Positions 1 to 64,000 of a DNA stretch of 64,000 nucleotides are shown one piece after another (position 1 is the first letter of the stretch; each line of letters opens with the position of its first letter). Below the pieces are notes generated by a model, which saw only the letters and a program-made list of their open reading frames with translations, ran no database searches and had not been told where the DNA came from. Source of the DNA: Candidatus Eiseniibacteriota bacterium. GTDB lineage: Bacteria; Eisenbacteria; RBG-16-71-46. The DNA is taken from the NCBI GenBank assembly GCA_016178725.1, contig JACOSV010000026.1, positions 21,965-85,964 on the forward strand, in the 5' to 3' direction. Both the position numbers and the translations under genes were made by a program.

Positions 1-1898
1 TGCGCGGCTATCTGGTCGAGACGCGGCTCTCGTTCGTCGCCGCGGGCAACGGCTTCGTGACCAACCGCATCCTGAACCCGCACATCACCTACCTCAACTT
101 GAGCGGCCTCGTCATCAATCCCGGCACGCAGACCGAACGCGACTCAGCGATCGCGACGCCGACGGGCGTGGCGTGGGCGGCGAGCGGCGGGCGCGTCTAC
201 GTCACGTCGTTGAGCACGAACAAGCTCGCGGTGATCGATCCCGCCGGCTCCGGCTCGACCAGCGAGATGAAGGCGCGCATCCGCACCGTCGCGGGCCCGA
301 CCGGCGTCGTGGTGGACGACACGCGCGGCCTCATCTACGTCGTCGGGCGGTTCCACAACCAGCTCGAGACGTTCAGCTCGGCGCACATGGACTCGGTCGC
401 GGTCGCGGCGATCGGATTCGATCCGACCCCCGACGACATCGTGAACGGCCGGAAGTTCTTCTACGGCGGATTCACGTCGAGCCACGGCGACCAGTCGTGC
501 GCGAGCTGCCACGTCTTCGGCGACACCGACAACCTGCCGTGGGACCTCGGCGATCCGGCCGGCGCCTACACGCCGCCGCCCGATCCGAATCCGCTCGGCC
601 TCAAGGGATTCGATCCCGAGAAGGGCCCGATGACGACGCAGACGCTGCGCGGGCTCACGAGCACCGAGCCGCTCCACTGGCGCGGCGACCGCGCGGACCT
701 CTCGGCGTTCAATCCCGCGTTCAACTCGCTGCTCGGGCACAGCACCGGCGCGCTGCCGGACTCGGAGAAGGCGGCGTTCAACGCGTTCGTCATGCCGCTC
801 GCGTATCCGTCGAACCCCAACCAGTACCTCAACGATTCGCTCACCGACGCGCCGTCCGGTCAGCCGAGCGCCGAGCGGGGACGCACGTTCTTCATGAACG
901 AGAACGTGGACGGCCAGCGCTGCGTCGACTGCCACAACCTGCCGGCCGGCACCAACCGCCAGATGGTCGCGGCGACCAGCCTCGGCATCGATCAGGACAT
1001 GAAGGTGCCGCAGCTGCGCAACCTGTACACGAAGACCGGCTTCACCAACGCGGCCGGCGCGACCAAGCGCGCGAGCGGCTACACCAATGACGGCACCATC
1101 GACCATGTCTTCGCGTTCCTGCAGGATCCGCGGTTCAACTTCGGCCCGGTGCAGACCGCCGACGACACGCGCCGCGACGTCGCCGCGTATCTGACGTCGT
1201 TCGACACCGGCACCGCGCCGGCGGTGGGATTCCAGGTCACGTTCAACGGGTCGGGGAATCCGACCGGCGTCGCGCAGGTGGACACGCTCGAGACGGTCTA
1301 CGCCCACAACCGCTGCGACGTCATCGCCAAGGGTACCGTCGGCGGCGTGGCGCGCGGCTGGGTCTACATCGGCGGCGACCAGTGGACCTCGGACGTGTAC
1401 GCCGAGACCAACCTCACGACCGCGCAGTTGATCGCCCTCGCCTCGTCGCCGGCGACCGCGCTCACCGTCACCGGCGTCCCGAAGGGGAGCGGCGTGCGCA
1501 TGGGCGTCGATCGCGACCGCGACGGCTTCCGCGACCGCGACGAGATCGAGGCCGGCAGCGATCCCGCCGATCCCGCGTCGATCCCGCCCGCGGGCGTCGC
1601 CGCCCTCCTGCGGCGCGCGGGCGAAGGGATCGAGATGGTGAAGCCGAATCCCGCGAGCGGCCCGGCCGAGATCGTGTTCTCGATCGCGCGCGCGGGGCGC
1701 ATCGACGTCGAGGTCTACGACCTGCTCGGCCGCGCGACGCGCACGGTCGCGCGCGGCGCGTGGTTCACGGCCGGCCGCCACAGCGTGGTGTGGGACGGCC
1801 GCCGCGACGGCGGGCGCGACGCGGGCACGGGCGTCTACTTCGTGCGCGTGCGCAGCGACCACGGCGCGTGGACGCGCATGGTGACGATGCATCGCTAG
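1..1898 (+). CDS. c-type cytochrome, likely di-heme (two CxxCH), with an N-terminal YVTN-type beta-propeller-like region and a C-terminal FlgD-Ig-like sorting-type domain. The 5' end is partial.
   Basis: The frame is open from the window edge to the first start at 57, so the gene continues upstream. Heme-binding motifs are SCASCH and CVDCHN. The repeat resembling the YVTN beta-propeller motif is 'YVTSLSTNKLAVID'. The C-terminal ~75 aa (EIVFSIARAGRIDVEVYDLLGR...GVYFVRVRS) match the C-terminus of the 1181-aa protein at 18509..22054. Confidence 0.6.
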   Translation, partial: RGYLVETRLSFVAAGNGFVTNRILNPHITYLNLSGLVINPGTQTERDSAIATPTGVAWAASGGRVYVTSLSTNKLAVIDPAGSGSTSEMKARIRTVAGPTGVVVDDTRGLIYVVGRFHNQLETFSSAHMDSVAVAAIGFDPTPDDIVNGRKFFYGGFTSSHGDQSCASCHVFGDTDNLPWDLGDPAGAYTPPPDPNPLGLKGFDPEKGPMTTQTLRGLTSTEPLHWRGDRADLSAFNPAFNSLLGHSTGALPDSEKAAFNAFVMPLAYPSNPNQYLNDSLTDAPSGQPSAERGRTFFMNENVDGQRCVDCHNLPAGTNRQMVAATSLGIDQDMKVPQLRNLYTKTGFTNAAGATKRASGYTNDGTIDHVFAFLQDPRFNFGPVQTADDTRRDVAAYLTSFDTGTAPAVGFQVTFNGSGNPTGVAQVDTLETVYAHNRCDVIAKGTVGGVARGWVYIGGDQWTSDVYAETNLTTAQLIALASSPATALTVTGVPKGSGVRMGVDRDRDGFRDRDEIEAGSDPADPASIPPAGVAALLRRAGEGIEMVKPNPASGPAEIVFSIARAGRIDVEVYDLLGRATRTVARGAWFTAGRHSVVWDGRRDGGRDAGTGVYFVRVRSDHGAWTRMVTMHR

Positions 1899-2077
1899 GC
1901 AGAGGATGTCGGCGGCCTGCCCCCTTGCCGCCCCCACGGACCGCCCGGGCCTCGCGGCTCGGGCGGTTCGGTTTTTCGCGGGCCGCGCGCCTGCCGGCGA
2001 TTGCGCGACGCACGCCCCGATCCCGCGGCACAGGGCTTGCCTTGCGGGGTGGATCTTCACGTCTCCACGGAGGGGCC

Positions 2078-3628
2078 ATGTCGAGATTCGACCTGCGTGA
2101 CGTTTCGGAGCGCCTCTCGCGCTCGCGCGACACGAAGGCCGTCGTCTTCGAATTCCTGCGCGCGCTGGACGCTTCGCGGCCCGACTGGCGCGCCTCGCTC
2201 GCCTTCTACGAGGTCAGCGCCGACGCGTTCGTGGACGTTTTCGAGATCGAGGCCGGCCGACTGATCCGCCGCGAGATCGTCGTGCCCGCCAACGAGCTGC
2301 CCGAGCGGCTCGTGCGAAAGCTCTTCGACGCCAGTGCATTTTTCAATGCCCGCGAGAAGCGGTCGCTGTTCTCGGCCGGGCTGGGCGCCGCGCCCTACTA
2401 CGAGGCCGAGGAGCGCGACGCTTCGCAGCTCATGCCGCTGACCGTGCTGCCGGACTGGCGCGCGTGCATCTGCGTTCCGCTCGGCGACCAGTCGGACCTC
2501 ATGGGCATCCTGGTGCTGACCAGTGCCAAGAAGAATGCCTTCGGCGGCCGCGCGATCAGCGAGATCCTGCCGGTCAAGAGCCTCGCGACCGCCGCACTCG
2601 CGAACCACCTGCGCCGCGCCGCGTACATGGACGCCGCGGCGGTCCGGCCCGCGGCCGAGACGATCACGGACGTCGAGCCGGCGCCGGTCGCGCCGCTCAA
2701 GCTCGATCACGTGCCGGCGGCGGGGGATGACGCGCGCGAGGACGCGCCCGCCGAGATCGCCTCGTACGAGGAAGTCCCGGCGCCCGACGAAATCCCGGCG
2801 CACGCCGAGATGGTCGCGCACGACGGGCCGGCGATGCCCGACGCCGAGCCCGCGATCGAGCTCCGCGGCCAGCTCGAGGACCTGACGCGGCGCTCGCAGC
2901 ACGTGGACGAGGAGAACCGCGCGCACACGCAGATGATCGAGAACCTCACGAGCGAGTACGCGGAGCGTCAGCGCGGCGCCGACGAGTATCGCGAGGAGCT
3001 CGATCGCGTGAAGGTGACGATGGAAGAGCTCGAGGAGCAGACGGTCGCCGCGACCGAGCACCTCTCGACCGCCTACACGGAGCTCAACGACGCGAGCTGG
3101 GAGATGCAGGACCTCGAACGCCGCGTGGAATTCGCGCGCCGCCTGCTGCGGTTCGTGAGCGAGGAGCCCGACGAGCGCACGCTCACGCACAAGGTCGTGA
3201 CCTGGCTGTGCCAGGAGATCGGCATCGACCGCTGCAGCCTGATGACGCTCGATCAGAGCCGCGAGACGCTCGAGATCAGCGCGCAGTGCGGGCTCGAGGC
3301 CGACCTCGTCGGCCGCGTGCACGTGCGCGTCGGCCAGGGTGTCTCGGGCTGGGTGGCGCACAACCGCAAGCCGCTGCTCGTGCGCATGCGCAGCCAGGCC
3401 GACGTGACGCCCGAGCCGCAGGCGGACACGTACAACTCGCCCTCGTTCATTGCCGTGCCCGTGGTGCACAACGGACGGCTCTACGGCGTGCTCAACTTGA
3501 GCAACAAGCAGGGCGGCGAGCTGTTCAACGGCGTGGACTTCGACTGCGCGTCGCTCGCGGGCGCGGTGCTGGCGGTGCGGCTCGCGAGCTGCGAGCAGGC
3601 GAACGCCGCCTCGGCCTGGGCGGCGTGA
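2078..3628 (+). CDS. Tandem GAF-domain protein with an Ala/Pro/Glu-rich linker and a coiled-coil; no recognisable output domain.
   Basis: GGAGGGG precedes an ATG at 2078, inside the longer 1382..3628 frame. The C-terminal GAF signature is VSGWVAHNRKPLL...FIAVPVVHNGRLYGVLNLSN. The N-terminal 190 aa are also GAF-like. Confidence 0.6.
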   Translation: MSRFDLRDVSERLSRSRDTKAVVFEFLRALDASRPDWRASLAFYEVSADAFVDVFEIEAGRLIRREIVVPANELPERLVRKLFDASAFFNAREKRSLFSAGLGAAPYYEAEERDASQLMPLTVLPDWRACICVPLGDQSDLMGILVLTSAKKNAFGGRAISEILPVKSLATAALANHLRRAAYMDAAAVRPAAETITDVEPAPVAPLKLDHVPAAGDDAREDAPAEIASYEEVPAPDEIPAHAEMVAHDGPAMPDAEPAIELRGQLEDLTRRSQHVDEENRAHTQMIENLTSEYAERQRGADEYREELDRVKVTMEELEEQTVAATEHLSTAYTELNDASWEMQDLERRVEFARRLLRFVSEEPDERTLTHKVVTWLCQEIGIDRCSLMTLDQSRETLEISAQCGLEADLVGRVHVRVGQGVSGWVAHNRKPLLVRMRSQADVTPEPQADTYNSPSFIAVPVVHNGRLYGVLNLSNKQGGELFNGVDFDCASLAGAVLAVRLASCEQANAASAWAA

Positions 3629-3683
3629 CACGTCGCTGACCCAGGGGTCAGCACTCCAGCAGCGCTGTGCTAGCCTCGCGAGC

Positions 3684-6062
3684 ATGACCGTTCCCGTCAT
3701 GCGCGAGGCGAGCGCCGGACATCTCCCGGTGCTCCACGACGACCCCGGCTGCCTCGTGATCCTCTCCGAGCGGCTGCGCGAGAGTCCCGGCATCGTCGCC
3801 ATCGAAGCCGATTTCGGCGCCGGCACGCTCACCGTGCGCTACCAGCCGTCGCTGGTGGACGCCGAGCGCCTGAACGCCCTCGCCGAAGAGACCGGCGCGA
3901 TGTTCGCTCGGCGCGTGACCTACTGCGAGCGCCGCGAAGCGCTCGGGTCGTGCGAGGAGTGCGCGCTGCGGCTCGGCGCGCTCGCGCCCGAGGCGAGCGG
4001 CGAGTTCGCCGCCACCGCCGAACGCGGCCGCGTCGGACTGTCGCGCCGCCCGATCCCGCGCGAAACCGCCGAGCTGGTGCGCCCGCTGGCGCGAGCGAAG
4101 CCGTGGGGCGCGACGTTCTCGAACGCCGAGATCGACGCCGCGGCGAAGAGCCGCGCCATGGCGGTGCTCACCGGCACGTGCCTCGTCCTGCTCCTCGGCG
4201 GCATGGTGCTCGAGCGCATCGCGCTGCCGCCGATCGTGTCGCGCGCCGCCTTCGCGCTCGCGGCGCTCTCCGGCGGATGGTTCGCGTTGCGCTCGACGGT
4301 GCGCGCGCTGGCGCGGTTCCGCTTCGACGTGAACCTCCTCATGATCCTCGCCGCGGTCGGCGCGGGGGCGATCGGCTACGTCTTCGAAGGCGCCGTGCTG
4401 ATGTTCCTGTTCTCGTTGAGCAACACGCTCGAGGTCTACACGATGGGCCACACGCGCCGCGCGCTGCGGGCGCTGCTGCGGTTGCGCCCGGCGCGGGCGC
4501 TCGTGCTGCGCGACGGCCGCGAGGTCGAGGTCGAGGCCGAGGACGTGCGCGTCGGCGAGCGCGTGATCGTGAAGCCGGGCGAGGCGGTGCCGGTGGACGG
4601 CACGGTGCTCGCGGGCGCGTCGCTCATCGATCAGAGCAGCCTGACCGGCGAGTCGGTGCCGGTCGAGAAGGCCGTCGGCGACCGCGTGTTCGCGGGCACG
4701 ATCAACCAGCAGGGATCGCTCGAGGTGCTGACGAGCCACGCCGCGGGCGACACGACGCTCGCGCGCATCGTGCAGCTCGTCGAAGACGCGCAGGAGCAGA
4801 AGTCGCGCACCGAGGAGCTGGCGCAGTGGGTGGGGCGCTACTACACGATCGCGGTGATGATCGGTGCGGCGCTGATGATCGCGATCCCGCCCTTCGTGAT
4901 GGGCCGCGCGTTCGCGCCGTCGTTCTACCGCGCGATGGTGCTGCTGGTGGTGGCCTCGCCGTGCGCGCTGGTGATCGCGACGCCCGCCACGGTGCTGTCG
5001 GCGATCGCCAACGCGGCGCGCAACGGCATCCTGTTCAAGGGCGGACGCTTCATCGAGGCGCTCGGGCGCGTGAAGGCGGTCGCGTTCGACAAGACCGGCA
5101 CGCTGACCCAGGGGCGCTTCGAAGTCACCGACGTGGTGGCGCTCGCGGGCGGAACGGATCGCGACGTGCTGCGCTGGGCCGCGAGCGCCGAGAAGCGCTC
5201 GCAGCATCCGCTGGCGCAGGCGGTGGTGCGCGCCGCGGAGGCGCGCGACATCGCGATCACGCCCGCCGAGCAGCTCACGTCGCACCTCGGCAAGGGGCTG
5301 GTGGCGACCGTCGGCGCCGTGCGCGTCGAAGTGGGAACGCCCGAGCTGTTCGAATCGCTCGGCACGCCGGCGCCGGCCGCCGGGGTCGAACGCATCGCCG
5401 CGTTCCGGAGCGAAGCGCGCACGGCGATGCTGGTGCGCTGGTCGTCCGCCTCGCCGGGGAACGGCTCCGGACCGGTCGGATGGGGTGTGATCGCGGCGGC
5501 CGATCAGGTGCGGCCCGCGGCGGCGCCGACGCTCGCGTCACTCAAGCGCCTCGGCATCCGGAGCGCGGTGCTGCTCTCGGGCGACAGTCCGCCGACAGTC
5601 GAGGTGATCGCGCGGCGCACCGGCGTGGACGAGCATTTCGGCGGCCTGCTGCCCGAGGACAAGGTGCGCGTGATCGGCGCGCTCGAGCAGCGCCACGGCG
5701 ACGTGGCGATGGTCGGCGACGGCGTCAACGACGCGCCGGCGCTGGCGCGCGCGACGGTCGGCATCGCGATGGGCGGGATCGGCAGCGACGCGGCGATGGA
5801 GAGCGCCGACATCGTGCTGATGAGCGACGATCTGACCGCGCTGCCCTACGCGGTGTCGCTTGCGCAGCGCGCCCGGCGCGTGGTGATCCAGAACGTGTCC
5901 ATCGCCGCGGGCGTGATGCTGGTGCTGGTGACGATGGTGTTCATCGGCGCCCAGACGCCGTTCGGCGCGCTCAAGCTGCCGGTCGCGGTCTCGGGCCACG
6001 AGGGGAGCACCGTCGTGGTCATCCTGAACGGGCTCCGCCTGCTGCGCGGCCGGCGCGGCTGA
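3684..6062 (+). CDS. Heavy-metal translocating P1B-type ATPase, Zn/Cd/Pb type.
   Basis: Motifs: transmembrane CPC (SPCALVIATP), DKTGTLT phosphorylation site, GDGVNDAPAL, C-terminal HEGSTVVVILNGLRLL. The N-terminal metal-binding region is non-canonical: CEEC replaces GMTCxxC. Confidence 0.85.
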   Translation: MTVPVMREASAGHLPVLHDDPGCLVILSERLRESPGIVAIEADFGAGTLTVRYQPSLVDAERLNALAEETGAMFARRVTYCERREALGSCEECALRLGALAPEASGEFAATAERGRVGLSRRPIPRETAELVRPLARAKPWGATFSNAEIDAAAKSRAMAVLTGTCLVLLLGGMVLERIALPPIVSRAAFALAALSGGWFALRSTVRALARFRFDVNLLMILAAVGAGAIGYVFEGAVLMFLFSLSNTLEVYTMGHTRRALRALLRLRPARALVLRDGREVEVEAEDVRVGERVIVKPGEAVPVDGTVLAGASLIDQSSLTGESVPVEKAVGDRVFAGTINQQGSLEVLTSHAAGDTTLARIVQLVEDAQEQKSRTEELAQWVGRYYTIAVMIGAALMIAIPPFVMGRAFAPSFYRAMVLLVVASPCALVIATPATVLSAIANAARNGILFKGGRFIEALGRVKAVAFDKTGTLTQGRFEVTDVVALAGGTDRDVLRWAASAEKRSQHPLAQAVVRAAEARDIAITPAEQLTSHLGKGLVATVGAVRVEVGTPELFESLGTPAPAAGVERIAAFRSEARTAMLVRWSSASPGNGSGPVGWGVIAAADQVRPAAAPTLASLKRLGIRSAVLLSGDSPPTVEVIARRTGVDEHFGGLLPEDKVRVIGALEQRHGDVAMVGDGVNDAPALARATVGIAMGGIGSDAAMESADIVLMSDDLTALPYAVSLAQRARRVVIQNVSIAAGVMLVLVTMVFIGAQTPFGALKLPVAVSGHEGSTVVVILNGLRLLRGRRG

Positions 6063-6114
6063 TCGTTCGCCGCGCGCCGCCGGGCGCCGTGACTTCCCGC
6101 GGGTCGCGCCCGCG

Positions 6115-6618
6115 CTACGGCCTGTTGCGCGTCACCTTCCAGCTGCCGGTCTGCCGGGGCCCGTTCGACTCCGTGCGCTCCGTCACGTACCAGCCCTGGA
6201 TCGTGTCGCCGTGGATGCTCCCGACGAACCGCGTGCGCACCGGACAGTCGCAATCGGGATCACGATAGGGCCGGAGCTCACCGCTCACGCCGCCCCTGGC
6301 CGTGCGCACGAACGCGATCACGAGCACCTGCGGCGCGGGCGGCATCGGCAGGCCCATCGACGGCGTCGCGGGCGACGGCTCGTTGACGCGCCGCGCCGGG
6401 ATCATCACGACGTCGCCGAACGCGGTGTCGGCCGCCGCGGTCAGCCGGAACACGATGCTGCCGCTCCGCCCGTTCATGTCGCCGTGGTATTCGCCGCCCC
6501 ACTCGCCGGCGAGCAGCCGTACGTCGGCAGGCGCGCCGACGATCGGGACCGGCGCGGGAGCGCTCGAGCACCCGGCCGCGATCAGGATCGCGGCCGCGGC
6601 GGCGAGACGACGGATCAC
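6115..6618 (-). CDS. Hypothetical lipoprotein.
   Basis: GTG start overlaps the stop of the upstream gene as GTGA. Signal peptide with lipobox (LIAAGCSS). The mature part (GEWGGEYHGDMNGRSGSIVF...CDCPVRTRFVGS) is not Arg-rich, unlike the N-terminal extension of the long ORF 6115..7077. Confidence 0.45.
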   Translation of the reverse strand: MIRRLAAAAAILIAAGCSSAPAPVPIVGAPADVRLLAGEWGGEYHGDMNGRSGSIVFRLTAAADTAFGDVVMIPARRVNEPSPATPSMGLPMPPAPQVLVIAFVRTARGGVSGELRPYRDPDCDCPVRTRFVGSIHGDTIQGWYVTERTESNGPRQTGSWKVTRNRP

Positions 6619-7307
6619 GGCAGTTCCGTGACGACCACGTTGTCGTAGAAGACCGTGCACTCGCCGACGCCGCCGGTGTACGCGGCAAGCGCGATGCGCC
6701 CCGCGTGCGGCGAGCGCTTGGCGTCGGGCCGGTCGATGAGCAGCGTGCCGTTCACCCACACGCGCAGACTCTGATCCCGCACCTCGACGCGGATGTGGTG
6801 CCACGCGCCGTTGGCGTTCACGACGCGCGCCTTGCCCAGCGACCACTCGCGCACGTTGACGATCACGTCCTGATAGCCGGGCCCGCGCAGGTCGATGCCG
6901 ACGCCGGTCTTCTTGTCCGCGACGCGCACCGCGACGCCCTTGTCGACCCCGCGCATCGCGCACACGTCGAGATCGACCGCGTAGTTGGTCCAGCCGTCGG
7001 AGCCCGCGAACAGGAACGAACGCTCCTGGCGCCGGTCGGGCAGATCGGCGCGGAGCGCGCCGTTGCGCACGGTCCACACGCCCGCGCGGTCCGCCTCCCA
7101 GCCGGAAAGTGAGTCGCTGCTGAAGTCATCCTGAAAGAGCACGTGGCCCTTGGGCGGGAGCGTTCGCGGCGAGAGCGGCGGCATCGCGAGCCGCGCGGGA
7201 TCGAACGACGCGGCGCCGACGGCGAAGAGGAAGCCCGGGACGAGCAGGCCGCGGCGGAGGAGGGCGCGCATCGCGATCAAACTGGCGGCAATCGCGGTGC
7301 GAGTCAA
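6615..7307 (-). CDS. Secreted DUF1080 protein (3-keto-disaccharide hydrolase-like / LamG-like domain).
   Basis: Signal peptide at the N-terminus. Typical DUF1080 layout: WEADRAGVWTVRNGAL...GWTNYAVDLD...HIRVEVRDQSLRVWVNGTLL...ECTVFYDNVVVTEL. Confidence 0.55.
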   Translation of the reverse strand: MTRTAIAASLIAMRALLRRGLLVPGFLFAVGAASFDPARLAMPPLSPRTLPPKGHVLFQDDFSSDSLSGWEADRAGVWTVRNGALRADLPDRRQERSFLFAGSDGWTNYAVDLDVCAMRGVDKGVAVRVADKKTGVGIDLRGPGYQDVIVNVREWSLGKARVVNANGAWHHIRVEVRDQSLRVWVNGTLLIDRPDAKRSPHAGRIALAAYTGGVGECTVFYDNVVVTELP

Positions 7308-7326
7308 GGACTGCTAGGCTGCGCGC

Positions 7327-8247
7327 ATGTCGATCGAGGGCCGATTCATCGAGGTGATCGGCGTGCCGGTGGATCTCGGCGCGGGCCGGCGCGGCGTGGA
7401 CATGGGCCCCTCGGCGATCCGCGTCGCCGATCTCGAGGCGCGGCTCGAGCAGCTCGGCCATCAGGTCGAGGACCGCGGCGATCTCGACGTGATGATCCCC
7501 GAGACGCAGGCGGTGGGCGAGAGCAAGCTGCGCTACAAGGAGCCGATCCTCGCGATGTGCGACCGGTTGAGTGCGGCGGTCGAGGAGGCGCTCGGCCGCG
7601 GACGGCTGCCGCTCGTGCTCGGCGGTGACCACTCGATCGCGATCGGCTCGATCGCCGGCTCGGCGTCCCACTACGCGCGCGAGGGCGCGGCACTCGGCCT
7701 GATCTGGTTCGACGCGCATGGCGACGCGAACACGCCCGAGACGACGCCGTCCGGCAACATCCACGGCATGGCGCTCGCGATCGCGCTCGGCCTCGGCGAT
7801 CCCGATCTCGTCCGCCTCGGCGGCCGCACGCCCAAGATCCGGCCGCGCAACACCGCGCTGATCGGGCTCCGCGACGTGGACCCCGGCGAGCGCGAGACGC
7901 TGAAGAAGGTCGGCATCGAGGTCTACACGATGCGCGACATCGACGAGCGCGGCATGCGCGACGTCGTGGACGAGGCGATCCGGATCGCGAGCGACGGCAC
8001 CGCCGGCATCCATCTCTCGTTCGACCTCGACGTCGTGGATCCCGAGGACGCGCCCGGCACGGGGACGCCGGTGTGGGGCGGCATCACGTACCGCGAGGCG
8101 CACCTGGCGATGGAGCTGGTGAGCGACCGGGCCGAGATCGTGGCGATCGACCTCGTCGAGGTGAACCCGGTGCTCGACACGCAGAACATGACCGGTGTGC
8201 TGGCCGCCGAACTCGCCCAGAGCGCGCTCGGCAAGCGGATCTTCTAG
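7327..8247 (+). CDS. rocF: Arginase.
   Basis: 306 aa. Binuclear-Mn motifs of the ureohydrolase family: GGDHSIAIG, DAHGDANTPETTPSGNIHGM, SFDLDVVDP. Confidence 0.85.
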   Translation: MSIEGRFIEVIGVPVDLGAGRRGVDMGPSAIRVADLEARLEQLGHQVEDRGDLDVMIPETQAVGESKLRYKEPILAMCDRLSAAVEEALGRGRLPLVLGGDHSIAIGSIAGSASHYAREGAALGLIWFDAHGDANTPETTPSGNIHGMALAIALGLGDPDLVRLGGRTPKIRPRNTALIGLRDVDPGERETLKKVGIEVYTMRDIDERGMRDVVDEAIRIASDGTAGIHLSFDLDVVDPEDAPGTGTPVWGGITYREAHLAMELVSDRAEIVAIDLVEVNPVLDTQNMTGVLAAELAQSALGKRIF

Positions 8248-8280
8248 AGGACACGGCGTCCGTCGCCGGCCGGCGTCCTC
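8247..8280 (+). terminator. GC-rich imperfect palindrome downstream of the arginase stop; terminator-like.
   Basis: GAGGAC...GTCCTC arms enclose the 12-nt perfect palindrome CGCCGGCCGGCG (8263-8274). No clear U-tract follows. Confidence 0.25.
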
Positions 8281-8341
8281 GGGCGCCCGCGCCAGTCCGC
8301 GCTTGACGCGGCGGCCCCGCGGCCCGCATCATCTCCACGCG

Positions 8342-8434
8342 ATGAACCCAATCCTCATGGCGATGCCGATGTGTTGTTGCCACATGCTCGAGGGGAGCAT
8401 GCGGTATCGGCGCGCTGGGGGACGCAGAGACTAG
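8342..8434 (+). CDS. Candidate Met/Cys-rich leader peptide, 30 codons.
   Basis: ATG AAC CCA ATC CTC ATG GCG ATG CCG ATG TGT TGT TGC CAC ATG CTC GAG GGG AGC ATG ... TAG translates to MNPILMAMPMCCCHMLEGSMRYRRAGGRRD. That is 6 Met and 3 consecutive Cys codons. It lies in the 5' leader of the FMN-reductase/LLM-monooxygenase operon and is followed by a terminator hairpin. The region is AT-richer than its surroundings. Confidence 0.35.
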   Translation: MNPILMAMPMCCCHMLEGSMRYRRAGGRRD

Positions 8435-8469
8435 TCCCGGGGCTCTAAGCCCCGACAGCAGACCGAGAC

Positions 8470-8512
8470 GACCGCGGCTCCCACTCCGGTGGGGGCCGCG
8501 GTCGTTTTCATT
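8470..8512 (+). terminator. Intrinsic terminator/attenuator hairpin immediately upstream of the FMN reductase RBS.
   Basis: GACCGCGGC-tcccactccggtggg-GGCCGCGGTC: a perfect 9-bp outer stem plus a nested CCCAC/GTGGG stem, followed by GTTTTCATTT. GGAGG and the ATG at 8525 come directly after. Confidence 0.45.
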
Positions 8513-8524
8513 TCGGAGGCAAGC

Positions 8525-9130
8525 ATGAGCGTGATCGCACAGCTGTCGTCGTTGCGCGCCATCGGACTCTCGGCGAGTCCCGGCGGCGCGTCGTCCCGGT
8601 CGCATCAACTGCTCGCCGCCGCACTCGCGCGGCTCGGCGAGCTCGGCTTCGCCGGCGCGATCGTCGACCTCGCCGCGTTCCCGGCCGACGCGCTGCTCGG
8701 CCGCGCGCGCGATCGCGCGCTCGACCGCGCGATCGCCGATCTCGCCGCGGCGCAGGTCGTGGTCGTGGCGACGCCGGTCTACCGCGCGTCGTACAGCGGG
8801 CTGCTCAAGGTGTTCCTCGACCAGCTCGACGAGGATGCACTCGCCGGCAAGGTCGCGGTGCCGATCGCCTCGGGCGGCGGACCCGCGCATCTGCTCGCCA
8901 TCGACCACGGGCTCCGCCCGCTGCTCACGAGCCTCGGCGCCACGGTCGTCGCCGCGGGCGTCTACGCGACGCCGGCGGGATTCACGGACGGCGTGCCGGG
9001 CGGGGCACTGCTCGACCGGCTCGACCGCGCGCTCACCGAGGCCGTCACGCTCGCCACCGCGGCGATCACGCGCCGCGATTTCGCGCCGGCCGCGGCGCAC
9101 CGACACGCACCGCTCGCACTGGAAAGGTAG
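8525..9130 (+). CDS. NAD(P)H-dependent FMN reductase (SsuE/MsuE-like).
   Basis: GGAGGCAAGC then ATG. Flavodoxin-like FMN reductase pattern: IGLSASPG...S.S, VVVATPVYRASYSGLLKVFLD. Confidence 0.7.
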   Translation: MSVIAQLSSLRAIGLSASPGGASSRSHQLLAAALARLGELGFAGAIVDLAAFPADALLGRARDRALDRAIADLAAAQVVVVATPVYRASYSGLLKVFLDQLDEDALAGKVAVPIASGGGPAHLLAIDHGLRPLLTSLGATVVAAGVYATPAGFTDGVPGGALLDRLDRALTEAVTLATAAITRRDFAPAAAHRHAPLALER

Positions 9131-9137
9131 GTTCGCC

Positions 9138-10106
9138 GTGCCCGTCCATCCCGATCGTCCGATCGCCATCTACCACGAGCATCCCGACTGGTTCCGCCCG
9201 CTGTTCTCCGAGCTCGAGCGCCGCGGCACGCCGTACGTGCGGCTCGACGCGACCAGCCACCGCTACGACGCCGCGGCGCCGCGCCCGCCGTACGCGCTGG
9301 TCTTCAACCGCATGAGCCCGTCGGCGTGGACGCGCGGCCACGGCCACGGGATCTTCTACACGCTCCAGTACCTCGAGCACCTCGAGCGCCTCGGCGTGCG
9401 CGTCGTCAACGGCGCGCGCGCGTTCCTCACCGAGATCTCGAAGGCGCGCCAGCTCTCGCTGCTCGAGCGGCTCGGGCTGCCGTATCCGCGCGCCCGCGTG
9501 ATCCACGATCCGCGCCACGCCCCGGCGGCGGCGCAGGGGCTGCGCTTCCCGATCGTCGTCAAGCCCAACATCGGCGGCAGCGGTGCCGGCGTGCGCCGCT
9601 TCGACGACGCCGAGGCGCTGCGCGCCGCGGCCGAGGACCGCGTGTGGAGCCTCGGCATCGACGGCACCGGGCTCGTGCAGGAGTTCATCCCCGCCGAGGA
9701 GGGACGGATCGTGCGCGTCGAGGTGCTCGGCGGCCGCTACCTCTACGCGATCCGCGTCTACACGAACGGCGAGAGCTTCGATCTCTGCCCGGCGGACATC
9801 TGCCGCGGCTTGGACGGCGCCGAGCTCGAGCGCAGCGCGTGCCCGGTGGACGCGCCGAAGAACGGCCTGCGCGTCGAGGCGTACGAGCCGCCGGCCGCGA
9901 TCGTCGCCGACGTCGAGCGCATCACCGCCGCGGCCGGGATCGACGTGGGCGGCGTCGAGTACGTCGTGGACGCGCGCGACGGCGGACATCGGTTCTACGA
10001 CGTGAATGCGCTCTCCAACTTCGTCGCCGACTCGCCGCGGGTCGTCGGCTTCGACGCCCATGCACGGCTCGCGGACTGGCTCGAAGCGGAGGCGAGCGCG
10101 TCATGA
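9138..10106 (+). CDS. ATP-grasp domain protein (RimK/glutathione-synthetase-like ligase).
   Basis: GTG start with an upstream GGAAAGG. ATP-grasp core: FPIVVKPNIGGSGAGV...GLVQEFIP...RVEVLGGRYLYAIRV. The stop overlaps the next start as ATGA. Confidence 0.65.
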   Translation: MPVHPDRPIAIYHEHPDWFRPLFSELERRGTPYVRLDATSHRYDAAAPRPPYALVFNRMSPSAWTRGHGHGIFYTLQYLEHLERLGVRVVNGARAFLTEISKARQLSLLERLGLPYPRARVIHDPRHAPAAAQGLRFPIVVKPNIGGSGAGVRRFDDAEALRAAAEDRVWSLGIDGTGLVQEFIPAEEGRIVRVEVLGGRYLYAIRVYTNGESFDLCPADICRGLDGAELERSACPVDAPKNGLRVEAYEPPAAIVADVERITAAAGIDVGGVEYVVDARDGGHRFYDVNALSNFVADSPRVVGFDAHARLADWLEAEASAS

Positions 10107-11212
10107 GATTCGGATACTGGCTACCCGTGTTCGGCGGCTGGCTGCGCAACGTGCCCGACGAGGGCATGGAGGCGAGCTGGGCCTACGTGAGCCGGCTCGC
10201 GCGGAGGAGCGAGGCCATCGGCTTCGATCTCACGCTGGTCGCCGAGCTGAACCTGAACGACATCAAGGGCGTGGACGCGCCGTCGCTCGACGCGTGGTCC
10301 ACGGCCGCGGCGCTCGCGGCCGTGACCGAGCGGCTCGAGATCATGGTCGCCGTGCGGCCGACGTTCCATCCGCCGGCGCTGCTCGCCAAGCAGACCGCGA
10401 GCCTCGACCAGTTGAGCGGCGGGCGCATCACGCTCAACGTAGTCTCGTCGTGGTGGGAGGACGAGGCGCGGCAGTACGGCGTCGAGTTCGACGCTCACGA
10501 TGCGCGCTACGCGCGCACCGCCGAGTGGCTGACGGTGGTCTCGGGCATGTGGAACGAGGCGAAGTTCAGCTTCAGCGGCCGCTACTACAAGGTCGAGGGT
10601 GCGGTGCTCGAGCCCAAGCCGCGCCGCTGGCCGCGGCCGACGCTCTACGCCGGCGGCGAGTCCGAGGCGGCGAAGGAGCTGATCGCGCGCTCGTGCGACG
10701 CGTACCTGATGCACGGCGATTCACCGGAGCGCGTCGCGGCGAAGGTCGCCGACCTCTCGGCGCGGCGCGCGCGCTGGGGGCTGCCGCCGATGCGCTTCGG
10801 CGTCGCGGGCTACGTCGTGTGCCGCGACAACGAGGACGAGGCGCGCGCCGAGGTCGCGCGCATCACGACGCTCAAGCCCGGAGCGCCCGGGTTCGAGAAC
10901 TTCGGCCAGTGGGTCAACGGCACGCAGCTCGAGCAGCGGCTCAAGCTCGAGGACTACTCGGTCTCGAATCGCGGCCTGCGCTCGGGGCTGATCGGCACGC
11001 CGGAGCAGATCGCGGCGCGCGTGCGTGCGTTCGAAGCCGCGGGCGTCGAGCTGCTGCTGCTCCAGTTCAGCCCGCAGGCCGAGGAGATGGAGCGGTTCGC
11101 GGCGGAGGTGATCCCGCTATGCGGTGCGGCGGAGCCGAGCGTGACGCTCGAACCGGCGGGCGAGAGCGCGGCGGCGGCGGAGCGGAACGCAACGGCTGCG
11201 GCGTCGGCCTAG
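10104..11212 (+). CDS. LLM-class flavin-dependent monooxygenase (luciferase-like; SsuD/SfnG-like).
   Basis: MRFGYWLPVFGGW...LTLVAELNLN...RITLNVVSSWWEDEARQYG...YAGGESEAAKELIA. Translationally coupled to the ATP-grasp gene. Confidence 0.8.
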
Positions 11213-11448
11213 GTTTTGTTCCCCGGCTGTTCGTCGCCGTCGCTCGAGTCGTTCGTCACGTCCTCGGCGGGCGTCCAGCCGTCACCCGGCAGCAGGATGT
11301 CGGCGTGTCCGGTCATGCGCTGGATGCGCACCGGATACGTGTCGTTGCCGATCGTGATGTGGTCGTAGCGCCACTGGGTCGGCCACACGAACGCGGCGAA
11401 CGCCGCGATCAGCGCGAGTACCAGCAGCGCCGCGAAGAAACGCGACAC
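11209..11448 (-). CDS. Possible small single-pass membrane protein, ~80 aa, hypothetical.
   Basis: GTG start. Hydrophobic segment FFAALLVLALIAAFAAFVW, then an acidic tail. Lies downstream of the S9 peptidase on the same strand. Its stop overlaps the monooxygenase stop within the palindrome CCTAGG. Alternatively this is a frame artefact. Confidence 0.25.
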   Translation of the reverse strand: MSRFFAALLVLALIAAFAAFVWPTQWRYDHITIGNDTYPVRIQRMTGHADILLPGDGWTPAEDVTNDSSDGDEQPGNKT

Positions 11449-11534
11449 CGTGGCCGCCGCGCTGCCGCCGCCGCCGGTCGCGCCCGCCGTTGCGCCGGCC
11501 GCGCTCGTCGCCGCGTCCGTCGCGGGCGCCGCGG

Positions 11535-13547
11535 CTAGCGGATCCACTTGTCGAACCAGGCGAGCGTGCGCGTCCAGCGATCCCAGAGGTGCCGGTACTC
11601 GCGGTAGCCATGCGGCTCGCGCGGATAGTGGACGAACTCGGTCGGCACGCCGAGTGCCAGCAGCGAGCGGTAGAGCTCCTGCCCCTGCGGGAACGGGACG
11701 CGCACGTCCTGATCGCCGGAGAACACGATCGTCGGCGTCTTGACGCGCGCGACGTAGGTGATGGGCGAGGCGCGCTCCCAGTTCGCGCGCGATTCCCACG
11801 GTCGGCCACTGAAGTCCCACGCGCGGTACTGCTGGATGTCGCTCTGCGCCCAGTGTGCGGCGAGGTCCACCGCGCCGGCGCTCACCATCGCGGCGCGGAA
11901 GCGGTCGGTCTGCGTGATCGCCCACGCCGAGAGATAGCCGCCGTACGAGTGCCCGTACACGCCGAGACGCTTGCCGTCGACGAGGCCGCGCGCGATCAGC
12001 GAATCGAGGCCGCTCGTCACGTCGCGCCAGTCCTGCCCGCCCCAGTCCGCGCGCTGCCGCAGCAGGAACGCGACACCGTAGCCGTCGCTCGAGCGGAAGT
12101 TGGGCATGAAGATCTGATAGCCGTGCGCGGCGTAGAACTGCGGCACCGGCTGGAACGCGTTGGTGAACCGCGAGCCGTACGGACCGCCGTGGAGCAGGAC
12201 CAGCGTCTTGAGCGGCGCGCTCGCCGGGGCGTCGGGCGGCCGCACGAGCAGGCCCTCGACGCGCACGCCGTCGCTGCTCGTCCATTCGACCGCGCGCGTC
12301 GCGGCGAGATGCAGCGCCGCGACGGCGGCGTGAATCGTGGTCACCGGCCGGCCGGGATCGCTCACACGATCGGCGACCACGACCTCGGCGGGATGGAGCG
12401 GATCGGACTGGATCCACGCGACCGCGCCCGACGCGGCGCGCACCGGCGGACCGGCGTCGGCGCCGCGATCGAGCACCGTGCGCACCGCGCCGCCCGCGCG
12501 CGGCACGACCGCGAGCGCCGTGCTCACGCCGTGCGCGTAGTGGAAGTAGAGACTGTCGGAATGGGCACTCCACATCGGCGCGCCGGCGTCGTCGTCGAAC
12601 GCCGCGGTGAGGTTGACCGGCGCCCCGCCCGCCGCCGCGACCACGCGCACGTCGGCCTTCTGGACGAACGCCTTGCGGTCGCCGCCGCCGGAGAGCGCGA
12701 TCCAGCGTCCGTCGGGCGACCACGCGAACGTGCCGTTGCCGATGACGCCGAGCCGACGCATCGCGCCGCCGTCCACGCTCACGATGCCCAGGTCGGTCTG
12801 ATTCTCGTCGTCCGGCTTGCCGCTCGGGCTCGTGAGGAACGCGATCGCGCGCGAGTCGGGCGACCAGCGCGCGTTCCAGATCCACTGCGCGCCGGAGGTG
12901 AGCCGGCGCTTGCGGCCGGTCGCGACCTCGATCACCCAGAGGTGCGGGTACTGGAGCCGCTCGTCCTCGATCGTCTGGTCCCATTTCTTCTTGCGCCAGT
13001 CCTTGATCTGCTTGGACAGCGTGTCGGTCATCACGTACGCGAGGTAGCGGCCGTCGGGTGACCACGCGACCTCGCCGACGCCGTCGTCGTACGTGCCGAA
13101 CGCCCACGGCTCGCCGCCCTCGAGCGACAGCATGTAGATCGCGGGCTTCGCGTCGTCGCCCGCGGCGCGCGTGGCGACGAAGGCGATCGTGTCGCCGCCG
13201 GGCGAGAACGTCGGGCTGAAGTCGTTCTTCGGATGGCGCGTGAGCCGGAGCGCGCGGCGCGTGTCGCGGTCGTAGAACCAGAGGTCATGGTTCTGCGCCG
13301 TCTCGGCGGTGTCGATCGAGGTGACGACGAACGCGAGGTGCCGCCCGTCGCGCGACCACGTGAGGCCCGAGATCGCTTCGAGCGTCAGCGCGTGCTCGAG
13401 CGTGTAGGCGGAAGCGGACGGAATCGCGGCCGGCGACGTGGCGGGGCGCGCGGTGGTGCCGCCGGATGCGGGCGCGGATGCCGACACGCGCGGCGTGGCG
13501 GCGGCGAAGGCGAGGGCGATCAGGATCGCGGGAATGCGCGTCATCGG
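11535..13547 (-). CDS. S9-family serine peptidase (prolyl oligopeptidase/acylaminoacyl-peptidase-like) with an N-terminal TolB-like beta-propeller.
   Basis: Signal peptide MTRIPAILIALAFAAATPRVSAS. Propeller repeats WSPDGR...; catalytic GHSYGGYLSAW (GxSxGG); C-terminal Asp/His region. Confidence 0.8.
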   Translation of the reverse strand, partial: PMTRIPAILIALAFAAATPRVSASAPASGGTTARPATSPAAIPSASAYTLEHALTLEAISGLTWSRDGRHLAFVVTSIDTAETAQNHDLWFYDRDTRRALRLTRHPKNDFSPTFSPGGDTIAFVATRAAGDDAKPAIYMLSLEGGEPWAFGTYDDGVGEVAWSPDGRYLAYVMTDTLSKQIKDWRKKKWDQTIEDERLQYPHLWVIEVATGRKRRLTSGAQWIWNARWSPDSRAIAFLTSPSGKPDDENQTDLGIVSVDGGAMRRLGVIGNGTFAWSPDGRWIALSGGGDRKAFVQKADVRVVAAAGGAPVNLTAAFDDDAGAPMWSAHSDSLYFHYAHGVSTALAVVPRAGGAVRTVLDRGADAGPPVRAASGAVAWIQSDPLHPAEVVVADRVSDPGRPVTTIHAAVAALHLAATRAVEWTSSDGVRVEGLLVRPPDAPASAPLKTLVLLHGGPYGSRFTNAFQPVPQFYAAHGYQIFMPNFRSSDGYGVAFLLRQRADWGGQDWRDVTSGLDSLIARGLVDGKRLGVYGHSYGGYLSAWAITQTDRFRAAMVSAGAVDLAAHWAQSDIQQYRAWDFSGRPWESRANWERASPITYVARVKTPTIVFSGDQDVRVPFPQGQELYRSLLALGVPTEFVHYPREPHGYREYRHLWDRWTRTLAWFDKWIR

Positions 13548-13652
13548 GGCTCCAGGGTGCGGGCGGCGAACGGCGGGTGAGAGTAGCGGTCGCGGTGGCC
13601 CCGGACAATCGCCGGATCCCGGGCGCGAGGGCTCGCCCGGTCCCGGCACGGC

Positions 13653-14018
13653 TCAACGATCCGTCGTCGAGTCGTCCGCGTTCTTCTTGACCACCACGCG
13701 ATGCGCCACCGCGTGGCCGTTCTCGTCGCGGTAGTAGACCGTGACGCGTGCGTCCTTCTCGAGGTCGCCGGTGGTGCGCAGCTCGGCGTGCTTGGTGAAC
13801 ACGCGGCTCTCCGGCTTCTTGCCGCCCTTCTCGACCGTGAGCGTGGTCTTGTCGAACGCGGTCACGACCCCCGAGAACTGCCGAAGGCCGTTGCGCGACT
13901 TGCTCGACGTTCCGGCGGCCGACTTGCCCGCCGCGTGCGCCGCGGCGAGCGGCATCGCCGCGCCGGTGAGCAGCGCGAGCGTCACCGCAAGCGAAAGGAA
14001 CTTCCGTCCCTGCTTCAT
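13653..14018 (-). CDS. Small secreted protein (DUF5666-like?), hypothetical.
   Basis: GAGGTGAAGAGG then ATG. Signal peptide MKQGRKFLSLAVTLALLTGAAMPLAAAHA. Mature domain ~95 aa, Lys/Thr-rich. Confidence 0.5.
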   Translation of the reverse strand: MKQGRKFLSLAVTLALLTGAAMPLAAAHAAGKSAAGTSSKSRNGLRQFSGVVTAFDKTTLTVEKGGKKPESRVFTKHAELRTTGDLEKDARVTVYYRDENGHAVAHRVVVKKNADDSTTDR

Positions 14019-14192
14019 CCTCTTCACCTCCCTCCGTCGTTCCGAGGGCAGGGCGAGCGGCATGCTAGGAGGCGGCGCCGGGAGCGTCAAGCGTTTCGAC
14101 CGCGATCCATGCGGGTGGAAACGATGTCGCCACGATCGGCAACGGCGTGGACGCGCGTCGTCGTCGTCGCGCCGCACGCGACGAGCCGCACG

Positions 14193-14954
14193 CTACTTCG
14201 GCGGACGGCGGACGCCGAGCCGCTGCATGCGCGAGACGAGCGTCGACGGCTTGAGCCCGAGCGCCGTCGCGGCGCCGCGCGGTCCGCTGATGCGCCCCGC
14301 CGTCTCGATTAGCACGCGTTCGATCGCCTCGCGCTGGATCTCGGCGAGGGTGCGCGTCTCGCGCTCCGCGACCATCTCGGGCGCGGGCCGCGCCGTGCGT
14401 CGCACGCGCACGACCCGCTCGCGCGCCGCCCGCGATGCCGGGCCGGGCGCGGGCAGGCCGACGCCGGGAGGGAGCGCCGCTCGCGCCGCCAGTGCCAGCA
14501 GCCGCAGCTCGTCGTCGTTCAATACGCGGCGCGAGAAGAGGGCGAGGACGCCATGCGCCGACGGGCCGAGCGGCACGGCCGCGAAGCTGCGCACGCCGTG
14601 GAGCGCGAGCCATCCCGGTTCGGCGAGCCCGCGCAGCGCCTGCTCGCCGCGCTCGACGTAGGCGACGCGCTCGCTCGCGACGCGGCCGACGCGGCGCGCG
14701 CCGATCGGAAAGCGGCGGAACGGACCGTCGGTCGCGCGCGACAATCCTTCGCTGACGATCAGATGGAGGCAGCGGCGCCGGTCGGGGCACTCGCCGGCCA
14801 TTGCGCACGTCGCACAGAGATCGCCCGCGGCGATCAGCCAGATGCGGGCGAGGACCGCGTCGCAGGCTTCGAGGGATTCGCGGGCGAGGGCGGAGAGCGC
14901 CTCGCGTATGCCGGGGGCGATGTCCATGCCGGGAACCTCCATCGGCCGGGTCAC
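14193..14954 (-). CDS. Transcriptional regulator: GAF domain plus C-terminal Fis-type HTH.
   Basis: The C-terminal ATALGLKPSTLVSRMQRLGV is typical of Fis/NtrC-family HTH_8. The N-terminal GAF-like region has a Cys cluster (CATCAMAGECPDRRRC). There is no AAA+ domain. The true start may be the internal MDIAPG at ~14927. Confidence 0.55.
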   Translation of the reverse strand: MTRPMEVPGMDIAPGIREALSALARESLEACDAVLARIWLIAAGDLCATCAMAGECPDRRRCLHLIVSEGLSRATDGPFRRFPIGARRVGRVASERVAYVERGEQALRGLAEPGWLALHGVRSFAAVPLGPSAHGVLALFSRRVLNDDELRLLALAARAALPPGVGLPAPGPASRAARERVVRVRRTARPAPEMVAERETRTLAEIQREAIERVLIETAGRISGPRGAATALGLKPSTLVSRMQRLGVRRPPK

Positions 14955-15057
14955 GAGATGTCGGGACCATAGCCCGCGATATGTCGTGAGTCACGAAATA
15001 TCGTGACTTTGGCTGTGGGTCGCGCTTTTGCAACGACTTGAGCCACCGTCCGAGGGT

Positions 15058-16053
15058 ATGCTGCGCGCCGTGCTTTCATTCGCGAACGGAATCCGGATCG
15101 CCTGCATGGACGCCCCGCTCGACCCGCGCAAGCGGTGCGATCGCGCGATCGTCACGCACGCCCACTCCGACCACGTCCGCCGTCACAAGCGCTGGGTGAC
15201 GACGCCGGGGACGGCGCTCCTCTGCGCGCGGCGCTGGAACGCCGCCGACCTCGAGGTGCACGAGTTCCACGCGCCGTGGCGCGAGGGCGAGGCGACGGTG
15301 ACGCTGCTCCCGGCCGGCCACATCCTGGGCTCGGCGATGGTGCTGGTCGAGTCGCGCGGGCTCCGCTTCCTCTACACGGGCGACTTTCGCCTGCGGCCGT
15401 CGGCGACGGCCGAGCCGTGCGAACCGATCGACGCCGACGTGCTGATCACCGAGTGCACGTTCGGCGAGCCGCGCTACCGGTTCCCCGAGCGCGCCGCGGT
15501 CGTGGACGATCTCTGCACGTTCGTCGAAGAGACGCTGGCGCAGGAGGCGGCGCCGATCCTCATCGCCTATTCGCTCGGCAAGGCGCAGGAGGTCGCGCGC
15601 ATCATGGGCGACCTGTGGTATCGCGTCGCGCTCCATCCGCGCGCGTGGGCGATGCTCGAGGCGTATCGCGACCTCGGCGTCGCGTTCACGAACTGCGAGT
15701 GCTACGCGATGGGCCCGCTCGCGCGCGGCGTGCTCATCGTGCCGCCGGGGCCGGGCGGCATGGCGCTCGCGCACCGTTTCCGCCGCCGGCGTACGGCGTT
15801 CCTCTCCGGCTGGGCGCTCGCGCCGCCGGGACGCTTCGGCCGCTACGACGCGGCGTTTCCGATCAGCGACCACGCCGACTGGAGCGAGCTGCTCGAGATG
15901 GTCGAGCGCGTGCGCCCGCGGCGGATCTACACGCTCCACGGCGCCGACACGTTCGCGGCACGGCTGCGGGCGCGCGGATACGACGCGTGGCCGGCGGGCG
16001 CCGATGCCCCGTCCGTGCCGCCGGCCGAGTCGGCGCAGCTCTCGCTGCTCTAG
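15058..16053 (+). CDS. MBL-fold metallo-hydrolase, beta-CASP/ligase-associated exonuclease-like.
   Basis: HAHSDH motif, a downstream D/H (TGDFR...ITECTFGE), C-terminal ISDHADWSEL...YTLHG. ATG at 15058 preceded by CCGAGGGT. Confidence 0.6.
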   Translation: MLRAVLSFANGIRIACMDAPLDPRKRCDRAIVTHAHSDHVRRHKRWVTTPGTALLCARRWNAADLEVHEFHAPWREGEATVTLLPAGHILGSAMVLVESRGLRFLYTGDFRLRPSATAEPCEPIDADVLITECTFGEPRYRFPERAAVVDDLCTFVEETLAQEAAPILIAYSLGKAQEVARIMGDLWYRVALHPRAWAMLEAYRDLGVAFTNCECYAMGPLARGVLIVPPGPGGMALAHRFRRRRTAFLSGWALAPPGRFGRYDAAFPISDHADWSELLEMVERVRPRRIYTLHGADTFAARLRARGYDAWPAGADAPSVPPAESAQLSLL

Positions 16054-17684
16054 GGACGCACGCGCGCGAGCACCAGGCTCGGCGTGCGCGTCAGGATCTC
16101 GAGCGGCGTGCCCGCGTTCCGCGCCACGTCGCGCTCGCGCGCCGGGCGGAACGCGACGTAGGCCAGTCCGTCCGCGGCGCGATGCGCGGCGAGCGTCGCC
16201 GCGAGCGCGTCGGCGACCACGAGTTGGCGATGCGCGTAGACGCGCAGCGACGGCGGCGCGGGCTCGACCAGCACCAGCGCCGCGCGCGGCGGCGCCACCG
16301 CCGTCATCGCCTCCGCGACGCTCCGCGTGTTCAGGGAGTCCTCGATCGCGGGCAGCATCTCGAGCGCCACGACCGGAACGCCGATCGCGACCGGCATCAC
16401 GAGCAGCGCCGCGGCGATCCGGCCCCGCCCGATCAGCTCCGTGAGCAGCGGCGCCCAGCTCGTGACGAGCAGCGTCGCGCCGAGCAGCCGCAGCGCCGGC
16501 GCGCCGTCGCCGAGCCGCGCGGCGAGCACCGCGCATCCGATCGCGCCGACGCTGCCGATCAGCGCCAGCATGCGGCACGCGCCGGCGAGCGGCGCGCGCA
16601 GGCGTTGGGGTGCCTCGATGAGATGCGCGACGAAGCGCCCGCAGAGGAGCGCTGCCGCCGGCAGCGCCGGCAGCGCGGCCGAGAGCGGCGGGCGGGGATA
16701 GATCGCGATCGGCACGAGCGCCGCGGCGAGGCAGGCGATGAAGAAGTGCGCCGCGCTCTCCTCGCGGCGCTCGATCGTCGCCGGATCGACGGCGTGCGCG
16801 GCTCCGGGCGCGGCGCCCGTCCCAGGGCGGCGCGCCGCGCGCCATCCCATCGCGGCGTGGAGCGCCGCCGCCGGGAGCAGCGCGCTCCACGGGAACGCGG
16901 CGACGATCAGGAATCCCATCGCGAGCGGCACGCCCGCGAACCATGGGCCGCGCGGCTGGGTGCCGTACGGGAAGAACGGCGCGTGGGCGAGGAACGGCGC
17001 GCCGTGGATGCCGGCCATCGCGCCGTACCACGGCAGCGCGAAGCCGATCACGATCGCGAGGCCGGCGAGCGGACGCACCGCGCGCCAGCCGCCTTCGGGC
17101 CGCGCGAGCCGGAGGTAGAGCGCGAGCCCCGCGACCGGCCACGTCGCGGGCAAGGGGCCCGCGATCACGAGCGCCGCGCCGAGCGCGCCGTACGCGGTGA
17201 CGAGCCGCAGGTCGCGGCCTGCGCGGCGGCCGAACAGCGCGTCGGCGTAGCCGGCGCATCCAACCCACGCGAGCAGCGTCGCCAGGACCTGCGTGCCGTC
17301 GGTGCGCGCGGCGAACGGCAGGCCGAGCATCGTCACCAGCGCCGCGGCGGCGCACCAGCCGGCGCGCGCGCCGAAGTGCCGCGCCGCGATCGAGCCGGTG
17401 AGCAGCACCAGCGCCAGTGCCGCGATCGCGCGCACCGCGCGCGCCGGGCCGGCGGACGTGGGGCTCATCCAGCGGCCGAGCGCTTCCAGCGCGTAGCCGA
17501 GCACCGGCTTCTCGAAGCGCGGCTCGTGCGCGTCGAGCGGCGTCAGTACTTCGCGGCGCTCGATCAGTTCGCGCGCGACCTCGTTGTCGCGCGCCTCGCC
17601 CTCGTCGGTGAATCCGACATGGCCGAGCCCCGTGAACAGGACCGCCGCGCACAGCACGGCCAGCGCGAGCGGGGCGAAGCGCAT
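16050..17684 (-). CDS. Membrane glycosyltransferase, ArnT/PMT-like (GT39/GT83 family), ~11-13 TM.
   Basis: MRFAPLALAVLCAAVLF...TDEGEARDNEVAREL matches the D-E loop-1 motif of ArnT/PMT glycosyltransferases. Multiple TM helices. The upstream part of the long ORF is Arg/Ser-rich junk. Confidence 0.6.
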   Translation of the reverse strand: MRFAPLALAVLCAAVLFTGLGHVGFTDEGEARDNEVARELIERREVLTPLDAHEPRFEKPVLGYALEALGRWMSPTSAGPARAVRAIAALALVLLTGSIAARHFGARAGWCAAAALVTMLGLPFAARTDGTQVLATLLAWVGCAGYADALFGRRAGRDLRLVTAYGALGAALVIAGPLPATWPVAGLALYLRLARPEGGWRAVRPLAGLAIVIGFALPWYGAMAGIHGAPFLAHAPFFPYGTQPRGPWFAGVPLAMGFLIVAAFPWSALLPAAALHAAMGWRAARRPGTGAAPGAAHAVDPATIERREESAAHFFIACLAAALVPIAIYPRPPLSAALPALPAAALLCGRFVAHLIEAPQRLRAPLAGACRMLALIGSVGAIGCAVLAARLGDGAPALRLLGATLLVTSWAPLLTELIGRGRIAAALLVMPVAIGVPVVALEMLPAIEDSLNTRSVAEAMTAVAPPRAALVLVEPAPPSLRVYAHRQLVVADALAATLAAHRAADGLAYVAFRPARERDVARNAGTPLEILTRTPSLVLARVRP

Positions 17685-17733
17685 GGCGCGACGGTAGCAG
17701 AGTCGCGACGCGCCGATTAGACTCGCGGCACCC

Positions 17734-18426
17734 ATGACCGACCGCGCTCCGATCGCGGCCGACGCGTTCCGCCATCGCTTCGTCGCGGGATCCGATCCGG
17801 CGCGTCCGCCGCTCCTCCTGCTCCACGGCACCGGCGGCAACGAGGACGACCTGCTGTCGCTCGGCGAGATGCTGGCACCCGGCGCGGCGCTGCTCGCGCC
17901 GCGCGGCCAGGTGATCGAGCACGGCATGCCGCGCTTCTTCCGTCGCTTCGCCGAGGGCGTGTTCGACGTCGAGGACCTCGAGCGCCGCGCGCACGAGCTC
18001 GCCGACTGGACGCCGGTGGCGCTCGCGCATCACGGCCTCGCCGGCCGGCGGCCGATCGCGGTCGGGTTCTCGAACGGCGCCAACATCGCCGCGGCGATCC
18101 TGCTGCTCCGCCCCGAGACGCTGGCGGGCGCGGCGCTGCTGCGCGCGACGCTGCCGTTCGAGCGCCGCGTGACCGACTTGGATCGCGGCGCCGATCGCGG
18201 CGCCGATCGCGGCGCCGATCTCGCCGGTCGCCCCGTGCTGATTGCATCCGGCCGCGGCGATCCGCACGTGCGCGCCGCGGACGCCGAGCGGCTCGCAACG
18301 GTGCTCGGCGAGGCCGGCGCGATCGTCACCCGGCACTGGAGCGAGGGCGGCCACGCGCTGACGCCGGGCGACGTCGCGGCAACGCGCGACTGGCTGGCCC
18401 GCGCGAAGGGTTTGACGCCCTCCTGA
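17734..18426 (+). CDS. Alpha/beta-hydrolase: phospholipase/carboxylesterase-family esterase.
   Basis: LLLLHGTGGNEDDL, nucleophile elbow GFSNGAN, C-terminal His. Contains a DRGA x3 tandem repeat. Confidence 0.7.
   Translation: MTDRAPIAADAFRHRFVAGSDPARPPLLLLHGTGGNEDDLLSLGEMLAPGAALLAPRGQVIEHGMPRFFRRFAEGVFDVEDLERRAHELADWTPVALAHHGLAGRRPIAVGFSNGANIAAAILLLRPETLAGAALLRATLPFERRVTDLDRGADRGADRGADLAGRPVLIASGRGDPHVRAADAERLATVLGEAGAIVTRHWSEGGHALTPGDVAATRDWLARAKGLTPS
18181..18225 (+). repeat. 12-bp tandem repeat GATCGCGGCGCC x3.6 inside the esterase coding sequence.
   Basis: gatcgcggcgcc gatcgcggcgcc gatcgcggcgcc gatctcgcc, encoding DRGA-DRGA-DRGA-DLA in a surface loop. Confidence 0.8.
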
Positions 18427-18508
18427 CCTGCCCGTAGAATTCGCCGGACATCAGTCTCCCATCCCGCGCCCCCGATTCCGCCGGGGCATCATCCGGACCT
18501 CGACAGGC

Positions 18509-21500
18509 ATGCGCACACGCGCGCTGACGCTGCTCCTCGCACTGACCTTCGTTGCGGCCCTGCCGGTCGCCGCCGCGCCGCCGGGAACGCCGGGCGTGCC
18601 CGGCACGACCGTCGTGCCGCGCCGCTTCGAGGTCCGCTCGCTGCCGCGCGCGACGCCCTTCGTCGGACCCGTGCAGGAGATCGCCGAAGGCGAGGTGCCG
18701 ATGGGCAACGCCGCCTTCGAAGCGTTCAAGAAGAGCGCGCCCCGTGTGCTCGCCTCGCAGTTGACGCACGTGACGATCGATCCCTCGGCGGGAACTTCGG
18801 GACCCGGTCCGCTCGCGCCGACCGCCGGCACCGGGTTCGAGGGCATCCTCCAGAACGGCTTCATCCCCGGCGAGCCCTGCGTCGCGGCCGGGCCGCTCAA
18901 CATCTTCACCACCGGCAACGTCACGGTCACGATCACCGACAAGGACGGATCGAACCGCGTCGAGATCAACGGCGACACGTTCTTCGGCGCGCCGACCGGC
19001 GAGGGCGCGATCTCGGACGCGGTCTGCTACTACGACGCGCTGCGCGGCCGCTTCCTCGCGCTGTGCTTCACCGAGGGGACGGCGGGAAGCACCAAGTGGT
19101 CGAACTTCTACCTCGCGATCTCGCAGACGAACGACGCGCGCGGCGCCTGGTACCTCTACAAGTTCGACCAGCGCTTCGATGGCACGACGCTCACCAGCAA
19201 CTGGAGCGACTTCGAGGGCCTCGGCGTCAGCGACGACAAGATCGCGATGAGCAGCCAGCAGTTCTCGTTCGGCGCGAACTTGTACAAGTACCAGAAGGTC
19301 CGCGTCATCGATCGCGCGATCGCCTACACCGGCGCGCCGGTGACGTTCATGGACCTCGTCAGCTTCCCGGCGCCGCCGGGCGGCGACGTGAACGACCTCT
19401 TCGTGACCAAGGTCGGCCGCAACCTGACCGCCGGCGACAACACCATCTACTGCCTCAACGTCCGCTACAACGGCGGCTCGCGCGTGACGTATCGCACGGT
19501 GACGGGCCCGCCGGGCGCGCCGGTGATCTCGGCGGGCCAGATCGTTCCAGTCAACACGTACAGCGCTCCCGTCGGCGCGCCGCAGTCCGGCAGCTCGGGG
19601 CTCGTGGCCACCAACGACTGCCGCCTCGGCGCGTTCTACGTGCGCAGCGGCGTGCTCCTCGCGTCGTGGCACTTCGGCATCAACTTCGGCGACGGTAACG
19701 TGGATGCGGTGCGGCTGTTCCGCCTGCGCACCAGCGACCAGTCCGTGCTCACCGACGAGACGTTCGGCGCCGACGGCGTCTTCTACTACTACCCGGCCGC
19801 CACGGTGGATTCGCTCGGCGCGATCTTCCTCGGCTTCGACCGCTCGAACCTGACCGAGTTCTCCTCGTCCTGGGCCACCGGCAAGCGCCGCTCCGACGCG
19901 ACGCTCGAGCCGAGCGCGCTGCTCAAGGCCGGGATCTCCGGCACGTCGCAGTCGCGCTGGGGCGACTACACCGGGATCGACATGGACGCCGCGGCGTCCG
20001 GACCGTCGGGCTCGACGGCGTGGTATGCGGGGCAACGGGTGAAGGGGACGAACACGTTCGGAACCTGGATCACGCCCCTCACGTTCAGCTACGGCACGAT
20101 CGCCGGCACCGTGCAGGACGACTGCGACGGTTCGACCGGGACGACCGGCGATCGCGTGCCGCTCGCCGGCGCGACCGTGACGCTCAAGCAGGGCGTGAAC
20201 ACGGTCGGCACGACGACCACCGACGTCTCGGGCGCGTACCTGTTCGGCTACCTCGAGGCCGGCACGTACGACGTGGTCGTCACGCCGCCCGCGGGCGGCG
20301 GATCCGTGGACGCGATCCCGGGGAGCGGCGCCACGTCGCAGACGCGCATCAGCGCGAGCGACATCCAGGTCGCGCTCACGGTCACGCAGGCGTCGGCGGC
20401 GAATCAGTTCCTGGTCACCACCGTCCATGGCGCGCCCGCGACGACCTCGATCGCGCCCGCGACCAAGAATCAGGGCGATCCCGGATTCGCGATGACCGTC
20501 AACGGCTCGGGCTTCCTCGCCTGCTCGATCGTGCGCCTCGACGGCAGCGATCGCACCACGGCGTACGTGAGCGGCGGCCAGCTCACCGCGACGATCCCGG
20601 CGTCGGACATGGCCTCGGGCGGCACGCACACGATCACCGTGTTCACTCCCGCGGCGGGCGGCGGCACGTCGAACGGCCAGACGTTCACGGTCAACACCGG
20701 CGACGGGACCCCGCCGACCGTCACCGTGAACGCGCCCAACGGCGGCGAGACGTGGAAGGCGGGATCGAGCCACGCGATCACGTGGACCGCGAACGACAAC
20801 GTCGGCGTGACCGCGATCGACATCGCCTGGTCGTCGGACGGCGGCGCGACCTATCCCAACGCGATCGCGACCGGCATCGCCAACAGCGGCACCTACGCGT
20901 GGTCCGTGCCCAACGCGCCGACGACGACCGCGCGCGTGCGCGTGACCGCGCACGACGCCGCGACCAACACGGGCGCCGACGCGAGCGACGCCAACTTCAC
21001 GATCGACCGCTGGACGATCACCGCTTCGGCCGGCGCGCACGGCACGATCGTGCCGGTCGGTGCGGTGCCGGTCGTCGAGGGCGCGGGCCAGGGTTTCACG
21101 ATCACCGCCGACACCGGCTACGGCATCGCCGACGTGCTCGTGGACGGGAGCTCGGTGGGCGCGGTCGCGAGCTACACGTTCAACACGGTGAACGCGAACC
21201 ACACGATCGCCGCGAGCTTCGCCGCCAACATCTATCCGCTGACGACGACGAGCATCGGCGTCGGCAGCATCGGCCGCAATCCGAACGCCGCGAGCTACGC
21301 GTACGGCACGAACGTGGATCTCACTGCGACGGCCGGCGCGGGCTGGGCGTTCAGCGCCTGGAGCGGCGACGCGACAGGGAACGTCAACCCGGTGACCGTC
21401 ACGATGAACGCGGCGAAGAGCGTGACCGCGACGTTCCTCGACGTGGCGCCCCCGCTGGTCACGGTCTCGGCGCCGAACGGCGGGGAGGACGTGCCGGTCG

Positions 21501-22054
21501 CGAACCACTTCAACGTCCAGTGGACCGCGACCGACAACGTCGTCGTCGCGCTGGTCCACCTGCTGCTCTCGCGCACCGGCCTCGGCGGACCGTACGACAC
21601 CGTCGCGGCGCGGATCGCCAACTCCGGGAGCTACGACTGGACCGCGAACGGGCCCACGACGTCCAACGCCGTGTTCCGAGTGGTCGCGATCGACTCCGCC
21701 GGCAACCCCGGCGAGGACCACAGCGACGCGCCGTTCGCGATCACGGATCAGGTCGCGGCCGCCGATCTCACGCCGATCACCGAGTTCGCGGTCGTGGTCG
21801 CGGGAGCGAATCCCGGCCACGGCCCGGTGACGATCGAGTTCTCGGTGCCCGCCGAGGCGGCGGTCGTCGTCTCGGTGCTGGACGTGACGGGCCGCGAAGT
21901 GAGCCGGCTCGCCGACGGCGTGCACCCGCGCGGGCGCTTCCGCGCGACGTGGGACGGCCGCGGCGCGGGCGGTGCCGTGCGCTCGGGCCTTTACTTCGTC
22001 CGGCTCCACTGGCCGGGCGGCACGAAGGTGCGGCGGGTCGCCATCACGCGGTAA
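18509..22054 (+). CDS. Large secreted multidomain protein (1181 aa): carboxypeptidase-regulatory-like domain, Ig-like/InlB-B-type repeats, C-terminal FlgD-Ig-like sorting-type domain.
   Basis: Signal peptide MRTRALTLLLALTFVAALPVAAAP. CarbopepD_reg-like stretch (TIAGTVQDD...GATVTLKQG...DVSGAYLFGYLEAGTYDVVV). Two NAPNGGE...W...TANDNVGV...IANSGTYAW repeats. InlB-B-like repeats (GTIVPVGAV...GFTITADTGYGIADVLVDGSSVG...YTFNTVNANHTIAASF). The C-terminal TIEFSVPAEAAVVVSVLDVTGREV...GLYFVRLH is homologous to the C-terminus of the first CDS. Confidence 0.7.
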   Translation: MRTRALTLLLALTFVAALPVAAAPPGTPGVPGTTVVPRRFEVRSLPRATPFVGPVQEIAEGEVPMGNAAFEAFKKSAPRVLASQLTHVTIDPSAGTSGPGPLAPTAGTGFEGILQNGFIPGEPCVAAGPLNIFTTGNVTVTITDKDGSNRVEINGDTFFGAPTGEGAISDAVCYYDALRGRFLALCFTEGTAGSTKWSNFYLAISQTNDARGAWYLYKFDQRFDGTTLTSNWSDFEGLGVSDDKIAMSSQQFSFGANLYKYQKVRVIDRAIAYTGAPVTFMDLVSFPAPPGGDVNDLFVTKVGRNLTAGDNTIYCLNVRYNGGSRVTYRTVTGPPGAPVISAGQIVPVNTYSAPVGAPQSGSSGLVATNDCRLGAFYVRSGVLLASWHFGINFGDGNVDAVRLFRLRTSDQSVLTDETFGADGVFYYYPAATVDSLGAIFLGFDRSNLTEFSSSWATGKRRSDATLEPSALLKAGISGTSQSRWGDYTGIDMDAAASGPSGSTAWYAGQRVKGTNTFGTWITPLTFSYGTIAGTVQDDCDGSTGTTGDRVPLAGATVTLKQGVNTVGTTTTDVSGAYLFGYLEAGTYDVVVTPPAGGGSVDAIPGSGATSQTRISASDIQVALTVTQASAANQFLVTTVHGAPATTSIAPATKNQGDPGFAMTVNGSGFLACSIVRLDGSDRTTAYVSGGQLTATIPASDMASGGTHTITVFTPAAGGGTSNGQTFTVNTGDGTPPTVTVNAPNGGETWKAGSSHAITWTANDNVGVTAIDIAWSSDGGATYPNAIATGIANSGTYAWSVPNAPTTTARVRVTAHDAATNTGADASDANFTIDRWTITASAGAHGTIVPVGAVPVVEGAGQGFTITADTGYGIADVLVDGSSVGAVASYTFNTVNANHTIAASFAANIYPLTTTSIGVGSIGRNPNAASYAYGTNVDLTATAGAGWAFSAWSGDATGNVNPVTVTMNAAKSVTATFLDVAPPLVTVSAPNGGEDVPVANHFNVQWTATDNVVVALVHLLLSRTGLGGPYDTVAARIANSGSYDWTANGPTTSNAVFRVVAIDSAGNPGEDHSDAPFAITDQVAAADLTPITEFAVVVAGANPGHGPVTIEFSVPAEAAVVVSVLDVTGREVSRLADGVHPRGRFRATWDGRGAGGAVRSGLYFVRLHWPGGTKVRRVAITR

Positions 22055-22065
22055 GCTGGCGCTCC

Positions 22066-23784
22066 ATGGCGAAGGAAACCCTCCCGCCCGTCCCCGATTC
22101 GCACGGCCTGCTCGACGACTACGATCGTGTGCGCGCCGCGTTCCGGTGGGACGACGTCGAGCGCGAGTTCGACTGGTCGCGCACCGGCAAGGTCAACATG
22201 GCGCACGAGGCGATCGACCGCCACGTCGCCGGCCCGCGCAAGAACAAGCTCGCGCTCCTCTACACCGACGGCCAGCGCGTCGAGAAGCACACGTTCGAGG
22301 ACCTCATGCGGCTCTCGAACCGGTTCGCCAACGCGCTCACGCGCCTCGGCGTGAAACGCGGCGACCGCGTGTTCGTGTTCCTGCCGCGCACGCCCGAGTG
22401 CTACATCGGCATCCTCGGCATCCTCAAGGTCGGCGCGATCCCGAGCCCGCTGTTCGAGGCGTTCATGACCGACGCGGTGCGCGACCGCATGCAGGACGCG
22501 GGCGCAGTCGCGCTGCTCACGACGCGCGCGCTGCTCGAGCGCGTGCCCGAAGGCGACCTGCCGAGCCTCCAGCACGTGATCCTGGTCGGCGGCGGCGGCG
22601 CGCGGGAGGGACGCCACCGTTCGTGGGACACCGAGATGGACAAGGCCGGCGATCACTTCGAGCCGGTGTGGCTCGAGCGCGAAGACCCGCTGATCCTCCA
22701 CTACACCTCGGGATCGACCGGGAAGCCGAAGGGCGCGCTCCACGTCCAGAACGCGATGATCGGCCACCTGCAGACCGGACGCTGGGTGCTCGATCTGCGC
22801 GAGACCGACACCTACTGGTGCACCGCCGATCCCGGATGGGTGACCGGCACCTCGTACGGGATCTTCGCGCCATGGCTCAACGGCGCGACCAACGTGATCC
22901 GCGGCGGCCGCTTCGACGCCGCGGCGTGGTACGAGACGATCGCAGAGCACCGCGTCACCGTGTGGTACTCGGCGCCGACCGCGTTCCGCATGCTGATGGC
23001 GGCCGGCGAGAAGGTGGCCGAGCAGCACGATCTCTCGTCGCTGCGCCACGTGCTCTCGGTGGGCGAGCCGCTCAATCCCGAGGTCGTGCGCTGGGGATGG
23101 CGCGTCTACAAGCGCCGCATCCACGACAACTGGTGGATGACCGAGACCGGCCACCAGCTGATCTCGAACTATCCGAGCATGGCGATCCGCCCCGGCTCGA
23201 TGGGCAAGCCGATCCCCGGCGTCGAGGCCGCGATCCTCGACGAGAACGGGAAGGCGGTGCCCGCGGGAACGCTCGGCCTGCTGTGCATCAAGGCCGGCTG
23301 GCCCGGGATGATGCGCGCGATCTGGAACAATCCCGCGCGCTATCAGGAGTACTTCCGCTTTCCCGGCTACTACTTCACCGGCGACACCGCGCACATGGAC
23401 GAGGACGGCTACTTCTGGTTCCAGGGCCGCGCCGACGACGTGATCAACACCGCCGGCGAGCGCGTCGGCCCGTTCGAGGTCGAGTCGGCGCTGGTCTCGC
23501 ATCCCGCGGTCGCGGAGGCGGGCGTGATCGGCAAGCCCGACGAGCTGCGCGGGCAGATCGTGAAGGCGTTCATCTCGCTGCGCTCGGGGTTCACGCCGAG
23601 CGAGGAGCTGAAGAAGGAGATCGCGACGCACGTGAAGCAGAATCTCGCCGGCCACGCCGCGCCGCGCGAGATCGAGTTCCGCGACAAGCTGCCGAAGACG
23701 CGGAGCGGGAAGATCATGCGCCGCGTGCTCAAGGCCTGGGACCAGGGCCTGCCGGTGGGCGACATCTCGACGCTGGAGGACTGA
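22066..23784 (+). CDS. acsA: Acetyl-CoA synthetase (AMP-forming), Bacillus AcsA type.
   Basis: 572 aa. YTSGSTGKPKG (AMP-binding), WWMTETG. The C-terminal REIEFRDKLPKTRSGKIMRRVLKAW...GD.STLED is nearly identical to the B. subtilis AcsA C-terminus, including the acetylatable Lys in PKTRSGK. Confidence 0.9.
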   Translation: MAKETLPPVPDSHGLLDDYDRVRAAFRWDDVEREFDWSRTGKVNMAHEAIDRHVAGPRKNKLALLYTDGQRVEKHTFEDLMRLSNRFANALTRLGVKRGDRVFVFLPRTPECYIGILGILKVGAIPSPLFEAFMTDAVRDRMQDAGAVALLTTRALLERVPEGDLPSLQHVILVGGGGAREGRHRSWDTEMDKAGDHFEPVWLEREDPLILHYTSGSTGKPKGALHVQNAMIGHLQTGRWVLDLRETDTYWCTADPGWVTGTSYGIFAPWLNGATNVIRGGRFDAAAWYETIAEHRVTVWYSAPTAFRMLMAAGEKVAEQHDLSSLRHVLSVGEPLNPEVVRWGWRVYKRRIHDNWWMTETGHQLISNYPSMAIRPGSMGKPIPGVEAAILDENGKAVPAGTLGLLCIKAGWPGMMRAIWNNPARYQEYFRFPGYYFTGDTAHMDEDGYFWFQGRADDVINTAGERVGPFEVESALVSHPAVAEAGVIGKPDELRGQIVKAFISLRSGFTPSEELKKEIATHVKQNLAGHAAPREIEFRDKLPKTRSGKIMRRVLKAWDQGLPVGDISTLED

Positions 23785-23817
23785 ACGCAGGCCGCGGCCC
23801 CGCTGTTCACGGCCTAC

Positions 23818-25014
23818 GTGCCGGGGCTCGACGCGCGGCGGATCGACGCCGCGACGACGCCTCACGTGCACGCGCTGCGCGCATCGTTCCCGACCGTCGC
23901 GCTGCGCACGCTCCCGACGACCGAGCTGCTGCCGACGCTCCTGACCGGCGTCCCGCCCGAAGCGCACGGGATCTGGCAGGTGCGCCTGAAATCCGAGGCG
24001 CGCGCGATGCCGGAGCCGCGGCTCGTCGACCGGCTCCCGCCGGTCGTCGGCACGACGCTCCAGTGCCTGCGCCAGTTCGCGGATCACGGCTACGACCTCG
24101 CCGCGGTGCCGCCGCGCCGCCGGCGCATGTTCGACCTCCGGCGCTTCAAGTACACGCGCCGCGAGCACGACGGCCGCGTGATGGAACGGATCGGCGCGAG
24201 CGAGTCGCTGTTCGGCCTGCTCGGTCAGCGTTCGCGCTATCGGTTCACGCGCCGGTTCGCCGAGCTGCCGCGGCTCGCGCGCGAGCTGCCGAGCGCCCGC
24301 TTCGAGTTCGAGCTGCTCGAGATGTACGCGCTCGACCTCTTCCAGCACTGGCACATGGATCGTCCGGCGGAGCTCGCCGCCGCCTACCGCCGCGCCGACG
24401 ACTTCATCGGCGCGCTCCACGCGCGCGCCCGGGAGCGCGGCGTGCGATTCATGCTGCTGGTCGATCACGGGCAGGAGCCGGTGATCGGCACGATCCCGCT
24501 GTTCGCGGCGATCGCGGGCGCGCACGTGCCCGAGCGGGAGTACGCGCTGTTCGTCGAGGCGGCGATGGCGCGGCTCTGGTTCCACACCGACCGCGCGCGC
24601 ACGGCGATCACGGCGGCGATCGCGCGTCTCGATCACGTCACGCGCCTCGGCTGGCGCGATCTCGCCGCGCACGGCATCCGCTTCGACGACGACGCCTGCG
24701 GCGAGCTCTACGTCAGCGCCGACCCCGGCTGGATCTTCTTCCCGCACGACTTCTATCAGCCCGCCGCGAATCTCTTCCTCGGCCTCTTCGGCGGCCACCA
24801 GCGTCCGCGGCTCTTTCAGCCGCGCCATCGCGGCAATCACGGCTACCTGCCGCGGCATCCGTCGGAGCAGGGCTTCGTCGTGCTGGCCGAGCCCGGCGTG
24901 CGCGCGCTCCGGGCCGAGATGACGCTGATCGACTTCGCGCCGTCGGTGCTCGGGCTGCTCGGGCGCGACGTGCCGGCCGCGATGCGCGGCGTCCCGGCGT
25001 TCGAGGCCGCATGA
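23818..25014 (+). CDS. Alkaline-phosphatase-superfamily protein (type I phosphodiesterase/nucleotide pyrophosphatase-like).
   Basis: GLDARR.D...TPHV...L near the N-terminus and the C-terminal GNHGYLP motif are typical of the AP superfamily. Only GTG starts are available, and no ISIDG-type first metal ligand is present. The stop overlaps the next gene as ATGA. Confidence 0.5.
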   Translation: MPGLDARRIDAATTPHVHALRASFPTVALRTLPTTELLPTLLTGVPPEAHGIWQVRLKSEARAMPEPRLVDRLPPVVGTTLQCLRQFADHGYDLAAVPPRRRRMFDLRRFKYTRREHDGRVMERIGASESLFGLLGQRSRYRFTRRFAELPRLARELPSARFEFELLEMYALDLFQHWHMDRPAELAAAYRRADDFIGALHARARERGVRFMLLVDHGQEPVIGTIPLFAAIAGAHVPEREYALFVEAAMARLWFHTDRARTAITAAIARLDHVTRLGWRDLAAHGIRFDDDACGELYVSADPGWIFFPHDFYQPAANLFLGLFGGHQRPRLFQPRHRGNHGYLPRHPSEQGFVVLAEPGVRALRAEMTLIDFAPSVLGLLGRDVPAAMRGVPAFEAA

Positions 25015-25982
25015 ATCGAAAGCTGCTGCTGATCGCGCGTGTCGGCGTCGCGGCACTCCTCATCGTCTGGCTCTTCCGCCGCTCGGGCGGACTCGCGCCC
25101 GTGTGGAACGCGTTCCGTTCCGCGCGCCCCGCGCTCGTGGTCGCCGCGTTCCTCGCGACGCTCGCCGTGCAGGCGCTGATCGCGCACCGGCTGCAGCGGC
25201 TGACCGCGGCCGGCGGCGCGACGCTCGGCACGCGCGAGGTGCTGGCGATCAACCTGACGACGCTCTTCTACGGCCTGTTTCTGCCCGGCGGTGGCGTCAC
25301 GGCGATCGCGATCCGCTACTTCCGGCTCACGCGCGGCGACCGGCGCTACGCGGCGACGCTGGTCGCGATCGTCTGCGACCGCGTGCTCGCGACCGCGGCG
25401 CTGTGCGTCACGGGGCTCGGCTTCTGGTTGTTCGATCCCGGCGCGTCGCGCGCGGGGCTCGCCGTGCTGCTGGTCGCCGCGGCCGCGAGCTTCGCGACGC
25501 TCGCACCGATGTTCGGCGCCGCGCCGGCGCGCCGGCTCGGCGCGATCGCCGCGCGCATCCCGTTCGCGCGCGATCTGTGGCCGCGCGTCGACGAGGCGCT
25601 CGCGATGTGCCGCGCGCTGCCCTCGCGCGGACGGCTCGAGGTCGGGACGCTTTCGGCCGTGGCGCACGTGCTGGGCGCGGCCGTCTACCTGCTGCTCGCT
25701 CGCTCGCTCGCGATCGCCACGCCGTTCGCGGCGCTCGGCTGGATGCGCGCGCTCTCGGGGCTCGTGACGCTCGTGCCGATCTCGGTTTCGGGCCTCGGCC
25801 TGCGCGAGGGGACGATGACGGCGTTGCTCGCCGCGCGCGGCGTGCCGCACGCGGCGGCGTTCGCCTACTCGTTGCTGGTGTTCGGCATCACCGTGCTCGC
25901 GACCGGACTGATCGGCGGCCTGATCGAGGCGTCCCAGTGGTTCGGCGCGCGCGCCGAACCCGATCCGCGACCGGGCGCGTAG
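25011..25982 (+). CDS. Flippase-like membrane protein (lysylphosphatidylglycerol-synthase/MprF transmembrane-domain family, UPF0104).
   Basis: 8 predicted TM helices. Family pattern: LINLTTLFYGLFLPGG.G...IRY, a C-terminal PISVSGLGLREG-type motif. Confidence 0.6.
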   Translation: MNRKLLLIARVGVAALLIVWLFRRSGGLAPVWNAFRSARPALVVAAFLATLAVQALIAHRLQRLTAAGGATLGTREVLAINLTTLFYGLFLPGGGVTAIAIRYFRLTRGDRRYAATLVAIVCDRVLATAALCVTGLGFWLFDPGASRAGLAVLLVAAAASFATLAPMFGAAPARRLGAIAARIPFARDLWPRVDEALAMCRALPSRGRLEVGTLSAVAHVLGAAVYLLLARSLAIATPFAALGWMRALSGLVTLVPISVSGLGLREGTMTALLAARGVPHAAAFAYSLLVFGITVLATGLIGGLIEASQWFGARAEPDPRPGA

Positions 25983-26354
25983 GGGGAATCGATGAGGCTC
26001 GCGATTGAGGCGGTGAGCAAGCGCCTCGGACGCCGTCGGCGTCTGGGCGCCTGACGACGCACCGGACGATCGGCGGAGTCGTCCGCGCAAACGACGGCGG
26101 CGCTTTCGAATGCGGCGTCGGGTCGGGCTCGCTGCGGCACAGGGACTTGAATGGAGGCCGCAATTGGCCGATATTTCTTCCGTCTTCGTTATCGGTGGAC
26201 TGGCCGAGACCATTAGCCGCCCTGGACGACATGGCGGCTTTTTCCATGTCCAGTCCCGCCGACTCGGAGGTTTCCGGTCAGAGTGACCGGGCGAGCCGTC
26301 GCGTTGGACGGCATCAGCAACAGGGCCGTCGCGCCCTGAACAAGGAGTTCGTCA

Positions 26355-26555
26355 GTGGCTACAGGTACCGTGAAGTGGTTCAACGAGGCGAAGGGATTCG
26401 GCTTCATCTCCCAGGAGGGTGGCGAGGACGTTTTCGTTCACTTCTCTGCGATCCAGGGCGAAGGCTTCAAGACCCTCGCCGAGGGAGACCGCGTCGAGTT
26501 CGAAGTGACCCGTGGGCCGAAGGGCCTGCAGGCGGGCAACGTTCGCCGGGCCTGA
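26355..26555 (+). CDS. cspA: Cold-shock protein (CspA family).
   Basis: [34 protein letters not shown]: RNP1 (KGFGFI) and RNP2 (VFVHF) motifs, 66 aa. A ~370-nt upstream non-coding region is consistent with the long csp 5'UTR. Confidence 0.92.
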
Positions 26556-26584
26556 CCGCCCGAGGAGCCACATCACGCGTTCAA

Positions 26585-26616
26585 GGGCGGCGCTCGGCGC
26601 CGCCCTTCGCGTTTGT
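26585..26616 (+). terminator. Intrinsic terminator after cspA.
   Basis: GGGCGGCGC-tcg-GCGCCGCCC is a perfect 9-bp stem, followed by TTCGCGTTTGT. Confidence 0.6.
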
Positions 26617-26645
26617 AGGCGGCGCGCCGCCTCTCGCGTTTTCGG
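26617..26645 (+). terminator. Second hairpin after cspA, in tandem with the first terminator.
   Basis: 16-nt perfect palindrome AGGCGGCGCGCCGCCT followed by CTCGCGTTTTCGG. Confidence 0.4.
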
Positions 26646-26796
26646 GCCGGGGGCGCTCGCCGCGGAGGCGCTGGCGAATGACCGCCGGATCGCCGAGGCA
26701 AGTGCCTTATCCCTCAAGCGCCAGAGGGACTTGGCCGATTGTCTTACCTGATAGACCCGCAGCTCCGGCGGGTCTTGGAGCAGGGAGGCTTTCGGC

Positions 26797-28575
26797 ATGG
26801 ACGAGCATTCCGCCCGCCCCGCGGCGGCGGTGCCGACCCAGACCCCCGCGACCCCGATCGAGTCCGATCCGGAACGCGAGGTGCTCGTGCGCGCGGCCGG
26901 TGCGTGGATCGGGCAGTTCGCCCGCACGCTCAAGACCTGCCGCCTCTACGACGCGGCCAACCCGGCGGCGGTGCGCTTCCGCGAGGAGCTCACGGCGGCG
27001 CTCGGCCGGCTGCTCGATGCGCACGGCGCGGTGACCTACAAGTTCAGCGCCGACGACGTCCTGTGCGAGGAGGCCTCGCTCTATCCGGCGAAGTCGCGCG
27101 ACGACAACATCGCGCTGCCGTTCCATCGCGACGGCGTGCGCGGCCTGACGCTTTCGCCCGGGACCGAGGCGCGCGAGGTGGACGCGATCGTCGACGCGGT
27201 GCTGCTCGTCACCGGCCAGGGACAGATCGAGGACGATCTCGTGACGCTGCTCTGGGAGGCGAACCTCCGCCACGTGGACATCGACTACGTGCCGGGCGAA
27301 GGCGACGTGGGCGCGGGGCCGGGCGAGGAGACCGGCGATCTGGTGCCGTGGCCGACCGCGACCGTCACCGACGAGCCTTCGAGCGAGGCCGCCGCGGCCG
27401 CGAGCGAGGCCGATGCGGACGCGGCCGTGACGAACCCGGCGGGATCGCGCTCGGACGACTGGACCACGGGCGACGTGACGGTCGAGGTGGACGCGGGATT
27501 CGAGGAGCTCGACGCTCTGGCGCCCACCGAGACCGAACGCTTCCGCGACGAGTTCGCCGCCGAGCACGAGGTGCCGCTGATGACCACCGCGCTCGCGATC
27601 GCGCACGCCTACATGAACGCGCCGGTGAGCGACGAGGACCGCGTCGAGCTGGCACAGTTTCTCCCGCGCATGCTGCGGCTCGCGATCGGCGACGGGCTGT
27701 GGCTCGAGGCGCGCGAGGCGCTCGCGCTGCTGCGCGCCTGCGGGAGCGAGGAGTGGTCGGTCGAGACCTTCTCGCAGGAGCTGCTGCAGCCGATCTCGAT
27801 CACCTCGACCGCCGAGCGACTCGACCGCGCCGAGCCGAACCAGATCGCCGAGTGCATCGCGCTCGCGCGCGAGCTCGGCGAGCCGGGGATCGACTGGCTC
27901 GGCCTGCTGCTGGGCGCGAGCCAGCAGCGCCGCACGCGGCGCCAGCTCGCCGAGGCGGTGACCGCGCTCGTCCGCGACAACCCCGAGCGCATTGCGCCGT
28001 GGCTCGCCGACGAGCGCTGGGAAGTGGTGCGCAACGCGGCGCAGATCCTGGGCTGGATCGGCGGCGACGCGATTGCCGGGATGCTCCAGGCCGCGTCGCG
28101 CCATCCCGAGCCGCGCGTGCGGCGCGAGGTCGCCGCGGCGCTCGGGCAGGTGAGCCCCGACGTCGCGAAGCCGATTCTGATGACGATGCTCGACGACCCC
28201 GACCCGCGGCTCTTCGGCTCGATTCTCCACCAGCTCGCCGGCCGGCGCGACGCCGACGTCGCGCGGCTCGTCGCCGGCTACCTGCGCGATCCCTGGTTCG
28301 AGCAGCGGCCGGCCGAGGCGCAGCGCGCGATCTACAACGCGCTCGCCACCGCCGGCACCGACGACGTGCTCACCGATCTCGAGGCCGAGCTGGTCAAGAG
28401 CGGCGGCTGGCCGTCGCGCGGGCAGGACGAACACCGCGCCATGATCGCGCGCTGCATCGCGCGGCTCGGCACGGTGCGGGCGCTCGCGGTGCTCGAGCGC
28501 GGCGCCGAGGCGAAGCGTCCGGCGTTGCGCCAGGCGTGCGCCGACGCGTTGAGGACGGTCCGTGTCCGCGGCTGA
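26797..28575 (+). CDS. HEAT-repeat protein with a ~350-aa N-terminal region of unknown function.
   Basis: C-terminal HEAT/PBS-lyase-like repeats (HPEPRVRREVAAALGQV..., DPDPRLFGSILHQLAG..., VARLVAGYLRD). Overlaps the downstream HD-GYP gene start by 14 nt, implying an operon. Confidence 0.5.
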   Translation: MDEHSARPAAAVPTQTPATPIESDPEREVLVRAAGAWIGQFARTLKTCRLYDAANPAAVRFREELTAALGRLLDAHGAVTYKFSADDVLCEEASLYPAKSRDDNIALPFHRDGVRGLTLSPGTEAREVDAIVDAVLLVTGQGQIEDDLVTLLWEANLRHVDIDYVPGEGDVGAGPGEETGDLVPWPTATVTDEPSSEAAAAASEADADAAVTNPAGSRSDDWTTGDVTVEVDAGFEELDALAPTETERFRDEFAAEHEVPLMTTALAIAHAYMNAPVSDEDRVELAQFLPRMLRLAIGDGLWLEAREALALLRACGSEEWSVETFSQELLQPISITSTAERLDRAEPNQIAECIALARELGEPGIDWLGLLLGASQQRRTRRQLAEAVTALVRDNPERIAPWLADERWEVVRNAAQILGWIGGDAIAGMLQAASRHPEPRVRREVAAALGQVSPDVAKPILMTMLDDPDPRLFGSILHQLAGRRDADVARLVAGYLRDPWFEQRPAEAQRAIYNALATAGTDDVLTDLEAELVKSGGWPSRGQDEHRAMIARCIARLGTVRALAVLERGAEAKRPALRQACADALRTVRVRG

Positions 28576-29992
28576 TCCGCGCCCCGATGCGCCGCTCGAC
28601 GCGGTCGGGCCGCAGCTCCTGCTCCGCCTCTCGGCGGTGATCCGCACCGCGCGCACCCACGACGTCTCGAATCAGGCGTTCCAGCGCCAGCTGCACGACC
28701 TGCTCGCCGTGATCGCCCTGCTCCACGGCGACGAGGATGAGTGCGTGCTGGGCGCGATCGCCGACTACTTCTACCTCGACGGCCGGCGCATCAAGGCGAG
28801 CGCGACGCTGCTGCCCGTCTACCACGGCCTGCTCGGCGAGTTCGAGCGCCGCGCGGTCGGCGGGATCCGGTTTCTACAAGGCCTGCACGCCGCCGAGCTC
28901 GAGCGTTTCTTCCAGCTGTTCATGGCCGCCGAGGATCCGGCGATCGCCGAGCTGCTGCCGCAGACGATCGAGGAGGCGCGCATCGAGCACGTCGTCGTGA
29001 TGCCCGCCGCGGATCTCGACGTCGACGACCTCACCCGCGAGATGACCGAACAGCGCACCGAGCGCGGCCGGGCGAAGCGCGTGTTCTGGCGCGCCGTGCT
29101 CGGCACGAAGAAGATCCTGCTGCGCGCGCGGCAGAGCGGCCGCCCCGACCTGCGCCAGGCGAAGCGGCTCGTGCAGCCGGTGGTGGACAGCGTCATGCGC
29201 CACGAGTACTCGATCGTCGGCCTCACCGCGGTCAAGGACCACGACGAATACACGTACGCGCACTGCGTCAACGTCAGCATCCTCTCGGTCGGCATGGGCC
29301 AGGCGCTCGGCCTGCCGCGTCAGGTGCTCGCCGACCTCGGCGTCGCGGCGCTGCTCCACGACATCGGCAAGCTCGCGGTGCCGGGCGAGGTCCTGCGCAA
29401 GCCGGCGCGGCTGACGCCGGAGGAGTGGCACCTCATGCAGCGCCATCCGCTCGAGGGCGTGAAGATGACGATGCGCATGCCCGGGCTCTCGATGCTGACG
29501 CTCGACTCGATGCGCGTGTGCCTCGAACACCACATGAACTTCGACCGCACCGGCTATCCCGAGATCGCCCACGATTGGGGGCAGGCGACGCTGTCGCGCA
29601 TCGTGGCGGCCGGCGACTGCTTCGACGCGATCACCGCGCACCGCACGTACCACCGGCGGCCGCGCACCGCGTTCGAGGCGCTCCAGTACCTGCTCGGCCC
29701 GACGCGCGTGTCGTTCGATCCCGCGGTGCTGTGGGCGATGGTGCGGACCGTCGGGCTCTATCCCGCGGGCTCGGTGCTGGTCACCGACACCGGGCACGTG
29801 GCGCTGGCGTTGAGCCCGAACCCCGAGGACCCGCGGCGTCCGTTCTGCCGCCTGCTCACGTGGCCGGACGGGCGCGCGGTGGACGCGGCCGAAGCGGACG
29901 CGTGGAGCCCGATGCCGAAGGACGTGCGCGTCGTGCGCGTGCTGCGCCCCGAGGAGCACGAGCTCGCGACGCAGGACGCGCTCGCGGCGTAA
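28562..29992 (+). CDS. HD-GYP domain phosphodiesterase (cyclic-di-GMP).
   Basis: HD motif ALLHDIGKLAVP and the GYP signature FDRTGYPE. ~200-aa N-terminal extension. Confidence 0.8.
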   Translation: MSAADPRPDAPLDAVGPQLLLRLSAVIRTARTHDVSNQAFQRQLHDLLAVIALLHGDEDECVLGAIADYFYLDGRRIKASATLLPVYHGLLGEFERRAVGGIRFLQGLHAAELERFFQLFMAAEDPAIAELLPQTIEEARIEHVVVMPAADLDVDDLTREMTEQRTERGRAKRVFWRAVLGTKKILLRARQSGRPDLRQAKRLVQPVVDSVMRHEYSIVGLTAVKDHDEYTYAHCVNVSILSVGMGQALGLPRQVLADLGVAALLHDIGKLAVPGEVLRKPARLTPEEWHLMQRHPLEGVKMTMRMPGLSMLTLDSMRVCLEHHMNFDRTGYPEIAHDWGQATLSRIVAAGDCFDAITAHRTYHRRPRTAFEALQYLLGPTRVSFDPAVLWAMVRTVGLYPAGSVLVTDTGHVALALSPNPEDPRRPFCRLLTWPDGRAVDAAEADAWSPMPKDVRVVRVLRPEEHELATQDALAA

Positions 29993-30000
29993 CACGAACG

Positions 30001-30022
30001 GGCGGCGCCTTGCGACGCCGCC
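30001..30022. terminator. Hairpin between the convergent HD-GYP and secreted-protein genes.
   Basis: GGCGGCG-ccttgcga-CGCCGCC 7-bp stem, weak TGTTGT tail. Confidence 0.3.
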
Positions 30023-30102
30023 AGCCGTGTTGTGGTGAGCCCGATTCGCGCAGTCCAGGACGCTCCCCGTCTCCGACTGCGTCCACACGAGCTCACACGT
30101 TG

Positions 30103-30615
30103 CTAGTGCTCGTTGTCGTTCCAGTCCCCGTCGTCCCCGTCGCGACCGTGGTCGCGCCAGCCGCGGTCGTTGCGGTCGTAACCGTACGGGCACCAGCCGT
30201 CGTCGCCGTAGCGATACGTGCCCACGCACTCGCCGCTGTTGATCGCGATCACGCGCACCAGCGCGCCGTGGCGGAAGGGGTGGCGGTGGACGCGATAGGC
30301 CTCGAGCGAGGTGAACTCCTCGTGGCAGTAGGGGTCGTAGTAGACGTAGCCGCGCGGCGCCTGATCCGCGAGCACGGCGCCGAGGAACAGCCCGCCGAGG
30401 AATCCCGCGATCGCCGGGCCCGCGCTCGAGCGGCGCACGATGTAGGTGCTGCCCGGCCGATAGTCGCGGTACACGACGCGGCCGCGGTCGCCGCGCCACT
30501 CGTCGCGGTCACGATGGTCCTTCGCGGCGGCCACCGAAGCGGCGCCGGTCACGAGCGTCGAGGCGAGCAGCGTCGCCGCCACGCACCGATTCAGTCTGGG
30601 GGTCCAGCGCATCAT
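30103..30615 (-). CDS. Secreted glycine-zipper protein, hypothetical.
   Basis: AGGGAGG then ATGATG. Signal peptide MMRWTPRLNRCVAATLLASTLVTGAASVAAA. Glycine-zipper AIAGFLGGLFLGAVLA. Asp/Arg/Trp-rich C-terminus. Confidence 0.5.
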   Translation of the reverse strand: MMRWTPRLNRCVAATLLASTLVTGAASVAAAKDHRDRDEWRGDRGRVVYRDYRPGSTYIVRRSSAGPAIAGFLGGLFLGAVLADQAPRGYVYYDPYCHEEFTSLEAYRVHRHPFRHGALVRVIAINSGECVGTYRYGDDGWCPYGYDRNDRGWRDHGRDGDDGDWNDNEH

Positions 30616-30816
30616 CTGCCTCCCTAGGATTGCGGCCGAAACCGGCCTTCTACGGGAGCAGACAGCAGCCCCTGTGCCATTGGCGCCCGGGGCGTGCGCG
30701 CGGCTGCGCGGCAATCACTTGGCGCGGCGTCGGGGGGACGCATACCCGCGCGCGCGGCCCGCGCGTGTGGCGGCGCGGCCACAGTCGCGGGACGCGCCGC
30801 CGCGGTCCGCGCGGGG

Positions 30817-31206
30817 TCAGTTGCTGGTGACGGTGTGGTTCGTGCCGCCGCTGACGTTGATCCAGCGCACGGTGCCGCCGGGCTTGATCGTGACGGCATT
30901 CGGGCTGTAGGAGAGCGTGCCGCCCGGCCCGACGCTTACGAGCATGCTGTCGGCGCCGCCGCCCGCGACCGTGACCGAGCCCGCCATCCCGGTGCCGTGG
31001 ATCTGGCAGTGATAGCCGTACACGGCCGCATTCGCGAACACGTGCGAGTATGAGGCGCCGTTCACGAGCGTGCCCGAGTTGAGCTCGAGCGCCCCGCCGC
31101 CCCCCCCGCCGGCCGGGCTGGTCGACTTGCTGCAGCTGATCGCGATCACGAACACGCCCGCGAGCAGCAGGCCTAAGGCCGGCACCAAAAGACGCCTCAT
31201 CGTCAT
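30817..31206 (-). CDS. Lipoprotein with cupredoxin-like (type-1 copper) motifs in permuted order.
   Basis: AGGAGGA then ATG. Lipobox VIAISCSK. 'YGYHCQIHGTGMAGSVTV' (C-x2-H-x3-M) precedes 'AVTIKPGGTVRWINVSGGTNHTV', the strand that is normally N-terminal. A Gly6 linker is encoded by a C8/G8 homopolymer at 31100-31107. Confidence 0.5.
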   Translation of the reverse strand: MTMRRLLVPALGLLLAGVFVIAISCSKSTSPAGGGGGGALELNSGTLVNGASYSHVFANAAVYGYHCQIHGTGMAGSVTVAGGGADSMLVSVGPGGTLSYSPNAVTIKPGGTVRWINVSGGTNHTVTSN

Positions 31207-31358
31207 GCATCCTCCTAGGACGGTCTCGATGGATCGCGGCGGGGGGATCGGCCATTGAGATTGGGTTCGGGGCCCGGGAGAACCAGACTTTTCGCCAACC
31301 CGGTGCCCGGCCGCGCGGTTCGGGCCGCCGTTCATTCCACGGCCGCGGGCGGCCTCAC

Positions 31359-31550
31359 TCACTTCTTCCCGCGCCCCGCGGCCGACGGCGATCCGCCGCC
31401 GCGGGGGAGACGGCCCTCGCCCTGGAGCGAGCGGCGCAGCAGGAACTCGATCTGTCCGTTCAGGCTCCGCAGGTCGTCGGCCGCCCATTTCTGCAGGGCG
31501 TCGAACAGCGCCGGATCGAGGCGGAGCAGGAACGGCTTGCGTTCGGACAC
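31359..31550 (-). CDS. Arc-family (ribbon-helix-helix) DNA-binding protein.
   Basis: MSERKPFLLRLDPALFDALQKWAADDLRSLNGQIEFLLRRSL is the typical Arc-like RHH pattern. It lies 16 nt downstream of the SPFH gene on the same strand. Confidence 0.55.
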   Translation of the reverse strand: MSERKPFLLRLDPALFDALQKWAADDLRSLNGQIEFLLRRSLQGEGRLPRGGGSPSAAGRGKK

Positions 31551-31565
31551 GGAATGCTCACACGG

Positions 31566-32435
31566 CTACTGGTAGAGCGTGCCGGTGTTCACGACCGGCT
31601 GGGTGTGCTGGTCGCTGCAGAGCACGACCAGCATGTTGCTGACCATCGCGGCCCGGCGCTCGTCGTCGAGCGTGACGACGTTCTTCTTCGCCAGCTGCTC
31701 GAGCGCCATCTCGACCATGCCGACCGCGCCTTCGACGATCTTCTGGCGCGCGGCCACGATCGCGCTCGCCTGCTGGCGGCGCAGCATCGCGCCGGCGATC
31801 TCGGGCGCGTACGCGAGATGGCTGATGCGAGCCTCGATGATCTCGATGCCCGCCCGGGAGAGACGCTCCTGGATCTCCTTCTGCAGTTGTGTGGCGACCT
31901 CGCCGGTGCTGCTGCGCAGTGCCAGCTCGCCATCGACATGCGCATCGTACGCGTATGACGTGGCGAGGTTGCGCAGCGCCGACTCGCTCTGCACGTGCAG
32001 GAAGTTCTCGTAGTTGTCGACGTCGAATAGCGCCTCGGCGGTCTCGACCACCTTCCACACCACGACCGCGGCGATCTCGATCGGATTGCCGACGTGATCG
32101 TTGACCTTGAGCTTCGCGGTCTCGAAGTTACGGACGCGCTGCGAGACCTTGCGCTTGGTGATGAACGGGCTCATCCACTTGAAGCCCGGCGACTTGACGG
32201 TGCCGACGTAGCTGCCGAAGAGCTGCAGTACCTTGGCCTCGTTCGGATTGACGACGAACAGGCCGACGAAGCCGAGGATGTCGACCAGCCACACGACCAC
32301 GCTCGTGACGATGCCCGCCAGCGACTGGTGCTGCACCGACTGGATGACCGCGATTGGCGCGAGGATCGCGACCAGGAACAGCACGACCAGCATGAGTCCG
32401 CCCGACACCGGCTGGACGACGCGTTCGCGCATCAT
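31566..32435 (-). CDS. SPFH/band-7 domain protein (stomatin/prohibitin-like).
   Basis: Strong RBS AAGGAGG. N-terminal TM segment, then the SPFH core ([25 protein letters not shown]...). Confidence 0.8.
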
Positions 32436-32454
32436 GACGACCTCCTTCGATGGG

Positions 32455-32487
32455 GTGATGTCAATATGATATCACTTTGATATCGCC
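32455..32487. promoter_or_regulatory. AT-rich operator/promoter element with two TGATATC palindromic half-sites, in the SPFH-Arc / two-component divergent intergenic region.
   Basis: tgtcaataTGATATCacttTGATATCgcc. The two GATATC palindromes sit 11 bp apart centre to centre. Local AT content far exceeds the ~30% genome average. Confidence 0.45.
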
Positions 32488-32584
32488 CGTGTCCAGAGGA
32501 TTCAAGGAGGTCCCCGGCCGGGACGCGCTCGCGGGTCATGCCGGCGGTCGCCGTGCGGGCAAGGGGCTGCGGTAGAGTCCGCGC

Positions 32585-33832
32585 GTGGATCGACTGGCCG
32601 TGGAGTTGAGCGCCCTCGGCTTCGAGGCCCTGATCACGTGGCTGCTGGCGCTCGTCTACTGGACGCTCTGGTACCAGCAGCGTCGCTCCTATTTCGCGAC
32701 ATGGGCCGCGGCGTGGGCCGCATTCGGCCTCCGGCTCGGTTTCATCTCCGCGTTCGTGCTCACCCGCAGGGAGGTGTGGCTCTTCGCGCATCAGGCCGCG
32801 ACCGGCCTCACCGCGTTGCTGCTGCTCTGGGCGGCGCTGCAATTCTCGGTCGGCGCGGTGTGGCACCGTCGGTATCTCGCGCTCGGCGGGGCTGCGATCG
32901 CATGGGCGTGGCTGGCGATCTACGTGATTCGCGACATGCGCGCCGCGGGGGTCTCCGCCGCGTTGCTGCTCGCCGGCGTGACGCTGTGGACGGGCCTCGT
33001 GTTCTGGCGCCGGCGCGCGCGCGGCGACTCGACCGGCGCGACGATCCTCGCCTGGACCTTCACGCTTTGGGGCCTGCACCACCTCGACTACCCGTTGCTG
33101 CGTCCGCTGGGGAGCGGCGTACTCTACGGCGTCTTCGCGGACGTGCTGCTCATCGTCGCCGCCACCGTCGGCACGCAGTTCCTCGTGCTGGGCGACGGGC
33201 GTCGGGCGCTGGAGGCGCGCAGCCGCCAGCTCGAGCAGCTGACACGGCTCCTCCTCCGCGCGCAGGAGGACGAGCGGCGGCGGATCGCCCGCGAACTGCA
33301 CGACGAGGCGGGGCAGGTGCTCACCGCGGTGAAGATCGAGCTCGACCTCGAGGGAAACACCGAGGCGGGCCGCATGGTCGGTCGGGCCCTGGCGCAGGTG
33401 CGCGACGTGAGCAATCTGCTGCGCCCCTCCGTGCTCGACGATCTGGGACTCGTGCCGGCGTTGCGTGGACTGGTCGACGACTTCTCGCGCGGCACCCGCG
33501 TCGATGCGACCCTCACCGTGGGCGATCCGCTCGGCCCGTTGCCCGACGATCTCGAAGTCGTGATCTACCGGGTGATCCAGGAGGCGCTCACCAACGTGGC
33601 ACGTCATGCGGCCGCTCGGCGCGTTCAGATACGTCTCGAGGCCGATCGCGAGCGCGTGCGGCTCGCGATCGAGGATGACGGGCGCGGCGTCTCGGGCGAA
33701 CCTGTGCCACACCTCGGCCTGCTCGGCATCCGCGAACGGATCACGACGCTTGGCGGGAGGTTGCAGCTGGGCGGAGGCCCAGGGCGCGGATTCCGGATCG
33801 AAGCGGTGATTCCGACCGGAGGGAACGCGTGA
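32585..33832 (+). CDS. Sensor histidine kinase, NarL/DesK type (HisKA_3 + HATPase_c) with a 5-6 TM N-terminal sensor.
   Basis: Phospho-His helix: RRRIARELHDEAGQVLTAV. ATPase: NVARHAAA...IEDDGRGV...GLLGIRERITTLGG. The stop overlaps the response-regulator start as GTGA. Confidence 0.8.
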   Translation: MDRLAVELSALGFEALITWLLALVYWTLWYQQRRSYFATWAAAWAAFGLRLGFISAFVLTRREVWLFAHQAATGLTALLLLWAALQFSVGAVWHRRYLALGGAAIAWAWLAIYVIRDMRAAGVSAALLLAGVTLWTGLVFWRRRARGDSTGATILAWTFTLWGLHHLDYPLLRPLGSGVLYGVFADVLLIVAATVGTQFLVLGDGRRALEARSRQLEQLTRLLLRAQEDERRRIARELHDEAGQVLTAVKIELDLEGNTEAGRMVGRALAQVRDVSNLLRPSVLDDLGLVPALRGLVDDFSRGTRVDATLTVGDPLGPLPDDLEVVIYRVIQEALTNVARHAAARRVQIRLEADRERVRLAIEDDGRGVSGEPVPHLGLLGIRERITTLGGRLQLGGGPGRGFRIEAVIPTGGNA

Positions 33833-34485
33833 GCCGCGCGGCGCCGACCCGCGTGCTGCTCGCGGACGACCACAACCTGGTCCGTGCCGGGGTGCGGCGG
33901 ATTCTCGAGTCCCACCATGGCGTTCAGGTCGTGGGCGAAGTGGGTGACGGCGAGAGCGCGCTTCGCGCGCTCGATGCCACGCCCGCCGATGTGCTCGTGC
34001 TCGACCTGACGATGCCGGGCATGGACGGCTTCGAAGTCCTGCGGCGCGCGAGGGCGGCGCATCCGCGACTCCGCATGCTGGTGCTGACCATGCACACGAC
34101 CCCGGCGTACGTGTCGCGCGCGATCCGCGAGGGCGCCGACGGGTATCTGCTCAAGGACTCCGCGGTGCAGGATCTGATGACTGCGATCGGCAGCGTGATG
34201 GAGGGTCGCGCCTACTACAGTCCGCCGATCCAGCGCGAACTGGGTGAAATCCTGCGGACCGAGAGCGCCGGGCGGCGCCCGCTCGATCAGCTCACCGAGC
34301 GCGAGCGGGAGGTGCTGCGGCTCGTGGCCGCCGGACTTTCGACCAAGGAAATCGCCGGTCGGCTCGCGATCAGCGGTCGCACGGTCGAGAGCCATCGCGC
34401 CCGTCTGATGGGCAAGCTGGGGCTGCGCTCGGTCGCGCTGCTCACGCAATTCGCCATCCGCGAGGGAATGCTGGCGGATCCATAG
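33829..34485 (+). CDS. Response regulator, NarL/FixJ family (REC + LuxR HTH).
   Basis: VLLADDHNLVRAGVRR...VLDLTMPGMDG (the phospho-Asp lies in VLDL). C-terminal LTEREREVLRLVAAGLSTKEIAGRLAISGRTVESHR. Confidence 0.85.
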   Translation: MSRAAPTRVLLADDHNLVRAGVRRILESHHGVQVVGEVGDGESALRALDATPADVLVLDLTMPGMDGFEVLRRARAAHPRLRMLVLTMHTTPAYVSRAIREGADGYLLKDSAVQDLMTAIGSVMEGRAYYSPPIQRELGEILRTESAGRRPLDQLTEREREVLRLVAAGLSTKEIAGRLAISGRTVESHRARLMGKLGLRSVALLTQFAIREGMLADP

Positions 34486-34563
34486 GTATCCGTAGGACTA
34501 CGGAGGACGTCTCCGTACTCTTGCGTATCGCCGTCGGCGCGATCGTTCCCCTAGGCTGACGGG

Positions 34564-35880
34564 ATGCCACAACGACGTCCGGTTCGTCATCCCGTCCTCG
34601 CGGCTCCGCCCGCGATCGACGCGCTGCGCGTGTTGAGCATTCACCATCGCACGGCGGCCCTCGACGACCTCGAGCGCATGGTTCTCCCGGCGACGACGGT
34701 CGCCGATCTCGGACGGCGATTCGGCGCGCGAGGGCTTCAGGCGGTCGTGCTTTCGACGTGCCATCGGACCGAGCTCTACAGCTGCGCGCTGCGCGCGGCC
34801 GACCATGCGCGTGCCGAGGAGATGCTGCTGGCGACGGCGCCGGGCGGAGCGCCGGCGCGCGAGCGCTTCATGGTGGCGCGCGGACGGTCCGCGGCGGAAC
34901 ATCTCTTCCGGGTCGCCGCGGGACTCGAGTCGCTGGTGCTCGGCGAGGCCGAGGTGCTGGGTCAGGTCCGCATCGCGATCCGCGTCGCCGAGGACGCCGG
35001 CGCCGCGGGGTCCTTCCTCTCCGCCCTGTTCCGCGCCGCGCTCCGGTTCGCGGGCCGCGCGCGCAGCGAGACCGCCATCGGCACCGGCGCGCTCTCCGTC
35101 GCATCGGCGTCGATCCGGCTGCTCGGCCGCGTCCACCCCGACGTCACCGCATGTACCGTCCTCGTCGTCGGCGCCGGCGCCACCGGACTCAAGGCCGCGC
35201 GCCAGCTCGCGGCCGAGCGTGTCGGGCACCTCGTCATCGCGAACCGCACCGCATCGCACGCCGCCGTCGCCGCCGAGTTGGGAGGCGAGGCCGTGCCGGT
35301 CGAGTCACTTCCCGAATGGCTTGCGCGTGCGGACGCGGTGATCGCCGCGGTCCAGGTGGACCGTCCGCTGATCACGGCGGAGGCCGTCGGCGCCGCGCGC
35401 GCGGGGATCGCTCGCCCGATCGTGCTGGTCGATCTGTCCCTGCCGCGCGCGATCGAGCCCGAGTGCGCGTCCGTCCCGGGCGTGACCCTGCACGACCTCT
35501 CGGGGCTCGAGCCGATCGTCGCGCACAACCGCGCGCGACGCGAGAGCGAGATCCCGCGCGTCGCCGAGCTCCTGGAGCGCGAGCTCGAGTGGTTCACGGC
35601 CCAGACGCAGGAGTCCATGGCCCGCCCCCTCGTCGCCGAGCTGCGGCGGCGCGCAGAGGCGATCCGCCGCGAAGAGCTCGAGCGGGCCGCACGGGACGGC
35701 GTGCACGACCGCGAGCTGCTGGATCGCGTCACGCGGCGATTGGTCGCCCGCCTGCTGCACGTGCCGAGCACGGCCCTGCGACGCGGCGATCTGCGGGCCG
35801 GCGCGCACGGACACGACCTGCGGTCGTTATTCGGTCTTCATGCGAACGATGACCCCGATGCGGTGGAGGGTCGTCCGTGA
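34564..35880 (+). CDS. hemA: Glutamyl-tRNA reductase.
   Basis: LSTCHRTELY (catalytic Cys). NADPH-binding VVGAGATGLKAARQL. The start is uncertain; the internal GTG near 34627 gives the canonical LRVLSIHHRTA N-terminus. Confidence 0.8.
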   Translation: MPQRRPVRHPVLAAPPAIDALRVLSIHHRTAALDDLERMVLPATTVADLGRRFGARGLQAVVLSTCHRTELYSCALRAADHARAEEMLLATAPGGAPARERFMVARGRSAAEHLFRVAAGLESLVLGEAEVLGQVRIAIRVAEDAGAAGSFLSALFRAALRFAGRARSETAIGTGALSVASASIRLLGRVHPDVTACTVLVVGAGATGLKAARQLAAERVGHLVIANRTASHAAVAAELGGEAVPVESLPEWLARADAVIAAVQVDRPLITAEAVGAARAGIARPIVLVDLSLPRAIEPECASVPGVTLHDLSGLEPIVAHNRARRESEIPRVAELLERELEWFTAQTQESMARPLVAELRRRAEAIRREELERAARDGVHDRELLDRVTRRLVARLLHVPSTALRRGDLRAGAHGHDLRSLFGLHANDDPDAVEGRP

Positions 35881-36824
35881 GCGCCGTCATCCGCGTCGGC
35901 ACCCGCGCCAGCGCGCTCGCACGCTGGCAGACCGACCACGTGATCGCGCTGTGGCGCGCGGTCGAGCCGCAGCTGGCTGTCGCAGTCCTCGACCTGACGA
36001 CGGCCGGCGATGACATGGCCGATGCGCCGCTCGAAGCCATGGAGGGCACCGGCTTCTTCACCTCGACGCTCGAGCGGGCGCTGCTCGAGCGCCGGATCGA
36101 CGTCGCCGTGCACAGCTTCAAGGATCTCCAGGTCGACGTGACGCCGGGACTCGACGTGGCGGCCGTGCCGCCGCGCGGTGCGGTGGAGGATGCGCTCTGC
36201 GCCCGCGACGCCCGGACGTTCGCGCAGCTCGTTCCCGGGGCGCGCATCGGCACGTCGAGCCTCCGGCGCCGGGCACAGCTGTGCGCGATGCGCCCCGACC
36301 TCGACTACCGTCCGCTGCGCGGCAACGTGCCCACGCGGCTCGAGCGTGTCGCGCGCGGGGATCTCGATGCGGTCGTGCTCGCACGCGCCGGCCTCGAGCG
36401 GCTCGGCCTGGCGGAGCGCGCGACCGACGTCTTTCCGGCCGAACGCGTGCTGCCGGCGCCGGCGCAAGGGGCGCTGGCCGTCCAGGTGCGCGCCGACGAC
36501 ACGTCGCTCGCACGACGCCTCGCGCGGCTGGATCACGCGCCGACTCGTCGCGCGGTCACGGCCGAGCGCGAGGTGCTCCATCGGCTCCGCGGCGGCTGTT
36601 CGGTTCCGGTCGGCGCCTTCGCGCGCACCGCGGGTGAGACGCTGACGGTGATCGCCGGCGTGTTCGCGACCGACGGCACGCGTGCCGTGCGCGTCGAGCG
36701 CACCGGGACCGAGCCGCTCGCAGTCGCCGCGGAGACGGCGAGCGCGCTGCTGGAGCGCGGCGCGGGCGAGATCCTTGCCGCGCTCTCCCGGGGTGCGCGC
36801 ATCGCCGGAGGCGTGTCGCCATGA
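35877..36824 (+). CDS. hemC: Hydroxymethylbilane synthase (porphobilinogen deaminase).
   Basis: IRVGTRASALARWQT...; cofactor-binding Cys region RLRGGCSVPVGAFA. GTGA overlap with hemA. Confidence 0.9.
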   Translation: MSAVIRVGTRASALARWQTDHVIALWRAVEPQLAVAVLDLTTAGDDMADAPLEAMEGTGFFTSTLERALLERRIDVAVHSFKDLQVDVTPGLDVAAVPPRGAVEDALCARDARTFAQLVPGARIGTSSLRRRAQLCAMRPDLDYRPLRGNVPTRLERVARGDLDAVVLARAGLERLGLAERATDVFPAERVLPAPAQGALAVQVRADDTSLARRLARLDHAPTRRAVTAEREVLHRLRGGCSVPVGAFARTAGETLTVIAGVFATDGTRAVRVERTGTEPLAVAAETASALLERGAGEILAALSRGARIAGGVSP

Positions 36825-37621
36825 GCGATCATCCCCTGCGCGTCGCGGTCACCCGGGACGAAGGACTCCACGGTCCTCTGGCCGAGGCGCTGCGTCGCCG
36901 CGGGCTCGATCCCGTGTCCTGCCCCGTCTGCCGTACGGTTCCTGCGCCGGACCCCGAGCCGCTCCGGCGCGCGGCGCGGGAGATCGGGCGTTTTCACTGG
37001 ATGGTGGTGGCGAGCCCGCGCGCGCTGGCGGCGATCATGACCGCGCGTTCCGGCGCGCCGCTGCCCGTCTCGCTCCGCACTGCGGCCGTCGGTGCGAAGA
37101 CCGCGGCGATGCTGTCGCGGGCGGGGGCCCGTTCGCCGCTCGTCCCGCCGACGGCCGGCGCGGCGGCGCTGATCGAAACGCTGCATGGGGCCGACGAATG
37201 GGCGGAACGGGACGTGCTCATTCCGCGCGCCCTCGACGGCGGCCGCGATCTGGCCGCCTCGCTGCGCCGATCGGGCGCGCAGGTCGCCGAGGTCGTCGCT
37301 TACCGCACCGTCACGCGACCGGCCGCCGACATCGCCCGCGCGTGGCGCGCCGCGCGACCCGAGGCGGTCGTGGTGGCGAGCCCGTCGGCGGCGCGCGGGC
37401 TGGTTCGTGCGCTCGGCGTCGACGAGATGCGCCGGCTCGCGTGCGTGGCGGCGATCGGCGCCACCACCGCCACGCAGCTCGAGGCCCTGGGCGTGCCCGC
37501 CACGATGTCCGCGCGCGCGGACCTCGACGCGCTCGCCGATCTGCTGGCCTTAGGGCCGCACGCGCATGGCGCCGGCGCCAACGGCCGCGGCGCCCCGGCG
37601 AGCGGAAGGGCCGGGTCGTGA
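36821..37621 (+). CDS. hemD: Uroporphyrinogen-III synthase.
   Basis: Position between hemC and hemB, HemD-like size (266 aa) and composition; ATGA overlap with hemC. Confidence 0.7.
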   Translation: MSDHPLRVAVTRDEGLHGPLAEALRRRGLDPVSCPVCRTVPAPDPEPLRRAAREIGRFHWMVVASPRALAAIMTARSGAPLPVSLRTAAVGAKTAAMLSRAGARSPLVPPTAGAAALIETLHGADEWAERDVLIPRALDGGRDLAASLRRSGAQVAEVVAYRTVTRPAADIARAWRAARPEAVVVASPSAARGLVRALGVDEMRRLACVAAIGATTATQLEALGVPATMSARADLDALADLLALGPHAHGAGANGRGAPASGRAGS

Positions 37622-38619
37622 GCTACCCCGTCCATCGCGGTCGCCGGCTGCGGCGCAGCGAGGGGTTGCGCTCCGTGATGCGTGAGTCGCGGCTCACGGC
37701 CGATCAGCTCGTGGCGCCGCTCTTCGTGCACGACGACGGCTCGGCGCGGCAGCCGATCGCCTCCCTGCCGGGTCACGCGCGGCTGTCGCCCGAGCTCGCC
37801 GCGGACGAAGCCGCGTCGCTCGCCGCGCTCGGGATCGGCTCCGTCCTCCTGTTCGGCATCCCGAGGGCCAAGGACGCCGACGGTTCCGGCGCGTGGGCGG
37901 AGGACGGCCCGGTGCCGCGCGCGATCCGCGCCATCAAGCGGCGCGCTCCCGGCCTCGTGGTGTGGGCCGACGTCTGCCTGTGCGAGTACACCGATCACGG
38001 CCACTGCGGCGTGCTCTGCGACGGCGCGGTCGACAACGACGCATCCTTGCCGCTGTTGGCCCGCGCGGCCGTCACCTACGCGCACGCCGGCGCGGACGTC
38101 GTCGCGCCTTCGGACATGATGGACGGCCGTGTCGCCGCGATCCGCGTCGCGCTCGATCGCGCGGGCGCGTCCGAGACCGTGATCGTCTCGTACGCCGTGA
38201 AGTACGCCTCCGCCTTCTACGGACCGTTCCGCGAGGCGGCGGGCTCGACGCCGCGCGCCGGCGACCGGCGCGGCTACCAGATGGACCCGGGCAACGTGCG
38301 CGAGGCGTTGCGCGAGGCGCACGCCGACATCGAGGAGGGCGCCGACGCGCTGATCGTCAAGCCCGGCCTACCGTACCTCGACGTGCTGCGCGCGGTGCGC
38401 GGCGAGGTGCGCGTCCCGGTGGCCGCGTACCAGGTCTCGGGCGAGTACGCGATGCTGCACGCGGCCGCGGAGCGCGGCTGGCTCGACCTGGAGCGCTCGA
38501 TGTGGGAGACGACGCTCGGGCTGCGCCGGGCCGGCGCGGACCTCGTGATCAGTTACTTCGCCCGCCCGCTCGCCGAGCGCATGAGCGAAGGGCGCATGAT
38601 CGCCGAGGCCGGGCGATGA
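37618..38619 (+). CDS. hemB: Porphobilinogen synthase (delta-aminolevulinate dehydratase).
   Basis: RLR.S...R....ADLV.PLFV; Zn-site cysteines DVCLCEYTDHGHCG; active-site Lys region. GTG overlaps the hemD stop. Confidence 0.9.
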   Translation: MSYPVHRGRRLRRSEGLRSVMRESRLTADQLVAPLFVHDDGSARQPIASLPGHARLSPELAADEAASLAALGIGSVLLFGIPRAKDADGSGAWAEDGPVPRAIRAIKRRAPGLVVWADVCLCEYTDHGHCGVLCDGAVDNDASLPLLARAAVTYAHAGADVVAPSDMMDGRVAAIRVALDRAGASETVIVSYAVKYASAFYGPFREAAGSTPRAGDRRGYQMDPGNVREALREAHADIEEGADALIVKPGLPYLDVLRAVRGEVRVPVAAYQVSGEYAMLHAAAERGWLDLERSMWETTLGLRRAGADLVISYFARPLAERMSEGRMIAEAGR

Positions 38620-39923
38620 GCGTCGTGCGCGCCGACGCGGGCACCCTGCCCGACCTGTTCGCGCGCGCCGCGCGCGTGACCCCGGGCGGCGTCCACTCGC
38701 CGGTGCGCGCCTTCCGCTCGGTCGGCGCTGCGCCGCTCGCGATCGTCGAGGCACGTGGTGCGCGGTTACGCGACAGCGGCGGGCGCGAGTACGTGGACTG
38801 GATCGGCGCGTGGGGCCCGGCGCTGCTCGGCCACGCGCATCCGACGGTCATCGACGCGGTCGAGCGCGCCGCCCATCGTGGCCTGCTCTTCGGCCTCGTG
38901 TCGCCCGACGAAGCGAGGCTCGCCGAGCGCGTCACCGCGCGCGTCCCGTGCTGCGACATGGTGCGCTTCGTCGCCACCGGCACCGAAGCCGCGATCAGCG
39001 CGGTGCGGCTCGCCCGCGCCGCGACCGCGAGGCCCGGGATCCTCAAGTTCGACGGGTGCTATCACGGGCATGGCGATGCGTTCCTCATCCGCGCCGGATC
39101 GGGTGCCGCGACGATGGGCGTGCCCGACTCGCCCGGAGTCACCGAGGGCGCCGCGCGCGACACGTGGATCGCGCGCTACAACGACCTCGAGGACGTCGAT
39201 CGCGTCTTCGTCGCCGCCGCGGGCGCGATCGCCTGCGTCATCGTCGAGCCGGTCGCCGGCAACATGGGCTGCGTCCCTCCCGAACCGGGGTTCCTCTACG
39301 GCCTGCGCGAGCGTTGCGATCGCCACGGCGCGCTTCTCGTGCTCGACGAGGTGATCACCGGATTCCGGCTCGGTCCGGGAGGCGCGGCGCAGCGCTTCGG
39401 CATTCGGCCTGACCTCGTGACGATGGGCAAGGCGCTGGGCGGCGGCATGCCGCTCGCCGCCTACGGCGGGCGGGTCGACTTGATGCGGAAGATCGCGCCC
39501 GAAGGGCCGGTCTACCAGGCTGGCACGTATGCAGCACATCCGGTCTCGATCGCCGCGGCGCTCGCGGTGCTCGACGTCCTCGACGGCGACCCGGGCATCT
39601 GGGGGCGACTCGAGGCGGCGGGCGAGCGTCTCGAGGCCGGACTCACCCGGGCGGCGGTCGCGGCCGGCGTCCCGGCACGTGTCCAGCGCGTCGGCTCGAT
39701 GTGGACGTTCTTCTTCACGTCGGCGCCGGTGCGCTCGTGGGACGATGCCGGCGCCGTCGACCGCGCGCGCTACGCCGCCTTCTTTCGCGCCATGCTCGAG
39801 CGCGGCGTGCTGCTGCCGCCATCGCCGTTCGAGAGCGCGTTCCTCTCGATCGCCCACGGTGACGCGGAGATCTCCATCACGCTCGACGCAGCGCACGCGA
39901 GCCTCGCGGAGGTCGCACGGTGA
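38616..39923 (+). CDS. hemL: Glutamate-1-semialdehyde 2,1-aminomutase.
   Basis: GGVHSPVRAF, VDEVITGFRLG, TMGKALGGGMP (PLP-Lys). ATGA overlap with hemB. Confidence 0.9.
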   Translation: MSVVRADAGTLPDLFARAARVTPGGVHSPVRAFRSVGAAPLAIVEARGARLRDSGGREYVDWIGAWGPALLGHAHPTVIDAVERAAHRGLLFGLVSPDEARLAERVTARVPCCDMVRFVATGTEAAISAVRLARAATARPGILKFDGCYHGHGDAFLIRAGSGAATMGVPDSPGVTEGAARDTWIARYNDLEDVDRVFVAAAGAIACVIVEPVAGNMGCVPPEPGFLYGLRERCDRHGALLVLDEVITGFRLGPGGAAQRFGIRPDLVTMGKALGGGMPLAAYGGRVDLMRKIAPEGPVYQAGTYAAHPVSIAAALAVLDVLDGDPGIWGRLEAAGERLEAGLTRAAVAAGVPARVQRVGSMWTFFFTSAPVRSWDDAGAVDRARYAAFFRAMLERGVLLPPSPFESAFLSIAHGDAEISITLDAAHASLAEVAR

Positions 39924-40951
39924 ACGACCGCTTCTTGCGAGCCTGCCGGTGCGAGCCGGTCGACCGCACGCCGATCTGGATCATGCGACAGGCGGGCCGC
40001 TACCTGCCGGAATACCGTGAGCTGCGTGCGCGTGCCGACTTCCTGACGGTGTGCCGCACGCCCGACCTGGCGGTCGAGGCCAGCCTCCAGCCGCTGCGTC
40101 GCTTCGCGCTCGACGCGGCGATCGTGTTCTCGGACATCCTGCTCCCGCTCGGGGCGCTCGGCATCGAGATGACGTTCGATCCGGGCCCGCGCCTCGCGCG
40201 GCCGGTGCGCACGCGCGCGGACATCGAGGCGCTCGCGGGGCGGCCGGCGGCCGAAGTGCTGGGCTGCGTCGCCGAGACGGTCCGGATGCTGCGGCGCGAG
40301 CTCGACGGACGCACGCCGGTGATCGGGTTCTGCGGCGGGCCCTTCACCCTCGCCGCGTACATGACCCAGGGCGAGGGGCGCGACGGCTTCCCCGAGGTGC
40401 GCGCGTTGCGACACCGCGATCCCGAAGCATTTCGGCGGTTGCTCGACCGCCTCGCGTCGCTCGCCGCCGAGACGCTGGAGCTCCAGATCGCCGCCGGCGC
40501 GCAGGCCGTGCAGATCTTCGACTCGTGGGCGGGCGTGCTCGACGCGGCCGATTACCGCGCCTTCGCGCTGCCGGCCGTGCGGAAGGTGGTGCACGCGATC
40601 CGGCACGCTGGCGTGCCCGTCATCTATTTCGCGCCCGCTGCGGGACACCTGCTCGCGGACGCCGCGACCTGCGGCGCCGACGTTCAGGGTGTCTGCTGGC
40701 GGACGCCGATCTCGGAGGCGCGGCGCCGGACGGGAGGCGCGGTCGCGATCCAGGGCAACCTCGACCCTGCCGCCCTGCTCGCGGGGCCCGATGCCGTGCG
40801 CGCCGCCGCCCGCGCCGTGCTCGACGACGCCGGCGACGCTCCGGGCCACGTCATGAACCTCGGCCACGGCATTCTGCCCGGCACGCCGATCGCGTCGGTG
40901 GAAGCGCTGGTCGAGGCGATGGCCGGATCGGCCGCGCGAAGGGCGTCGTGA
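39920..40951 (+). CDS. hemE: Uroporphyrinogen decarboxylase.
   Basis: PIWIMRQAGRYLPEY signature. GTGA overlap with hemL. Confidence 0.9.
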   Translation: MNDRFLRACRCEPVDRTPIWIMRQAGRYLPEYRELRARADFLTVCRTPDLAVEASLQPLRRFALDAAIVFSDILLPLGALGIEMTFDPGPRLARPVRTRADIEALAGRPAAEVLGCVAETVRMLRRELDGRTPVIGFCGGPFTLAAYMTQGEGRDGFPEVRALRHRDPEAFRRLLDRLASLAAETLELQIAAGAQAVQIFDSWAGVLDAADYRAFALPAVRKVVHAIRHAGVPVIYFAPAAGHLLADAATCGADVQGVCWRTPISEARRRTGGAVAIQGNLDPAALLAGPDAVRAAARAVLDDAGDAPGHVMNLGHGILPGTPIASVEALVEAMAGSAARRAS

Positions 40952-42387
40952 ATCCGGAGGGCGCACCGAATGGATCGCGCGTCGGCGTGACCGCGGACGG
41001 CGGACCCGGCACGGCCGAACTGCTGCGTCGCTACGACCGGCCCGCGCCACGCTACACGTCGTATCCGACCGCGCTCGAGTTCCATCCCGGATTCACGGAG
41101 AACGACTATCGCGAGCGCCTCGCCGCGGCCGACCGGCAGACCGGTGCGCCGCTGTCGGTCTACGCACACCTTCCGTTCTGCGAGGAGCGGTGCCTGTTCT
41201 GCGGGTGCAACGTCGTCATCACGCGGCACCGCGACGTCGCCGCCGAGTATCTGGACCACGTCCTGCGCGAGGTCGATCTCCTGGCGCGCCAGCTGCCGCA
41301 TCGTCGCCGAGTCTCGCAGATGCATTGGGGCGGCGGCACGCCCACCTACTATCCGGCGGCCGACCTCGAACGCCTGTTCCACGCCTTCGCCGAGCGGTTC
41401 CAGTTCACTACGGACGCCGAGATCGGCATCGAGGTCGATCCGCGCGTGACGAGCGGCGACCAGATCGCCGTGCTCCGCCGGCTCGGGTTCAACCGGATTT
41501 CGATGGGCGTCCAGGACTTCGCCGCCGACGTGCAGCAAGCGGTGCACCGCGTGCAGAGCTACGAGCTGACCCGCTCACTGATCCAGCGGTCGCGCGAGGA
41601 AGGCTTCGATTCGATCAACATCGACCTGATCTACGGCCTTCCGTATCAGACGATCGACGGTTTCACGCGCACGCTCGAGCAGGTGATCACGCTCCGTCCC
41701 GAGCGGGTCGCCGTCTACTCGTTCGCGTACGTGCCGTGGATCAAGGCCCACATGAAGGGCATTCCGACCGAGGCGCTTCCCGACGGCGCGCTCAAGCTGC
41801 AGCTGCTGGCCCGCTCGATCGAGGCGTTCGTGGCGGCCGGCTATCGCGCGATCGGGATGGACCACTTCGCGCTGCCGGACGACGAGCTGGCTCGCGCCGT
41901 CGCAGCGCGCACGCTCCACCGCAATTTCATGGGCTACACGGTGCAGACCGCGCGCGACATGGTGGGCGTGGGGATCTCGGCGATCGGCGACATCCAGGGC
42001 GCGTACGTCCAGAACGTCAAGAAGTTGCCCGACTACTACGGCGCGATCCGTGAAGGCCGCTTCGCGGTCGAGCGCGGGCTGGCGCTGACCGACGACGATC
42101 GCGCGCGGCGCCACGTGATCACGACGCTCATGTGCAACGGGCACCTCGACGTGCGGGAGGTCGAGCGGCGGTTCGACCTCCGATTCGCCGAGACCTTCGC
42201 CCGTGAGCTGGACGAGCTGCGCGGTCCCGACTCGCCCGTGGCACACGGCCTCCTCACGGTGACCGACGACGCGCTCGAGCTGACGCCGCTCGGGCGGCTG
42301 TTCGTGCGCAACGTCTGTATGGTCTTCGATCGCTACCTCCGCGCCCGCACGGCGCAGGAGAAGCCCGTGTTCAGCCGCGCGGTCTAG
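40948..42387 (+). CDS. hemN: Oxygen-independent coproporphyrinogen-III oxidase (radical SAM).
   Basis: RYTSYPTA; radical-SAM CEERCLFCGC (CxxxCxxC); HemN C-terminal region. GTG overlaps the hemE stop. Confidence 0.85.
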   Translation: MNPEGAPNGSRVGVTADGGPGTAELLRRYDRPAPRYTSYPTALEFHPGFTENDYRERLAAADRQTGAPLSVYAHLPFCEERCLFCGCNVVITRHRDVAAEYLDHVLREVDLLARQLPHRRRVSQMHWGGGTPTYYPAADLERLFHAFAERFQFTTDAEIGIEVDPRVTSGDQIAVLRRLGFNRISMGVQDFAADVQQAVHRVQSYELTRSLIQRSREEGFDSINIDLIYGLPYQTIDGFTRTLEQVITLRPERVAVYSFAYVPWIKAHMKGIPTEALPDGALKLQLLARSIEAFVAAGYRAIGMDHFALPDDELARAVAARTLHRNFMGYTVQTARDMVGVGISAIGDIQGAYVQNVKKLPDYYGAIREGRFAVERGLALTDDDRARRHVITTLMCNGHLDVREVERRFDLRFAETFARELDELRGPDSPVAHGLLTVTDDALELTPLGRLFVRNVCMVFDRYLRARTAQEKPVFSRAV

Positions 42388-42389
42388 CC

Positions 42390-43790
42390 ATGCGCGTCGT
42401 CGTCATCGGCGCCGGCATCGCCGGCCTCACGATCGCGCTTCGCGTCGCGCAGCGCGGCGCGGCGGTGACCGTGCTCGAGGCGGGCGAGACCGCCGGGGGC
42501 CACGTGCAGACGCTCCGCGAGGACGGCTTCATCGTCGAGGCCGGCCCCAACGGGTATCTGGAGAGCGCCGATGCGCCGGAACCGGGCCGGCTCGTGGGCG
42601 ACCTGGGTCTGCTCGCGGCGGTGATCGAGGCGCGGCCCGCGGCTCGCCGCCGCCATGTCGTCCGCGGTGGGCGCCTGCGGAGGGTTCCCGATTCGCCCGG
42701 CGGCCTGCTCGGATCCGACGCCCTGGGCCTGGGAGGCAAGCTGCGCCTGCTCGCGGAACCGTTCGTGCCTCCGGCGCCGGCGGGGCGCGAAGAGAGCGTC
42801 CACGCGTTCGCACGGCGGCGCGTCGGGCGCGAGGCGGCCGACGTGCTGGTCGATACCGCGGTCATGGGCATCTCCGCCGGCGACAGCCGCGAGTTGTCCA
42901 TGAACGCGGCGTTCCCGCAGGTGACCGAGATGGAGCATCGGCACGGCAGCCTCTTCCGCGCCATGATGGCCCGGCGCGCGCGGAGGCCACGGCTCGTGAG
43001 CTTCGCCGGCGGCATGCGAACGATGATCGACGCGCTGGTCGCGCGCCTCGGGCCCGATCTGCGCTTGCGTACGCGCGCGCTCGGGCTCGAGCGCGGTGAA
43101 GACGGATGGCGCATCGCGCTCGACGGGGGCGAGGTCGTGACCGCCGACCGCGTCGTGCTGGCGGCGCAGGCCGCGCACGCGGCGGGCCTCGTGCGCGTAC
43201 TCGATCGCGAGCTGGCGGAGGGGCTCGGCGCGTTTCCGTTCGCCGGACTCGCGGTGGTGGCGATGGCGTTCCCGGCCGCCGCCGTGCCTCGCGCGCTCGA
43301 CGGCTACGGCTACCTGGTCGCGCGCAGCGAGGGCCTCGACACGCTGGGCGTCGTCTGGGATTCCTCGCTGTTCGCGGGCCGCGCGCCGGAGGGCCGGGTG
43401 CTGCTGCGCGCGATGATGGGCGGCGCGCGGCGACCCGAGGTCGCGGCACTGGAGCCCGACGATCTGGTCCGGCGGGCTCGCGCCGATCTGGCGACCGTGC
43501 TGGGCGTCCACTCCGCGCCCGCTCGCGTCTGGGCGTGGCGGCGGCCGGCGGCCATCGCGCAGTACACGTTCGGCCACATCGAACGCGTCGCCCGCGCCCG
43601 CGCGCTGGCCGCGCGATACCCGGGCCTCGAACTGTGCGGCACGTCGTACGACGGTGTTTCCTTCGGCGCCGGCGTCGCGTCGGCCGAGGCGATCGCGGCC
43701 CGAGTGCTCGGATCGCCGGACGCTCCGCGCGCGGCCACGCCGCCGCCGGGGGCGGAGTCCGCGCGCGCCGAGGTCGTGAGGATCGCGTGA
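42390..43790 (+). CDS. hemY: Protoporphyrinogen oxidase (HemY-type FAD amine oxidase).
   Basis: FAD dinucleotide fold VVVIGAGIAGLTIA...VLEAGETAGGHV; HemY-like length (466 aa). Confidence 0.75.
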   Translation: MRVVVIGAGIAGLTIALRVAQRGAAVTVLEAGETAGGHVQTLREDGFIVEAGPNGYLESADAPEPGRLVGDLGLLAAVIEARPAARRRHVVRGGRLRRVPDSPGGLLGSDALGLGGKLRLLAEPFVPPAPAGREESVHAFARRRVGREAADVLVDTAVMGISAGDSRELSMNAAFPQVTEMEHRHGSLFRAMMARRARRPRLVSFAGGMRTMIDALVARLGPDLRLRTRALGLERGEDGWRIALDGGEVVTADRVVLAAQAAHAAGLVRVLDRELAEGLGAFPFAGLAVVAMAFPAAAVPRALDGYGYLVARSEGLDTLGVVWDSSLFAGRAPEGRVLLRAMMGGARRPEVAALEPDDLVRRARADLATVLGVHSAPARVWAWRRPAAIAQYTFGHIERVARARALAARYPGLELCGTSYDGVSFGAGVASAEAIAARVLGSPDAPRAATPPPGAESARAEVVRIA

Positions 43791-44779
43791 GCCGGCGCCA
43801 CGTCGTCCTCGTCACCTACGGCGAGCCGCCGACCGCATCGTTCGGCGCGCAGCTCCGCTATTCGTGGCGTATCCTGCTCGGGCTCACGCGCTCGGTCGCG
43901 CCGATTCCGATTCCGCTGCTGCCGTGGATCGCGTTCTCGCGCGCCCGCTTCCGCACGCGACTCTGGACCACGGAACGCTACGGCTCGCCGCTCGAGCCCA
44001 TCACGCGCGATCAGGCCGCGGGCCTCGTGCTCGCGCTCGCCTCCGTCGCCCCGGGCACCGACTGGCGCGTCCACGTCGCCTACGAGTTCCGCGATCCGAC
44101 GCTGCTGGCTACGGTTTGCTTGCTGCCCGACGACGAGCCCGTGGACGTGATGCCCGCCTACGTCGCCGACTCCGCCTTCACCCACGAGATCGCGCGCAGC
44201 ACGCTTGCCCGCTGGCCGGGCGGTCGCGCCCGCCGCGCGCCGCTGCGCGTGCTGCCGCCGCTGGACGAGGAGATCCTTGCCGATCTATGCGCCCGCCACG
44301 TGATCACCGAGGCGGCCCGGCGGAATGCGGTCGGCCCGGAATGGGGGGTCGTGCTCGCCGCACACGGGACGCTGCTCGAACCCCGGCGGCCGATCGAAAC
44401 CGGGCGGGTCGCCACGGAGCGGATCGCCGCGCGCATCGCCGCGCATCTCACGGGTCACTTTGGCGCCGTGAGGCTCGGCTGGCTGAACCACGTCTACGGA
44501 GGACGCTGGACCGGGCCGCCGGTCGAGGTCGCGCTACGCCGGATGGTCGAGGCAGGGTTTCGACGGCTGGTCTACTTCCCATTCGGGTTCTCCGCCGACA
44601 ACGCAGAGAGCGAGCTCGAAGGGCGGATCGCACTCCGGGCGGCCCCCGAGCTCGAGTCGATCCACCTGCCGTGCCTCAACGCCGCGCCGGAGTACCTCGA
44701 GGCGCTCGCGCGTCAGTTGGCGTGCGCCATCCCCGCGCATGGAATCTCCTCCGTCGACAGCTTTGCGGGGCGGGGCTAG
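43787..44779 (+). CDS. hemH: Ferrochelatase-family protein (divergent HemH/CpfC-like).
   Basis: VVLVTYGEP (LVN.GTP-like), VVLAAHGTLLEP (fSAHslP-like His region). Terminal gene of the hem operon. GTGA overlap with hemY. Confidence 0.6.
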   Translation: MSRRHVVLVTYGEPPTASFGAQLRYSWRILLGLTRSVAPIPIPLLPWIAFSRARFRTRLWTTERYGSPLEPITRDQAAGLVLALASVAPGTDWRVHVAYEFRDPTLLATVCLLPDDEPVDVMPAYVADSAFTHEIARSTLARWPGGRARRAPLRVLPPLDEEILADLCARHVITEAARRNAVGPEWGVVLAAHGTLLEPRRPIETGRVATERIAARIAAHLTGHFGAVRLGWLNHVYGGRWTGPPVEVALRRMVEAGFRRLVYFPFGFSADNAESELEGRIALRAAPELESIHLPCLNAAPEYLEALARQLACAIPAHGISSVDSFAGRG

Positions 44780-44874
44780 GCTACGACCCATTGCGCCGCG
44801 CCAGGGACGACACTCCGGGACGGACCCCGACCACCATCGAGCGCGCGTGGACTCAACGCGCCAAGGAGTCCCAC

Positions 44875-45384
44875 ATGACCCAGAACACCGCGACCGAGAA
44901 GGACATGTTCCTGCAGACCTTCGAGCGTGAGTGCCAGACCACGCTCAAGATTCTGCGCGCGTTCCCCGCCGACAAGGCCGGGTTCCGACCCGCCGAGAAG
45001 TCCCGCACCGCCGCCGAGGTCGCGGGCACGTTCGTGCTCGAGCAGGGGCTCGCGGGCAAGGCGCTGGCCGGCACGCTCGACTGGTCGAAGATGGGACCGA
45101 TGCCGAAGCTCGAGGGCACGCTGCCCGAGATCATCACCATGTTCGACAAGTCGTCGAAGGAGACGGCCGCCGCAGTCGCCAGGTCGAGCGAGGACGATCT
45201 CAACAAGGGCGCCCAGTTCCCGGTCGGCCCCGGGAAACTCGGCGACTTCCGCCGCATGGACATCCTGTGGATGACGCTGATGGATCAGGTCCATCACCGC
45301 GGCCAGCTGTCGGTCTATCTCCGGATCGTCGGGGCCAAGGTGCCCTCGATCTACGGCCCGTCGGGCGACGAGCCCTGGATGTAG
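44875..45384 (+). CDS. DinB/YfiT-like (DinB_2) four-helix-bundle protein.
   Basis: AAGGAG then ATG. HHRGQLSVYLR-type His motif near the C-terminus. Confidence 0.6.
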   Translation: MTQNTATEKDMFLQTFERECQTTLKILRAFPADKAGFRPAEKSRTAAEVAGTFVLEQGLAGKALAGTLDWSKMGPMPKLEGTLPEIITMFDKSSKETAAAVARSSEDDLNKGAQFPVGPGKLGDFRRMDILWMTLMDQVHHRGQLSVYLRIVGAKVPSIYGPSGDEPWM

Positions 45385-45406
45385 ATCGCGCCGCGGCGCG
45401 ATGCGA

Positions 45407-45445
45407 TCGAGGCCCGGGCGCTCTGCCCGGGCCTCGTCGTTTTCA
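45407..45445. terminator. Bidirectional intrinsic terminator between the DinB-like gene and the convergent AtuA-like gene.
   Basis: GAGGCCCGGGC-gctct-GCCCGGGCCTC is a perfect 11-bp stem followed by GTCGTTTTCAG. The 12-nt palindrome GCGCCGCGGCGC sits just upstream. Confidence 0.65.
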
Positions 45446-47341
45446 GCGTCGCTTCGCCCGGCGCTTCGGCGCGCCCCGTGACATCGCGCTCGTTCGCCGC
45501 GCCGCGTTCGCCCGCGGGCTCGCTTCGCGCACGTGCGCGTGCGTGCGGCCATCGGCCTGGTCGCCGCCTCGCGCGGCGTCCACCAGCGCCTGCGGCGCCG
45601 TCACCTCCATCGCGAGCAGCGCGTGCGAGAGCGTCTTTCCCTGCGCGTCGAGGCGCAGCGACACCGTGCCGCCGCCGCCGAGCGACTCGTGGAGCAGGAA
45701 GTTGAGCGCCCAGAGGTTCGGCACCTCGTGGCGCTCGACCCTGCCCTCGCAGATGCCGCGGAAGCGCCGCTTCACCGCCGTCGCGGTGAGCGTCTGCTTG
45801 AGCCACGGATAGATCTCGGGCGCGCGCGCGATCACGCCGATGTTGCAGGTGTCGCCCTTGTCGCCGCTCCGCGCGTGGGCGAGTGTCGCAAGCGGCACGC
45901 GCACGGTGCGCGTCGATCCCGGCGCCTTCGGCCATTCCACGCGCGGCGCGCCGCCGGGCGCCCGCGCCGGCACCAGCGGCGTCGGCCACTCGAGCGCTCG
46001 CTCGCCGTCGCGCGTCACGAGCTTCGGTTTCACGCGGTCGCGCGGCACGAGCGCCGGCCAGTACGCGACCACCTCCTGCGCCTGCGGGCGCCCGCCGGTG
46101 ACCGCGACGCCCGGAGGGCCGGAGAGGATCACGCCCGGGACGAGCCTGGCGAAGCGCTCGATCTTCTCGCGGTCGGCATCGCGCACCGAGAGCCGCAGCA
46201 GCACCTCGGGCGGATCGGTCGCCGGCGCGAGCGGGCCCCAGCATGCGGACGCGCCCACGTACTCGACGTGGCGCGCCGCGAACTCGAGGCCGAGGCGCTC
46301 CCAGAAGAGCGCCGCGAACGCCTCGGCCTTGGCGAGCGCGTCGGGCGCCGAGATGATGAGCGAGCCGCTGGCCTTCCAGCCGTCGAAGTGCGACACGCTC
46401 ACCTTGAGGTTCGCCGGCGCCGGCCGGCCGCGCACGCCCCACACGCGCACGCGATCGCGGCCGATCTGCTCGAGGCGGATCGAGCCGAAATCGGCGACGA
46501 CGTCGGGCGTGATGTAGCTGCGCGGATCGCCCATCTCGTAGACGAGCTGTTCCTTCACCGTGCGCACCGTCACCGCGCCGCCGGTGCCGGCGTGCTTGGT
46601 GACGACGAACGACCCATCCGCCGAGACCTCGAGCAGCGGATAGCCGATCTCGGCGAAGCGCGGCACCGTGCGCCAGTCGGTGAGGTTGCCGCCGGTGGAC
46701 TGGGCGCCGCACTCGACGATGTGCCCGGCGACGATGCCGGAGGCGAGGCGGTCCCAGTCGTCGGGCTTCCAGCGGAACGCGTGGATCATCGGCGCGAGTG
46801 TGATGCCGGTGTCCGTGCAGCGGCCGGTGACGACGATGTGAGCGCCGTGGTCGAGCGCGTCCACGACCGGCCACGCGCCGAAGTAGGCGTTCGCGGACGA
46901 GACGCGGTCGCGGATCGCCGTGAACGCGCCGCCGTCGTCCATGTGGTCGAGCGAGACGCCGGCCGCGTTCAGCTCGCCGAGGCGGTCCATCAGGTCGTCG
47001 CCCAGCACCGCCGCGACCTCGATCGCGCGCCCGTGCGTCTGCGCCATCGCCAGCAGCGCCGCGCGGCAGGCGAGCGGATTGACGCCGCCGGCGTTCGAGA
47101 TCACGCGGATGCCGGCGTCGACCAGCCGCGGCAGCGTCTCTTCGACCTGGGTGACGAAATCGCGCGCGTAGCCGGCGCGGGGATCGCGCGCGCGCTGCTT
47201 CTGCATGATCGACATCGTGATCTCGGCGAGGAAATCGAGCGTCACGACGTCGACCGGACCGAGCTCCACCTGCCGCCGGAACTGGGCGGGGTCATCGCCC
47301 CAATACCCGCCCGCGTTGGCGATCCGGATCACATCGGCCAT
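45443..47341 (-). CDS. AtuA-family protein (acyclic terpene utilisation; fused DUF1446 + DUF4387).
   Basis: MADVIRIANAGGYWGDD is the typical DUF1446 N-terminus. The C-terminal RSGDKGDTCNIGVIAR...NFLLHESLGGGG matches DUF4387. Confidence 0.7.
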   Translation of the reverse strand: MADVIRIANAGGYWGDDPAQFRRQVELGPVDVVTLDFLAEITMSIMQKQRARDPRAGYARDFVTQVEETLPRLVDAGIRVISNAGGVNPLACRAALLAMAQTHGRAIEVAAVLGDDLMDRLGELNAAGVSLDHMDDGGAFTAIRDRVSSANAYFGAWPVVDALDHGAHIVVTGRCTDTGITLAPMIHAFRWKPDDWDRLASGIVAGHIVECGAQSTGGNLTDWRTVPRFAEIGYPLLEVSADGSFVVTKHAGTGGAVTVRTVKEQLVYEMGDPRSYITPDVVADFGSIRLEQIGRDRVRVWGVRGRPAPANLKVSVSHFDGWKASGSLIISAPDALAKAEAFAALFWERLGLEFAARHVEYVGASACWGPLAPATDPPEVLLRLSVRDADREKIERFARLVPGVILSGPPGVAVTGGRPQAQEVVAYWPALVPRDRVKPKLVTRDGERALEWPTPLVPARAPGGAPRVEWPKAPGSTRTVRVPLATLAHARSGDKGDTCNIGVIARAPEIYPWLKQTLTATAVKRRFRGICEGRVERHEVPNLWALNFLLHESLGGGGTVSLRLDAQGKTLSHALLAMEVTAPQALVDAARGGDQADGRTHAHVREASPRANAARRTSAMSRGAPKRRAKRR

Positions 47342-47404
47342 GGAGGCGGCAGGTTAGCACAGCGATTCATCAGGCCCGCGCCCCGGTCTGCCGATAACGA
47401 GCGG

Positions 47405-48049
47405 ATGGAATGCGCCGCCGCATCGCCCGACGTCGCGGCGGCGCCCGCGCGCGGCATCACGCTTGCCGCCGTCGGCGCCGCGATCCCCGACCTGGCACTC
47501 GCCGGCGCGTTCCTCGCGACCTGGATCGCGCCGTCACCGGATCGCGTCTGGGCGATCAACGGCCTCATGCTCCTCATGCTGCTCGAGTTCATCAACGTCC
47601 ACTCGTCGGCGTTCATGGGGCAGACGATCGTGAGCGCGATGCCGCGCCCGCAGAAGGCCGCGGCAATCGTGACGCTCGGCGCGTTCTACACCCTGTTCGT
47701 CGGCGCGTTCTCGCTGGCGATGCGGCAGCTCTGGCCGCTCGTGAGCTTCTGGGGGCTCACGCTCAACCGGCTGCTCGGCGTGCTGATCGGGCAGGCGCCC
47801 GCGGGCGAGGAGGCGCTCTTCCTGCGCCGCACATGGGCGGCGTCCGTGATGTTCTACCTGCTCGGCGCGTTCGTCACGACGCTCGCGCCGCTGCCGCGGC
47901 TCGGCGTGTCGCCCGCGATCATGGCGCACTTCAATCGGATGGGGACGAGCGGCCTCTGGCTCGACCAGCCGTGGCGCGTGCTCGCGTTCGGCTTCATCTA
48001 CTTCACCGCGGTCGCCGTGTCGGAGCTCTTCGGCCACCGCTGGATCTAG
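47405..48049 (+). CDS. Hypothetical polytopic membrane protein.
   Basis: 4-5 hydrophobic helices (LMLLMLLEFINVHSSAF..., IVTLGAFYTLFVGAFSLA...). Low-confidence start. Confidence 0.35.
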   Translation: MECAAASPDVAAAPARGITLAAVGAAIPDLALAGAFLATWIAPSPDRVWAINGLMLLMLLEFINVHSSAFMGQTIVSAMPRPQKAAAIVTLGAFYTLFVGAFSLAMRQLWPLVSFWGLTLNRLLGVLIGQAPAGEEALFLRRTWAASVMFYLLGAFVTTLAPLPRLGVSPAIMAHFNRMGTSGLWLDQPWRVLAFGFIYFTAVAVSELFGHRWI

Positions 48050-48212
48050 GCGAGCGCGCTGCCGCACGCGCACTGATCCGCGCGGCCCCGGCGGCGCGGC
48101 GGCGACGCGCGCCCGTTGTCGGCGGCGCGGCGCGCGTGCTAGCCTCGCCCGTCTCGACGCTCCGGCATCGGTCCGCGGCATTCGGACCGGTCGCCCCGAT
48201 CCACCGGCCGAG

Positions 48213-48809
48213 GTGCCCATGTCCGCCCGCACGCTGACGCTCGCCGACGTCGCCGCCCCGCGCGCCGGCGTCTTCTCGAACACGATGCTCGTCGTCGTCG
48301 CGAGCGTCGTCACGGCGCTCGCCGCGCAGCTCTCGATCCCCGTGCCCTGGTCGCCGGTGCCGATCACCGGGCAGACGTTCGCCGTCGTGCTGTCGGGCGC
48401 CGTGCTCGGCGCGCGGCGCGGGTTGATCGCGCAGGCGCTCTATCTCGCCGAGGGCGCGATCGGACTGCCGGTGTTCGCGGAAGGCCGCGCCGGCATCGCC
48501 GTGCTGATCGGGCCGACCGCCGGCTACCTGTTCGCGTTCCCGGTCGCGGCGTGGGTCGCGGGCGCGCTCGCCGAGCGCGGCTGGGATCGCCGCTTCGAGA
48601 CCATGCTCGGCGCGATGTTGATCGCGACCGCGGTGATCTTCGCCGCCGGCCTCGCGTGGCTCGCGCGCTTCGTGCCCGCCGGCCGCGTGTTCGCCGCGGG
48701 CCTCGTGCCGTTCATCCCCGGCGACATCCTCAAGTCCACGCTCGCGGCACTCGCCTTCCCGGCCGCGTGGCGCTGGACGCGATCGCAGGGGATGCCGCCC
48801 GACGCGTGA
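48213..48809 (+). CDS. bioY: Biotin transporter BioY (ECF S-component).
   Basis: PITGQTFAVVLSGAVLG, GPTAGYLFAFPVAAW, PFIPGDILK. Confidence 0.8.
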   Translation: MPMSARTLTLADVAAPRAGVFSNTMLVVVASVVTALAAQLSIPVPWSPVPITGQTFAVVLSGAVLGARRGLIAQALYLAEGAIGLPVFAEGRAGIAVLIGPTAGYLFAFPVAAWVAGALAERGWDRRFETMLGAMLIATAVIFAAGLAWLARFVPAGRVFAAGLVPFIPGDILKSTLAALAFPAAWRWTRSQGMPPDA

Positions 48810-49666
48810 CGATCCAGACGGTCGCGGTGCTCGGGGCCGGCCTGATGGGCCGGGGCATCGCCTACGCATCGTCGCTCGCCGGCTACCGCACGATCCTCGA
48901 AGACTCGAGCGCCGAGGCGCTCGACCGCGCCTGCGATGAGATCTCGGCCCTGCTTGAGAAAGGCGTCGCCACCGGCAAGGTCGCGGGCGAGGATTCGATC
49001 GCGGCGCGCAAGCGCCTGACCGTGACGCGCAGCGTCGAGGCCGCCGCGGCGGCCGCCGATCTGGTCATCGAGGCGGTGCCCGAGACGATCGAGCTCAAGC
49101 TCGAGATCTTCGCCGCGGTGGATCGCAAGGCGCCGCCGCACGCGATCCTGGCCTCGAACACGTCGTCGCTCTCGATCACCGAGATGGCGGCCGCGACGCA
49201 GCGGCCGGCCCGGGTGGTCGGCATGCACTTCTTCAATCCCGTCCACCGCATGCGCCTCCTCGAGGTCGTGCGCGCGCTCGAGACCAGCGACGAGACGATC
49301 GCGGCCGCGTGCGAGGCGGGGACGAAGATGGGCAAGGAGTGCGTGATCGTGCGCGAGTCGCCGGGGTTCGTCACGAGCCGCATCAACGCCATGATCGGCA
49401 ACGAGGCCTTCTACATGCTCCAGGAGGGGGTCGCGAGCGCGCGCGACATCGACAAGGCGCTCAAGCTCGGGCTCAACCATCCGATGGGTCCGTTCGAGCT
49501 GGTGGATCTGGTCGGGCTCGACACGCGGCTCGCGATCCTGCGCTTCCTTCACCGCTCGCTCGGCGACAAGTTCCGGCCGTGCCCGCTGCTCGAGCAGTAC
49601 GTCGCCGCCGGACGTCTCGGTCGCAAGTCCGGGCGCGGCGTGTACGACTACCCGCCGGCGTCGTGA
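48806..49666 (+). CDS. hbd: 3-hydroxyacyl-CoA (3-hydroxybutyryl-CoA) dehydrogenase.
   Basis: VAVLGAGLMGRGIA, NTSSLSIT, HFFNPV, PGFVTSRI. GTGA overlap with bioY. Confidence 0.85.
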   Translation: MTIQTVAVLGAGLMGRGIAYASSLAGYRTILEDSSAEALDRACDEISALLEKGVATGKVAGEDSIAARKRLTVTRSVEAAAAAADLVIEAVPETIELKLEIFAAVDRKAPPHAILASNTSSLSITEMAAATQRPARVVGMHFFNPVHRMRLLEVVRALETSDETIAAACEAGTKMGKECVIVRESPGFVTSRINAMIGNEAFYMLQEGVASARDIDKALKLGLNHPMGPFELVDLVGLDTRLAILRFLHRSLGDKFRPCPLLEQYVAAGRLGRKSGRGVYDYPPAS

Positions 49667-50418
49667 TGGCGCGGACGCGCGCGGCGCCGAAGAAGCGCAC
49701 GGCGAAGCCGGCACGCAGGGCGGCGCAGGCGGCGGCGAAGCGCACGCGCAAGGTCGCGCGCCGGAGCGCGCCGACGGCCAAGGCGCGAAAGAACGCACGA
49801 GCCGGCAAGCGGACCGGGACCGGAAAGCCGAAGCGTACGCGCGCGTCCCACTCGCGGCGCAGCCGGGCGATCCGTCGCGCGGATGCCCGTCGGCGGGCCG
49901 CTCGCCGACCGCCGGTCGCGCAGGCGTTCGAACAAACCGCCGGCGCATCGCCCAAGCAGCGTCTGCTCTTCGACCTCCTGCGCGCGCGCACCGCCGTGCG
50001 CGCCGCGGTGGCGGGCCTCGGCGGCGGGTCGGGCGATCAGCCGATCGCGCCCGGCAAGTGGAGCGCGCGTGAGACGCTGCTCCACCTCGTGACGCGCGAC
50101 CACGCCCGGCTGACCGAGATGGAGGCCGCGCTGCGCGGCACGCCGGCGTCGTGGGAGGGCGCAAAGCCCGCCGACTGGGCGCGCATCAACGCCGAGACCA
50201 TGGCGCCGATCCGCCCGCTGTCGTGGGAGGACACGCTTCGGCTCCTCGATCGCACGCGCGAGCGGCTGATCGAAGCCCTGGAGAGCGTGCCCGACGACCG
50301 ACCCGAAATCTGGGCCGAGTCGCACGCGTTCGGCAAGATGTTCCTCGACTTCCACGAGCACGACCGGCATCACGCCGAGATCCTCAAGCGCTGGCGGACT
50401 CGCGGCCGCCGCGGGTAG
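49666..50418 (+). CDS. DinB_2-like domain protein with a ~100-aa Lys/Arg/Ala-rich histone-H1/AlgP-like N-terminal tail.
   Basis: N-terminus MARTRAAPKKRTAKPARRAAQAAAKRTRKVARR... C-terminal W..RETLLHLV..., HEHDRHHAEILKRW. ATG overlaps the hbd stop. Confidence 0.5.
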   Translation: MARTRAAPKKRTAKPARRAAQAAAKRTRKVARRSAPTAKARKNARAGKRTGTGKPKRTRASHSRRSRAIRRADARRRAARRPPVAQAFEQTAGASPKQRLLFDLLRARTAVRAAVAGLGGGSGDQPIAPGKWSARETLLHLVTRDHARLTEMEAALRGTPASWEGAKPADWARINAETMAPIRPLSWEDTLRLLDRTRERLIEALESVPDDRPEIWAESHAFGKMFLDFHEHDRHHAEILKRWRTRGRRG

Positions 50419-50449
50419 ACTCCGCCGCTCGATCTCCCGTGAGGACGCC

Positions 50450-51913
50450 ATGACCGAAACACTCGCGCCGGTGCGCCCCGGCAAGCTGATCATCGACGGA
50501 CAGGCGGTGGACGCCGCCTCGGGCCGGACCTTCACCACCGCCAATCCCGCGACCGAAGAGCCGGTGACGCAGGTCGCCGAGGCCGGCGTCGAGGACGTCG
50601 ATCGCGCCGTGCGCGCCGCGCGCGCCGCGTTCGACGACGGCCCGTGGCCGAAGATGCGGCCCGCGGAGCGCCAGCGCATCCTGACGAAGCTCGGCGATCT
50701 CGTCCTCGCGCACGCCGACGAGCTCGGACGGCTCGAGACGCTCGACAACGGCAAGCCGATCTTCGAATCGCGGCAGATTGACGTGCCGATGGTCGCCGGC
50801 TGCTTCCACTATTTCGCCGGGTGGGCGACCAAGATGACCGGCGAGACGATCCCGGTCGCGCCGCAGTGGTTCACCTACACGCTGCGCGAGCCGCTCGGCG
50901 TCGTCGGCGCGATCATCCCGTGGAACTTCCCGATGATCATGGTCGGCTGGAAGTGCGCGCCGGCGATCGCGGCCGGCAACACGGTCGTGCTCAAGCCGGC
51001 GCTCGAGACGCCGCTCACCGCGATCCGGATCGGCGAGCTGGCACTCGAGGCCGGGCTGCCGCCGGGCGTGCTCAACGTGCTGCCGGGGCGCGGCTCGGTC
51101 GCGGGCGAGGCGCTGGTCAAGCATCCGCTCGTGGACAAGATCAGCTTCACCGGCTCGACCGAGGTCGGCCAGCACATCATGCGCGTCGCCGCCGACACGG
51201 TGAAGAAGCTGACGCTCGAGCTGGGCGGAAAATCCCCCAACATCGTGTTTGCCGACGCCGATCTCGACGCCGCAGTGCGGGGTGCCGCGACCGGGATCTT
51301 CTACGGCAAGGGCGAGGTGTGCGCCGCGGGATCGCGGCTCCTGGTCGAGCAGAGCGTGCACGACGCGTTCGTCGCCAGGCTCGCCGATCGCGCGAAGAAG
51401 ATGACGCCCGCCGATCCGATGGATCCCAAGACGCGGCTCGGCGCGCTGGTGAACGAGGCGCAGATGAAGAAGGTGCTCGGATACGTCGCGACCGGCGTTG
51501 GCGAGGGCGCGCGGCTCGTCGCCGGCGGCCAGCGCCAGCCGGTCAACGGCCGCGGCTGGTTCGTGCAGGCGACCGTGCTCGATCAGGTCGAGAACACGAT
51601 GCGCATCGCGCAGGAGGAGATCTTCGGCCCGGTGCTCGCGGTGATCCCGTTCGCCGACGCCGACGACGCGGTGAAGAAGGGCAACGACATCTTCTACGGC
51701 CTCGCCGCGGGCGTGTGGACGCGCGACGTCGGCAAGGCGCATCGCGTCGCGCGTCAGCTCCGCGCCGGCACGGTGTGGGTGAACATGTACAACTTCTACG
51801 ATCCCGCGATGCCGTTCGGCGGCACCAAGGGCTCGGGATTCGGCCGCGACCTGGGCGCCGAGTCGCTGCGCGACTACACGCAGACGAAGAGCGTGTGGAT
51901 GAACATCGAGTAG
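50450..51913 (+). CDS. NAD(P)+-dependent aldehyde dehydrogenase.
   Basis: Catalytic Glu in LELGGKSP and nucleophile Cys in GEVCAAGSR; GSTEVG. Confidence 0.85.
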   Translation: MTETLAPVRPGKLIIDGQAVDAASGRTFTTANPATEEPVTQVAEAGVEDVDRAVRAARAAFDDGPWPKMRPAERQRILTKLGDLVLAHADELGRLETLDNGKPIFESRQIDVPMVAGCFHYFAGWATKMTGETIPVAPQWFTYTLREPLGVVGAIIPWNFPMIMVGWKCAPAIAAGNTVVLKPALETPLTAIRIGELALEAGLPPGVLNVLPGRGSVAGEALVKHPLVDKISFTGSTEVGQHIMRVAADTVKKLTLELGGKSPNIVFADADLDAAVRGAATGIFYGKGEVCAAGSRLLVEQSVHDAFVARLADRAKKMTPADPMDPKTRLGALVNEAQMKKVLGYVATGVGEGARLVAGGQRQPVNGRGWFVQATVLDQVENTMRIAQEEIFGPVLAVIPFADADDAVKKGNDIFYGLAAGVWTRDVGKAHRVARQLRAGTVWVNMYNFYDPAMPFGGTKGSGFGRDLGAESLRDYTQTKSVWMNIE

Positions 51914-51915
51914 CG

Positions 51916-53130
51916 ATGGACCGCACGCCGCGCGTGCTCCTGGCCGGGGGCGCGCGCACTCCGATCGGCAACTTCGGCGGCGCGCTCGCCGCCTCGTCGG
52001 CCGCCGAGCTCGGCGGCGTCGCCGCGCGCGGCGCGCTCGAGCGCGCGCAGGTGCCGCCCGCCGCCGTGGACGAGGTGATCTTCGGCCACGCGCGACAGGC
52101 CGGGAACGGTCCCAACCTCGCGCGCCAGGTCGTGCGCCGCGCCGGGCTCGCCGATTCCGTGCCCGCGTTCACGATCAACAAGGCGTGCGCCTCGGGACTG
52201 CAGGCGATCGTCTCGGCGGCGCAGAGCGTGCGGCTCGGCGACAGCGCGGTCGTGCTCGCGGGCGGCACCGAGCACATGTCGAGCATCCCGTTCCTCGCCG
52301 TCGACGTGCGCTGGGGCAAGAAGCTCGGCGACGAGCGGCTGGTGGACGCGATGTATCGCGATGGCTACCTGTGCCCGCTGTGCGACCAGCTGATGGGCGA
52401 GACCTGCGAGACGCTCGCGACCGAGTACGCGATCGCGCGCGAGGAGCAGGACGCCTACGCGCTCGAGAGCAACCGCCGCGCGTCGCGCGCATGGCAGGAG
52501 GGGCGCTTCGCCGGCGAGGTGGTCGCGATGACGGTGGGCGAGGGGAAGCGCCGCCGCCATCCAAGTCAGTCAGGCGGCGCCGCGCACGTGACGCGCGACG
52601 AGCACTTCCGCGCCGACGCGTCGCTCGACGAGATGGCGAGGCTGAAGCCGGTGTTCCGCAAGGACGGCACGATCACCGCCGGCAACGCCTCGGCGATCAC
52701 CGACGGCGCCGCGGCGATCGTCGTGCTCTCGGAGGCGGCGGCGAAGCGCCACGGCGTGGCGCCGCAGGCGGCGCTGCTCGGCTCGGTGTCGGTGGCGGTC
52801 GATCCGGCGCGCATGGGGATCGGGCCGGTGCCGGCGGTGCGCGCGCTGCTCCAGCGACACGCGCTCACGCTGGAACAGATCGACGTGATCGAGCTCAACG
52901 AGGCGTTCGCCTCGCAGGTGCTCGCCTGCGATCGCGAGCTGCGCTTCGACCGCGAGCGGCTGAACCCGAACGGCGGCGGCATCGCGCTCGGCCATCCCAC
53001 CGGCTGCAGCGGCGCGCGGATCATGGTCTCGCTGCTCTCCGAGCTCGGGCGCGTGAAAGGCCGCTACGGCATCGCGACGCTGTGCGTCTCGGGCGGCCAG
53101 GGCATGGCGGTGCTGGTGGAGCGCGTGTAG
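51916..53130 (+). CDS. Acetyl-CoA C-acetyltransferase (thiolase II).
   Basis: NKACASGLQAI (active Cys), C-terminal NPNGGGIALGHPTGCSGARI and CVSGGQG. Confidence 0.85.
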   Translation: MDRTPRVLLAGGARTPIGNFGGALAASSAAELGGVAARGALERAQVPPAAVDEVIFGHARQAGNGPNLARQVVRRAGLADSVPAFTINKACASGLQAIVSAAQSVRLGDSAVVLAGGTEHMSSIPFLAVDVRWGKKLGDERLVDAMYRDGYLCPLCDQLMGETCETLATEYAIAREEQDAYALESNRRASRAWQEGRFAGEVVAMTVGEGKRRRHPSQSGGAAHVTRDEHFRADASLDEMARLKPVFRKDGTITAGNASAITDGAAAIVVLSEAAAKRHGVAPQAALLGSVSVAVDPARMGIGPVPAVRALLQRHALTLEQIDVIELNEAFASQVLACDRELRFDRERLNPNGGGIALGHPTGCSGARIMVSLLSELGRVKGRYGIATLCVSGGQGMAVLVERV

Positions 53131-53137
53131 CCGGGCC

Positions 53138-54250
53138 TCATGACCTCGCCGCTCGACATCGCGACGCGATCGCCTCGGCGTAGACCTCGCGCACCTGGCG
53201 CGCGACCTCGCTCCAGCCGTAACGCTCGGCACGCAGGCGATTGCGCTCGCCCATCGCGCTCCGCCGCGCCGGATCGCGCGCGAGCTCGGCGATCGCGCCC
53301 GCGAGCGCCGCGCCGTCGCCGGGCGGGATGAGCCGCGCGCCTTCCAGGTCCACCACGTCGCGATAGCCGCGGATGTCCGAGCACACGACCGGCCGCCCGC
53401 ACGCCATCGCCTCGAGCAGCACGATGCCGAAGGACTCCTGGCCGGTCGCCGGGGAGATGAAGAGATCGCAGCGCCGGTAGCGCTCGGCGAGCGTTTCCTC
53501 GACGCCGATCGGGCCGTGGATCGTGACGCCGGGGAGCGCGTGGCTCGCGTCGGGCGTCCCCTGGCCGACGATGTCGAGCGACACCTTCTCGCCGCGCTCG
53601 AGCAACCGGCGATAGGCGTCGAGCAGCACCGGCAGGCCCTTCCGCGGGTCGCGCCAGTTGCCGACGAACAGGAGCCGCAGCGTGCCGTTCGGAGCACTGC
53701 CTTCGCCCGCCGCGGGCGGGCGGAACGTCGCGGTCGGGACGCCGTTCGGGATCACGTGGAGCGGGCGTTTCCACACGCGCCCGGCGTAGTCCGCGGCGGC
53801 GGGCGAGACGGCGATCGCGGCCTGCACGGCGGGGAGGAGCGCGGCGCCCACCACGGCGCGCGCGACGCGGCTCATCGCCGGCTCGGACTCCGCGTACATG
53901 TGGAACGTCGCGACGTGCGCGGCGCGGCCCGGCAGCCGCAGCGCGTACCAGCTGATGACCGGAACGAGCGGCTCGTGGTGGTGGACGACGTCGAACCGTC
54001 CGTGCTGGATCATCGCACCGACCGTCCAGGGCGCGACGAGCAGCGCCATGTGGTTCGCCGCGCCGTTGGCCGGGATGTTGACGATGCCCCCGAACCCGTG
54101 GACGCCGGCGGGCGGCGTCCCCCGGCTCCAGGGGCCGGCGACCGTGACCTCGTCGCCCGCCCGGCGCAATGCGTCCGCGAGGTGGAACGCATGGCGTTTG
54201 ACCCCGCCCTCATCGGCGATGTCGTAGGGGACGACGATGCAAACGCGCAT
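53138..54250 (-). CDS. GT4 glycosyltransferase, PimA-like (phosphatidylinositol mannosyltransferase-like).
   Basis: The N-terminus MRVCIVVPYDIADEGGVKRHAFHLADALRRAGDEVTV resembles PimA. C-terminal E..G.VLLEAMACGRPVV motif. Confidence 0.75.
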   Translation of the reverse strand: MRVCIVVPYDIADEGGVKRHAFHLADALRRAGDEVTVAGPWSRGTPPAGVHGFGGIVNIPANGAANHMALLVAPWTVGAMIQHGRFDVVHHHEPLVPVISWYALRLPGRAAHVATFHMYAESEPAMSRVARAVVGAALLPAVQAAIAVSPAAADYAGRVWKRPLHVIPNGVPTATFRPPAAGEGSAPNGTLRLLFVGNWRDPRKGLPVLLDAYRRLLERGEKVSLDIVGQGTPDASHALPGVTIHGPIGVEETLAERYRRCDLFISPATGQESFGIVLLEAMACGRPVVCSDIRGYRDVVDLEGARLIPPGDGAALAGAIAELARDPARRSAMGERNRLRAERYGWSEVARQVREVYAEAIASRCRAARS

Positions 54251-54282
54251 GGGCGACCGGAAGACGGCCGAACGCTAACGGG

Positions 54283-54900
54283 TCAGCGACGCGCCTCGAT
54301 CGCCTCGGCGAATCGGGCTGCAACCCAGCGGTTACCTTCCTGCGTCAGATGGATCCCGTCGACGAAGCAATCGAGCGGGATGTCCGACAGCTCGACCAGC
54401 GCCAGACGGCGCCGGGCGGCGATCGAGCGATAGGCCTCGTTCAGCTCGAGGACGTGACCGTTCATGCTCCAGGGCTCGCGCGGCGCGCCGAACCCGCGCT
54501 TGCCCGGCAGGGTGGCGAGGTACACGAAGCGTCCCGCCGCGCGGCACTGGTCGAGCACCGCTTCGCAGGCGATCAGCGTCTGCTCGAGCGATCGGTTCTG
54601 CTTCGCGTCGTTGGTCCCGCCCCACAGGCACACTTCGCCGGCCTCGGGCACGGAGAGAAGCTCGTGGTAATTGCGTCGCCAGATCTCGGACCAGCCGTCG
54701 CCCGGCACGGCGAAGTTGACCGTCGCCCAGATCTGGTCGTGCTTCTGGGACAGCATGCGGCCCAGGTACATGGGATAGCTCATCCCGTCCGGGTCACGCG
54801 ACCCGTAGGTCAGCGAATCGCCCTGACAGGCGATGAGTCCGTAAACCAGACCGCGGCGTGTCGTTGGCCTCGTCTCCGTAAGGCTTGCTTGTTCGGTCAT
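54283..54900 (-). CDS. SGNH/GDSL hydrolase (lipase/acylhydrolase-like).
   Basis: GDSLTYG block I, GTNDA block III, DGIHLT block V. Immediately upstream of the GT4 gene on the same strand. Confidence 0.65.
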   Translation of the reverse strand: MTEQASLTETRPTTRRGLVYGLIACQGDSLTYGSRDPDGMSYPMYLGRMLSQKHDQIWATVNFAVPGDGWSEIWRRNYHELLSVPEAGEVCLWGGTNDAKQNRSLEQTLIACEAVLDQCRAAGRFVYLATLPGKRGFGAPREPWSMNGHVLELNEAYRSIAARRRLALVELSDIPLDCFVDGIHLTQEGNRWVAARFAEAIEARR

Positions 54901-55052
54901 CGTCCCCCCATGTCCGCTGCTCGTCGCAATGCCGCCCGGAGTGTATATTCCCGCGCGCCGGTCGAGCAACGTGCCGCCACACCTCACCCGTACCCCGGAG
55001 ACTGCCGGGATCGTCCGGGAGGGCGTCGCCCTTCCTGCCGATTCGCCCGATC

Positions 55053-56429
55053 ATGACCCATTCCCAAACCGTCGAACCCGCTCTCGGAGCGAAAGCTCCG
55101 CGCATCCTGACCGAGATTCCCGGGCCCAAGAGCCGCGCGCTGGTGGCGGCCGAGGCGGCCAATCTGGCGCCGGGTGTCCAGTCCATATCAACTCTTTCGG
55201 GGCTGGCCATGGCCCGCGGCCAGGGCTCGGTCCTCGAGGACGTGGATGGCAACCGGTTCCTCGATCTGGCGGCCGGGATCTGCGTCAACGCCCTGGGCCA
55301 CGCCCACCCCAGGTACCGAAAGATCCTCCAGGACCAGCTCGACGACCTCACGGTCGGCTCGTTCACGACCGAGCATCGGGCGAAGGGGCTGGCCAAGGTC
55401 GCGTCCCATACGCCGCCCGGCCTCGACAAGATCCAGCTCTACTCGGGCGGCACGGAGGCGGTCGAGGCCGCGATGCGCCTCGCCAAATCGGCAACCAAGA
55501 AGTACGAGTTCCTGTCGTTCTGGGGCGGATTCCACGGCAAGAGCGCGGGGACGCTGTCGCTGATCGGGGACGGGACCAAGAACGGCCTCGGTCCCTCGAT
55601 GCCGGGCACGTTCCACGCGCCCTACGCCGACTGCTATCGCTGCCCGCTCGGGATGACCTATCCCTCGTGCGGCGTCGCGTGCGCCGAGTTCGCCGACCAG
55701 GTCATCCGCCATTCGAGCACCGGGGCGCTGGCGGCGATCCTGATCGAGCCGATCCAGGGGACGGCCGGGAACATCGTCCCGCCGCCCGAATACCTGCCGG
55801 CGATCCAGTCGATCGCCAGGCATCACGGGGCGCTGCTGATCGCGGACGAGATGATCACCGGCTTCGGCCGCACCGGCCGCTGGTTCGGGGTCGAGCACAG
55901 CGGCGTCGTGCCCGACGTGATCACGATCGGCAAGGGCCTCGGCGCCGGGTTCCCCGTCTCGGGGCTGGTTTCGACCGACGCGATCACCCGGAGCGCGCCG
56001 TGGGGGCTGCCGTCGGGGTCGAGCTCGAGCTATGGCGGCAATCCGCTCGCGGGTGCGGCCGTCCATGCCTCGGTCAGTGTGATCGAAGAGGACGGACTGG
56101 TCGATAACGCTGCCAGGGTAGGCGAATGGATGCTGGGCCGATTCCGGGAAATGCAAGAGCGGCATCCGTTTATCGGCCACGTCCAGGGCAAGGGCTTGCT
56201 GATCGGCCTCGAACTGGTCAAAGATCGGCAAACGCGCGAGCCACTCGACCGTAAGGTTTGCCGGCACGTGTTTCAGGAGTGTCTCAAGCGCGGGCTGATC
56301 GGCATGGTGTATTCACCGCACGTCCGTGTGAATCCCGCGCTCTCCATCGATCAAGCCACCGCCGAAACGGCGCTCGGGATCCTGGACGAAGTGTTCACGC
56401 AACTGGGGCGGGAGGGTCATTGGCGCTGA
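55053..56429 (+). CDS. Class-III PLP-dependent aminotransferase.
   Basis: ADEMITGFGRTGRWF, TIGKGLGAG (PLP-Lys), Aminotran_3 architecture, 458 aa. Confidence 0.8.
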   Translation: MTHSQTVEPALGAKAPRILTEIPGPKSRALVAAEAANLAPGVQSISTLSGLAMARGQGSVLEDVDGNRFLDLAAGICVNALGHAHPRYRKILQDQLDDLTVGSFTTEHRAKGLAKVASHTPPGLDKIQLYSGGTEAVEAAMRLAKSATKKYEFLSFWGGFHGKSAGTLSLIGDGTKNGLGPSMPGTFHAPYADCYRCPLGMTYPSCGVACAEFADQVIRHSSTGALAAILIEPIQGTAGNIVPPPEYLPAIQSIARHHGALLIADEMITGFGRTGRWFGVEHSGVVPDVITIGKGLGAGFPVSGLVSTDAITRSAPWGLPSGSSSSYGGNPLAGAAVHASVSVIEEDGLVDNAARVGEWMLGRFREMQERHPFIGHVQGKGLLIGLELVKDRQTREPLDRKVCRHVFQECLKRGLIGMVYSPHVRVNPALSIDQATAETALGILDEVFTQLGREGHWR

Positions 56430-58558
56430 AGCTGCGCGGCGCGCTGCTCGGGGCGGGGAACATCGCGCTCAAGAGCCACGCGCCGCAGTGGACGCTCGAT
56501 CCCGAACTGCGCGAACGGGTCGAGATCGTCGCGGTCGCCGACCTCGCGCCCGCCAACATCGCCGCGATCCGCGAGTTCCTACCCGACGCGCGCGCCTACG
56601 CGGATGCCGAGCAGCTGCTCGCCAGCGAGTCGCTCGACTTCTGCGACATCTGCACCCCACCCTTCACACACCGCGCGCTGATCGAGCGCGCCGTGGCCGC
56701 CGGGCTCCACGTCGTGTGCGAGAAGCCGCTCGCGCCGACGCTGGCCGACGCCGAGGCGATCGCCGCGACCGTGCGCGCCGCGGGCATCGTGTTCCTGCCC
56801 TGCCACCAGTACCGCTACTCGCCGCAGTGGGAGGCGGTGCGGCGGCTCCTGCCGCGGATCGGGCGCGTGTCGTTCGCCGAGTACGAGGTGCTGCGCTCGG
56901 CGGCCAACGACGGCAATCCGCACTGGCAGCCGACGTGGCGCACGCAGCCCGAGCTCGCGGGTGGCGGGATCCTCGTGGATCACGGGACCCATATCTTCTA
57001 TCAGCTGCGGGCGCTTCTCGGCACGCCGGACACCGTCGCGGCGACCGTGTCGCGCAGCAAGCATCAGGGCTACGGCGTCGAGGACACCGCCGAGGTGACG
57101 CTCGACTACGGGGATCACGCGGCGCGCATCCATCTCACCTGGGCCGCGGGCCGGCGCGCGATCACGTTCCGCTTCGTCGGCGAGAAGGGCGAGATCGTCG
57201 GCGACGACAGGAGCCTCACGCTGCGCGACGGGCGCACCGAGACGTTCCACTTCGACGACGGCATGAGCCAGAACTCCTCGCATGCGGGCTGGTACCGGCC
57301 GCTGCTGCGTGAGTTCACCGGCCGCGTGCTCGCGGGCGGGTCGAGCGACGAGTCGCTCGACGAGGCGCTCTACGTGACGCGACTGATCGATTGCGCCTAC
57401 GCGTCGGCCGTGGCCGGCCACGCGCTGGCGCTCGGCGCGGATCGGGTCGCGGCCGCGCCGAACGGCGCACCGGTCGCGCCTGCCGCGAGCGTCGCGCACG
57501 TGACCCGCGTGCCCGCGCCGGCCGGGGTTCCGGCGCTGGCGGCGGCTGCGGTCGCCACGCCCGCCGCGAGCGTCACGCCCGCCGAACCGCCCGCGCGCCG
57601 GCGTCACCGCCTCGCGCTCGCGCTGCGGCTCGCGGGGCTGGTCGCGGTGGTCGCCGGCGCCTTTGTGCTCGTCCGCCGGCTCGACTGGTCCGACTTCTGG
57701 GACGCGATCAGCACGTCCGATCCGCGCTGGCTCGCGCTCGCCGCGGCGCTCAACCTCGTGGCGCTGTGCTTCGCCGCGGTCCGCTGGGTCGCGCTGCTGC
57801 GGCCGCTCTCGCCGCTCTCGCGCTGGCGCGACGCGTTCAACGCGCTGGTCGTCGGCCTCACCGTCTCGGCCGTGGTCCCGGCGCGCGGCGGCGAAGTCGC
57901 GCGCATGGCGTGGCTCCATCGCCGCACCGGACTCTCGAAGATCGCGATCCTCGGCTCGATCGGCCTCGATCAGCTGCTCAACGTCGCCGGGCTGATGGTG
58001 GGCCTCGCGCTCATGCCGTGGCTCGGCGGCATTCCGACCTGGCTCCAGTTCGGCGTGCGCCTCGCCCTGTTCGCGTTCGCGGCCGGCGTCACGCTCGTCC
58101 TCCTCCTGCTCCCGCGCGGCGAGCGCGCCCGCGCGGCGGCCGGATCGTCCGGCAGCTTCATGGCGCGCATCCGCTCCGGCCTCGCCGCGGCGCGCAGCCC
58201 GCGCGCGCTCGGCGGATCGCTCGCCGCCTCGCTCACGGTGTGGGGCCTCGAGCTGATCGTGATGCGCGTCGCGCTCCACGCGTTGGACATCGACCTGCCG
58301 TACTCGGCGACGCTGGTGGTGCTCGCCGCGGTCAACCTGATGCTCGCGATTCCGGTCGCGCCGGGGAACATCGGCACGCTCGAGCTCGGCGCGACCCTCG
58401 GGTTGCGCGGCTTCGGCGTCGCCAACGAGCGCGCGCTCGCGTTCGCGGTCTGCTACCACGCGCTGCAGATCGTGCCGATCGCGCTGCTCGGGCTGCTGAT
58501 TGCGGGCGCCGAGAGCTGGAACACCGGCTTCGCCGAGTGGGGTGGCGGCGGCGGATGA
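56420..58558 (+). CDS. Fusion protein: N-terminal Gfo/Idh/MocA-family NAD(P) oxidoreductase plus C-terminal MprF-flippase-like (LPG-synthase TM) membrane domain.
   Basis: GGAGGG then TTG, overlapping the aminotransferase stop. Rossmann LLGAGNIALKSHAP, EKPLA catalytic region. A ~60-aa Ala/Pro linker, then 8 TM helices with the flippase-like family motifs. Confidence 0.6.
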   Translation: MALKLRGALLGAGNIALKSHAPQWTLDPELRERVEIVAVADLAPANIAAIREFLPDARAYADAEQLLASESLDFCDICTPPFTHRALIERAVAAGLHVVCEKPLAPTLADAEAIAATVRAAGIVFLPCHQYRYSPQWEAVRRLLPRIGRVSFAEYEVLRSAANDGNPHWQPTWRTQPELAGGGILVDHGTHIFYQLRALLGTPDTVAATVSRSKHQGYGVEDTAEVTLDYGDHAARIHLTWAAGRRAITFRFVGEKGEIVGDDRSLTLRDGRTETFHFDDGMSQNSSHAGWYRPLLREFTGRVLAGGSSDESLDEALYVTRLIDCAYASAVAGHALALGADRVAAAPNGAPVAPAASVAHVTRVPAPAGVPALAAAAVATPAASVTPAEPPARRRHRLALALRLAGLVAVVAGAFVLVRRLDWSDFWDAISTSDPRWLALAAALNLVALCFAAVRWVALLRPLSPLSRWRDAFNALVVGLTVSAVVPARGGEVARMAWLHRRTGLSKIAILGSIGLDQLLNVAGLMVGLALMPWLGGIPTWLQFGVRLALFAFAAGVTLVLLLLPRGERARAAAGSSGSFMARIRSGLAAARSPRALGGSLAASLTVWGLELIVMRVALHALDIDLPYSATLVVLAAVNLMLAIPVAPGNIGTLELGATLGLRGFGVANERALAFAVCYHALQIVPIALLGLLIAGAESWNTGFAEWGGGGG

Positions 58559-59307
58559 CGCCGACCGCCATCGAGCGCATCGCGTTCCTCTCGTTCCTCA
58601 CGATGATCGCGGTCGCCGTGGTGTCGATGGGCGCCTACGCGTGGCTCGGCCGCAAGCGCGACGCCGACGTCGCGGGCAAGGGCGGCCAGTTCCTCGGCGG
58701 CGCAGGCGATTTCCCGCTCCACTGGTTCATGTGGGCGATCACGCCGGCGGTGACGATCTCGCGCGCGCTCGGCCTCACGCCCGACTTCTACAACTACGTC
58801 GGCCTCGCGTTCGGCATCGCAGGTGGCTGGCTGGTGGCGATCGGGCGGCTCGAGCTCGCCGGCTGGGCGATCGTGCTCGGCGGCGTCGCCGACGTGCTCG
58901 ACGGCCGCATCGCGCGGCTCACTCAGACCGCCTCCAACTTCGGCGACTTCATCGACAGCACGTTCGACCGCTTCGTCGAGGCGGCGACGTTCCTCGGCTT
59001 CGCCTGGTACCTGCGCGACACGCGCTGGGGGCCGCTGCTCTCGGGCGCCGCGCTGTCGGGCTCGCTGATCGTCAGCTACGCGCGCGCGCGCGGCGAAGTG
59101 CACGGCGTCAACTGCACCGGCGGGCTGATGCAGCGCGCCGAGCGCATGGCCTTGACCGCGCTGGTCTGTTTCCTCGGCCCGCCGATCTCGTCGGCGCTCG
59201 GCCTCGCGCACGGCACGCTGATCGAGTGGGTCCTGGGGCTGATCGCCGCCGGCACCTGGTACACCGCGATCTACCGCACCGCCTGGATCGCCGCGCGGCT
59301 GCGCTGA
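58555..59307 (+). CDS. CDP-alcohol phosphatidyltransferase-family protein.
   Basis: DVLDGRIARLTQTASNFGDFIDSTFDRF fits the D-G-x2-A-R-x8-G-x3-D-x3-D signature. Polytopic membrane protein. ATGA overlap with the upstream gene. Confidence 0.8.
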   Translation: MTPTAIERIAFLSFLTMIAVAVVSMGAYAWLGRKRDADVAGKGGQFLGGAGDFPLHWFMWAITPAVTISRALGLTPDFYNYVGLAFGIAGGWLVAIGRLELAGWAIVLGGVADVLDGRIARLTQTASNFGDFIDSTFDRFVEAATFLGFAWYLRDTRWGPLLSGAALSGSLIVSYARARGEVHGVNCTGGLMQRAERMALTALVCFLGPPISSALGLAHGTLIEWVLGLIAAGTWYTAIYRTAWIAARLR

Positions 59308-59344
59308 CCGGGCGTTCGCGCGCGCCGCGCCCGCGGCCCGCCGC

Positions 59345-60200
59345 TCAATGCGCCGCCGGCTCGGCGCTCTCCGGCTTCTCGTCCACGTACTTCATCCGCA
59401 CCGAGAGCGAGACGACCGCCACGGTGATGCCGAACAGGCAGACGATCGTGGCGCCCATCGGCCAGTCCTTCGCGTACGAGGCGACCGCGCCGAGGATCGA
59501 GACCACGATGCCGATCACCCACGCCCAGACGAGCCGCGCCGTGCCGTGGCGGCCGAGCAGCGTCGCGCACACGATCGGGACGATGAGGAACGAGAACACC
59601 GCGAGCACGCCCGACACCTGCACCGAGCTGGTGACGACGAGGCCGAAGGCGGCGTAGAAGAGGAAGTCCCACTTCCTGACCGAGAGCCCCATCGCCCGCG
59701 CCCGCTTCTGGTCCTCGGAGCAGATGAGGAGCTTCCGGCGGTTGATGAAGAGGAACGTGCCGACCACGGCGTAGAGCACCGCCATGATCGCGATGTCCTT
59801 GGTGGTCACCCAGCCCAGGGCCTCGCCGCTCAATGCGCCGCTCACGTGCTCGGCGCCGTGCGGCGCGTTCGACAGCAGCAGCAGCGTGGCCGCGGTCGCG
59901 AGCGCGAACGAGATGCCGATGAACGCCTCCTGCAGCACCGAGTGCCCGCGATCCCAGAGGAAGCTGAAGAGCGCCGCGCCGAGCAGCGTGAACCCGAACG
60001 ACCAGTAGTACATCGCCGGATCGTGCGGCTCGGCGCCGAGCAGGAACGCCACGCTCTGGCCGAGGGCCGCGATCTGCGCCAGCGCGAGGTCCACGAAGAT
60101 CACGCCGCGCGCGAGCACGTGCTTGCCGAGCGCGGGGAGGATCAGCACCAGCAGCAGGCACGCGACGAGCGGCAGCGCCATCACCGCGAAGAAGCTCATC
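59345..60200 (-). CDS. Metal ABC transporter permease (ZnuB/MntB/TroC family).
   Basis: ABC-3 family 8-TM permease pattern. The start overlaps the SBP stop. Confidence 0.8.
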
Positions 60201-61126
60201 GCGATCCCGCCTTGCCGGCGAGCGCCCCGGCGATCGTCGACACGACCGAGTCGAACTTGGTGAACACGTCGGTGGCCGCCGGCACGCCGCCGACTTCGCT
60301 CGCGACCTCGACCGCGACGCCGCCGGCGCGTTTCGCGACCTCGTGGCTCGCGTCGGCGTTGTAGTAGGGCTGGTAGACCACCACCGTCACGCCCGCCTTC
60401 TTCATCGCGTCGGCGAGGTCGGCGATGTGGTGCGGGCTCGGCGGGATGCCGGGCTTGGGCTCGACGGTGGTGAAGAGCTTGAGCCCGAAGCGCTCCGCGA
60501 AGTAGATGAAGTTCCTGTGGTAGGGAACGATCGACGTCCCCTTGTACGGCGCGAGCTGCTTCTGCCACTTCTCGAGCGACGCGTCCATCTTCTCGTCGAA
60601 CGCCTTCGCGTTCGCCGCGTAGTCGGCGGCGTTCGCGGGATCGAGATTCGAGAACGCGTCGGCGAGATGGTGGGCCACCACCTCGAGCGCCTTGGGATCG
60701 AGGTAGTAGTGCGGATTGCCCAACGGATGGATGTCGCCCTCGGCGCGGCTCACCGTGCCGATCGGCTTCTCGAGCACCGTGACGCCTTCGGAGGCGTCCA
60801 CGAATCCCTTCGCGCCCGGCTGGATCCTGGGGTTGCGGCTCCCCGGCAGGACCAGCGGCAGCCAGCCGCCGTCGAGCTCGAGGCCGACCGAGACGAACAC
60901 GTCGGCGTTCTGGATCGACTTCATCAGGCTCGGCTTGGCGGGCACGAAATGCGGGTCCTCGAAGCCGCGGCACAAACTCTGCGCGGTGACGTGCTTGCCG
61001 CCCACGAACTGCGCGACCGACGCGAGATCGGTCAGCGACGTCGCGACCTTGAGATCGGCGCGTGCGGGCGACGTCGCGAGCAGGCCGAGGAGCAGGAGCG
61101 AAACGCATTTCAATGACGACTTCATG
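60196..61126 (-). CDS. Metal ABC transporter substrate-binding protein (ZnuA/TroA/MntC family).
   Basis: GGAGGATTC then ATG. Signal peptide MKSSLKCVSLLLLGLLATSPARA. DIHPLGNPHYYLDP and HPH-type metal ligands. Confidence 0.8.
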
Positions 61127-61162
61127 AATCCTCCATGTGCGGCGGGATGTGCGGATGTCCTG

Positions 61163-62266
61163 TCAGTAGGCATGTGCCGGGTGGTAGCCGATCGTGTAGC
61201 TCATCTGCACCATCACGCGGTCGTCGTCGCGGTGGACACCGCGATTGGCACGCGCGTGGCTGTACTCGAGGCGCACGAACGAGAACTCGGACGGCATCCA
61301 GGCGATGTTGGCCGCGCCGCGGCGCACAGCGCCGGCGAGCGGCGCGCCGGCGCCGTCCACCATGAAGTCGGCGACGCTGTTGCGCGCCGCTTCGCCGCGG
61401 ATCCCGGCCCACCAGACCTGCGACAGGCGGTACTGGAACGACGCGTAGCCGCCGTCCTCTTCGCGCACGAAGCTCCCGCCCGCCGACGAGCCCTTCTGGA
61501 TGTACTCGCCCATCAGGATCCAGCCGCCGCGATTCGAGTTCCGCGGCGGCACGTTGCGGAACGTGACGTCGGCGCCGAGCGCCGCGCGCCGGACGCCGTC
61601 GCCGCCGCGGCCCTGGAGATACGACTCGCCGACCTCGAGCGTCGTCGCATCGTCGAGATCGAACTGGTTCTTGAGATGGCCGAGGAACGGCACGTTGTCG
61701 TGGCGCGTCGATCCCAGATCGAGCGGATGATCGCCGTCGGGTCCGGTCGGCTCGTACACGCCGCCGGTCAGCTCCGCGTACCACGGCAGCGGCGTCAGCC
61801 ACGCGGCCTCGGCGCCGGCCGCCTTGAACCCCTCCTCGCCGATCGTGTTGACCATGACGATCGGCGATTCGACGAACGGGAACGCGTGCGTGTGCAGCAG
61901 CCCCTGCTTGCCGAACGTGCCGCGGATCTTCCCGAGCTTGAGCTGGATCGCGGGGATGTTGGTGCTGCGCGCCCAGACCTCTTCGGGGTCCACCGCGCCC
62001 TGCGTGAAGACGATGTTGCTCACCAGCGTCCAGTAGGGATCCACGACCGAGATCAGGCTGATCTCGGCTTCGTCGAAGTGGAGGCCGTAGGCGCGGTCGA
62101 GGTTGCGCGCCGCCGTGCCCGAGAACAGCGCGTTCATCCCGATCGCGGGATTGGCGAGGTTCGAGTACAGCGACGAGGTCTGTGCCGCCGCGGGCGCCGG
62201 CATCAGCGCGAGCGCCGCGGCAAGACACGCCAGCATGCGCATCACGACCGGAATGGGTCGGAGCAT
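61163..62266 (-). CDS. Outer-membrane beta-barrel protein (putative porin of the metal-uptake operon).
   Basis: Signal peptide; alternating amphipathic strands; C-terminal aromatic residue (...AHAY). Confidence 0.5.
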   Translation of the reverse strand: MLRPIPVVMRMLACLAAALALMPAPAAAQTSSLYSNLANPAIGMNALFSGTAARNLDRAYGLHFDEAEISLISVVDPYWTLVSNIVFTQGAVDPEEVWARSTNIPAIQLKLGKIRGTFGKQGLLHTHAFPFVESPIVMVNTIGEEGFKAAGAEAAWLTPLPWYAELTGGVYEPTGPDGDHPLDLGSTRHDNVPFLGHLKNQFDLDDATTLEVGESYLQGRGGDGVRRAALGADVTFRNVPPRNSNRGGWILMGEYIQKGSSAGGSFVREEDGGYASFQYRLSQVWWAGIRGEAARNSVADFMVDGAGAPLAGAVRRGAANIAWMPSEFSFVRLEYSHARANRGVHRDDDRVMVQMSYTIGYHPAHAY

Positions 62267-62374
62267 CGCTTCCTTCCTGTGGTGCGCCCGGAGCCGGACG
62301 GGTGAGGCCGTCGCCCGGCCGGGGACGTGTCGGAGATGCGCGCGGAGGCTCCGCGCGCGGACCGAATCGGAAGG

Positions 62375-62664
62375 TCAGGCGATGGGAGGAGCCCGTCCGC
62401 GCGGAACGTCGAGGCGGATCGGGCGCGGGGCGCGCTCCGAGGAGGCGATGAAGGCGTGCGGGCGCTCGATCGGCGCGGCGGCCGGGCCGGGCACCGAGGT
62501 CGCGACCGCAGAGCCGTGGCCGGCCGTGCACAGCACGCACGCATCGTGCGCGCCGTCGGCATGGTGGTGGATGCCGCCCACCACCGCGCTCACGAGCAGC
62601 AGCAGCGCCACGACCGGCGCGAACCGGTGGGCGAGTCGTCGCAGCGTCGGGATCGGATGGGTCA
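62375..62664 (-). CDS. Small membrane-anchored His/Cys-rich protein (putative metal-binding), hypothetical.
   Basis: MTHPIPTLRRLAHRFAPVVALLLLVSAVVGGIHHHADGAHDACVLCTAGH. First gene of the OMP-SBP-permease operon. Confidence 0.35.
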
Positions 62665-62835
62665 TGATGAACGCGCCTTGCACGTAGCGCGCCGGCGAGA
62701 ATGCGCGGCGCCCGGACCGCGCGTCAAGCGCCGATCGCGGCGACGCGGGCGCCGGTCGGCCGCTCCGCCGCGATGGTCGTGTGTGCACGACGCCACCGCC
62801 CTGGGCCGCGTCAGGGGCACGTCAAGCGCGTCGCG

Positions 62836-63606
62836 TCAGCGCATCGCCCCGGCGATCGCCTTGAGCGACCGCGGCAGGTGCGTGCTCCAGTAACTCCACG
62901 TGTGGGCGCCCGGGAACTCGTGATACGCGTGCGGGACGCCGAGGCCGGTGAGCGTCTCGTGGAACGCGCGGTTGTCGGCCGCCTCGGGATCGCCCGCGCC
63001 GCAATCGAAGTAGAGCGGGATCGCGCGCAACCGCCCGGCCGCGCCGGCCGCGGTCAGCGCCGGGCTGTGCTCGGCGAGCAGCCGCGAGGCGCCCGGCCCG
63101 CACCCCAGGATCGCGAAGGCCGAGAACTCGCGTCGCAGGCGGAAGCATCCGCTGTGTCCGCCGGCGGCGCCGAACACGTCGGGATGGCGGATCACGAGAT
63201 TGAACGCGGCGGTGGCGCCGTCCGAGATCCCGATCACCGCGCGGCCCCCGGGGGTCGTGCGCGTGCGGAACGTCGCGTCGGTCCACGCCACGAGGTCGCG
63301 CGCGACGTAGTCCTCCATGCGCGTCGCGCCGCGCTGCGCGTTCATGTAGATCGTGCGCATCCACAGTCCGCGCGCGTTGCCGTTCGGGCACACGAGGATC
63401 ACGGGCGGGATCTCGCCGCGCGCGATCAGCGCGTCGGCGATCGCGTGCGCTTTGGCCTGCGTGAACCAATCGCCGTCGGCGCCCGGCCACCCGTGCAGCA
63501 AGGTGACGACGGGATAGCGCCGCGCCGCGGCCTCCTCCCGCCCGTACTCCGCGGGCAGGTACACGTGAACCCGGCGCCGCGCCTCACCGAGCGACGGCGC
63601 GGGCAT
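62836..63606 (-). CDS. Alpha/beta-hydrolase: putative esterase (esterase/enterochelin-esterase-like family).
   Basis: RVHVYLPAEY...RYPVVTLLHGWPG, nucleophile elbow GISDG. A longer N-terminal extension to 63825 is possible. Confidence 0.55.
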   Translation of the reverse strand: MPAPSLGEARRRVHVYLPAEYGREEAAARRYPVVTLLHGWPGADGDWFTQAKAHAIADALIARGEIPPVILVCPNGNARGLWMRTIYMNAQRGATRMEDYVARDLVAWTDATFRTRTTPGGRAVIGISDGATAAFNLVIRHPDVFGAAGGHSGCFRLRREFSAFAILGCGPGASRLLAEHSPALTAAGAAGRLRAIPLYFDCGAGDPEAADNRAFHETLTGLGVPHAYHEFPGAHTWSYWSTHLPRSLKAIAGAMR

Positions 63607-63674
63607 GGCGTGACGCGCGACGGTGCCGGCCGCGTGCGTGTCCGCGGGCCGTCGCTGCGGCGTCGGCGCGGCGC

Positions 63675-64000
63675 TCACGGATGCGGCAGGCGCTGGAGGT
63701 ACGACCACAGCCCGCCGCCGGGACTCTGCGCGCGCACCAGCGCGATCGCGACCTGCGGCAGCGCGAGCGGATGGGGATAGATCAGGAACCGGTCTTCGAA
63801 CTCCGGCGCGAACTTCTTCTTCCACAGGAACAGGCCCTTGAAGTCGTAGAAGCGCGCGAGATGCTGGCTCAAGAACCCGCGCGCGCGGTCGGCGCGCGTC
63901 TCGACCGCCGGCTCGCCGTCGTCACCGTCGGCGGGCTCGTCCACGCTCGCGAGGGCCGAGAGCGAGAGCGAGAGCAGCCGATCGCCGCGCTCGCGCGCGC
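63675..64000 (-). CDS. 3' end of an MprF C-terminal-domain-like gene (aminoacyl-phosphatidylglycerol synthase, DUF2156-like). Partial; the 5' end lies beyond the window.
   Basis: The reading frame is open to the window edge. The C-terminal ...FYDFKGLFLWKKKFAPEFEDRFLIYP resembles the conserved C-terminus of the LPG-synthase/DUF2156 family. Confidence 0.4.
   Translation of the reverse strand, partial: ARERGDRLLSLSLSALASVDEPADGDDGEPAVETRADRARGFLSQHLARFYDFKGLFLWKKKFAPEFEDRFLIYPHPLALPQVAIALVRAQSPGGGLWSYLQRLPHP

Follow-up and report, generated by a model that had tools for sequence, protein, structure and literature searches.

A conserved aminotransferase, dehydrogenase and phosphatidyltransferase operon of an uncultured Eisenbacteria lineage as a candidate source of an aminated inositol phospholipid

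Within the 64-kb stretch of Eisenbacteria DNA analysed here (the window), positions 53138-59307 carry an operon which, in the reading towards which we lean, if only slightly, uses CDP-diacylglycerol to build a phospholipid with an amino-deoxy-inositol ('inosamine') head group, the product being then flipped and, in this lineage, glycosylated. The public annotation of the cassette genes consists of generic names only, and no cultured carrier of the cassette was found. An earlier note on this DNA was aware of no characterised pathway combining these parts; likewise, a literature search retrieved no description of the cassette, of the pathway or of an aminated inositol lipid.

GC3 frame analysis and translations of the open reading frames define exactly five genes in this interval, with the following features:

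53138..54250, minus strand: PimA-like GT4 glycosyltransferase (370 aa; NCBI MBI1796224.1; Pfam assignment)
54283..54900, minus strand: SGNH/GDSL hydrolase or acyltransferase, predicted cytoplasmic (205 aa; NCBI MBI1796225.1, 166 aa; PF13472)
54901..55052, no strand: divergent intergenic region, presumed from its position only to hold the promoters of both transcription units
55053..56429, plus strand: class-III (omega-type) PLP aminotransferase (AT), core (458 aa; MBI1796226.1; PF00202)
56420..58558, plus strand: fusion of Gfo/Idh/MocA and LPG_synthase_TM domains (DH-TM), TTG start (712 aa; MBI1796227.1)
56420..57445, plus strand: Gfo/Idh/MocA NAD-dependent dehydrogenase (DH) domain, core (fusion residues 1 to ~342)
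57446..57592, plus strand: Ala/Pro-rich disordered linker of the fusion (residues ~342-391)
57593..58558, plus strand: flippase-like LPG_synthase_TM membrane domain (residues ~392-712; 7-8 hydrophobic helices)
58555..59307, plus strand: CDP-alcohol phosphatidyltransferase (CDP-AP) resembling phosphatidylinositol-phosphate (PIP) synthases, core (250 aa; MBI1796228.1; PF01066)

The divergent layout with a coupled plus-strand trio, as described in the earlier note, agrees with these coordinates: AT and DH-TM overlap by 10 nt (TTG at 56420, AT stop codon at 56427-56429), and DH-TM and CDP-AP by 4 nt (ATGA at 58555-58558), which fits translational coupling. All domains named in that note were also recovered by Pfam, far over the gathering cut-offs, including the proposed fusion of a Gfo/Idh/MocA dehydrogenase with an MprF-flippase-like domain (PF01408, PF22725 and PF02894 together with PF03706 in a single 712-aa protein). 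The predicted GT4, AT, DH-TM and CDP-AP are identical to the NCBI proteins listed above; the 166-aa SGNH product of NCBI is devoid of the catalytic GDS block, which is retained with the 205-aa start used in relatives. The intergenic region 54901..55052 contains no sigma-70 consensus site, no Rfam match and no block conserved with the related loci L082 or L026.

The core enzymes

By sequence, CDP-AP is nearest to the PIP synthases. Among the NCBIfam models it scores highest with archaetidylinositol-phosphate (AIP) synthase (122.7 bits), followed by the BT_1523-type enzyme (98.2 bits), PIP synthase (94.5 bits), di-myo-inositol-phosphate-phosphate (DIPP) synthase (41.9 bits), PssA (26.8 bits) and PgsA (22.9 bits), and it remains under the curated equivalog cut-offs, that of PIP synthase (170 bits) included. 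A plain PgsA or PssA orthologue, the outcome that the earlier note had set against its own proposal, is ruled out by scores that fall far short of the cut-offs of 109 and 107 bits, respectively. The closest solved relatives are the mycobacterial and Renibacterium PIP synthases. CDP-AP, which has an additional N-terminal transmembrane helix, carries the motif D113xxD116GxxAR121...G130xxxD134xxxD138, and residues R139, S174, R194, R197 and R241 of the inositol-phosphate pocket are invariant in 16 orthologues. All the residues that form the phosphate pocket of M. tuberculosis PIP synthase, i.e. R94, S132, R152, R155 and R195 (PMC6506517), are kept.

AT belongs to PF00202 (312 bits) and scores under all the curated NCBIfam equivalog cut-offs. 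All 72 cluster-associated enzymes share the PLP-binding lysine (K268 of GabT), D239, E206 and the glutamate-binding R398; R141 and E211 of GabT are replaced by lysine and threonine, respectively, in approximately 70 of the 72. With the substrate residues of GabT changed and the curated cut-offs missed, a GabT orthologue, also considered in the earlier note, is ruled out as well.

The DH domain (PF01408, PF22725, PF02894) contains the invariant glycines of the Rossmann fold, D41 at the end of beta-2 as in NAD-type enzymes, E101-K102-P103 and the D187/H191 pair. IolG is its top named NCBIfam model (73.8 bits for a cut-off of 355). In the AF2 model the domain has a pLDDT of ~90; scyllo-inositol dehydrogenase (5YAB) and, among aminoglycoside enzymes, the 3''-dehydrogenases GenD2 and KanD2 rank among its top fold matches, at 18-24% sequence identity. 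By its modelled fold, DH lies among cyclitol/aminoglycoside secondary-alcohol dehydrogenases that are partnered with aminotransferases, a fold which does not tell cyclitol from sugar substrates. The linker is of low complexity (pLDDT 30-44), and the 7-8 helices of the membrane domain are seen both in hydropathy plots and in the AF2 model. This domain matches PF03706 (164.8 bits, cut-off 33.4) and the 'flippase-like domain' TIGR00374 (49.9 bits, cut-off 43.2), and aligns with residues 5-289 of the MprF model.

Conserved gene order and the link to inositol

The order AT-DH(-TM)-CDP-AP is kept in ~25 related loci of uncultured bacteria (Vicinamibacteria, Eisenbacteria, Gemmatimonadaceae, Krumholzibacteriia and Latescibacteria metagenome-assembled genomes), in which the flanking genes are unrelated. 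Since AT lies immediately 5' of DH in 24/25 of these close-type loci and CDP-AP immediately 3' of DH in 21/23, with varying flanks, the arrangement is not due to chance. The membrane domain is fused to DH in 14 close-type loci and missing in 9 of 23. The automatic names 'aspartate aminotransferase family', '4-aminobutyrate aminotransferase-like' and 'PgsA' might suggest that a GABA/ornithine-type aminotransferase, a sugar dehydrogenase and PgsA came to lie side by side by accident; such a meaningless adjacency is hardly credible, being contradicted by synteny across more than 70 loci of many phyla with changing flanks, by the overlapping genes, by the existence of both DH-TM and CDP-AP-DH fusions (the latter in protein P0423), and by the failure to match the models and key residues of PgsA and GabT.

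Further orthologues of AT (47-59% identity) and DH (33-45%) occur in ~50 distant loci of other phyla (Alphaproteobacteria, Desulfobacterota, Nitrospirota, Methylomirabilota, Thermoanaerobaculia and others), with AT immediately 5' of DH in 44/49; overall, AT identity across close and distant loci ranges from 47 to 78%. Here the pair shares an operon with myo-inositol-1-phosphate synthase (MIPS), a HAD phosphatase, a cytidylyltransferase-like NTP-transferase, an ATP-grasp protein, a CDP-AP for which DIPP synthase is the best model (100 bits) and a PF03706 protein that passes the HpnL model (285 bits, cut-off 196). MlaA, MlaC and MMPL genes are found near these clusters, no glycosyltransferase is among their conserved genes, and one Eisenbacteria locus has the distant-type gene set in another order. 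These MIPS-linked orthologues of AT and DH provide independent support for the idea that the substrate is a cyclitol. The CDP-AP of the window and the distant ones share 31% identity over 106 residues, and the arginine following the last catalytic aspartate is kept in the former and is an asparagine in 38/38 distant-type enzymes. Because the CDP-AP and PF03706 parts are not orthologous between the two cluster types, the functional combination was assembled twice.

The distant clusters also bear on the nature of the product. Their MIPS, NTP-transferase, DIPP-synthase-like CDP-AP and phosphatase amount to a complete set for di-myo-inositol phosphate, of which the product could be an aminated relative, i.e. 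a soluble cyclitol phosphodiester rather than a lipid. This seems very unlikely, given that the CDP-AP of the window favours the AIP over the DIPP synthase model, that no nucleotidyltransferase for a CDP-cyclitol was found at the window, that a flippase-like domain is fused or clustered in both cluster types, and that the Mla and MMPL lipid-transport genes adjoin the distant type. Alternatively, the proposed head group may be carried by an anchor other than diacylglycerol (a ceramide, an ether or membrane-spanning lipid, or a hopanoid polyol), as the match of the distant PF03706 protein to the model of a hopanoid-locus protein, the neighbouring MlaA, MlaC and MMPL genes, and the proposal that the Bacteroides 'alternative' inositol cluster feeds inositol sphingolipids (PMC9246714) would suggest. 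We consider this, too, quite improbable: CDP-AP aligns end to end with PIP synthases that use CDP-diacylglycerol, the membrane domain of the window has no match to HpnL, and no hopanoid or sphingolipid genes are found in the annotated 30-64 kb of the window.

Accessory genes and the proposed pathway

The GT4 protein (PF13439, PF00534, PF13692), described as PimA-like in the earlier note, indeed has M. smegmatis PimA (2GEJ/4N9W) as its best PDB match (E=1e-44, 156 bits, residues 1-359, i.e. full length), the next-best fold reaching only 70 bits, and in alignment with PimA it retains Y9, G15/G16, H118, R201/K202 and the EX7E pair E274/E282. The SGNH protein (PF13472, 74 bits) has all the GDS, G, GxND and DxxH blocks, and neither a signal peptide nor a transmembrane segment was found in it. 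Both are lineage-specific accessories outside the core trio: GT4 is found in five loci only, i.e. the window and L015, L026, L082 and L083, where orthologues (55-73% identity) lie divergently beside AT, and SGNH in three (the window, L082 and L026).

On the preferred reading, CDP-AP would act like a PIP synthase on CDP-diacylglycerol and a phosphorylated cyclitol, the NAD-dependent DH domain would turn one hydroxyl on the inositol ring into a ketone by oxidation, and AT, with glutamate as the donor, would convert the ketone into the amine of an amino-deoxy-inositol head group. Oxidation and amination may take place either on inositol phosphate prior to transfer or on the lipid after it. Once complete, the lipid would be brought to the outer leaflet by the PF03706 domain, whose homologue in MprF performs this task for lysyl-phosphatidylglycerol. 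In this lineage, the PimA-like GT4 would place a sugar on the head group and the SGNH enzyme would attach or remove an acyl group, leading to a PIM-like aminoglycolipid. We infer inositol as the cyclitol of this organism, the ring position, the order of the steps, flipping, the sugar, the substrate and the product. If correct, the head-group amine would reduce the negative charge of the lipid.

Some observations count against this scheme. CDP-AP, DH and AT all score below curated equivalog cut-offs, which weakens the assigned specificities; the patchy occurrence of the membrane domain and of GT4 also weighs against it; and amination at C2, as in scyllo-inosamine, would block a PimA-type glycosylation at O-2. 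As already remarked in the earlier note for inositol-phosphate synthase, which a tblastn search across the 64 kb did not detect, no such synthase, phosphatase or kinase is present in the window or in any close-type locus, so that the supply of inositol is an assumption, and its phosphate would necessarily come from genes outside the window.

The presence of a PimA-like GT4 next to the operon lends itself to another explanation, in which CDP-AP and GT4 produce an ordinary PI/PIM-like glycolipid, and DH and AT aminate a sugar, either lipid-bound or nucleotide-linked, to yield an amino-sugar phosphoglycolipid. Dehydrogenase-aminotransferase pairs of the same fold do aminate aminoglycoside sugars (GenD2 and KanD2 being among the DH fold matches), and DH reaches 50 bits with the model of UDP-GlcNAc 3-dehydrogenase. 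However, most AT-DH-CDP-AP loci have no GT4 within 8 kb, and the distant clusters combine MIPS with cyclitol-activating genes, without a conserved glycosyltransferase, which makes this explanation rather unlikely.

Comparison with known systems

In mycobacteria, the neighbouring genes Rv2612c-Rv2610c code for the PIP synthase PgsA1, for PimA and for the acyltransferase PatA. The Eisenbacteria locus shares with this PI/PIM system the catalytic motif and complete inositol-phosphate pocket of the M. tuberculosis PIP synthase, and a PimA-like GT4 beside the CDP-AP operon with an acyl-handling enzyme in between. However, the mycobacterial operon has no aminotransferase, dehydrogenase or flippase-like domain, the acyl enzyme here is of the SGNH rather than the PatA type, CDP-AP differs by its extra N-terminal helix and sub-threshold score (94.5 versus 170), and the locus belongs to an uncultured soil bacterium of the Gram-negative type.

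The inositol-lipid clusters of Bacteroides, i.e. BT_1521-BT_1526 and the B. vulgatus-type 'alternative' cluster (Heaver et al. 2022, PMC9246714), contain a PIP synthase, or an NTP-transferase, a CDP-AP and a HAD protein, along with MIPS and a PF03706 protein annotated as 'lysylphosphatidylglycerol synthase' (PMC9246714). The 'alternative' gene set is exactly present in the distant clusters. As described, the Bacteroides clusters have neither the AT-DH pair nor the ATP-grasp gene, no aminotransferase or dehydrogenase being mentioned in PMC9246714, whereas at the window MIPS is unlinked and PF03706 is fused to DH. The distant clusters likewise resemble IPCT/DIPPS systems, with their DIPPS-like CDP-AP, nucleotidyltransferase, MIPS and phosphatase; the CDP-AP of the window, with its retained arginine, forms a separate branch.

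With MprF, the fusion shares the joining of a head-group-modifying enzyme and a PF03706 membrane domain in one polypeptide, the alignment of this domain with the flippase region at the N-terminus of the MprF model, and a predicted amine-bearing product. It differs in that an NAD dehydrogenase is found at the N-terminus instead of an aminoacyl-tRNA-dependent transferase at the C-terminus (PF09924 is absent), in reaching only 31 bits with the equivalog model (cut-off 600), and in that the amine would arise by transamination rather than aminoacylation.

Finally, in streptomycin and rhizopine pathways an inositol dehydrogenase and an aminotransferase lead to scyllo-inosamine, the inosamine-forming aminotransferases of antibiotic pathways being of the DegT/StsC type. 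The same ketone-to-amine logic is found in the aminocyclitol/aminoglycoside pairs GenD2/GenS2, KanD2/KanS2 and, for kanosamine, NtdC/NtdA; however, these are not orthologous to the pair described here (18-24% identity), whose aminotransferase is of class III and whose context is one of membrane-lipid genes rather than an antibiotic cluster.

Gene content of the locus

The window has a G+C content of about 72% and its raw lists of open reading frames (ORFs) are crowded with shadow ORFs; the coding frame was chosen, position by position, from the G+C content of the third codon position. On this basis, the interval 53138-59307 is filled exactly by five genes, and Pfam recovers every domain that was named in an earlier note made from the sequence alone:

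53138-54250, minus strand, GT4 glycosyltransferase
54283-54900, minus strand, SGNH hydrolase (205 aa)
55053-56429, plus strand, class-III aminotransferase (AT)
56420-58558, plus strand, Gfo/Idh/MocA dehydrogenase (DH) fused to a PF03706 (LPG_synthase_TM, flippase-like) membrane domain (712 aa)
58555-59307, plus strand, CDP-alcohol phosphatidyltransferase (CDP-AP)

The stop codon of the AT and the TTG start of the fusion overlap by 10 nt, and the stop of the fusion and the start of the CDP-AP overlap within ATGA. Four of the five gene calls agree exactly with NCBI proteins (MBI1796224.1 and MBI1796226-8.1), which bear generic names only. The NCBI call for the SGNH hydrolase (MBI1796225.1) has 166 aa and starts 3' of the catalytic GDS block; the predicted 205-aa start at 54900, which restores this block, as called in relatives, is the better call. 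No promoter consensus, Rfam family or conserved intergenic block was found at the locus, where a terminator search gave one prediction, at chance level.

Predicted activities of the gene products

The CDP-AP carries the PF01066 superfamily motif (D-x2-D-G-x2-A-R ... G-x3-D-x3-D) over TM2-TM3, with D113, D116, G117, A120, R121, G130, D134 and D138 invariant across 16 orthologues, besides an extra N-terminal transmembrane helix, and it scores 49.9 bits with PF01066 (cut-off 22). The NCBIfam models rank in the order archaetidylinositol-phosphate (AIP) synthase (122.7 bits; cut-off 180), BT_1523-type (98.2; 350) and phosphatidylinositol-phosphate (PIP) synthase (94.5; 170), and the protein falls below the curated equivalog cut-off in every family scored; judged by these scores, it is a distinct subfamily, for which the AIP, BT_1523 and PIP synthase types are the best-scoring families. 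The earlier note had allowed for a plain PgsA or PssA orthologue. Such orthology fails, the pgsA (22.9 bits; cut-off 109.1) and pssA (26.8; 107) models matching in the motif region only, and the score of 23.8 bits against the PgsA structure 7DRJ compares with 57 against PIP synthase, the best solved relatives being the mycobacterial and Renibacterium PIP synthases. The model of di-inositol-phosphate-phosphate (DIPP) synthase, at 41.9 bits, lies far behind as well.

In the Mycobacterium tuberculosis (Mtb) PIP synthase, the phosphate of inositol phosphate is bound at a site made of S132, R152, R155 and R195, and R94, adjoining the catalytic D93, is conserved in those CDP-APs that use inositol phosphate (PMC6506517, Grāve et al.). 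These Mtb positions (S132, R152, R155, R195 and R94) align in the window protein to S174, R194, R197, R241 and R139, respectively, each of which is invariant across the 16 orthologues. Thus, the PIP- and AIP-type scores together with the conserved phosphate pocket lead to the prediction of a PIP-synthase-like enzyme that would expect a phosphorylated cyclitol, which might be inositol 3-phosphate itself or the same compound in aminated form.

The AT belongs to class III (PF00202, 312 bits), and the equivalents of GabT K268 (the PLP Lys), D239 (the Asp at the pyridine N) and R398 (the Arg for the alpha-carboxylate of Glu/2-OG) are conserved in all 72 cluster-associated ATs. GabT orthology, also raised in the earlier note as a case against its reading, does not hold, as R141 is replaced by Lys in 69 and E211 by Thr in 70 of the 72, and TIGR00700 gives 266.6 bits versus a cut-off of 506.65. 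We take GabT R141 to be the substrate-carboxylate Arg and E211 its partner.

In the DH, the Rossmann glycines G7/G11/G13, D41, the EKP motif E101-K102-P103 and the catalytic D-x3-H pair D187/H191, as expected of a Gfo/Idh/MocA protein, are invariant in 23 sequences, and the model fold has a TM-score of about 0.8 to Gfo/Idh/MocA structures; the Asp at the end of beta-2 suggests an NAD rather than an NADP type. Its neighbours by fold are dehydrogenases that act on secondary alcohols in sugars and cyclitols, including scyllo-inositol dehydrogenase and GenD2/KanD2, which are partnered by aminotransferases. Inositol 2-dehydrogenase (IolG) was rejected as an identity, TIGR04380 giving 73.8 bits versus a cut-off of 355, though it is the best named model. 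The membrane domain of the fusion, with seven to eight hydrophobic helices (pLDDT about 90), passes both PF03706 (164.8 bits; cut-off 33.4) and TIGR00374 (49.9; 43.2) and is joined to the DH by an Ala/Pro-rich linker, disordered in the predicted model; in a fold search with the model of the whole fusion, the top 50 matches were all dehydrogenases. MprF itself was likewise rejected, the fusion having no PF09924 domain and only 31 bits with NF033480 (cut-off 600), but by homology the PF03706 domain is predicted to translocate the modified lipid. Since every curated cut-off is missed, the proteins of the locus lie outside the PgsA, PssA, GabT, IolG and MprF equivalog families.

On the minus strand, the description of the GT4 enzyme as PimA-like is borne out over its full GT-B length: it matches PimA (2GEJ/4N9W) with E=1e-44 across residues 1-359, the next fold reaching 70 bits, and no other solved structure comes near PimA as a match. 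It keeps the PimA-type Y9, G15/G16, H118, R201/K202, E274 and E282 (EX7E, catalytic His and nucleotide-phosphate Lys/Arg). PimA Q18, K123 and R196, presumably contacts to the inositol phosphate of phosphatidylinositol (PI), are K, S and N in the window protein. The 205-aa SGNH protein (PF13472, 74 bits) contains blocks I, II, III and V (GDS at residues 27-29, PGDG, GGTND and DGIH); a search of it for an export signal found none.

Conservation and the link with inositol

The four-domain architecture of the fusion recurs in more than 120 full-length homologues (50-70% identity). When one genome per species was scanned, 519 relatives were obtained, and the loci examined were those of the best 80 of these plus four contigs, from which a close set (28 loci, DH at least 50% identical to that of the window) and a distant set (54 loci, DH 32-45% identical) were defined.

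The close loci are found in metagenome-assembled genomes (MAGs) of Vicinamibacteria, Eisenbacteria, Gemmatimonadaceae, Krumholzibacteriia and Latescibacteria. In 24 of 25 testable loci the gene directly upstream of the DH is the AT, and in 21 of 23 the one directly downstream is a 250-aa CDP-AP orthologue; fusion to the membrane domain is seen in 14, and 9 lack this domain. The flanks vary by locus (Kdp genes, glycoside hydrolases, peptidases, TamAB) and the order AT-DH-CDP-AP is kept, which makes the trio the conserved unit. A divergent PimA-like GT4 gene beside the AT occurs in the window and four other loci only, and an SGNH gene at the same place in the window and two others only, and both are treated as lineage-specific accessories. 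As a separate observation, one Acidobacteriota locus (L084, 14059-15287) has a pair of NUDIX hydrolase genes some 1.2 kb downstream of the CDP-AP, from which they are separated by two small genes that lack Pfam matches; the mycobacterial pgsA1-pimA operon also ends with a NUDIX gene (Rv2609c).

The distant loci come from Alphaproteobacteria (e.g. Pseudolabrys and Roseiarcus), Desulfobacterota, Nitrospirota, Methylomirabilota and Rokubacteria, as well as from Thermoanaerobaculia, Gemmatimonadales, Myxococcota and Chloroflexota. Their AT is 47-59% identical to that of the window and directly upstream of the DH in 44 of 49 loci. Clustering of all neighbouring ORFs, followed by annotation of representatives, defined a recurrent operon of eight genes: myo-inositol-1-phosphate synthase (MIPS), HAD-IA phosphatase, NTP-transferase, a 283-aa protein, AT, DH, CDP-AP and a PF03706 protein. 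Its range is given by loci L031-L081, with the following example:

L043, 5121-13317, distant eight-gene operon

Within the flanks read, MIPS was counted in 25 of the 54 loci, the HAD phosphatase in 37, the NTP-transferase in 39, the 283-aa protein in 42, the CDP-AP in 39 and the PF03706 protein in 27. The latter is here a separate gene and passes the model of the hopanoid-locus membrane protein HpnL (285 bits; cut-off 196); MlaA, MlaC and MMPL genes are often nearby, and in one Eisenbacteria locus the same seven genes are arranged differently. This widespread operon appears to be uncharacterised. Of the more than 1,400 homologues of the 283-aa protein, some are automatically named RimK-type ATP-grasp; the protein has no Pfam family and a poor AlphaFold model (pLDDT 57.6), and its profile weakly matches ITPK1-type ATP-grasp inositol-phosphate kinases (E=0.003-0.01) and RimK (E=0.02), matches too weak to separate a kinase from a ligase. 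In a Chloroflexota locus (L024, 10639-11466), AT and DH are followed by an APH-family kinase in place of the CDP-AP, which may be an alternative way to phosphorylate the aminated product.

The distant CDP-AP (407 aa) is best matched by the DIPP-synthase half of IPCT/DIPPS (100 bits), and the position of Mtb R94 is Asn in 38 of 38 proteins of this type, consistent with another acceptor and with a CDP-cyclitol as donor. It shares 31% identity over 106 residues with the CDP-AP of the window, and the PF03706 domains of the two cluster types are barely alignable; on these comparisons, neither protein is orthologous between the types. AT, DH, CDP-AP and PF03706 have therefore been combined twice, a recurrence that argues strongly for their action in one pathway. 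Chance adjacency has next to no weight. Two predicted proteins among the relatives, which may be genuine Rosetta-stone fusions or the result of faulty gene calling, are P0423, a CDP-AP-DH fusion (DH 39% identical to that of the window) and thus a Rosetta-stone link, and P0397, a polysaccharide deacetylase-PF03706 fusion (membrane domain 48% identical), whose predicted architecture shows the PF03706 module joined to another amine-unmasking enzyme.

By its gene content, the distant version places the pathway downstream of inositol phosphate synthesis; amination of a sugar instead of inositol, for which the sugar-type fold neighbours of the DH might speak, is unlikely. Homologues of the MIPS, HAD, NTP-transferase and ATP-grasp proteins were found neither in the window nor in any of the 28 close loci, and the window falls outside the inositol-lipid clusters, of Bacteroides or distant AT-DH type, that contain MIPS. 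Its annotated part (30-64 kb) otherwise holds ordinary genes (a two-component system, AtuA, BioY, beta-oxidation genes, a ZnuA/ABC-3 transporter) and the following features:

34630-44779, plus strand, complete co-directional heme operon (hemA to hemH)
62836-63708, minus strand, esterase (PF00756), right window edge
63678-63908, minus strand, C-terminal 78 residues of an LPG_synthase_C (PF09924) protein, right window edge

The heme operon comprises glutamyl-tRNA reductase, porphobilinogen deaminase, HemD, ALAD, a second class-III aminotransferase (HemL type, 38616-39923), UroD, ferrochelatase, an oxidase of the amine-oxidase type and a radical SAM enzyme resembling HemN. The esterase and LPG_synthase_C genes, about 3.5 kb from the cassette, look like an aminoacyl-phosphatidylglycerol synthase/hydrolase-type pair; the LPG_synthase_C counterpart in a syntenic locus (L082, 16326-19018) has 611 aa, and the reading frame in the window seems interrupted upstream of 63944. 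This annotated remainder has no bearing on inositol. The inositol phosphate would have to be supplied by genes outside the window.

Candidate pathway and known systems

In the proposed pathway, the CDP-AP would join a cyclitol phosphate to CDP-diacylglycerol, the DH would oxidize one ring hydroxyl for subsequent transamination by the AT, and the PF03706 domain would translocate the product; in this lineage, the head group would afterwards be glycosylated by the PimA-like enzyme, and an acyl group would be gained or lost through the SGNH enzyme. The product is somewhat more probably than otherwise an aminated inositol phospholipid; a lipid anchor other than diacylglycerol is quite improbable, and a soluble DIP-like product very improbable. 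As to the order of steps, a soluble substrate, aminated before lipid attachment, is favoured by the conservation of the phosphate pocket and by the Kennedy-type logic seen in the distant clusters (free cyclitol to amine, to phosphate, to CDP-ester), whereas a DH that is fused to a membrane domain speaks for amination on the lipid, after attachment.

A broader reading, put forward tentatively and with rather more doubt than confidence, is that the AT-DH pair marks a widespread, unrecognised class of bacterial lipids with an aminocyclitol-phosphate (inosamine) head group, made by two independently assembled routes. The first, of the CDP-diacylglycerol/PIP-synthase type, with the DH fused to its own flippase-like domain, would be that of the window and of Vicinamibacteria, Eisenbacteria and Gemmatimonadota-like MAGs; the second, Kennedy-type, would lead from inositol to inosamine, its phosphate, CDP-inosamine and the lipid in Alphaproteobacteria, Nitrospirota, Methylomirabilota, Desulfobacterota and others. 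Lipids of this class could explain some unassigned aminophospholipids and aminophosphoglycolipids of soil and sediment lipidomes and, as MprF products do, would lower the surface charge of the membrane. Aminopentanetetrol lipids were rejected as the product and are a loose lead only, as a MIPS-linked pathway would not lead to their C5 chain; one distant locus is from a Thermodesulfatator MAG. We know of no pathway to the aminopentanetetrol head group, which occurs in lipids of Aquificae, Thermodesulfobacteria and Methanomicrobiales, and the literature found gives no genes for it.

Inositol phospholipids are considered rare in bacteria. A literature search, in which full-text coverage was incomplete and absence of evidence is all that can be read from a null result, found neither this gene combination nor a description of a bacterial lipid with an aminated inositol head group. 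If correct, the proposal would add a new head-group chemistry to bacterial membranes and would give a function to a gene set present in more than 500 species-level genomes of at least 10 phyla, mostly abundant uncultured soil lineages. It would also provide a second lipid-modifying enzyme fused to a flippase-like domain, after MprF, as well as genetic markers for unknown aminophospholipids in environmental lipidomics, and it would correct public labels such as PgsA, GABA aminotransferase-like and ‘flippase-like domain protein’.

Among known systems, the locus resembles the bacterial PI/PIM pathway with the addition of an amination step and a built-in flippase-like domain. It has in common with mycobacteria the PIP-synthase and PimA types, with the inositol-lipid clusters of Bacteroides a PF03706 gene, with MprF the idea of an enzyme-flippase fusion, and with the aminocyclitol antibiotic pathways the chemistry of the DH/AT pair.

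Follow-up and report, generated by a model that had tools for sequence, protein, structure and literature searches.

We identified a genuine and conserved gene that fuses a dehydrogenase to a flippase-like membrane domain, and this gene is the middle one of a conserved three-gene operon in the window, the 64-kb stretch of DNA analysed here. Its product is a two-domain inner-membrane protein made up of a cytoplasmic cyclitol/sugar dehydrogenase, a flexible tether and a predicted lipid-translocating domain (Table 1). We hold with roughly even confidence that the operon makes and exports an amine-bearing inositol-type phospholipid, through oxidation and transamination of the lipid-bound headgroup followed by translocation; for this pathway we infer that the substrate is an inositol headgroup, that the product is an amine, in which order the steps run, and that the transmembrane (TM) domain translocates the lipid.

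Table 1. Positions of the operon, its flanking genes and the domains of the fusion protein in the window
Feature	Positions	Strand	Remarks
GT4 glycosyltransferase	53138..54250	-	Divergent from operon; Pfam Glyco_trans_1_4 / Glyco_transf_4
GDSL-family lipase/acylhydrolase	54283..54987	-	Between GT4 gene and operon; Pfam Lipase_GDSL_2, E 4e-20
Class-III (PLP) aminotransferase	55053..56429	+	458 aa; first operon gene; Pfam Aminotran_3, E 1e-92
Fusion gene (dehydrogenase + linker + MprF-type TM domain)	56420..58558	+	712 aa plus stop
Gfo/Idh/MocA NAD-dependent dehydrogenase domain	56420..57439	+	Residues 1-340; Pfam; predicted cytoplasmic
Ala/Pro/Val-rich flexible linker	57440..57604	+	Residues 341-395; ends RRR before TM1
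PF03706 'flippase-like' membrane domain	57605..58555	+	Residues 396-712; similar to MprF Subdomain 1
CDP-alcohol phosphatidyltransferase, PIP-synthase/AIP-synthase type	58555..59307	+	250 aa; Pfam CDP-OH_P_transf, E 5e-13

The fusion gene and its dehydrogenase domain

The preliminary description had read the fusion as one continuous frame and asked whether a frameshift had merged two genes. Our ORF reading of the window agreed with the single frame: there is no internal stop between the TTG start codon at 56420, which is preceded by GGAGGG, and the TGA stop codon (58556-58558). Third-position GC in this frame is 0.86-0.98 and uninterrupted across the linker, a region where frame +1 has a stop. 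An identical 712-aa protein was called independently by NCBI in a Candidatus Eisenbacteria MAG (MBI1796227.1, "flippase-like domain-containing protein"). Moreover, at least 120 independent protein clusters from JGI, ENA, Logan and NCBI carry the same architecture as a single chain; these listed homologues are 685-727 aa long, share 50-70% identity and all have the same four Pfam domains. Their linkers differ in length (28-60 aa) and are always in frame, and both flanking domains stay conserved. Split or shifted frames in loci L007, L024, L025 and L032, several of which are long-read MAGs, would fit an assembly or sequencing frameshift that joined two separate genes. However, the conserved single-chain architecture, the unbroken coding-type GC3, the in-frame variable linkers and the NCBI call refute such an origin, to which we assign a negligible probability. 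The family includes members from Vicinamibacteria, 'Eisenbacteria' and Gemmatimonadaceae MAGs; the architecture, first taken to be unusual, is not rare but forms a sizeable family, which public databases already list under generic names.

The N-terminal domain had been named correctly as a Gfo/Idh/MocA dehydrogenase. Pfam GFO_IDH_MocA (PF01408) matched residues 7-124 (E 3e-19, 70.3 bits against a cut-off of 24) and GFO_IDH_MocA_C/C3 matched residues 146-336 (E 7e-19 / 3e-21), with PF02894 at 69 bits (cut-off 22.9) and PF22725 at 76.1 bits (cut-off 27), which places the domain among the oxidoreductases that combine a Rossmann fold with a C-terminal alpha/beta domain. The GAGNIA Rossmann motif, D41 after beta2, E101-K102-P103 with the EKP lysine, and D187 and H191 of the GGGxxxDxGxH segment are invariant in 24 homologues, and the EKP lysine and the Asp/His residues are also present in distant unfused orthologues. 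The invariance of K102, D187 and H191 predicts that the dehydrogenase is catalytically competent. The fold resembles inositol, scyllo-inositol, levoglucosan and GenD2 dehydrogenases (TMt 0.75-0.87). Among named families IolG (NCBIfam TIGR04380) scored best, its 73.8 bits lying far under the 355-bit equivalog cut-off. The linker, estimated beforehand at about 60 aa, has 55 aa, 55% of them Ala or Pro, so the estimate was fair; its sequence is not conserved among homologues. AlphaFold modelling of the whole chain gave pLDDT <50 at residues 341-390 and no confident docking of the dehydrogenase onto the TM domain (pTM 0.51).

The membrane domain compared with MprF

Pfam, hydropathy, AlphaFold and Foldseek all confirmed the C-terminal part as an 8-TM domain of the MprF flippase-like type, as originally proposed. 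LPG_synthase_TM (PF03706) matched residues 405-691 (E 4e-48, 164.8 bits against a cut-off of 33.4), and NCBIfam TIGR00374 (flippase-like, UPF0104/YbhN-like) scored 49.9 bits, above its 43.2 cut-off. Hydropathy and AlphaFold resolved eight transmembrane elements, two of which are broken helices, and the domain modelled alone reached pLDDT 90.8 and pTM 0.86. Foldseek matched this model to MprF only among PDB structures (9j8s, 9j8q, 9goe, 7f47, 7duw and 6lvf; TMq 0.62-0.66, probability 1.0), the next match having a TM of 0.21; PDB sequence and profile searches gave no alignment of the domain to MprF. The half-helix pairs 469-485/490-503 and 628-642/653-663 correspond to TM3a/3b and TM7a/7b of MprF (PMC8131360). 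K/R-rich loops at 395-399, 461-507 and 565-596 indicate an N-in topology, which would place the dehydrogenase on the cytoplasmic side, next to the inner leaflet.

The comparison with MprF as a cytoplasmic headgroup-modifying enzyme joined to a PF03706 domain holds at the fold level. MprF (7DUW, 6LVF, 7F47, 9J8S) has the same PF03706 fold, with half-helices 3a/3b and 7a/7b in TM1-8, and a covalently joined cytoplasmic enzyme that makes the headgroup more cationic, as is predicted for the fusion; the shared predicted logic is modification at the inner leaflet, then translocation. However, the earlier statement that the dehydrogenase replaces the synthase does not describe the protein well. The domain order is reversed, with the enzyme N-terminal in the fusion, and that enzyme is an NAD dehydrogenase rather than a tRNA-dependent GNAT-type synthase. 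Installing the amine takes a second enzyme, the aminotransferase. The predicted lipid is of the inositol type in the fusion system and PG in MprF. Furthermore, only MprF Subdomain 1 (TM1-8) is represented: the fusion ends after the eighth TM without Subdomain 2 (TM9-14), Pfam found no aminoacyl-PG synthase domain, and the score for NCBIfam bifunc_MprF was 31 bits against a cut-off of 600.

In RtMprF, Glu280 and Arg304 form a gate pair and TM8 carries a YRxxY motif, while Subdomain 2 of MprF contributes a large part of the periplasmic cavity and must be contacted for flipping to be optimal (PMC8131360). Judged from motif spacing only, P648...E655 of the fusion correspond to MprF P273...E280 (RtMprF numbering, PMC8131360), and Y679-H680-x-L-Q683 sits at the YRxxY position, where the motif appears as YHxLQ. 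Two MprF reports describe its TM domains as translocating or scrambling lipids (PMC8131360; PMC11980842). The PF03706 domain could instead be an anchor or scaffold, or have another membrane role without lipid translocation, in an operon that still modifies an inositol-type lipid. Such a role would suit a domain limited to Subdomain 1, given that the periplasmic cavity of MprF needs Subdomain 2 (PMC8131360), and one in which the gate arginine appears, by spacing, as histidine; our literature search also found no demonstrated activity for any stand-alone PF03706 protein. We nevertheless consider it unlikely. For plain anchoring, conservation of all eight TM elements would be unnecessary, as would the roughly 40 invariant positions, among them P645/P648/N650/G652/E655 and Y679/H680 within the half-helix region. 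Moreover, unfused clusters keep separate PF03706 genes, which also occur beside Bacteroidetes inositol-lipid clusters, and their retention argues for a function of PF03706 proteins of their own in the pathway.

The operon and its inositol-phosphate-type transferase

The stop codon of the aminotransferase gene (56427-56429) overlaps the TTG start of the fusion, and the ATG of the transferase gene overlaps the TGA of the fusion (ATGA), indicating that the three genes are translationally coupled. Of 83 related loci, 73 have the aminotransferase gene directly upstream of the dehydrogenase gene, and all three operon genes co-occur in L001, L003-L012, L017 and L028 amid differing flanking genes. Only L017 and L028 have orthologues of the GT4 gene (454-459 bits) at this position, the gene being missing at L001 and L003, and a GDSL lipase gene is also found upstream in L028; both genes are possible accessory genes with a weak link to the operon. 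The aminotransferase scored 311.4 bits for PF00202 (cut-off 30.5), which places it in class III, and had generic class-III matches in NCBIfam and PDB. Its start was set at the Met that is residue 57 of the ORF, in agreement with homologues of 448-456 aa. None of the three operon proteins reaches an NCBIfam equivalog cut-off.

The transferase scored 122.7 bits for AIP synthase (cut-off 180), 94.5 for PIPS (170) and 98.2 for the BT_1523 type (350), and 23 and 27 bits for PgsA and PssA. Being under every PIPS/AIPS equivalog cut-off in NCBIfam, it is a divergent relative of these enzymes and not a filed member. Its top PDB match was M. tuberculosis PgsA1 (6h53). The catalytic motif Dx2DGx2AR...Gx3Dx3D is present as D113x2D116G117x2A120R121x8G130x3D134x3D138, and, apart from A120 (Ser in three), each position checked is conserved across all 24 homologues. 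In PgsA1, R94, S132, K135, R152, R155 and R195 bind the phosphate of inositol phosphate, and R94 is conserved in inositol-phosphate-using enzymes (PgsA1 paper). The first five correspond to R139, S174, R177, R194 and R197 of the transferase, and these pocket equivalents, together with that of PgsA1 Y133, are conserved in 23-24 of the 24 homologues; the R195 equivalent falls outside the alignment. By these residues, the transferase carries an inositol-phosphate-type signature.

Related clusters and the proposed aminocyclitol lipid

About 50 loci spread over many phyla contain the aminotransferase-dehydrogenase pair within inositol-lipid-type clusters, and in 25 loci orthologous pairs lie beside MIPS (myo-inositol-1-phosphate synthase). 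Distant pairs with 36-45% identity come from Alpha- and Deltaproteobacteria, Nitrospirae, Methylomirabilota, Chloroflexi, Thermoanaerobaculia and others. Their clusters contain, besides the pair, MIPS, a HAD phosphatase, an NTP-transferase (nucleotidyltransferase), an ATP-grasp-like unknown with a weak inositol-polyphosphate-kinase match (E 0.0018), a CDP-alcohol transferase of 413 aa and a separate PF03706 gene. A putative 'alternative' inositol-lipid cluster of Bacteroidetes comprises MIPS, an NTP transferase, a CDP-alcohol transferase and a HAD protein, and is neighboured by a homologue of BT_1521 ('lysylphosphatidylglycerol synthase', PF03706) (Heaver et al. 2022, PMC9246714). By their gene set, which includes the PF03706 gene, the distant clusters are this alternative cluster with an aminotransferase and a dehydrogenase added.

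The operon of the window resembles bacterial PI pathways (PgsA1/BT_1523) in its PIPS/AIPS-type transferase with catalytic motif and inositol-phosphate pocket. It differs in its dehydrogenase and aminotransferase, which PgsA1/BT_1523 and the alternative cluster lack, in the transferase scores under the PIPS and AIPS equivalog cut-offs, and in having no adjacent MIPS or phosphatase. Neither MIPS nor an inositol-phosphate or PIP phosphatase was found in the window or within 6-10 kb of window-type operons, so the inositol source is assumed. This would also fit a pair that adds an amine to a headgroup other than inositol, made of a polyol or sugar (such as glycerol, hexose or pentitol phosphate), to give an aminopolyol lipid, for example of the aminopentanetetrol type. 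Consistent with such a headgroup, the dehydrogenase scores far under the cut-off for IolG and matches numerous sugar dehydrogenases equally well, its active-site motif is PCHQY in window-type and TVHNW in MIPS-linked proteins, and class-III aminotransferases typically take aldehydes or omega-amines. However, the much closer match of the transferase to AIPS/PIPS than to PgsA/PssA models, its retained R94 equivalent and the MIPS genes adjoining orthologous pairs speak for inositol, and we judge a different headgroup quite improbable.

In the pathway that we favour, the transferase would join CDP-diacylglycerol to an inositol-phosphate-type alcohol, the dehydrogenase would form a ketone by oxidising a single hydroxyl on the ring of the inositol headgroup, and the aminotransferase would convert the ketone to an amine. 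The resulting aminocyclitol (inosamine-type) phospholipid would be less anionic than phosphatidylinositol, and the PF03706 domain would move it to the outer leaflet, a logic similar to that of MprF in making and flipping lysyl-PG. Alternatively, the dehydrogenase and aminotransferase may act on soluble inositol (phosphate), and the transferase would then couple the inosamine phosphate to CDP-diacylglycerol. The fusion would just co-localise the dehydrogenase with the membrane machinery, the TM domain would flip the finished lipid, and the end product would be the same with another step order. We regard this route as a tentative but substantial possibility. The pocket of the transferase is predicted to bind the phosphate of a phosphorylated alcohol; the HAD phosphatase, nucleotidyltransferase and ATP-grasp-like protein would fit a Kennedy-type route with an activated aminocyclitol (PMC9246714); known pairs such as Hyg17/Hyg8 use soluble substrates; and most relatives have the dehydrogenase as a soluble, unfused protein. 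However, two independent fusions have joined the dehydrogenase to different membrane proteins of the pathway, namely PF03706 and, in P0170 (L084), the CDP-alcohol transferase, where a PF03706 gene then follows. A membrane-located substrate explains these two fusions more easily, and a dehydrogenase-transferase fusion would join non-consecutive steps of the soluble route, in which the aminotransferase step comes in between.

It had been proposed that oxidation acts on, or is coupled to translocation of, a lipid-linked substrate. The lipid-linked process is strongly supported by the operon, the related clusters and the fusions, whereas covalent coupling to translocation is not required: two sub-clades of close relatives carry an unfused dehydrogenase, indicating that the fusion is evolutionarily labile and the tethering dispensable. 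Two uncharacterised fusions with other partners are similar. P0144 joins a polysaccharide deacetylase to a TM domain 50% identical to that of the window, and its enzyme would again expose a free amine on a headgroup; P0170 combines the transferase of the pathway with a dehydrogenase of the same family.

The scyllo-inosamine route to streptomycin forms an aminocyclitol by the same chemistry as proposed here. The inosose aminotransferases characterised in aminoglycoside pathways are, as far as is known, of the DegT family and not class III, which is a point against the proposed pathway. Oxidation followed by transamination also puts an amine on a headgroup precursor in the GnnA/GnnB dehydrogenase/aminotransferase pair, which makes UDP-GlcNAc3N for lipid A, and in the Arn pathway, which leads to undecaprenyl-phosphate-L-Ara4N with the ArnE/F flippase. 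In these systems an amine-bearing lipid crosses the inner membrane and lowers the negative surface charge, but they differ in using nucleotide sugars, DegT-type aminotransferases, polyprenyl or lipid A carriers and unrelated flippases. Similarly, hygromycin A biosynthesis leads from glucose-6-phosphate to an inosamine through MIPS, a phosphatase, the Gfo/Idh/MocA dehydrogenase Hyg17 and the aminotransferase Hyg8 (Hyg18/Hyg25/Hyg17/Hyg8, PMC10949010), again with the chemistry proposed here. These antibiotic pathways are soluble secondary-metabolite routes of actinomycetes without a lipid transferase or flippase-like protein, whereas the pair of the operon is embedded among phospholipid-synthesis genes across many phyla. 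Our literature search found no report of an inosamine phospholipid and no description of a dehydrogenase-flippase system. If the proposed pathway is true, its product would be an undescribed amine-bearing inositol-type membrane phospholipid.

A conserved dehydrogenase-membrane domain fusion

The preliminary description had placed a Gfo/Idh/MocA dehydrogenase and an MprF-type membrane domain in one polypeptide, and its account of position, domains and linker proved correct. The gene is one open frame of 712 codons with a TTG start and GGAGGG eight bases before it. The stop of the upstream gene and this start share a 10-nt overlap, and the ATG of the downstream gene overlaps the TGA of the fusion as ATGA.

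Features of the fusion gene and its neighbourhood (positions in the window; residues of the fusion protein)
Feature	Fusion residues	Window position	Strand	Remarks
GT4 glycosyltransferase and GDSL hydrolase genes		53138-54987	-	divergent from operon
Class-III aminotransferase gene		55053-56429	+	upstream of fusion; Pfam E 1e-92
Fusion gene		56420-58558	+
GFO_IDH_MocA	7-124			Pfam
Gfo/Idh/MocA C-terminal domains	146-336			Pfam
Trp/Arg-rich loop	159-180	56895-56960
Linker	341-395			55 aa, Ala+Pro 55%
LPG_synthase_TM (PF03706)	405-691			Pfam E 4e-48
Half-helix/TM8 region	649-682	58364-58465
CDP-alcohol phosphatidyltransferase gene		58555-59307	+	downstream of fusion; 250 aa; Pfam

A frameshift merging two genes at the linker was excluded, and the product is thus one genuine polypeptide, as had been proposed. 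Third-position GC remained at 0.86-0.98 across the linker in the fusion frame, with a stop present in frame +1. Searching 5.8 billion proteins gave 211 relatives; those listed (at least 120, from JGI, ENA, Logan and NCBI assemblies) were 685-727 aa long and 50-70% identical, and all carried the identical set of four Pfam domains with the linker in frame. Alignment of 24 relatives showed about 130 invariant columns and strong conservation of both domains, while the linker was unconserved and varied from 28 to 60 aa, the pattern expected of a true inter-domain tether. Moreover, NCBI lists the same 712-aa product under MBI1796227.1 ('flippase-like domain-containing protein [Candidatus Eisenbacteria bacterium]'), on a MAG contig of 135.5 kb to which the window corresponds, indicating that an independent gene caller agrees. 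In four related loci (L007:279-2552, L024, L025 and L032) the dehydrogenase and TM parts lie in adjacent ORFs or shifted frames; several of these are long-read MAG assemblies, and the split frames are probably assembly indels. The 90%-identity cluster holding the window protein is represented by a 48-aa Salmonella 'hypothetical protein', which appears to be an artefact of how the protein collection was clustered.

Clustering of a protein library at 50% identity reduced the full-length architecture to one cluster plus fragments. Stand-alone dehydrogenases of 340 aa and stand-alone PF03706 proteins of 300-350 aa far outnumbered it, indicating that the fusion is a lineage-restricted event inside a larger family. 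The architecture had been called unusual. It is not rare, being shared by a family of at least 120 protein clusters, and it already stands in public databases under the generic names 'flippase-like domain-containing protein', 'lysylphosphatidylglycerol synthase domain-containing protein' and 'predicted dehydrogenase/YbhN'; the literature searched gave no account of it. By itself the fusion is a modest curiosity; the pathway that it indicates is the more interesting result.

The membrane and dehydrogenase domains

Hydropathy and the AlphaFold model both gave eight membrane elements, in line with the 8-TM MprF-type domain first described. To judge from the Lys/Arg-rich loops at residues 395-399, 461-507 and 565-596, the topology is N-in and the dehydrogenase domain is cytoplasmic. 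Modelled alone, the TM domain reached a pLDDT of 90.8 and a pTM of 0.86, and its structural matches in the PDB were MprF only (Foldseek, TMq 0.62-0.66, probability 1.0; next match TM 0.21). The broken helices 469-485/490-503 and 628-642/653-663 correspond to TM3a/3b and TM7a/7b of MprF Subdomain 1, which forms a cytoplasmic lipid-binding cavity (PMC8131360). PDB sequence searches with the TM domain gave no match to E 10 (single sequence) or E 1 (profile), so the link to MprF comes from the fold search and residues were mapped by motif spacing. Mapped in this way, P648...E655 would correspond to P273...E280 of MprF, and Y679-H680-x-L-Q683 to Y303-R304-x-x-Y307 (RtMprF numbering). Both fusion motifs, P-x-N-x-G-T-x-E(655) and Y(679)-H(680)-x-L-Q, are family-invariant and lie in the half-helix/TM8 region, and H680 appears to take the place of the arginine in the YRxxY gate of MprF.

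In its architecture and predicted logic the fusion resembles MprF, but the synthase domain and Subdomain 2 are lacking, the domain order is reversed, and the NCBIfam MprF score of 31 is far from the cut-off of 600. The protein is not an MprF; it belongs to the flippase-like TIGR00374 family. Lipid flipping by the TM domain, which lacks Subdomain 2, is no more than plausible; the TM domain of P. aeruginosa MprF has been reported as a promiscuous scramblase (PMC11980842). In the full-length model each domain was confident and the linker between them disordered (pLDDT <50 at 341-390), with no confident mutual orientation of dehydrogenase and TM domain (pTM 0.51).

Invariant features of the dehydrogenase among the 24 relatives were the GAGNIA Rossmann motif, D41 after beta2, the EKP lysine K102 and D187/H191; the acidic D41 suggests a preference for NAD. 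The fold fitted scyllo-/myo-inositol dehydrogenases, levoglucosan dehydrogenase, GenD2 and glucuronide 3-dehydrogenase about equally, and the top NCBIfam family was IolG (73.8 bits, below the cut-off of 355). The domain is a member of the Gfo/Idh/MocA family, to which these matches assign no particular substrate. Directly before the GGGILxDHGxH active-site segment lies a highly conserved Trp/Arg-rich loop, R-x-x-AN-x-GNP-x-W-x-P-x-WRT, modelled at low confidence (pLDDT 52-57), whose WRxDP part is common to distant orthologues. It may lie at the interface with the substrate or with the membrane.

The operon and its phosphatidyltransferase

The order aminotransferase, fusion, transferase was kept, tightly packed, in L001, L003-L012, L017 and L028, whose flanks are otherwise unrelated; the conserved unit is therefore this trio. 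All three products score below every NCBIfam equivalog cut-off. AtuA, a 3-hydroxyacyl-CoA dehydrogenase, an aldehyde dehydrogenase and ZnuA/ZnuB were rejected as operon partners, as none of them lies beside the operon elsewhere. A hopanoid HpnL/HpnO-like system was also dropped, since the neighbourhood holds no hopanoid genes and it is a PIPS-like transferase that is conserved beside the fusion. Neither myo-inositol-1-phosphate synthase (MIPS) nor a phosphatase was found near the operons of this type or in the 64-kb window. Over the same 64 kb, the tRNA scan was empty and the Rfam scan had no matches at the gathering score. The GC content of the window is 72%.

Among NCBIfam families the transferase scored best against archaetidylinositol-phosphate synthase (122.7 bits) and PIP synthases (94.5 and 98.2 bits), with 23-27 bits for PgsA and PssA. 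Its best solved relative was M. tuberculosis PgsA1, and in the HMMER alignment it retained the full catalytic motif as well as equivalents of R94, S132, Y133, K135, R152 and R155, conserved in 23-24 of 24 operon homologues. In the PgsA1 paper these residues form the inositol-phosphate pocket, in which S132, R152 and R155 contact a bound sulfate, and R94 is conserved among enzymes using inositol phosphate. From these signatures the enzyme is assigned as a divergent relative of PIP/AIP synthases, and we infer that it would join CDP-diacylglycerol to a phosphorylated cyclitol-type alcohol.

The PDB relatives of the aminotransferase were generic class-III enzymes only and offered no clue to specificity; to our knowledge, the characterised inosose aminotransferases are of the DegT type, not class III. 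The divergent GT4 and GDSL arrangement recurs in L028, and GT4 alone in L017, only in these closest loci. The GT4 and GDSL products could decorate the lipid, much as PimA and acyltransferases decorate PI; alternatively, the arrangement may reflect nothing more than lineage synteny. Two unrelated loci have a NUDIX hydrolase gene a short way downstream of the operon, separated from it by a few genes (L001:14059-15287 and L084:5281-5850); a NUDIX gene is also found in the mycobacterial PI operon.

Related clusters and a candidate aminocyclitol phospholipid pathway

A one-genome-per-species scan gave 80 loci, which were analysed together with L001-L003. The clade that includes the window's operon (Vicinamibacteria, 'Eisenbacteria', Gemmatimonadaceae, Krumholzibacteriia and Latescibacteria) comprises fused genes as well as two sub-clades whose operon carries the dehydrogenase unfused, showing that fusion and fission are labile. 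Some of the unfused close relatives have a separate PF03706 gene near the operon, either upstream or on the other strand (L016:3797-4621(-), L021:3050-4087(-), L018:2760-4502(+)), consistent with fission or fusion rather than loss of function.

About 50 distant loci (L029, L033-L083) from Alpha-/Deltaproteobacteria, Nitrospirae, Methylomirabilota, Rokubacteria, Chloroflexi, Thermoanaerobaculia and Binatia carry dehydrogenases 33-45% identical to that of the window, always adjoined by the aminotransferase. Active-site motifs show some differences between the window-type and MIPS-linked dehydrogenases. A typical distant cluster (L038:1067-10456) encodes MIPS, a HAD hydrolase, an NTP-transferase, a 283-aa protein with weak ATP-grasp/inositol-polyphosphate-kinase (inositol-trisphosphate-kinase) similarity (E 0.0018), the aminotransferase, the dehydrogenase, a 413-aa CDP-alcohol transferase and a stand-alone PF03706 protein; MlaA is also present in 11 loci. 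Within 6 kb in the analysed related loci, we counted MIPS in 25, HAD in 36, the NTP-transferase in 38, the 283-aa protein in 42, the 413-aa transferase in 44 and PF03706 in 31. The HAD, NTP-transferase and 283-aa-protein genes are at times fused (L068:2325-4580). The Pfam content (MIPS, HAD, NTP-transferase, CDP-alcohol transferase, PF03706) led us to reject a catabolic or ABC-transport cluster. Heaver et al. proposed an alternative inositol-lipid pathway in Bacteroidetes, and a 'lysylphosphatidylglycerol synthase' (BT_1521 homologue) lies beside both kinds of inositol-lipid cluster (PMC9246714). The distant clusters share the gene set of that alternative cluster but add the aminotransferase and dehydrogenase. 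The literature searched gave no account of such a module in inositol-lipid clusters or of an inosamine/aminoinositol phospholipid, and searches on clusters of MIPS, aminotransferase and CDP-alcohol transferase, on BT_1521 function and on aminopentanetetrol biosynthesis gave no description of the system.

Two further fusions were identified. P0170 (629 aa; L084:121-3002; GCA_041482955.1, JBGPET010000018.1) is a CDP-alcohol phosphatidyltransferase in one chain with the dehydrogenase. A C-terminal fragment of an aminotransferase lies before it, and the next gene, a PF03706 gene of 331 aa, overlaps the P0170 stop with its start; further downstream come a second, short CDP-alcohol transferase, an alpha/beta hydrolase and the NUDIX gene. 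P0144 (602 aa) combines a polysaccharide deacetylase (PF01522) with a PF03706 TM domain 50% identical to that of the window, and so gives, by its domains, another example of such a TM domain with a partner enzyme predicted to free a headgroup amine. The four functions are thus encoded by separate genes in some loci and combined in pairs, in two different ways, in others, which is strong evidence for one membrane pathway.

Dehydrogenase followed by aminotransferase is the standard route from a hydroxyl to an amine. In the accepted proposal for hygromycin A, MIPS, a phosphatase, the Gfo/Idh/MocA dehydrogenase Hyg17, whose activity has been demonstrated, and the aminotransferase Hyg8 yield an inosamine (PMC10949010). 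The most economical reading of the operon is that the inositol-phosphate-type transferase, dehydrogenase and aminotransferase would make an aminocyclitol phospholipid, which the MprF-type domain would then move to the outer leaflet. Such a product would be zwitterionic where PI is anionic, an outcome resembling the conversion of PG to lysyl-PG by MprF. The domains, the fusion, the operon, the transferase signature and the link to MIPS clusters are observed; the substrate, the product, the order of steps and the translocation are predicted. We regard membership of an inositol-type phospholipid headgroup pathway as highly probable, and lean slightly towards an amine on the cyclitol of the product. 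Points that weaken the scheme are that MIPS and a phosphatase were not found around window-type operons, that all three proteins score below the equivalog cut-offs, that the aminotransferase is of class III, that the TM domain lacks Subdomain 2 and that active-site motifs differ from those of the MIPS-linked dehydrogenases. The preliminary description also proposed that oxidation acts on, or is coupled to translocation of, a lipid-linked substrate; the operon, the related clusters and the fusions strongly support that the oxidation belongs to a lipid-linked process. It may take place on the lipid, as the two membrane fusions would favour, or on soluble inositol phosphate, for which the transferase's phosphate pocket speaks, as do genes for a kinase, a nucleotidyltransferase and a phosphatase in the distant clusters. 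The complete scheme, with oxidation at either stage, could equally well hold or fail.

A small MAG contig of Thermodesulfatator (L076, 4.3 kb) has part of the cluster, with the aminotransferase and dehydrogenase genes and a weak match to the CDP-alcohol transferase. Aminopentanetetrol phospholipids occur in Aquificales and Thermodesulfobacteria, and no biosynthetic genes for them were found in the literature searched; a link between the two is pure speculation.

In its broadest form, which is tentative and rather doubtful, the operon and the MIPS-containing clusters across many phyla would make a new lipid class, an inosamine-type phospholipid. The fusion would oxidise the PI headgroup at the membrane surface and its MprF-type domain would deliver the aminated zwitterionic product to the outer leaflet, as a tRNA-independent MprF analogue common in soil Acidobacteriota-like bacteria. 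If true, inositol amination would be a new bacterial phospholipid headgroup chemistry, directly testable with three genes and a mass spectrometer. It would give a pathway context to the large stand-alone PF03706/UPF0104 'flippase-like' family and explain the presence of PF03706 genes, BT_1521 of gut Bacteroides among them, next to inositol-lipid clusters. The carriers come from soil and sediment groups that are abundant and for the most part uncultured (Vicinamibacteria, 'Eisenbacteria', Gemmatimonadota, Methylomirabilota, Nitrospirota, Delta-/Alphaproteobacteria), whose unidentified polar lipids matter for environmental lipid biomarkers. Cultured carriers of the MIPS-linked cluster include Pseudolabrys, Myxococcales and Desulfobacterales. 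The pathway would also be a second, tRNA-independent route by which bacteria make the membrane surface less negatively charged, a matter of interest for cationic-peptide resistance and acid tolerance.
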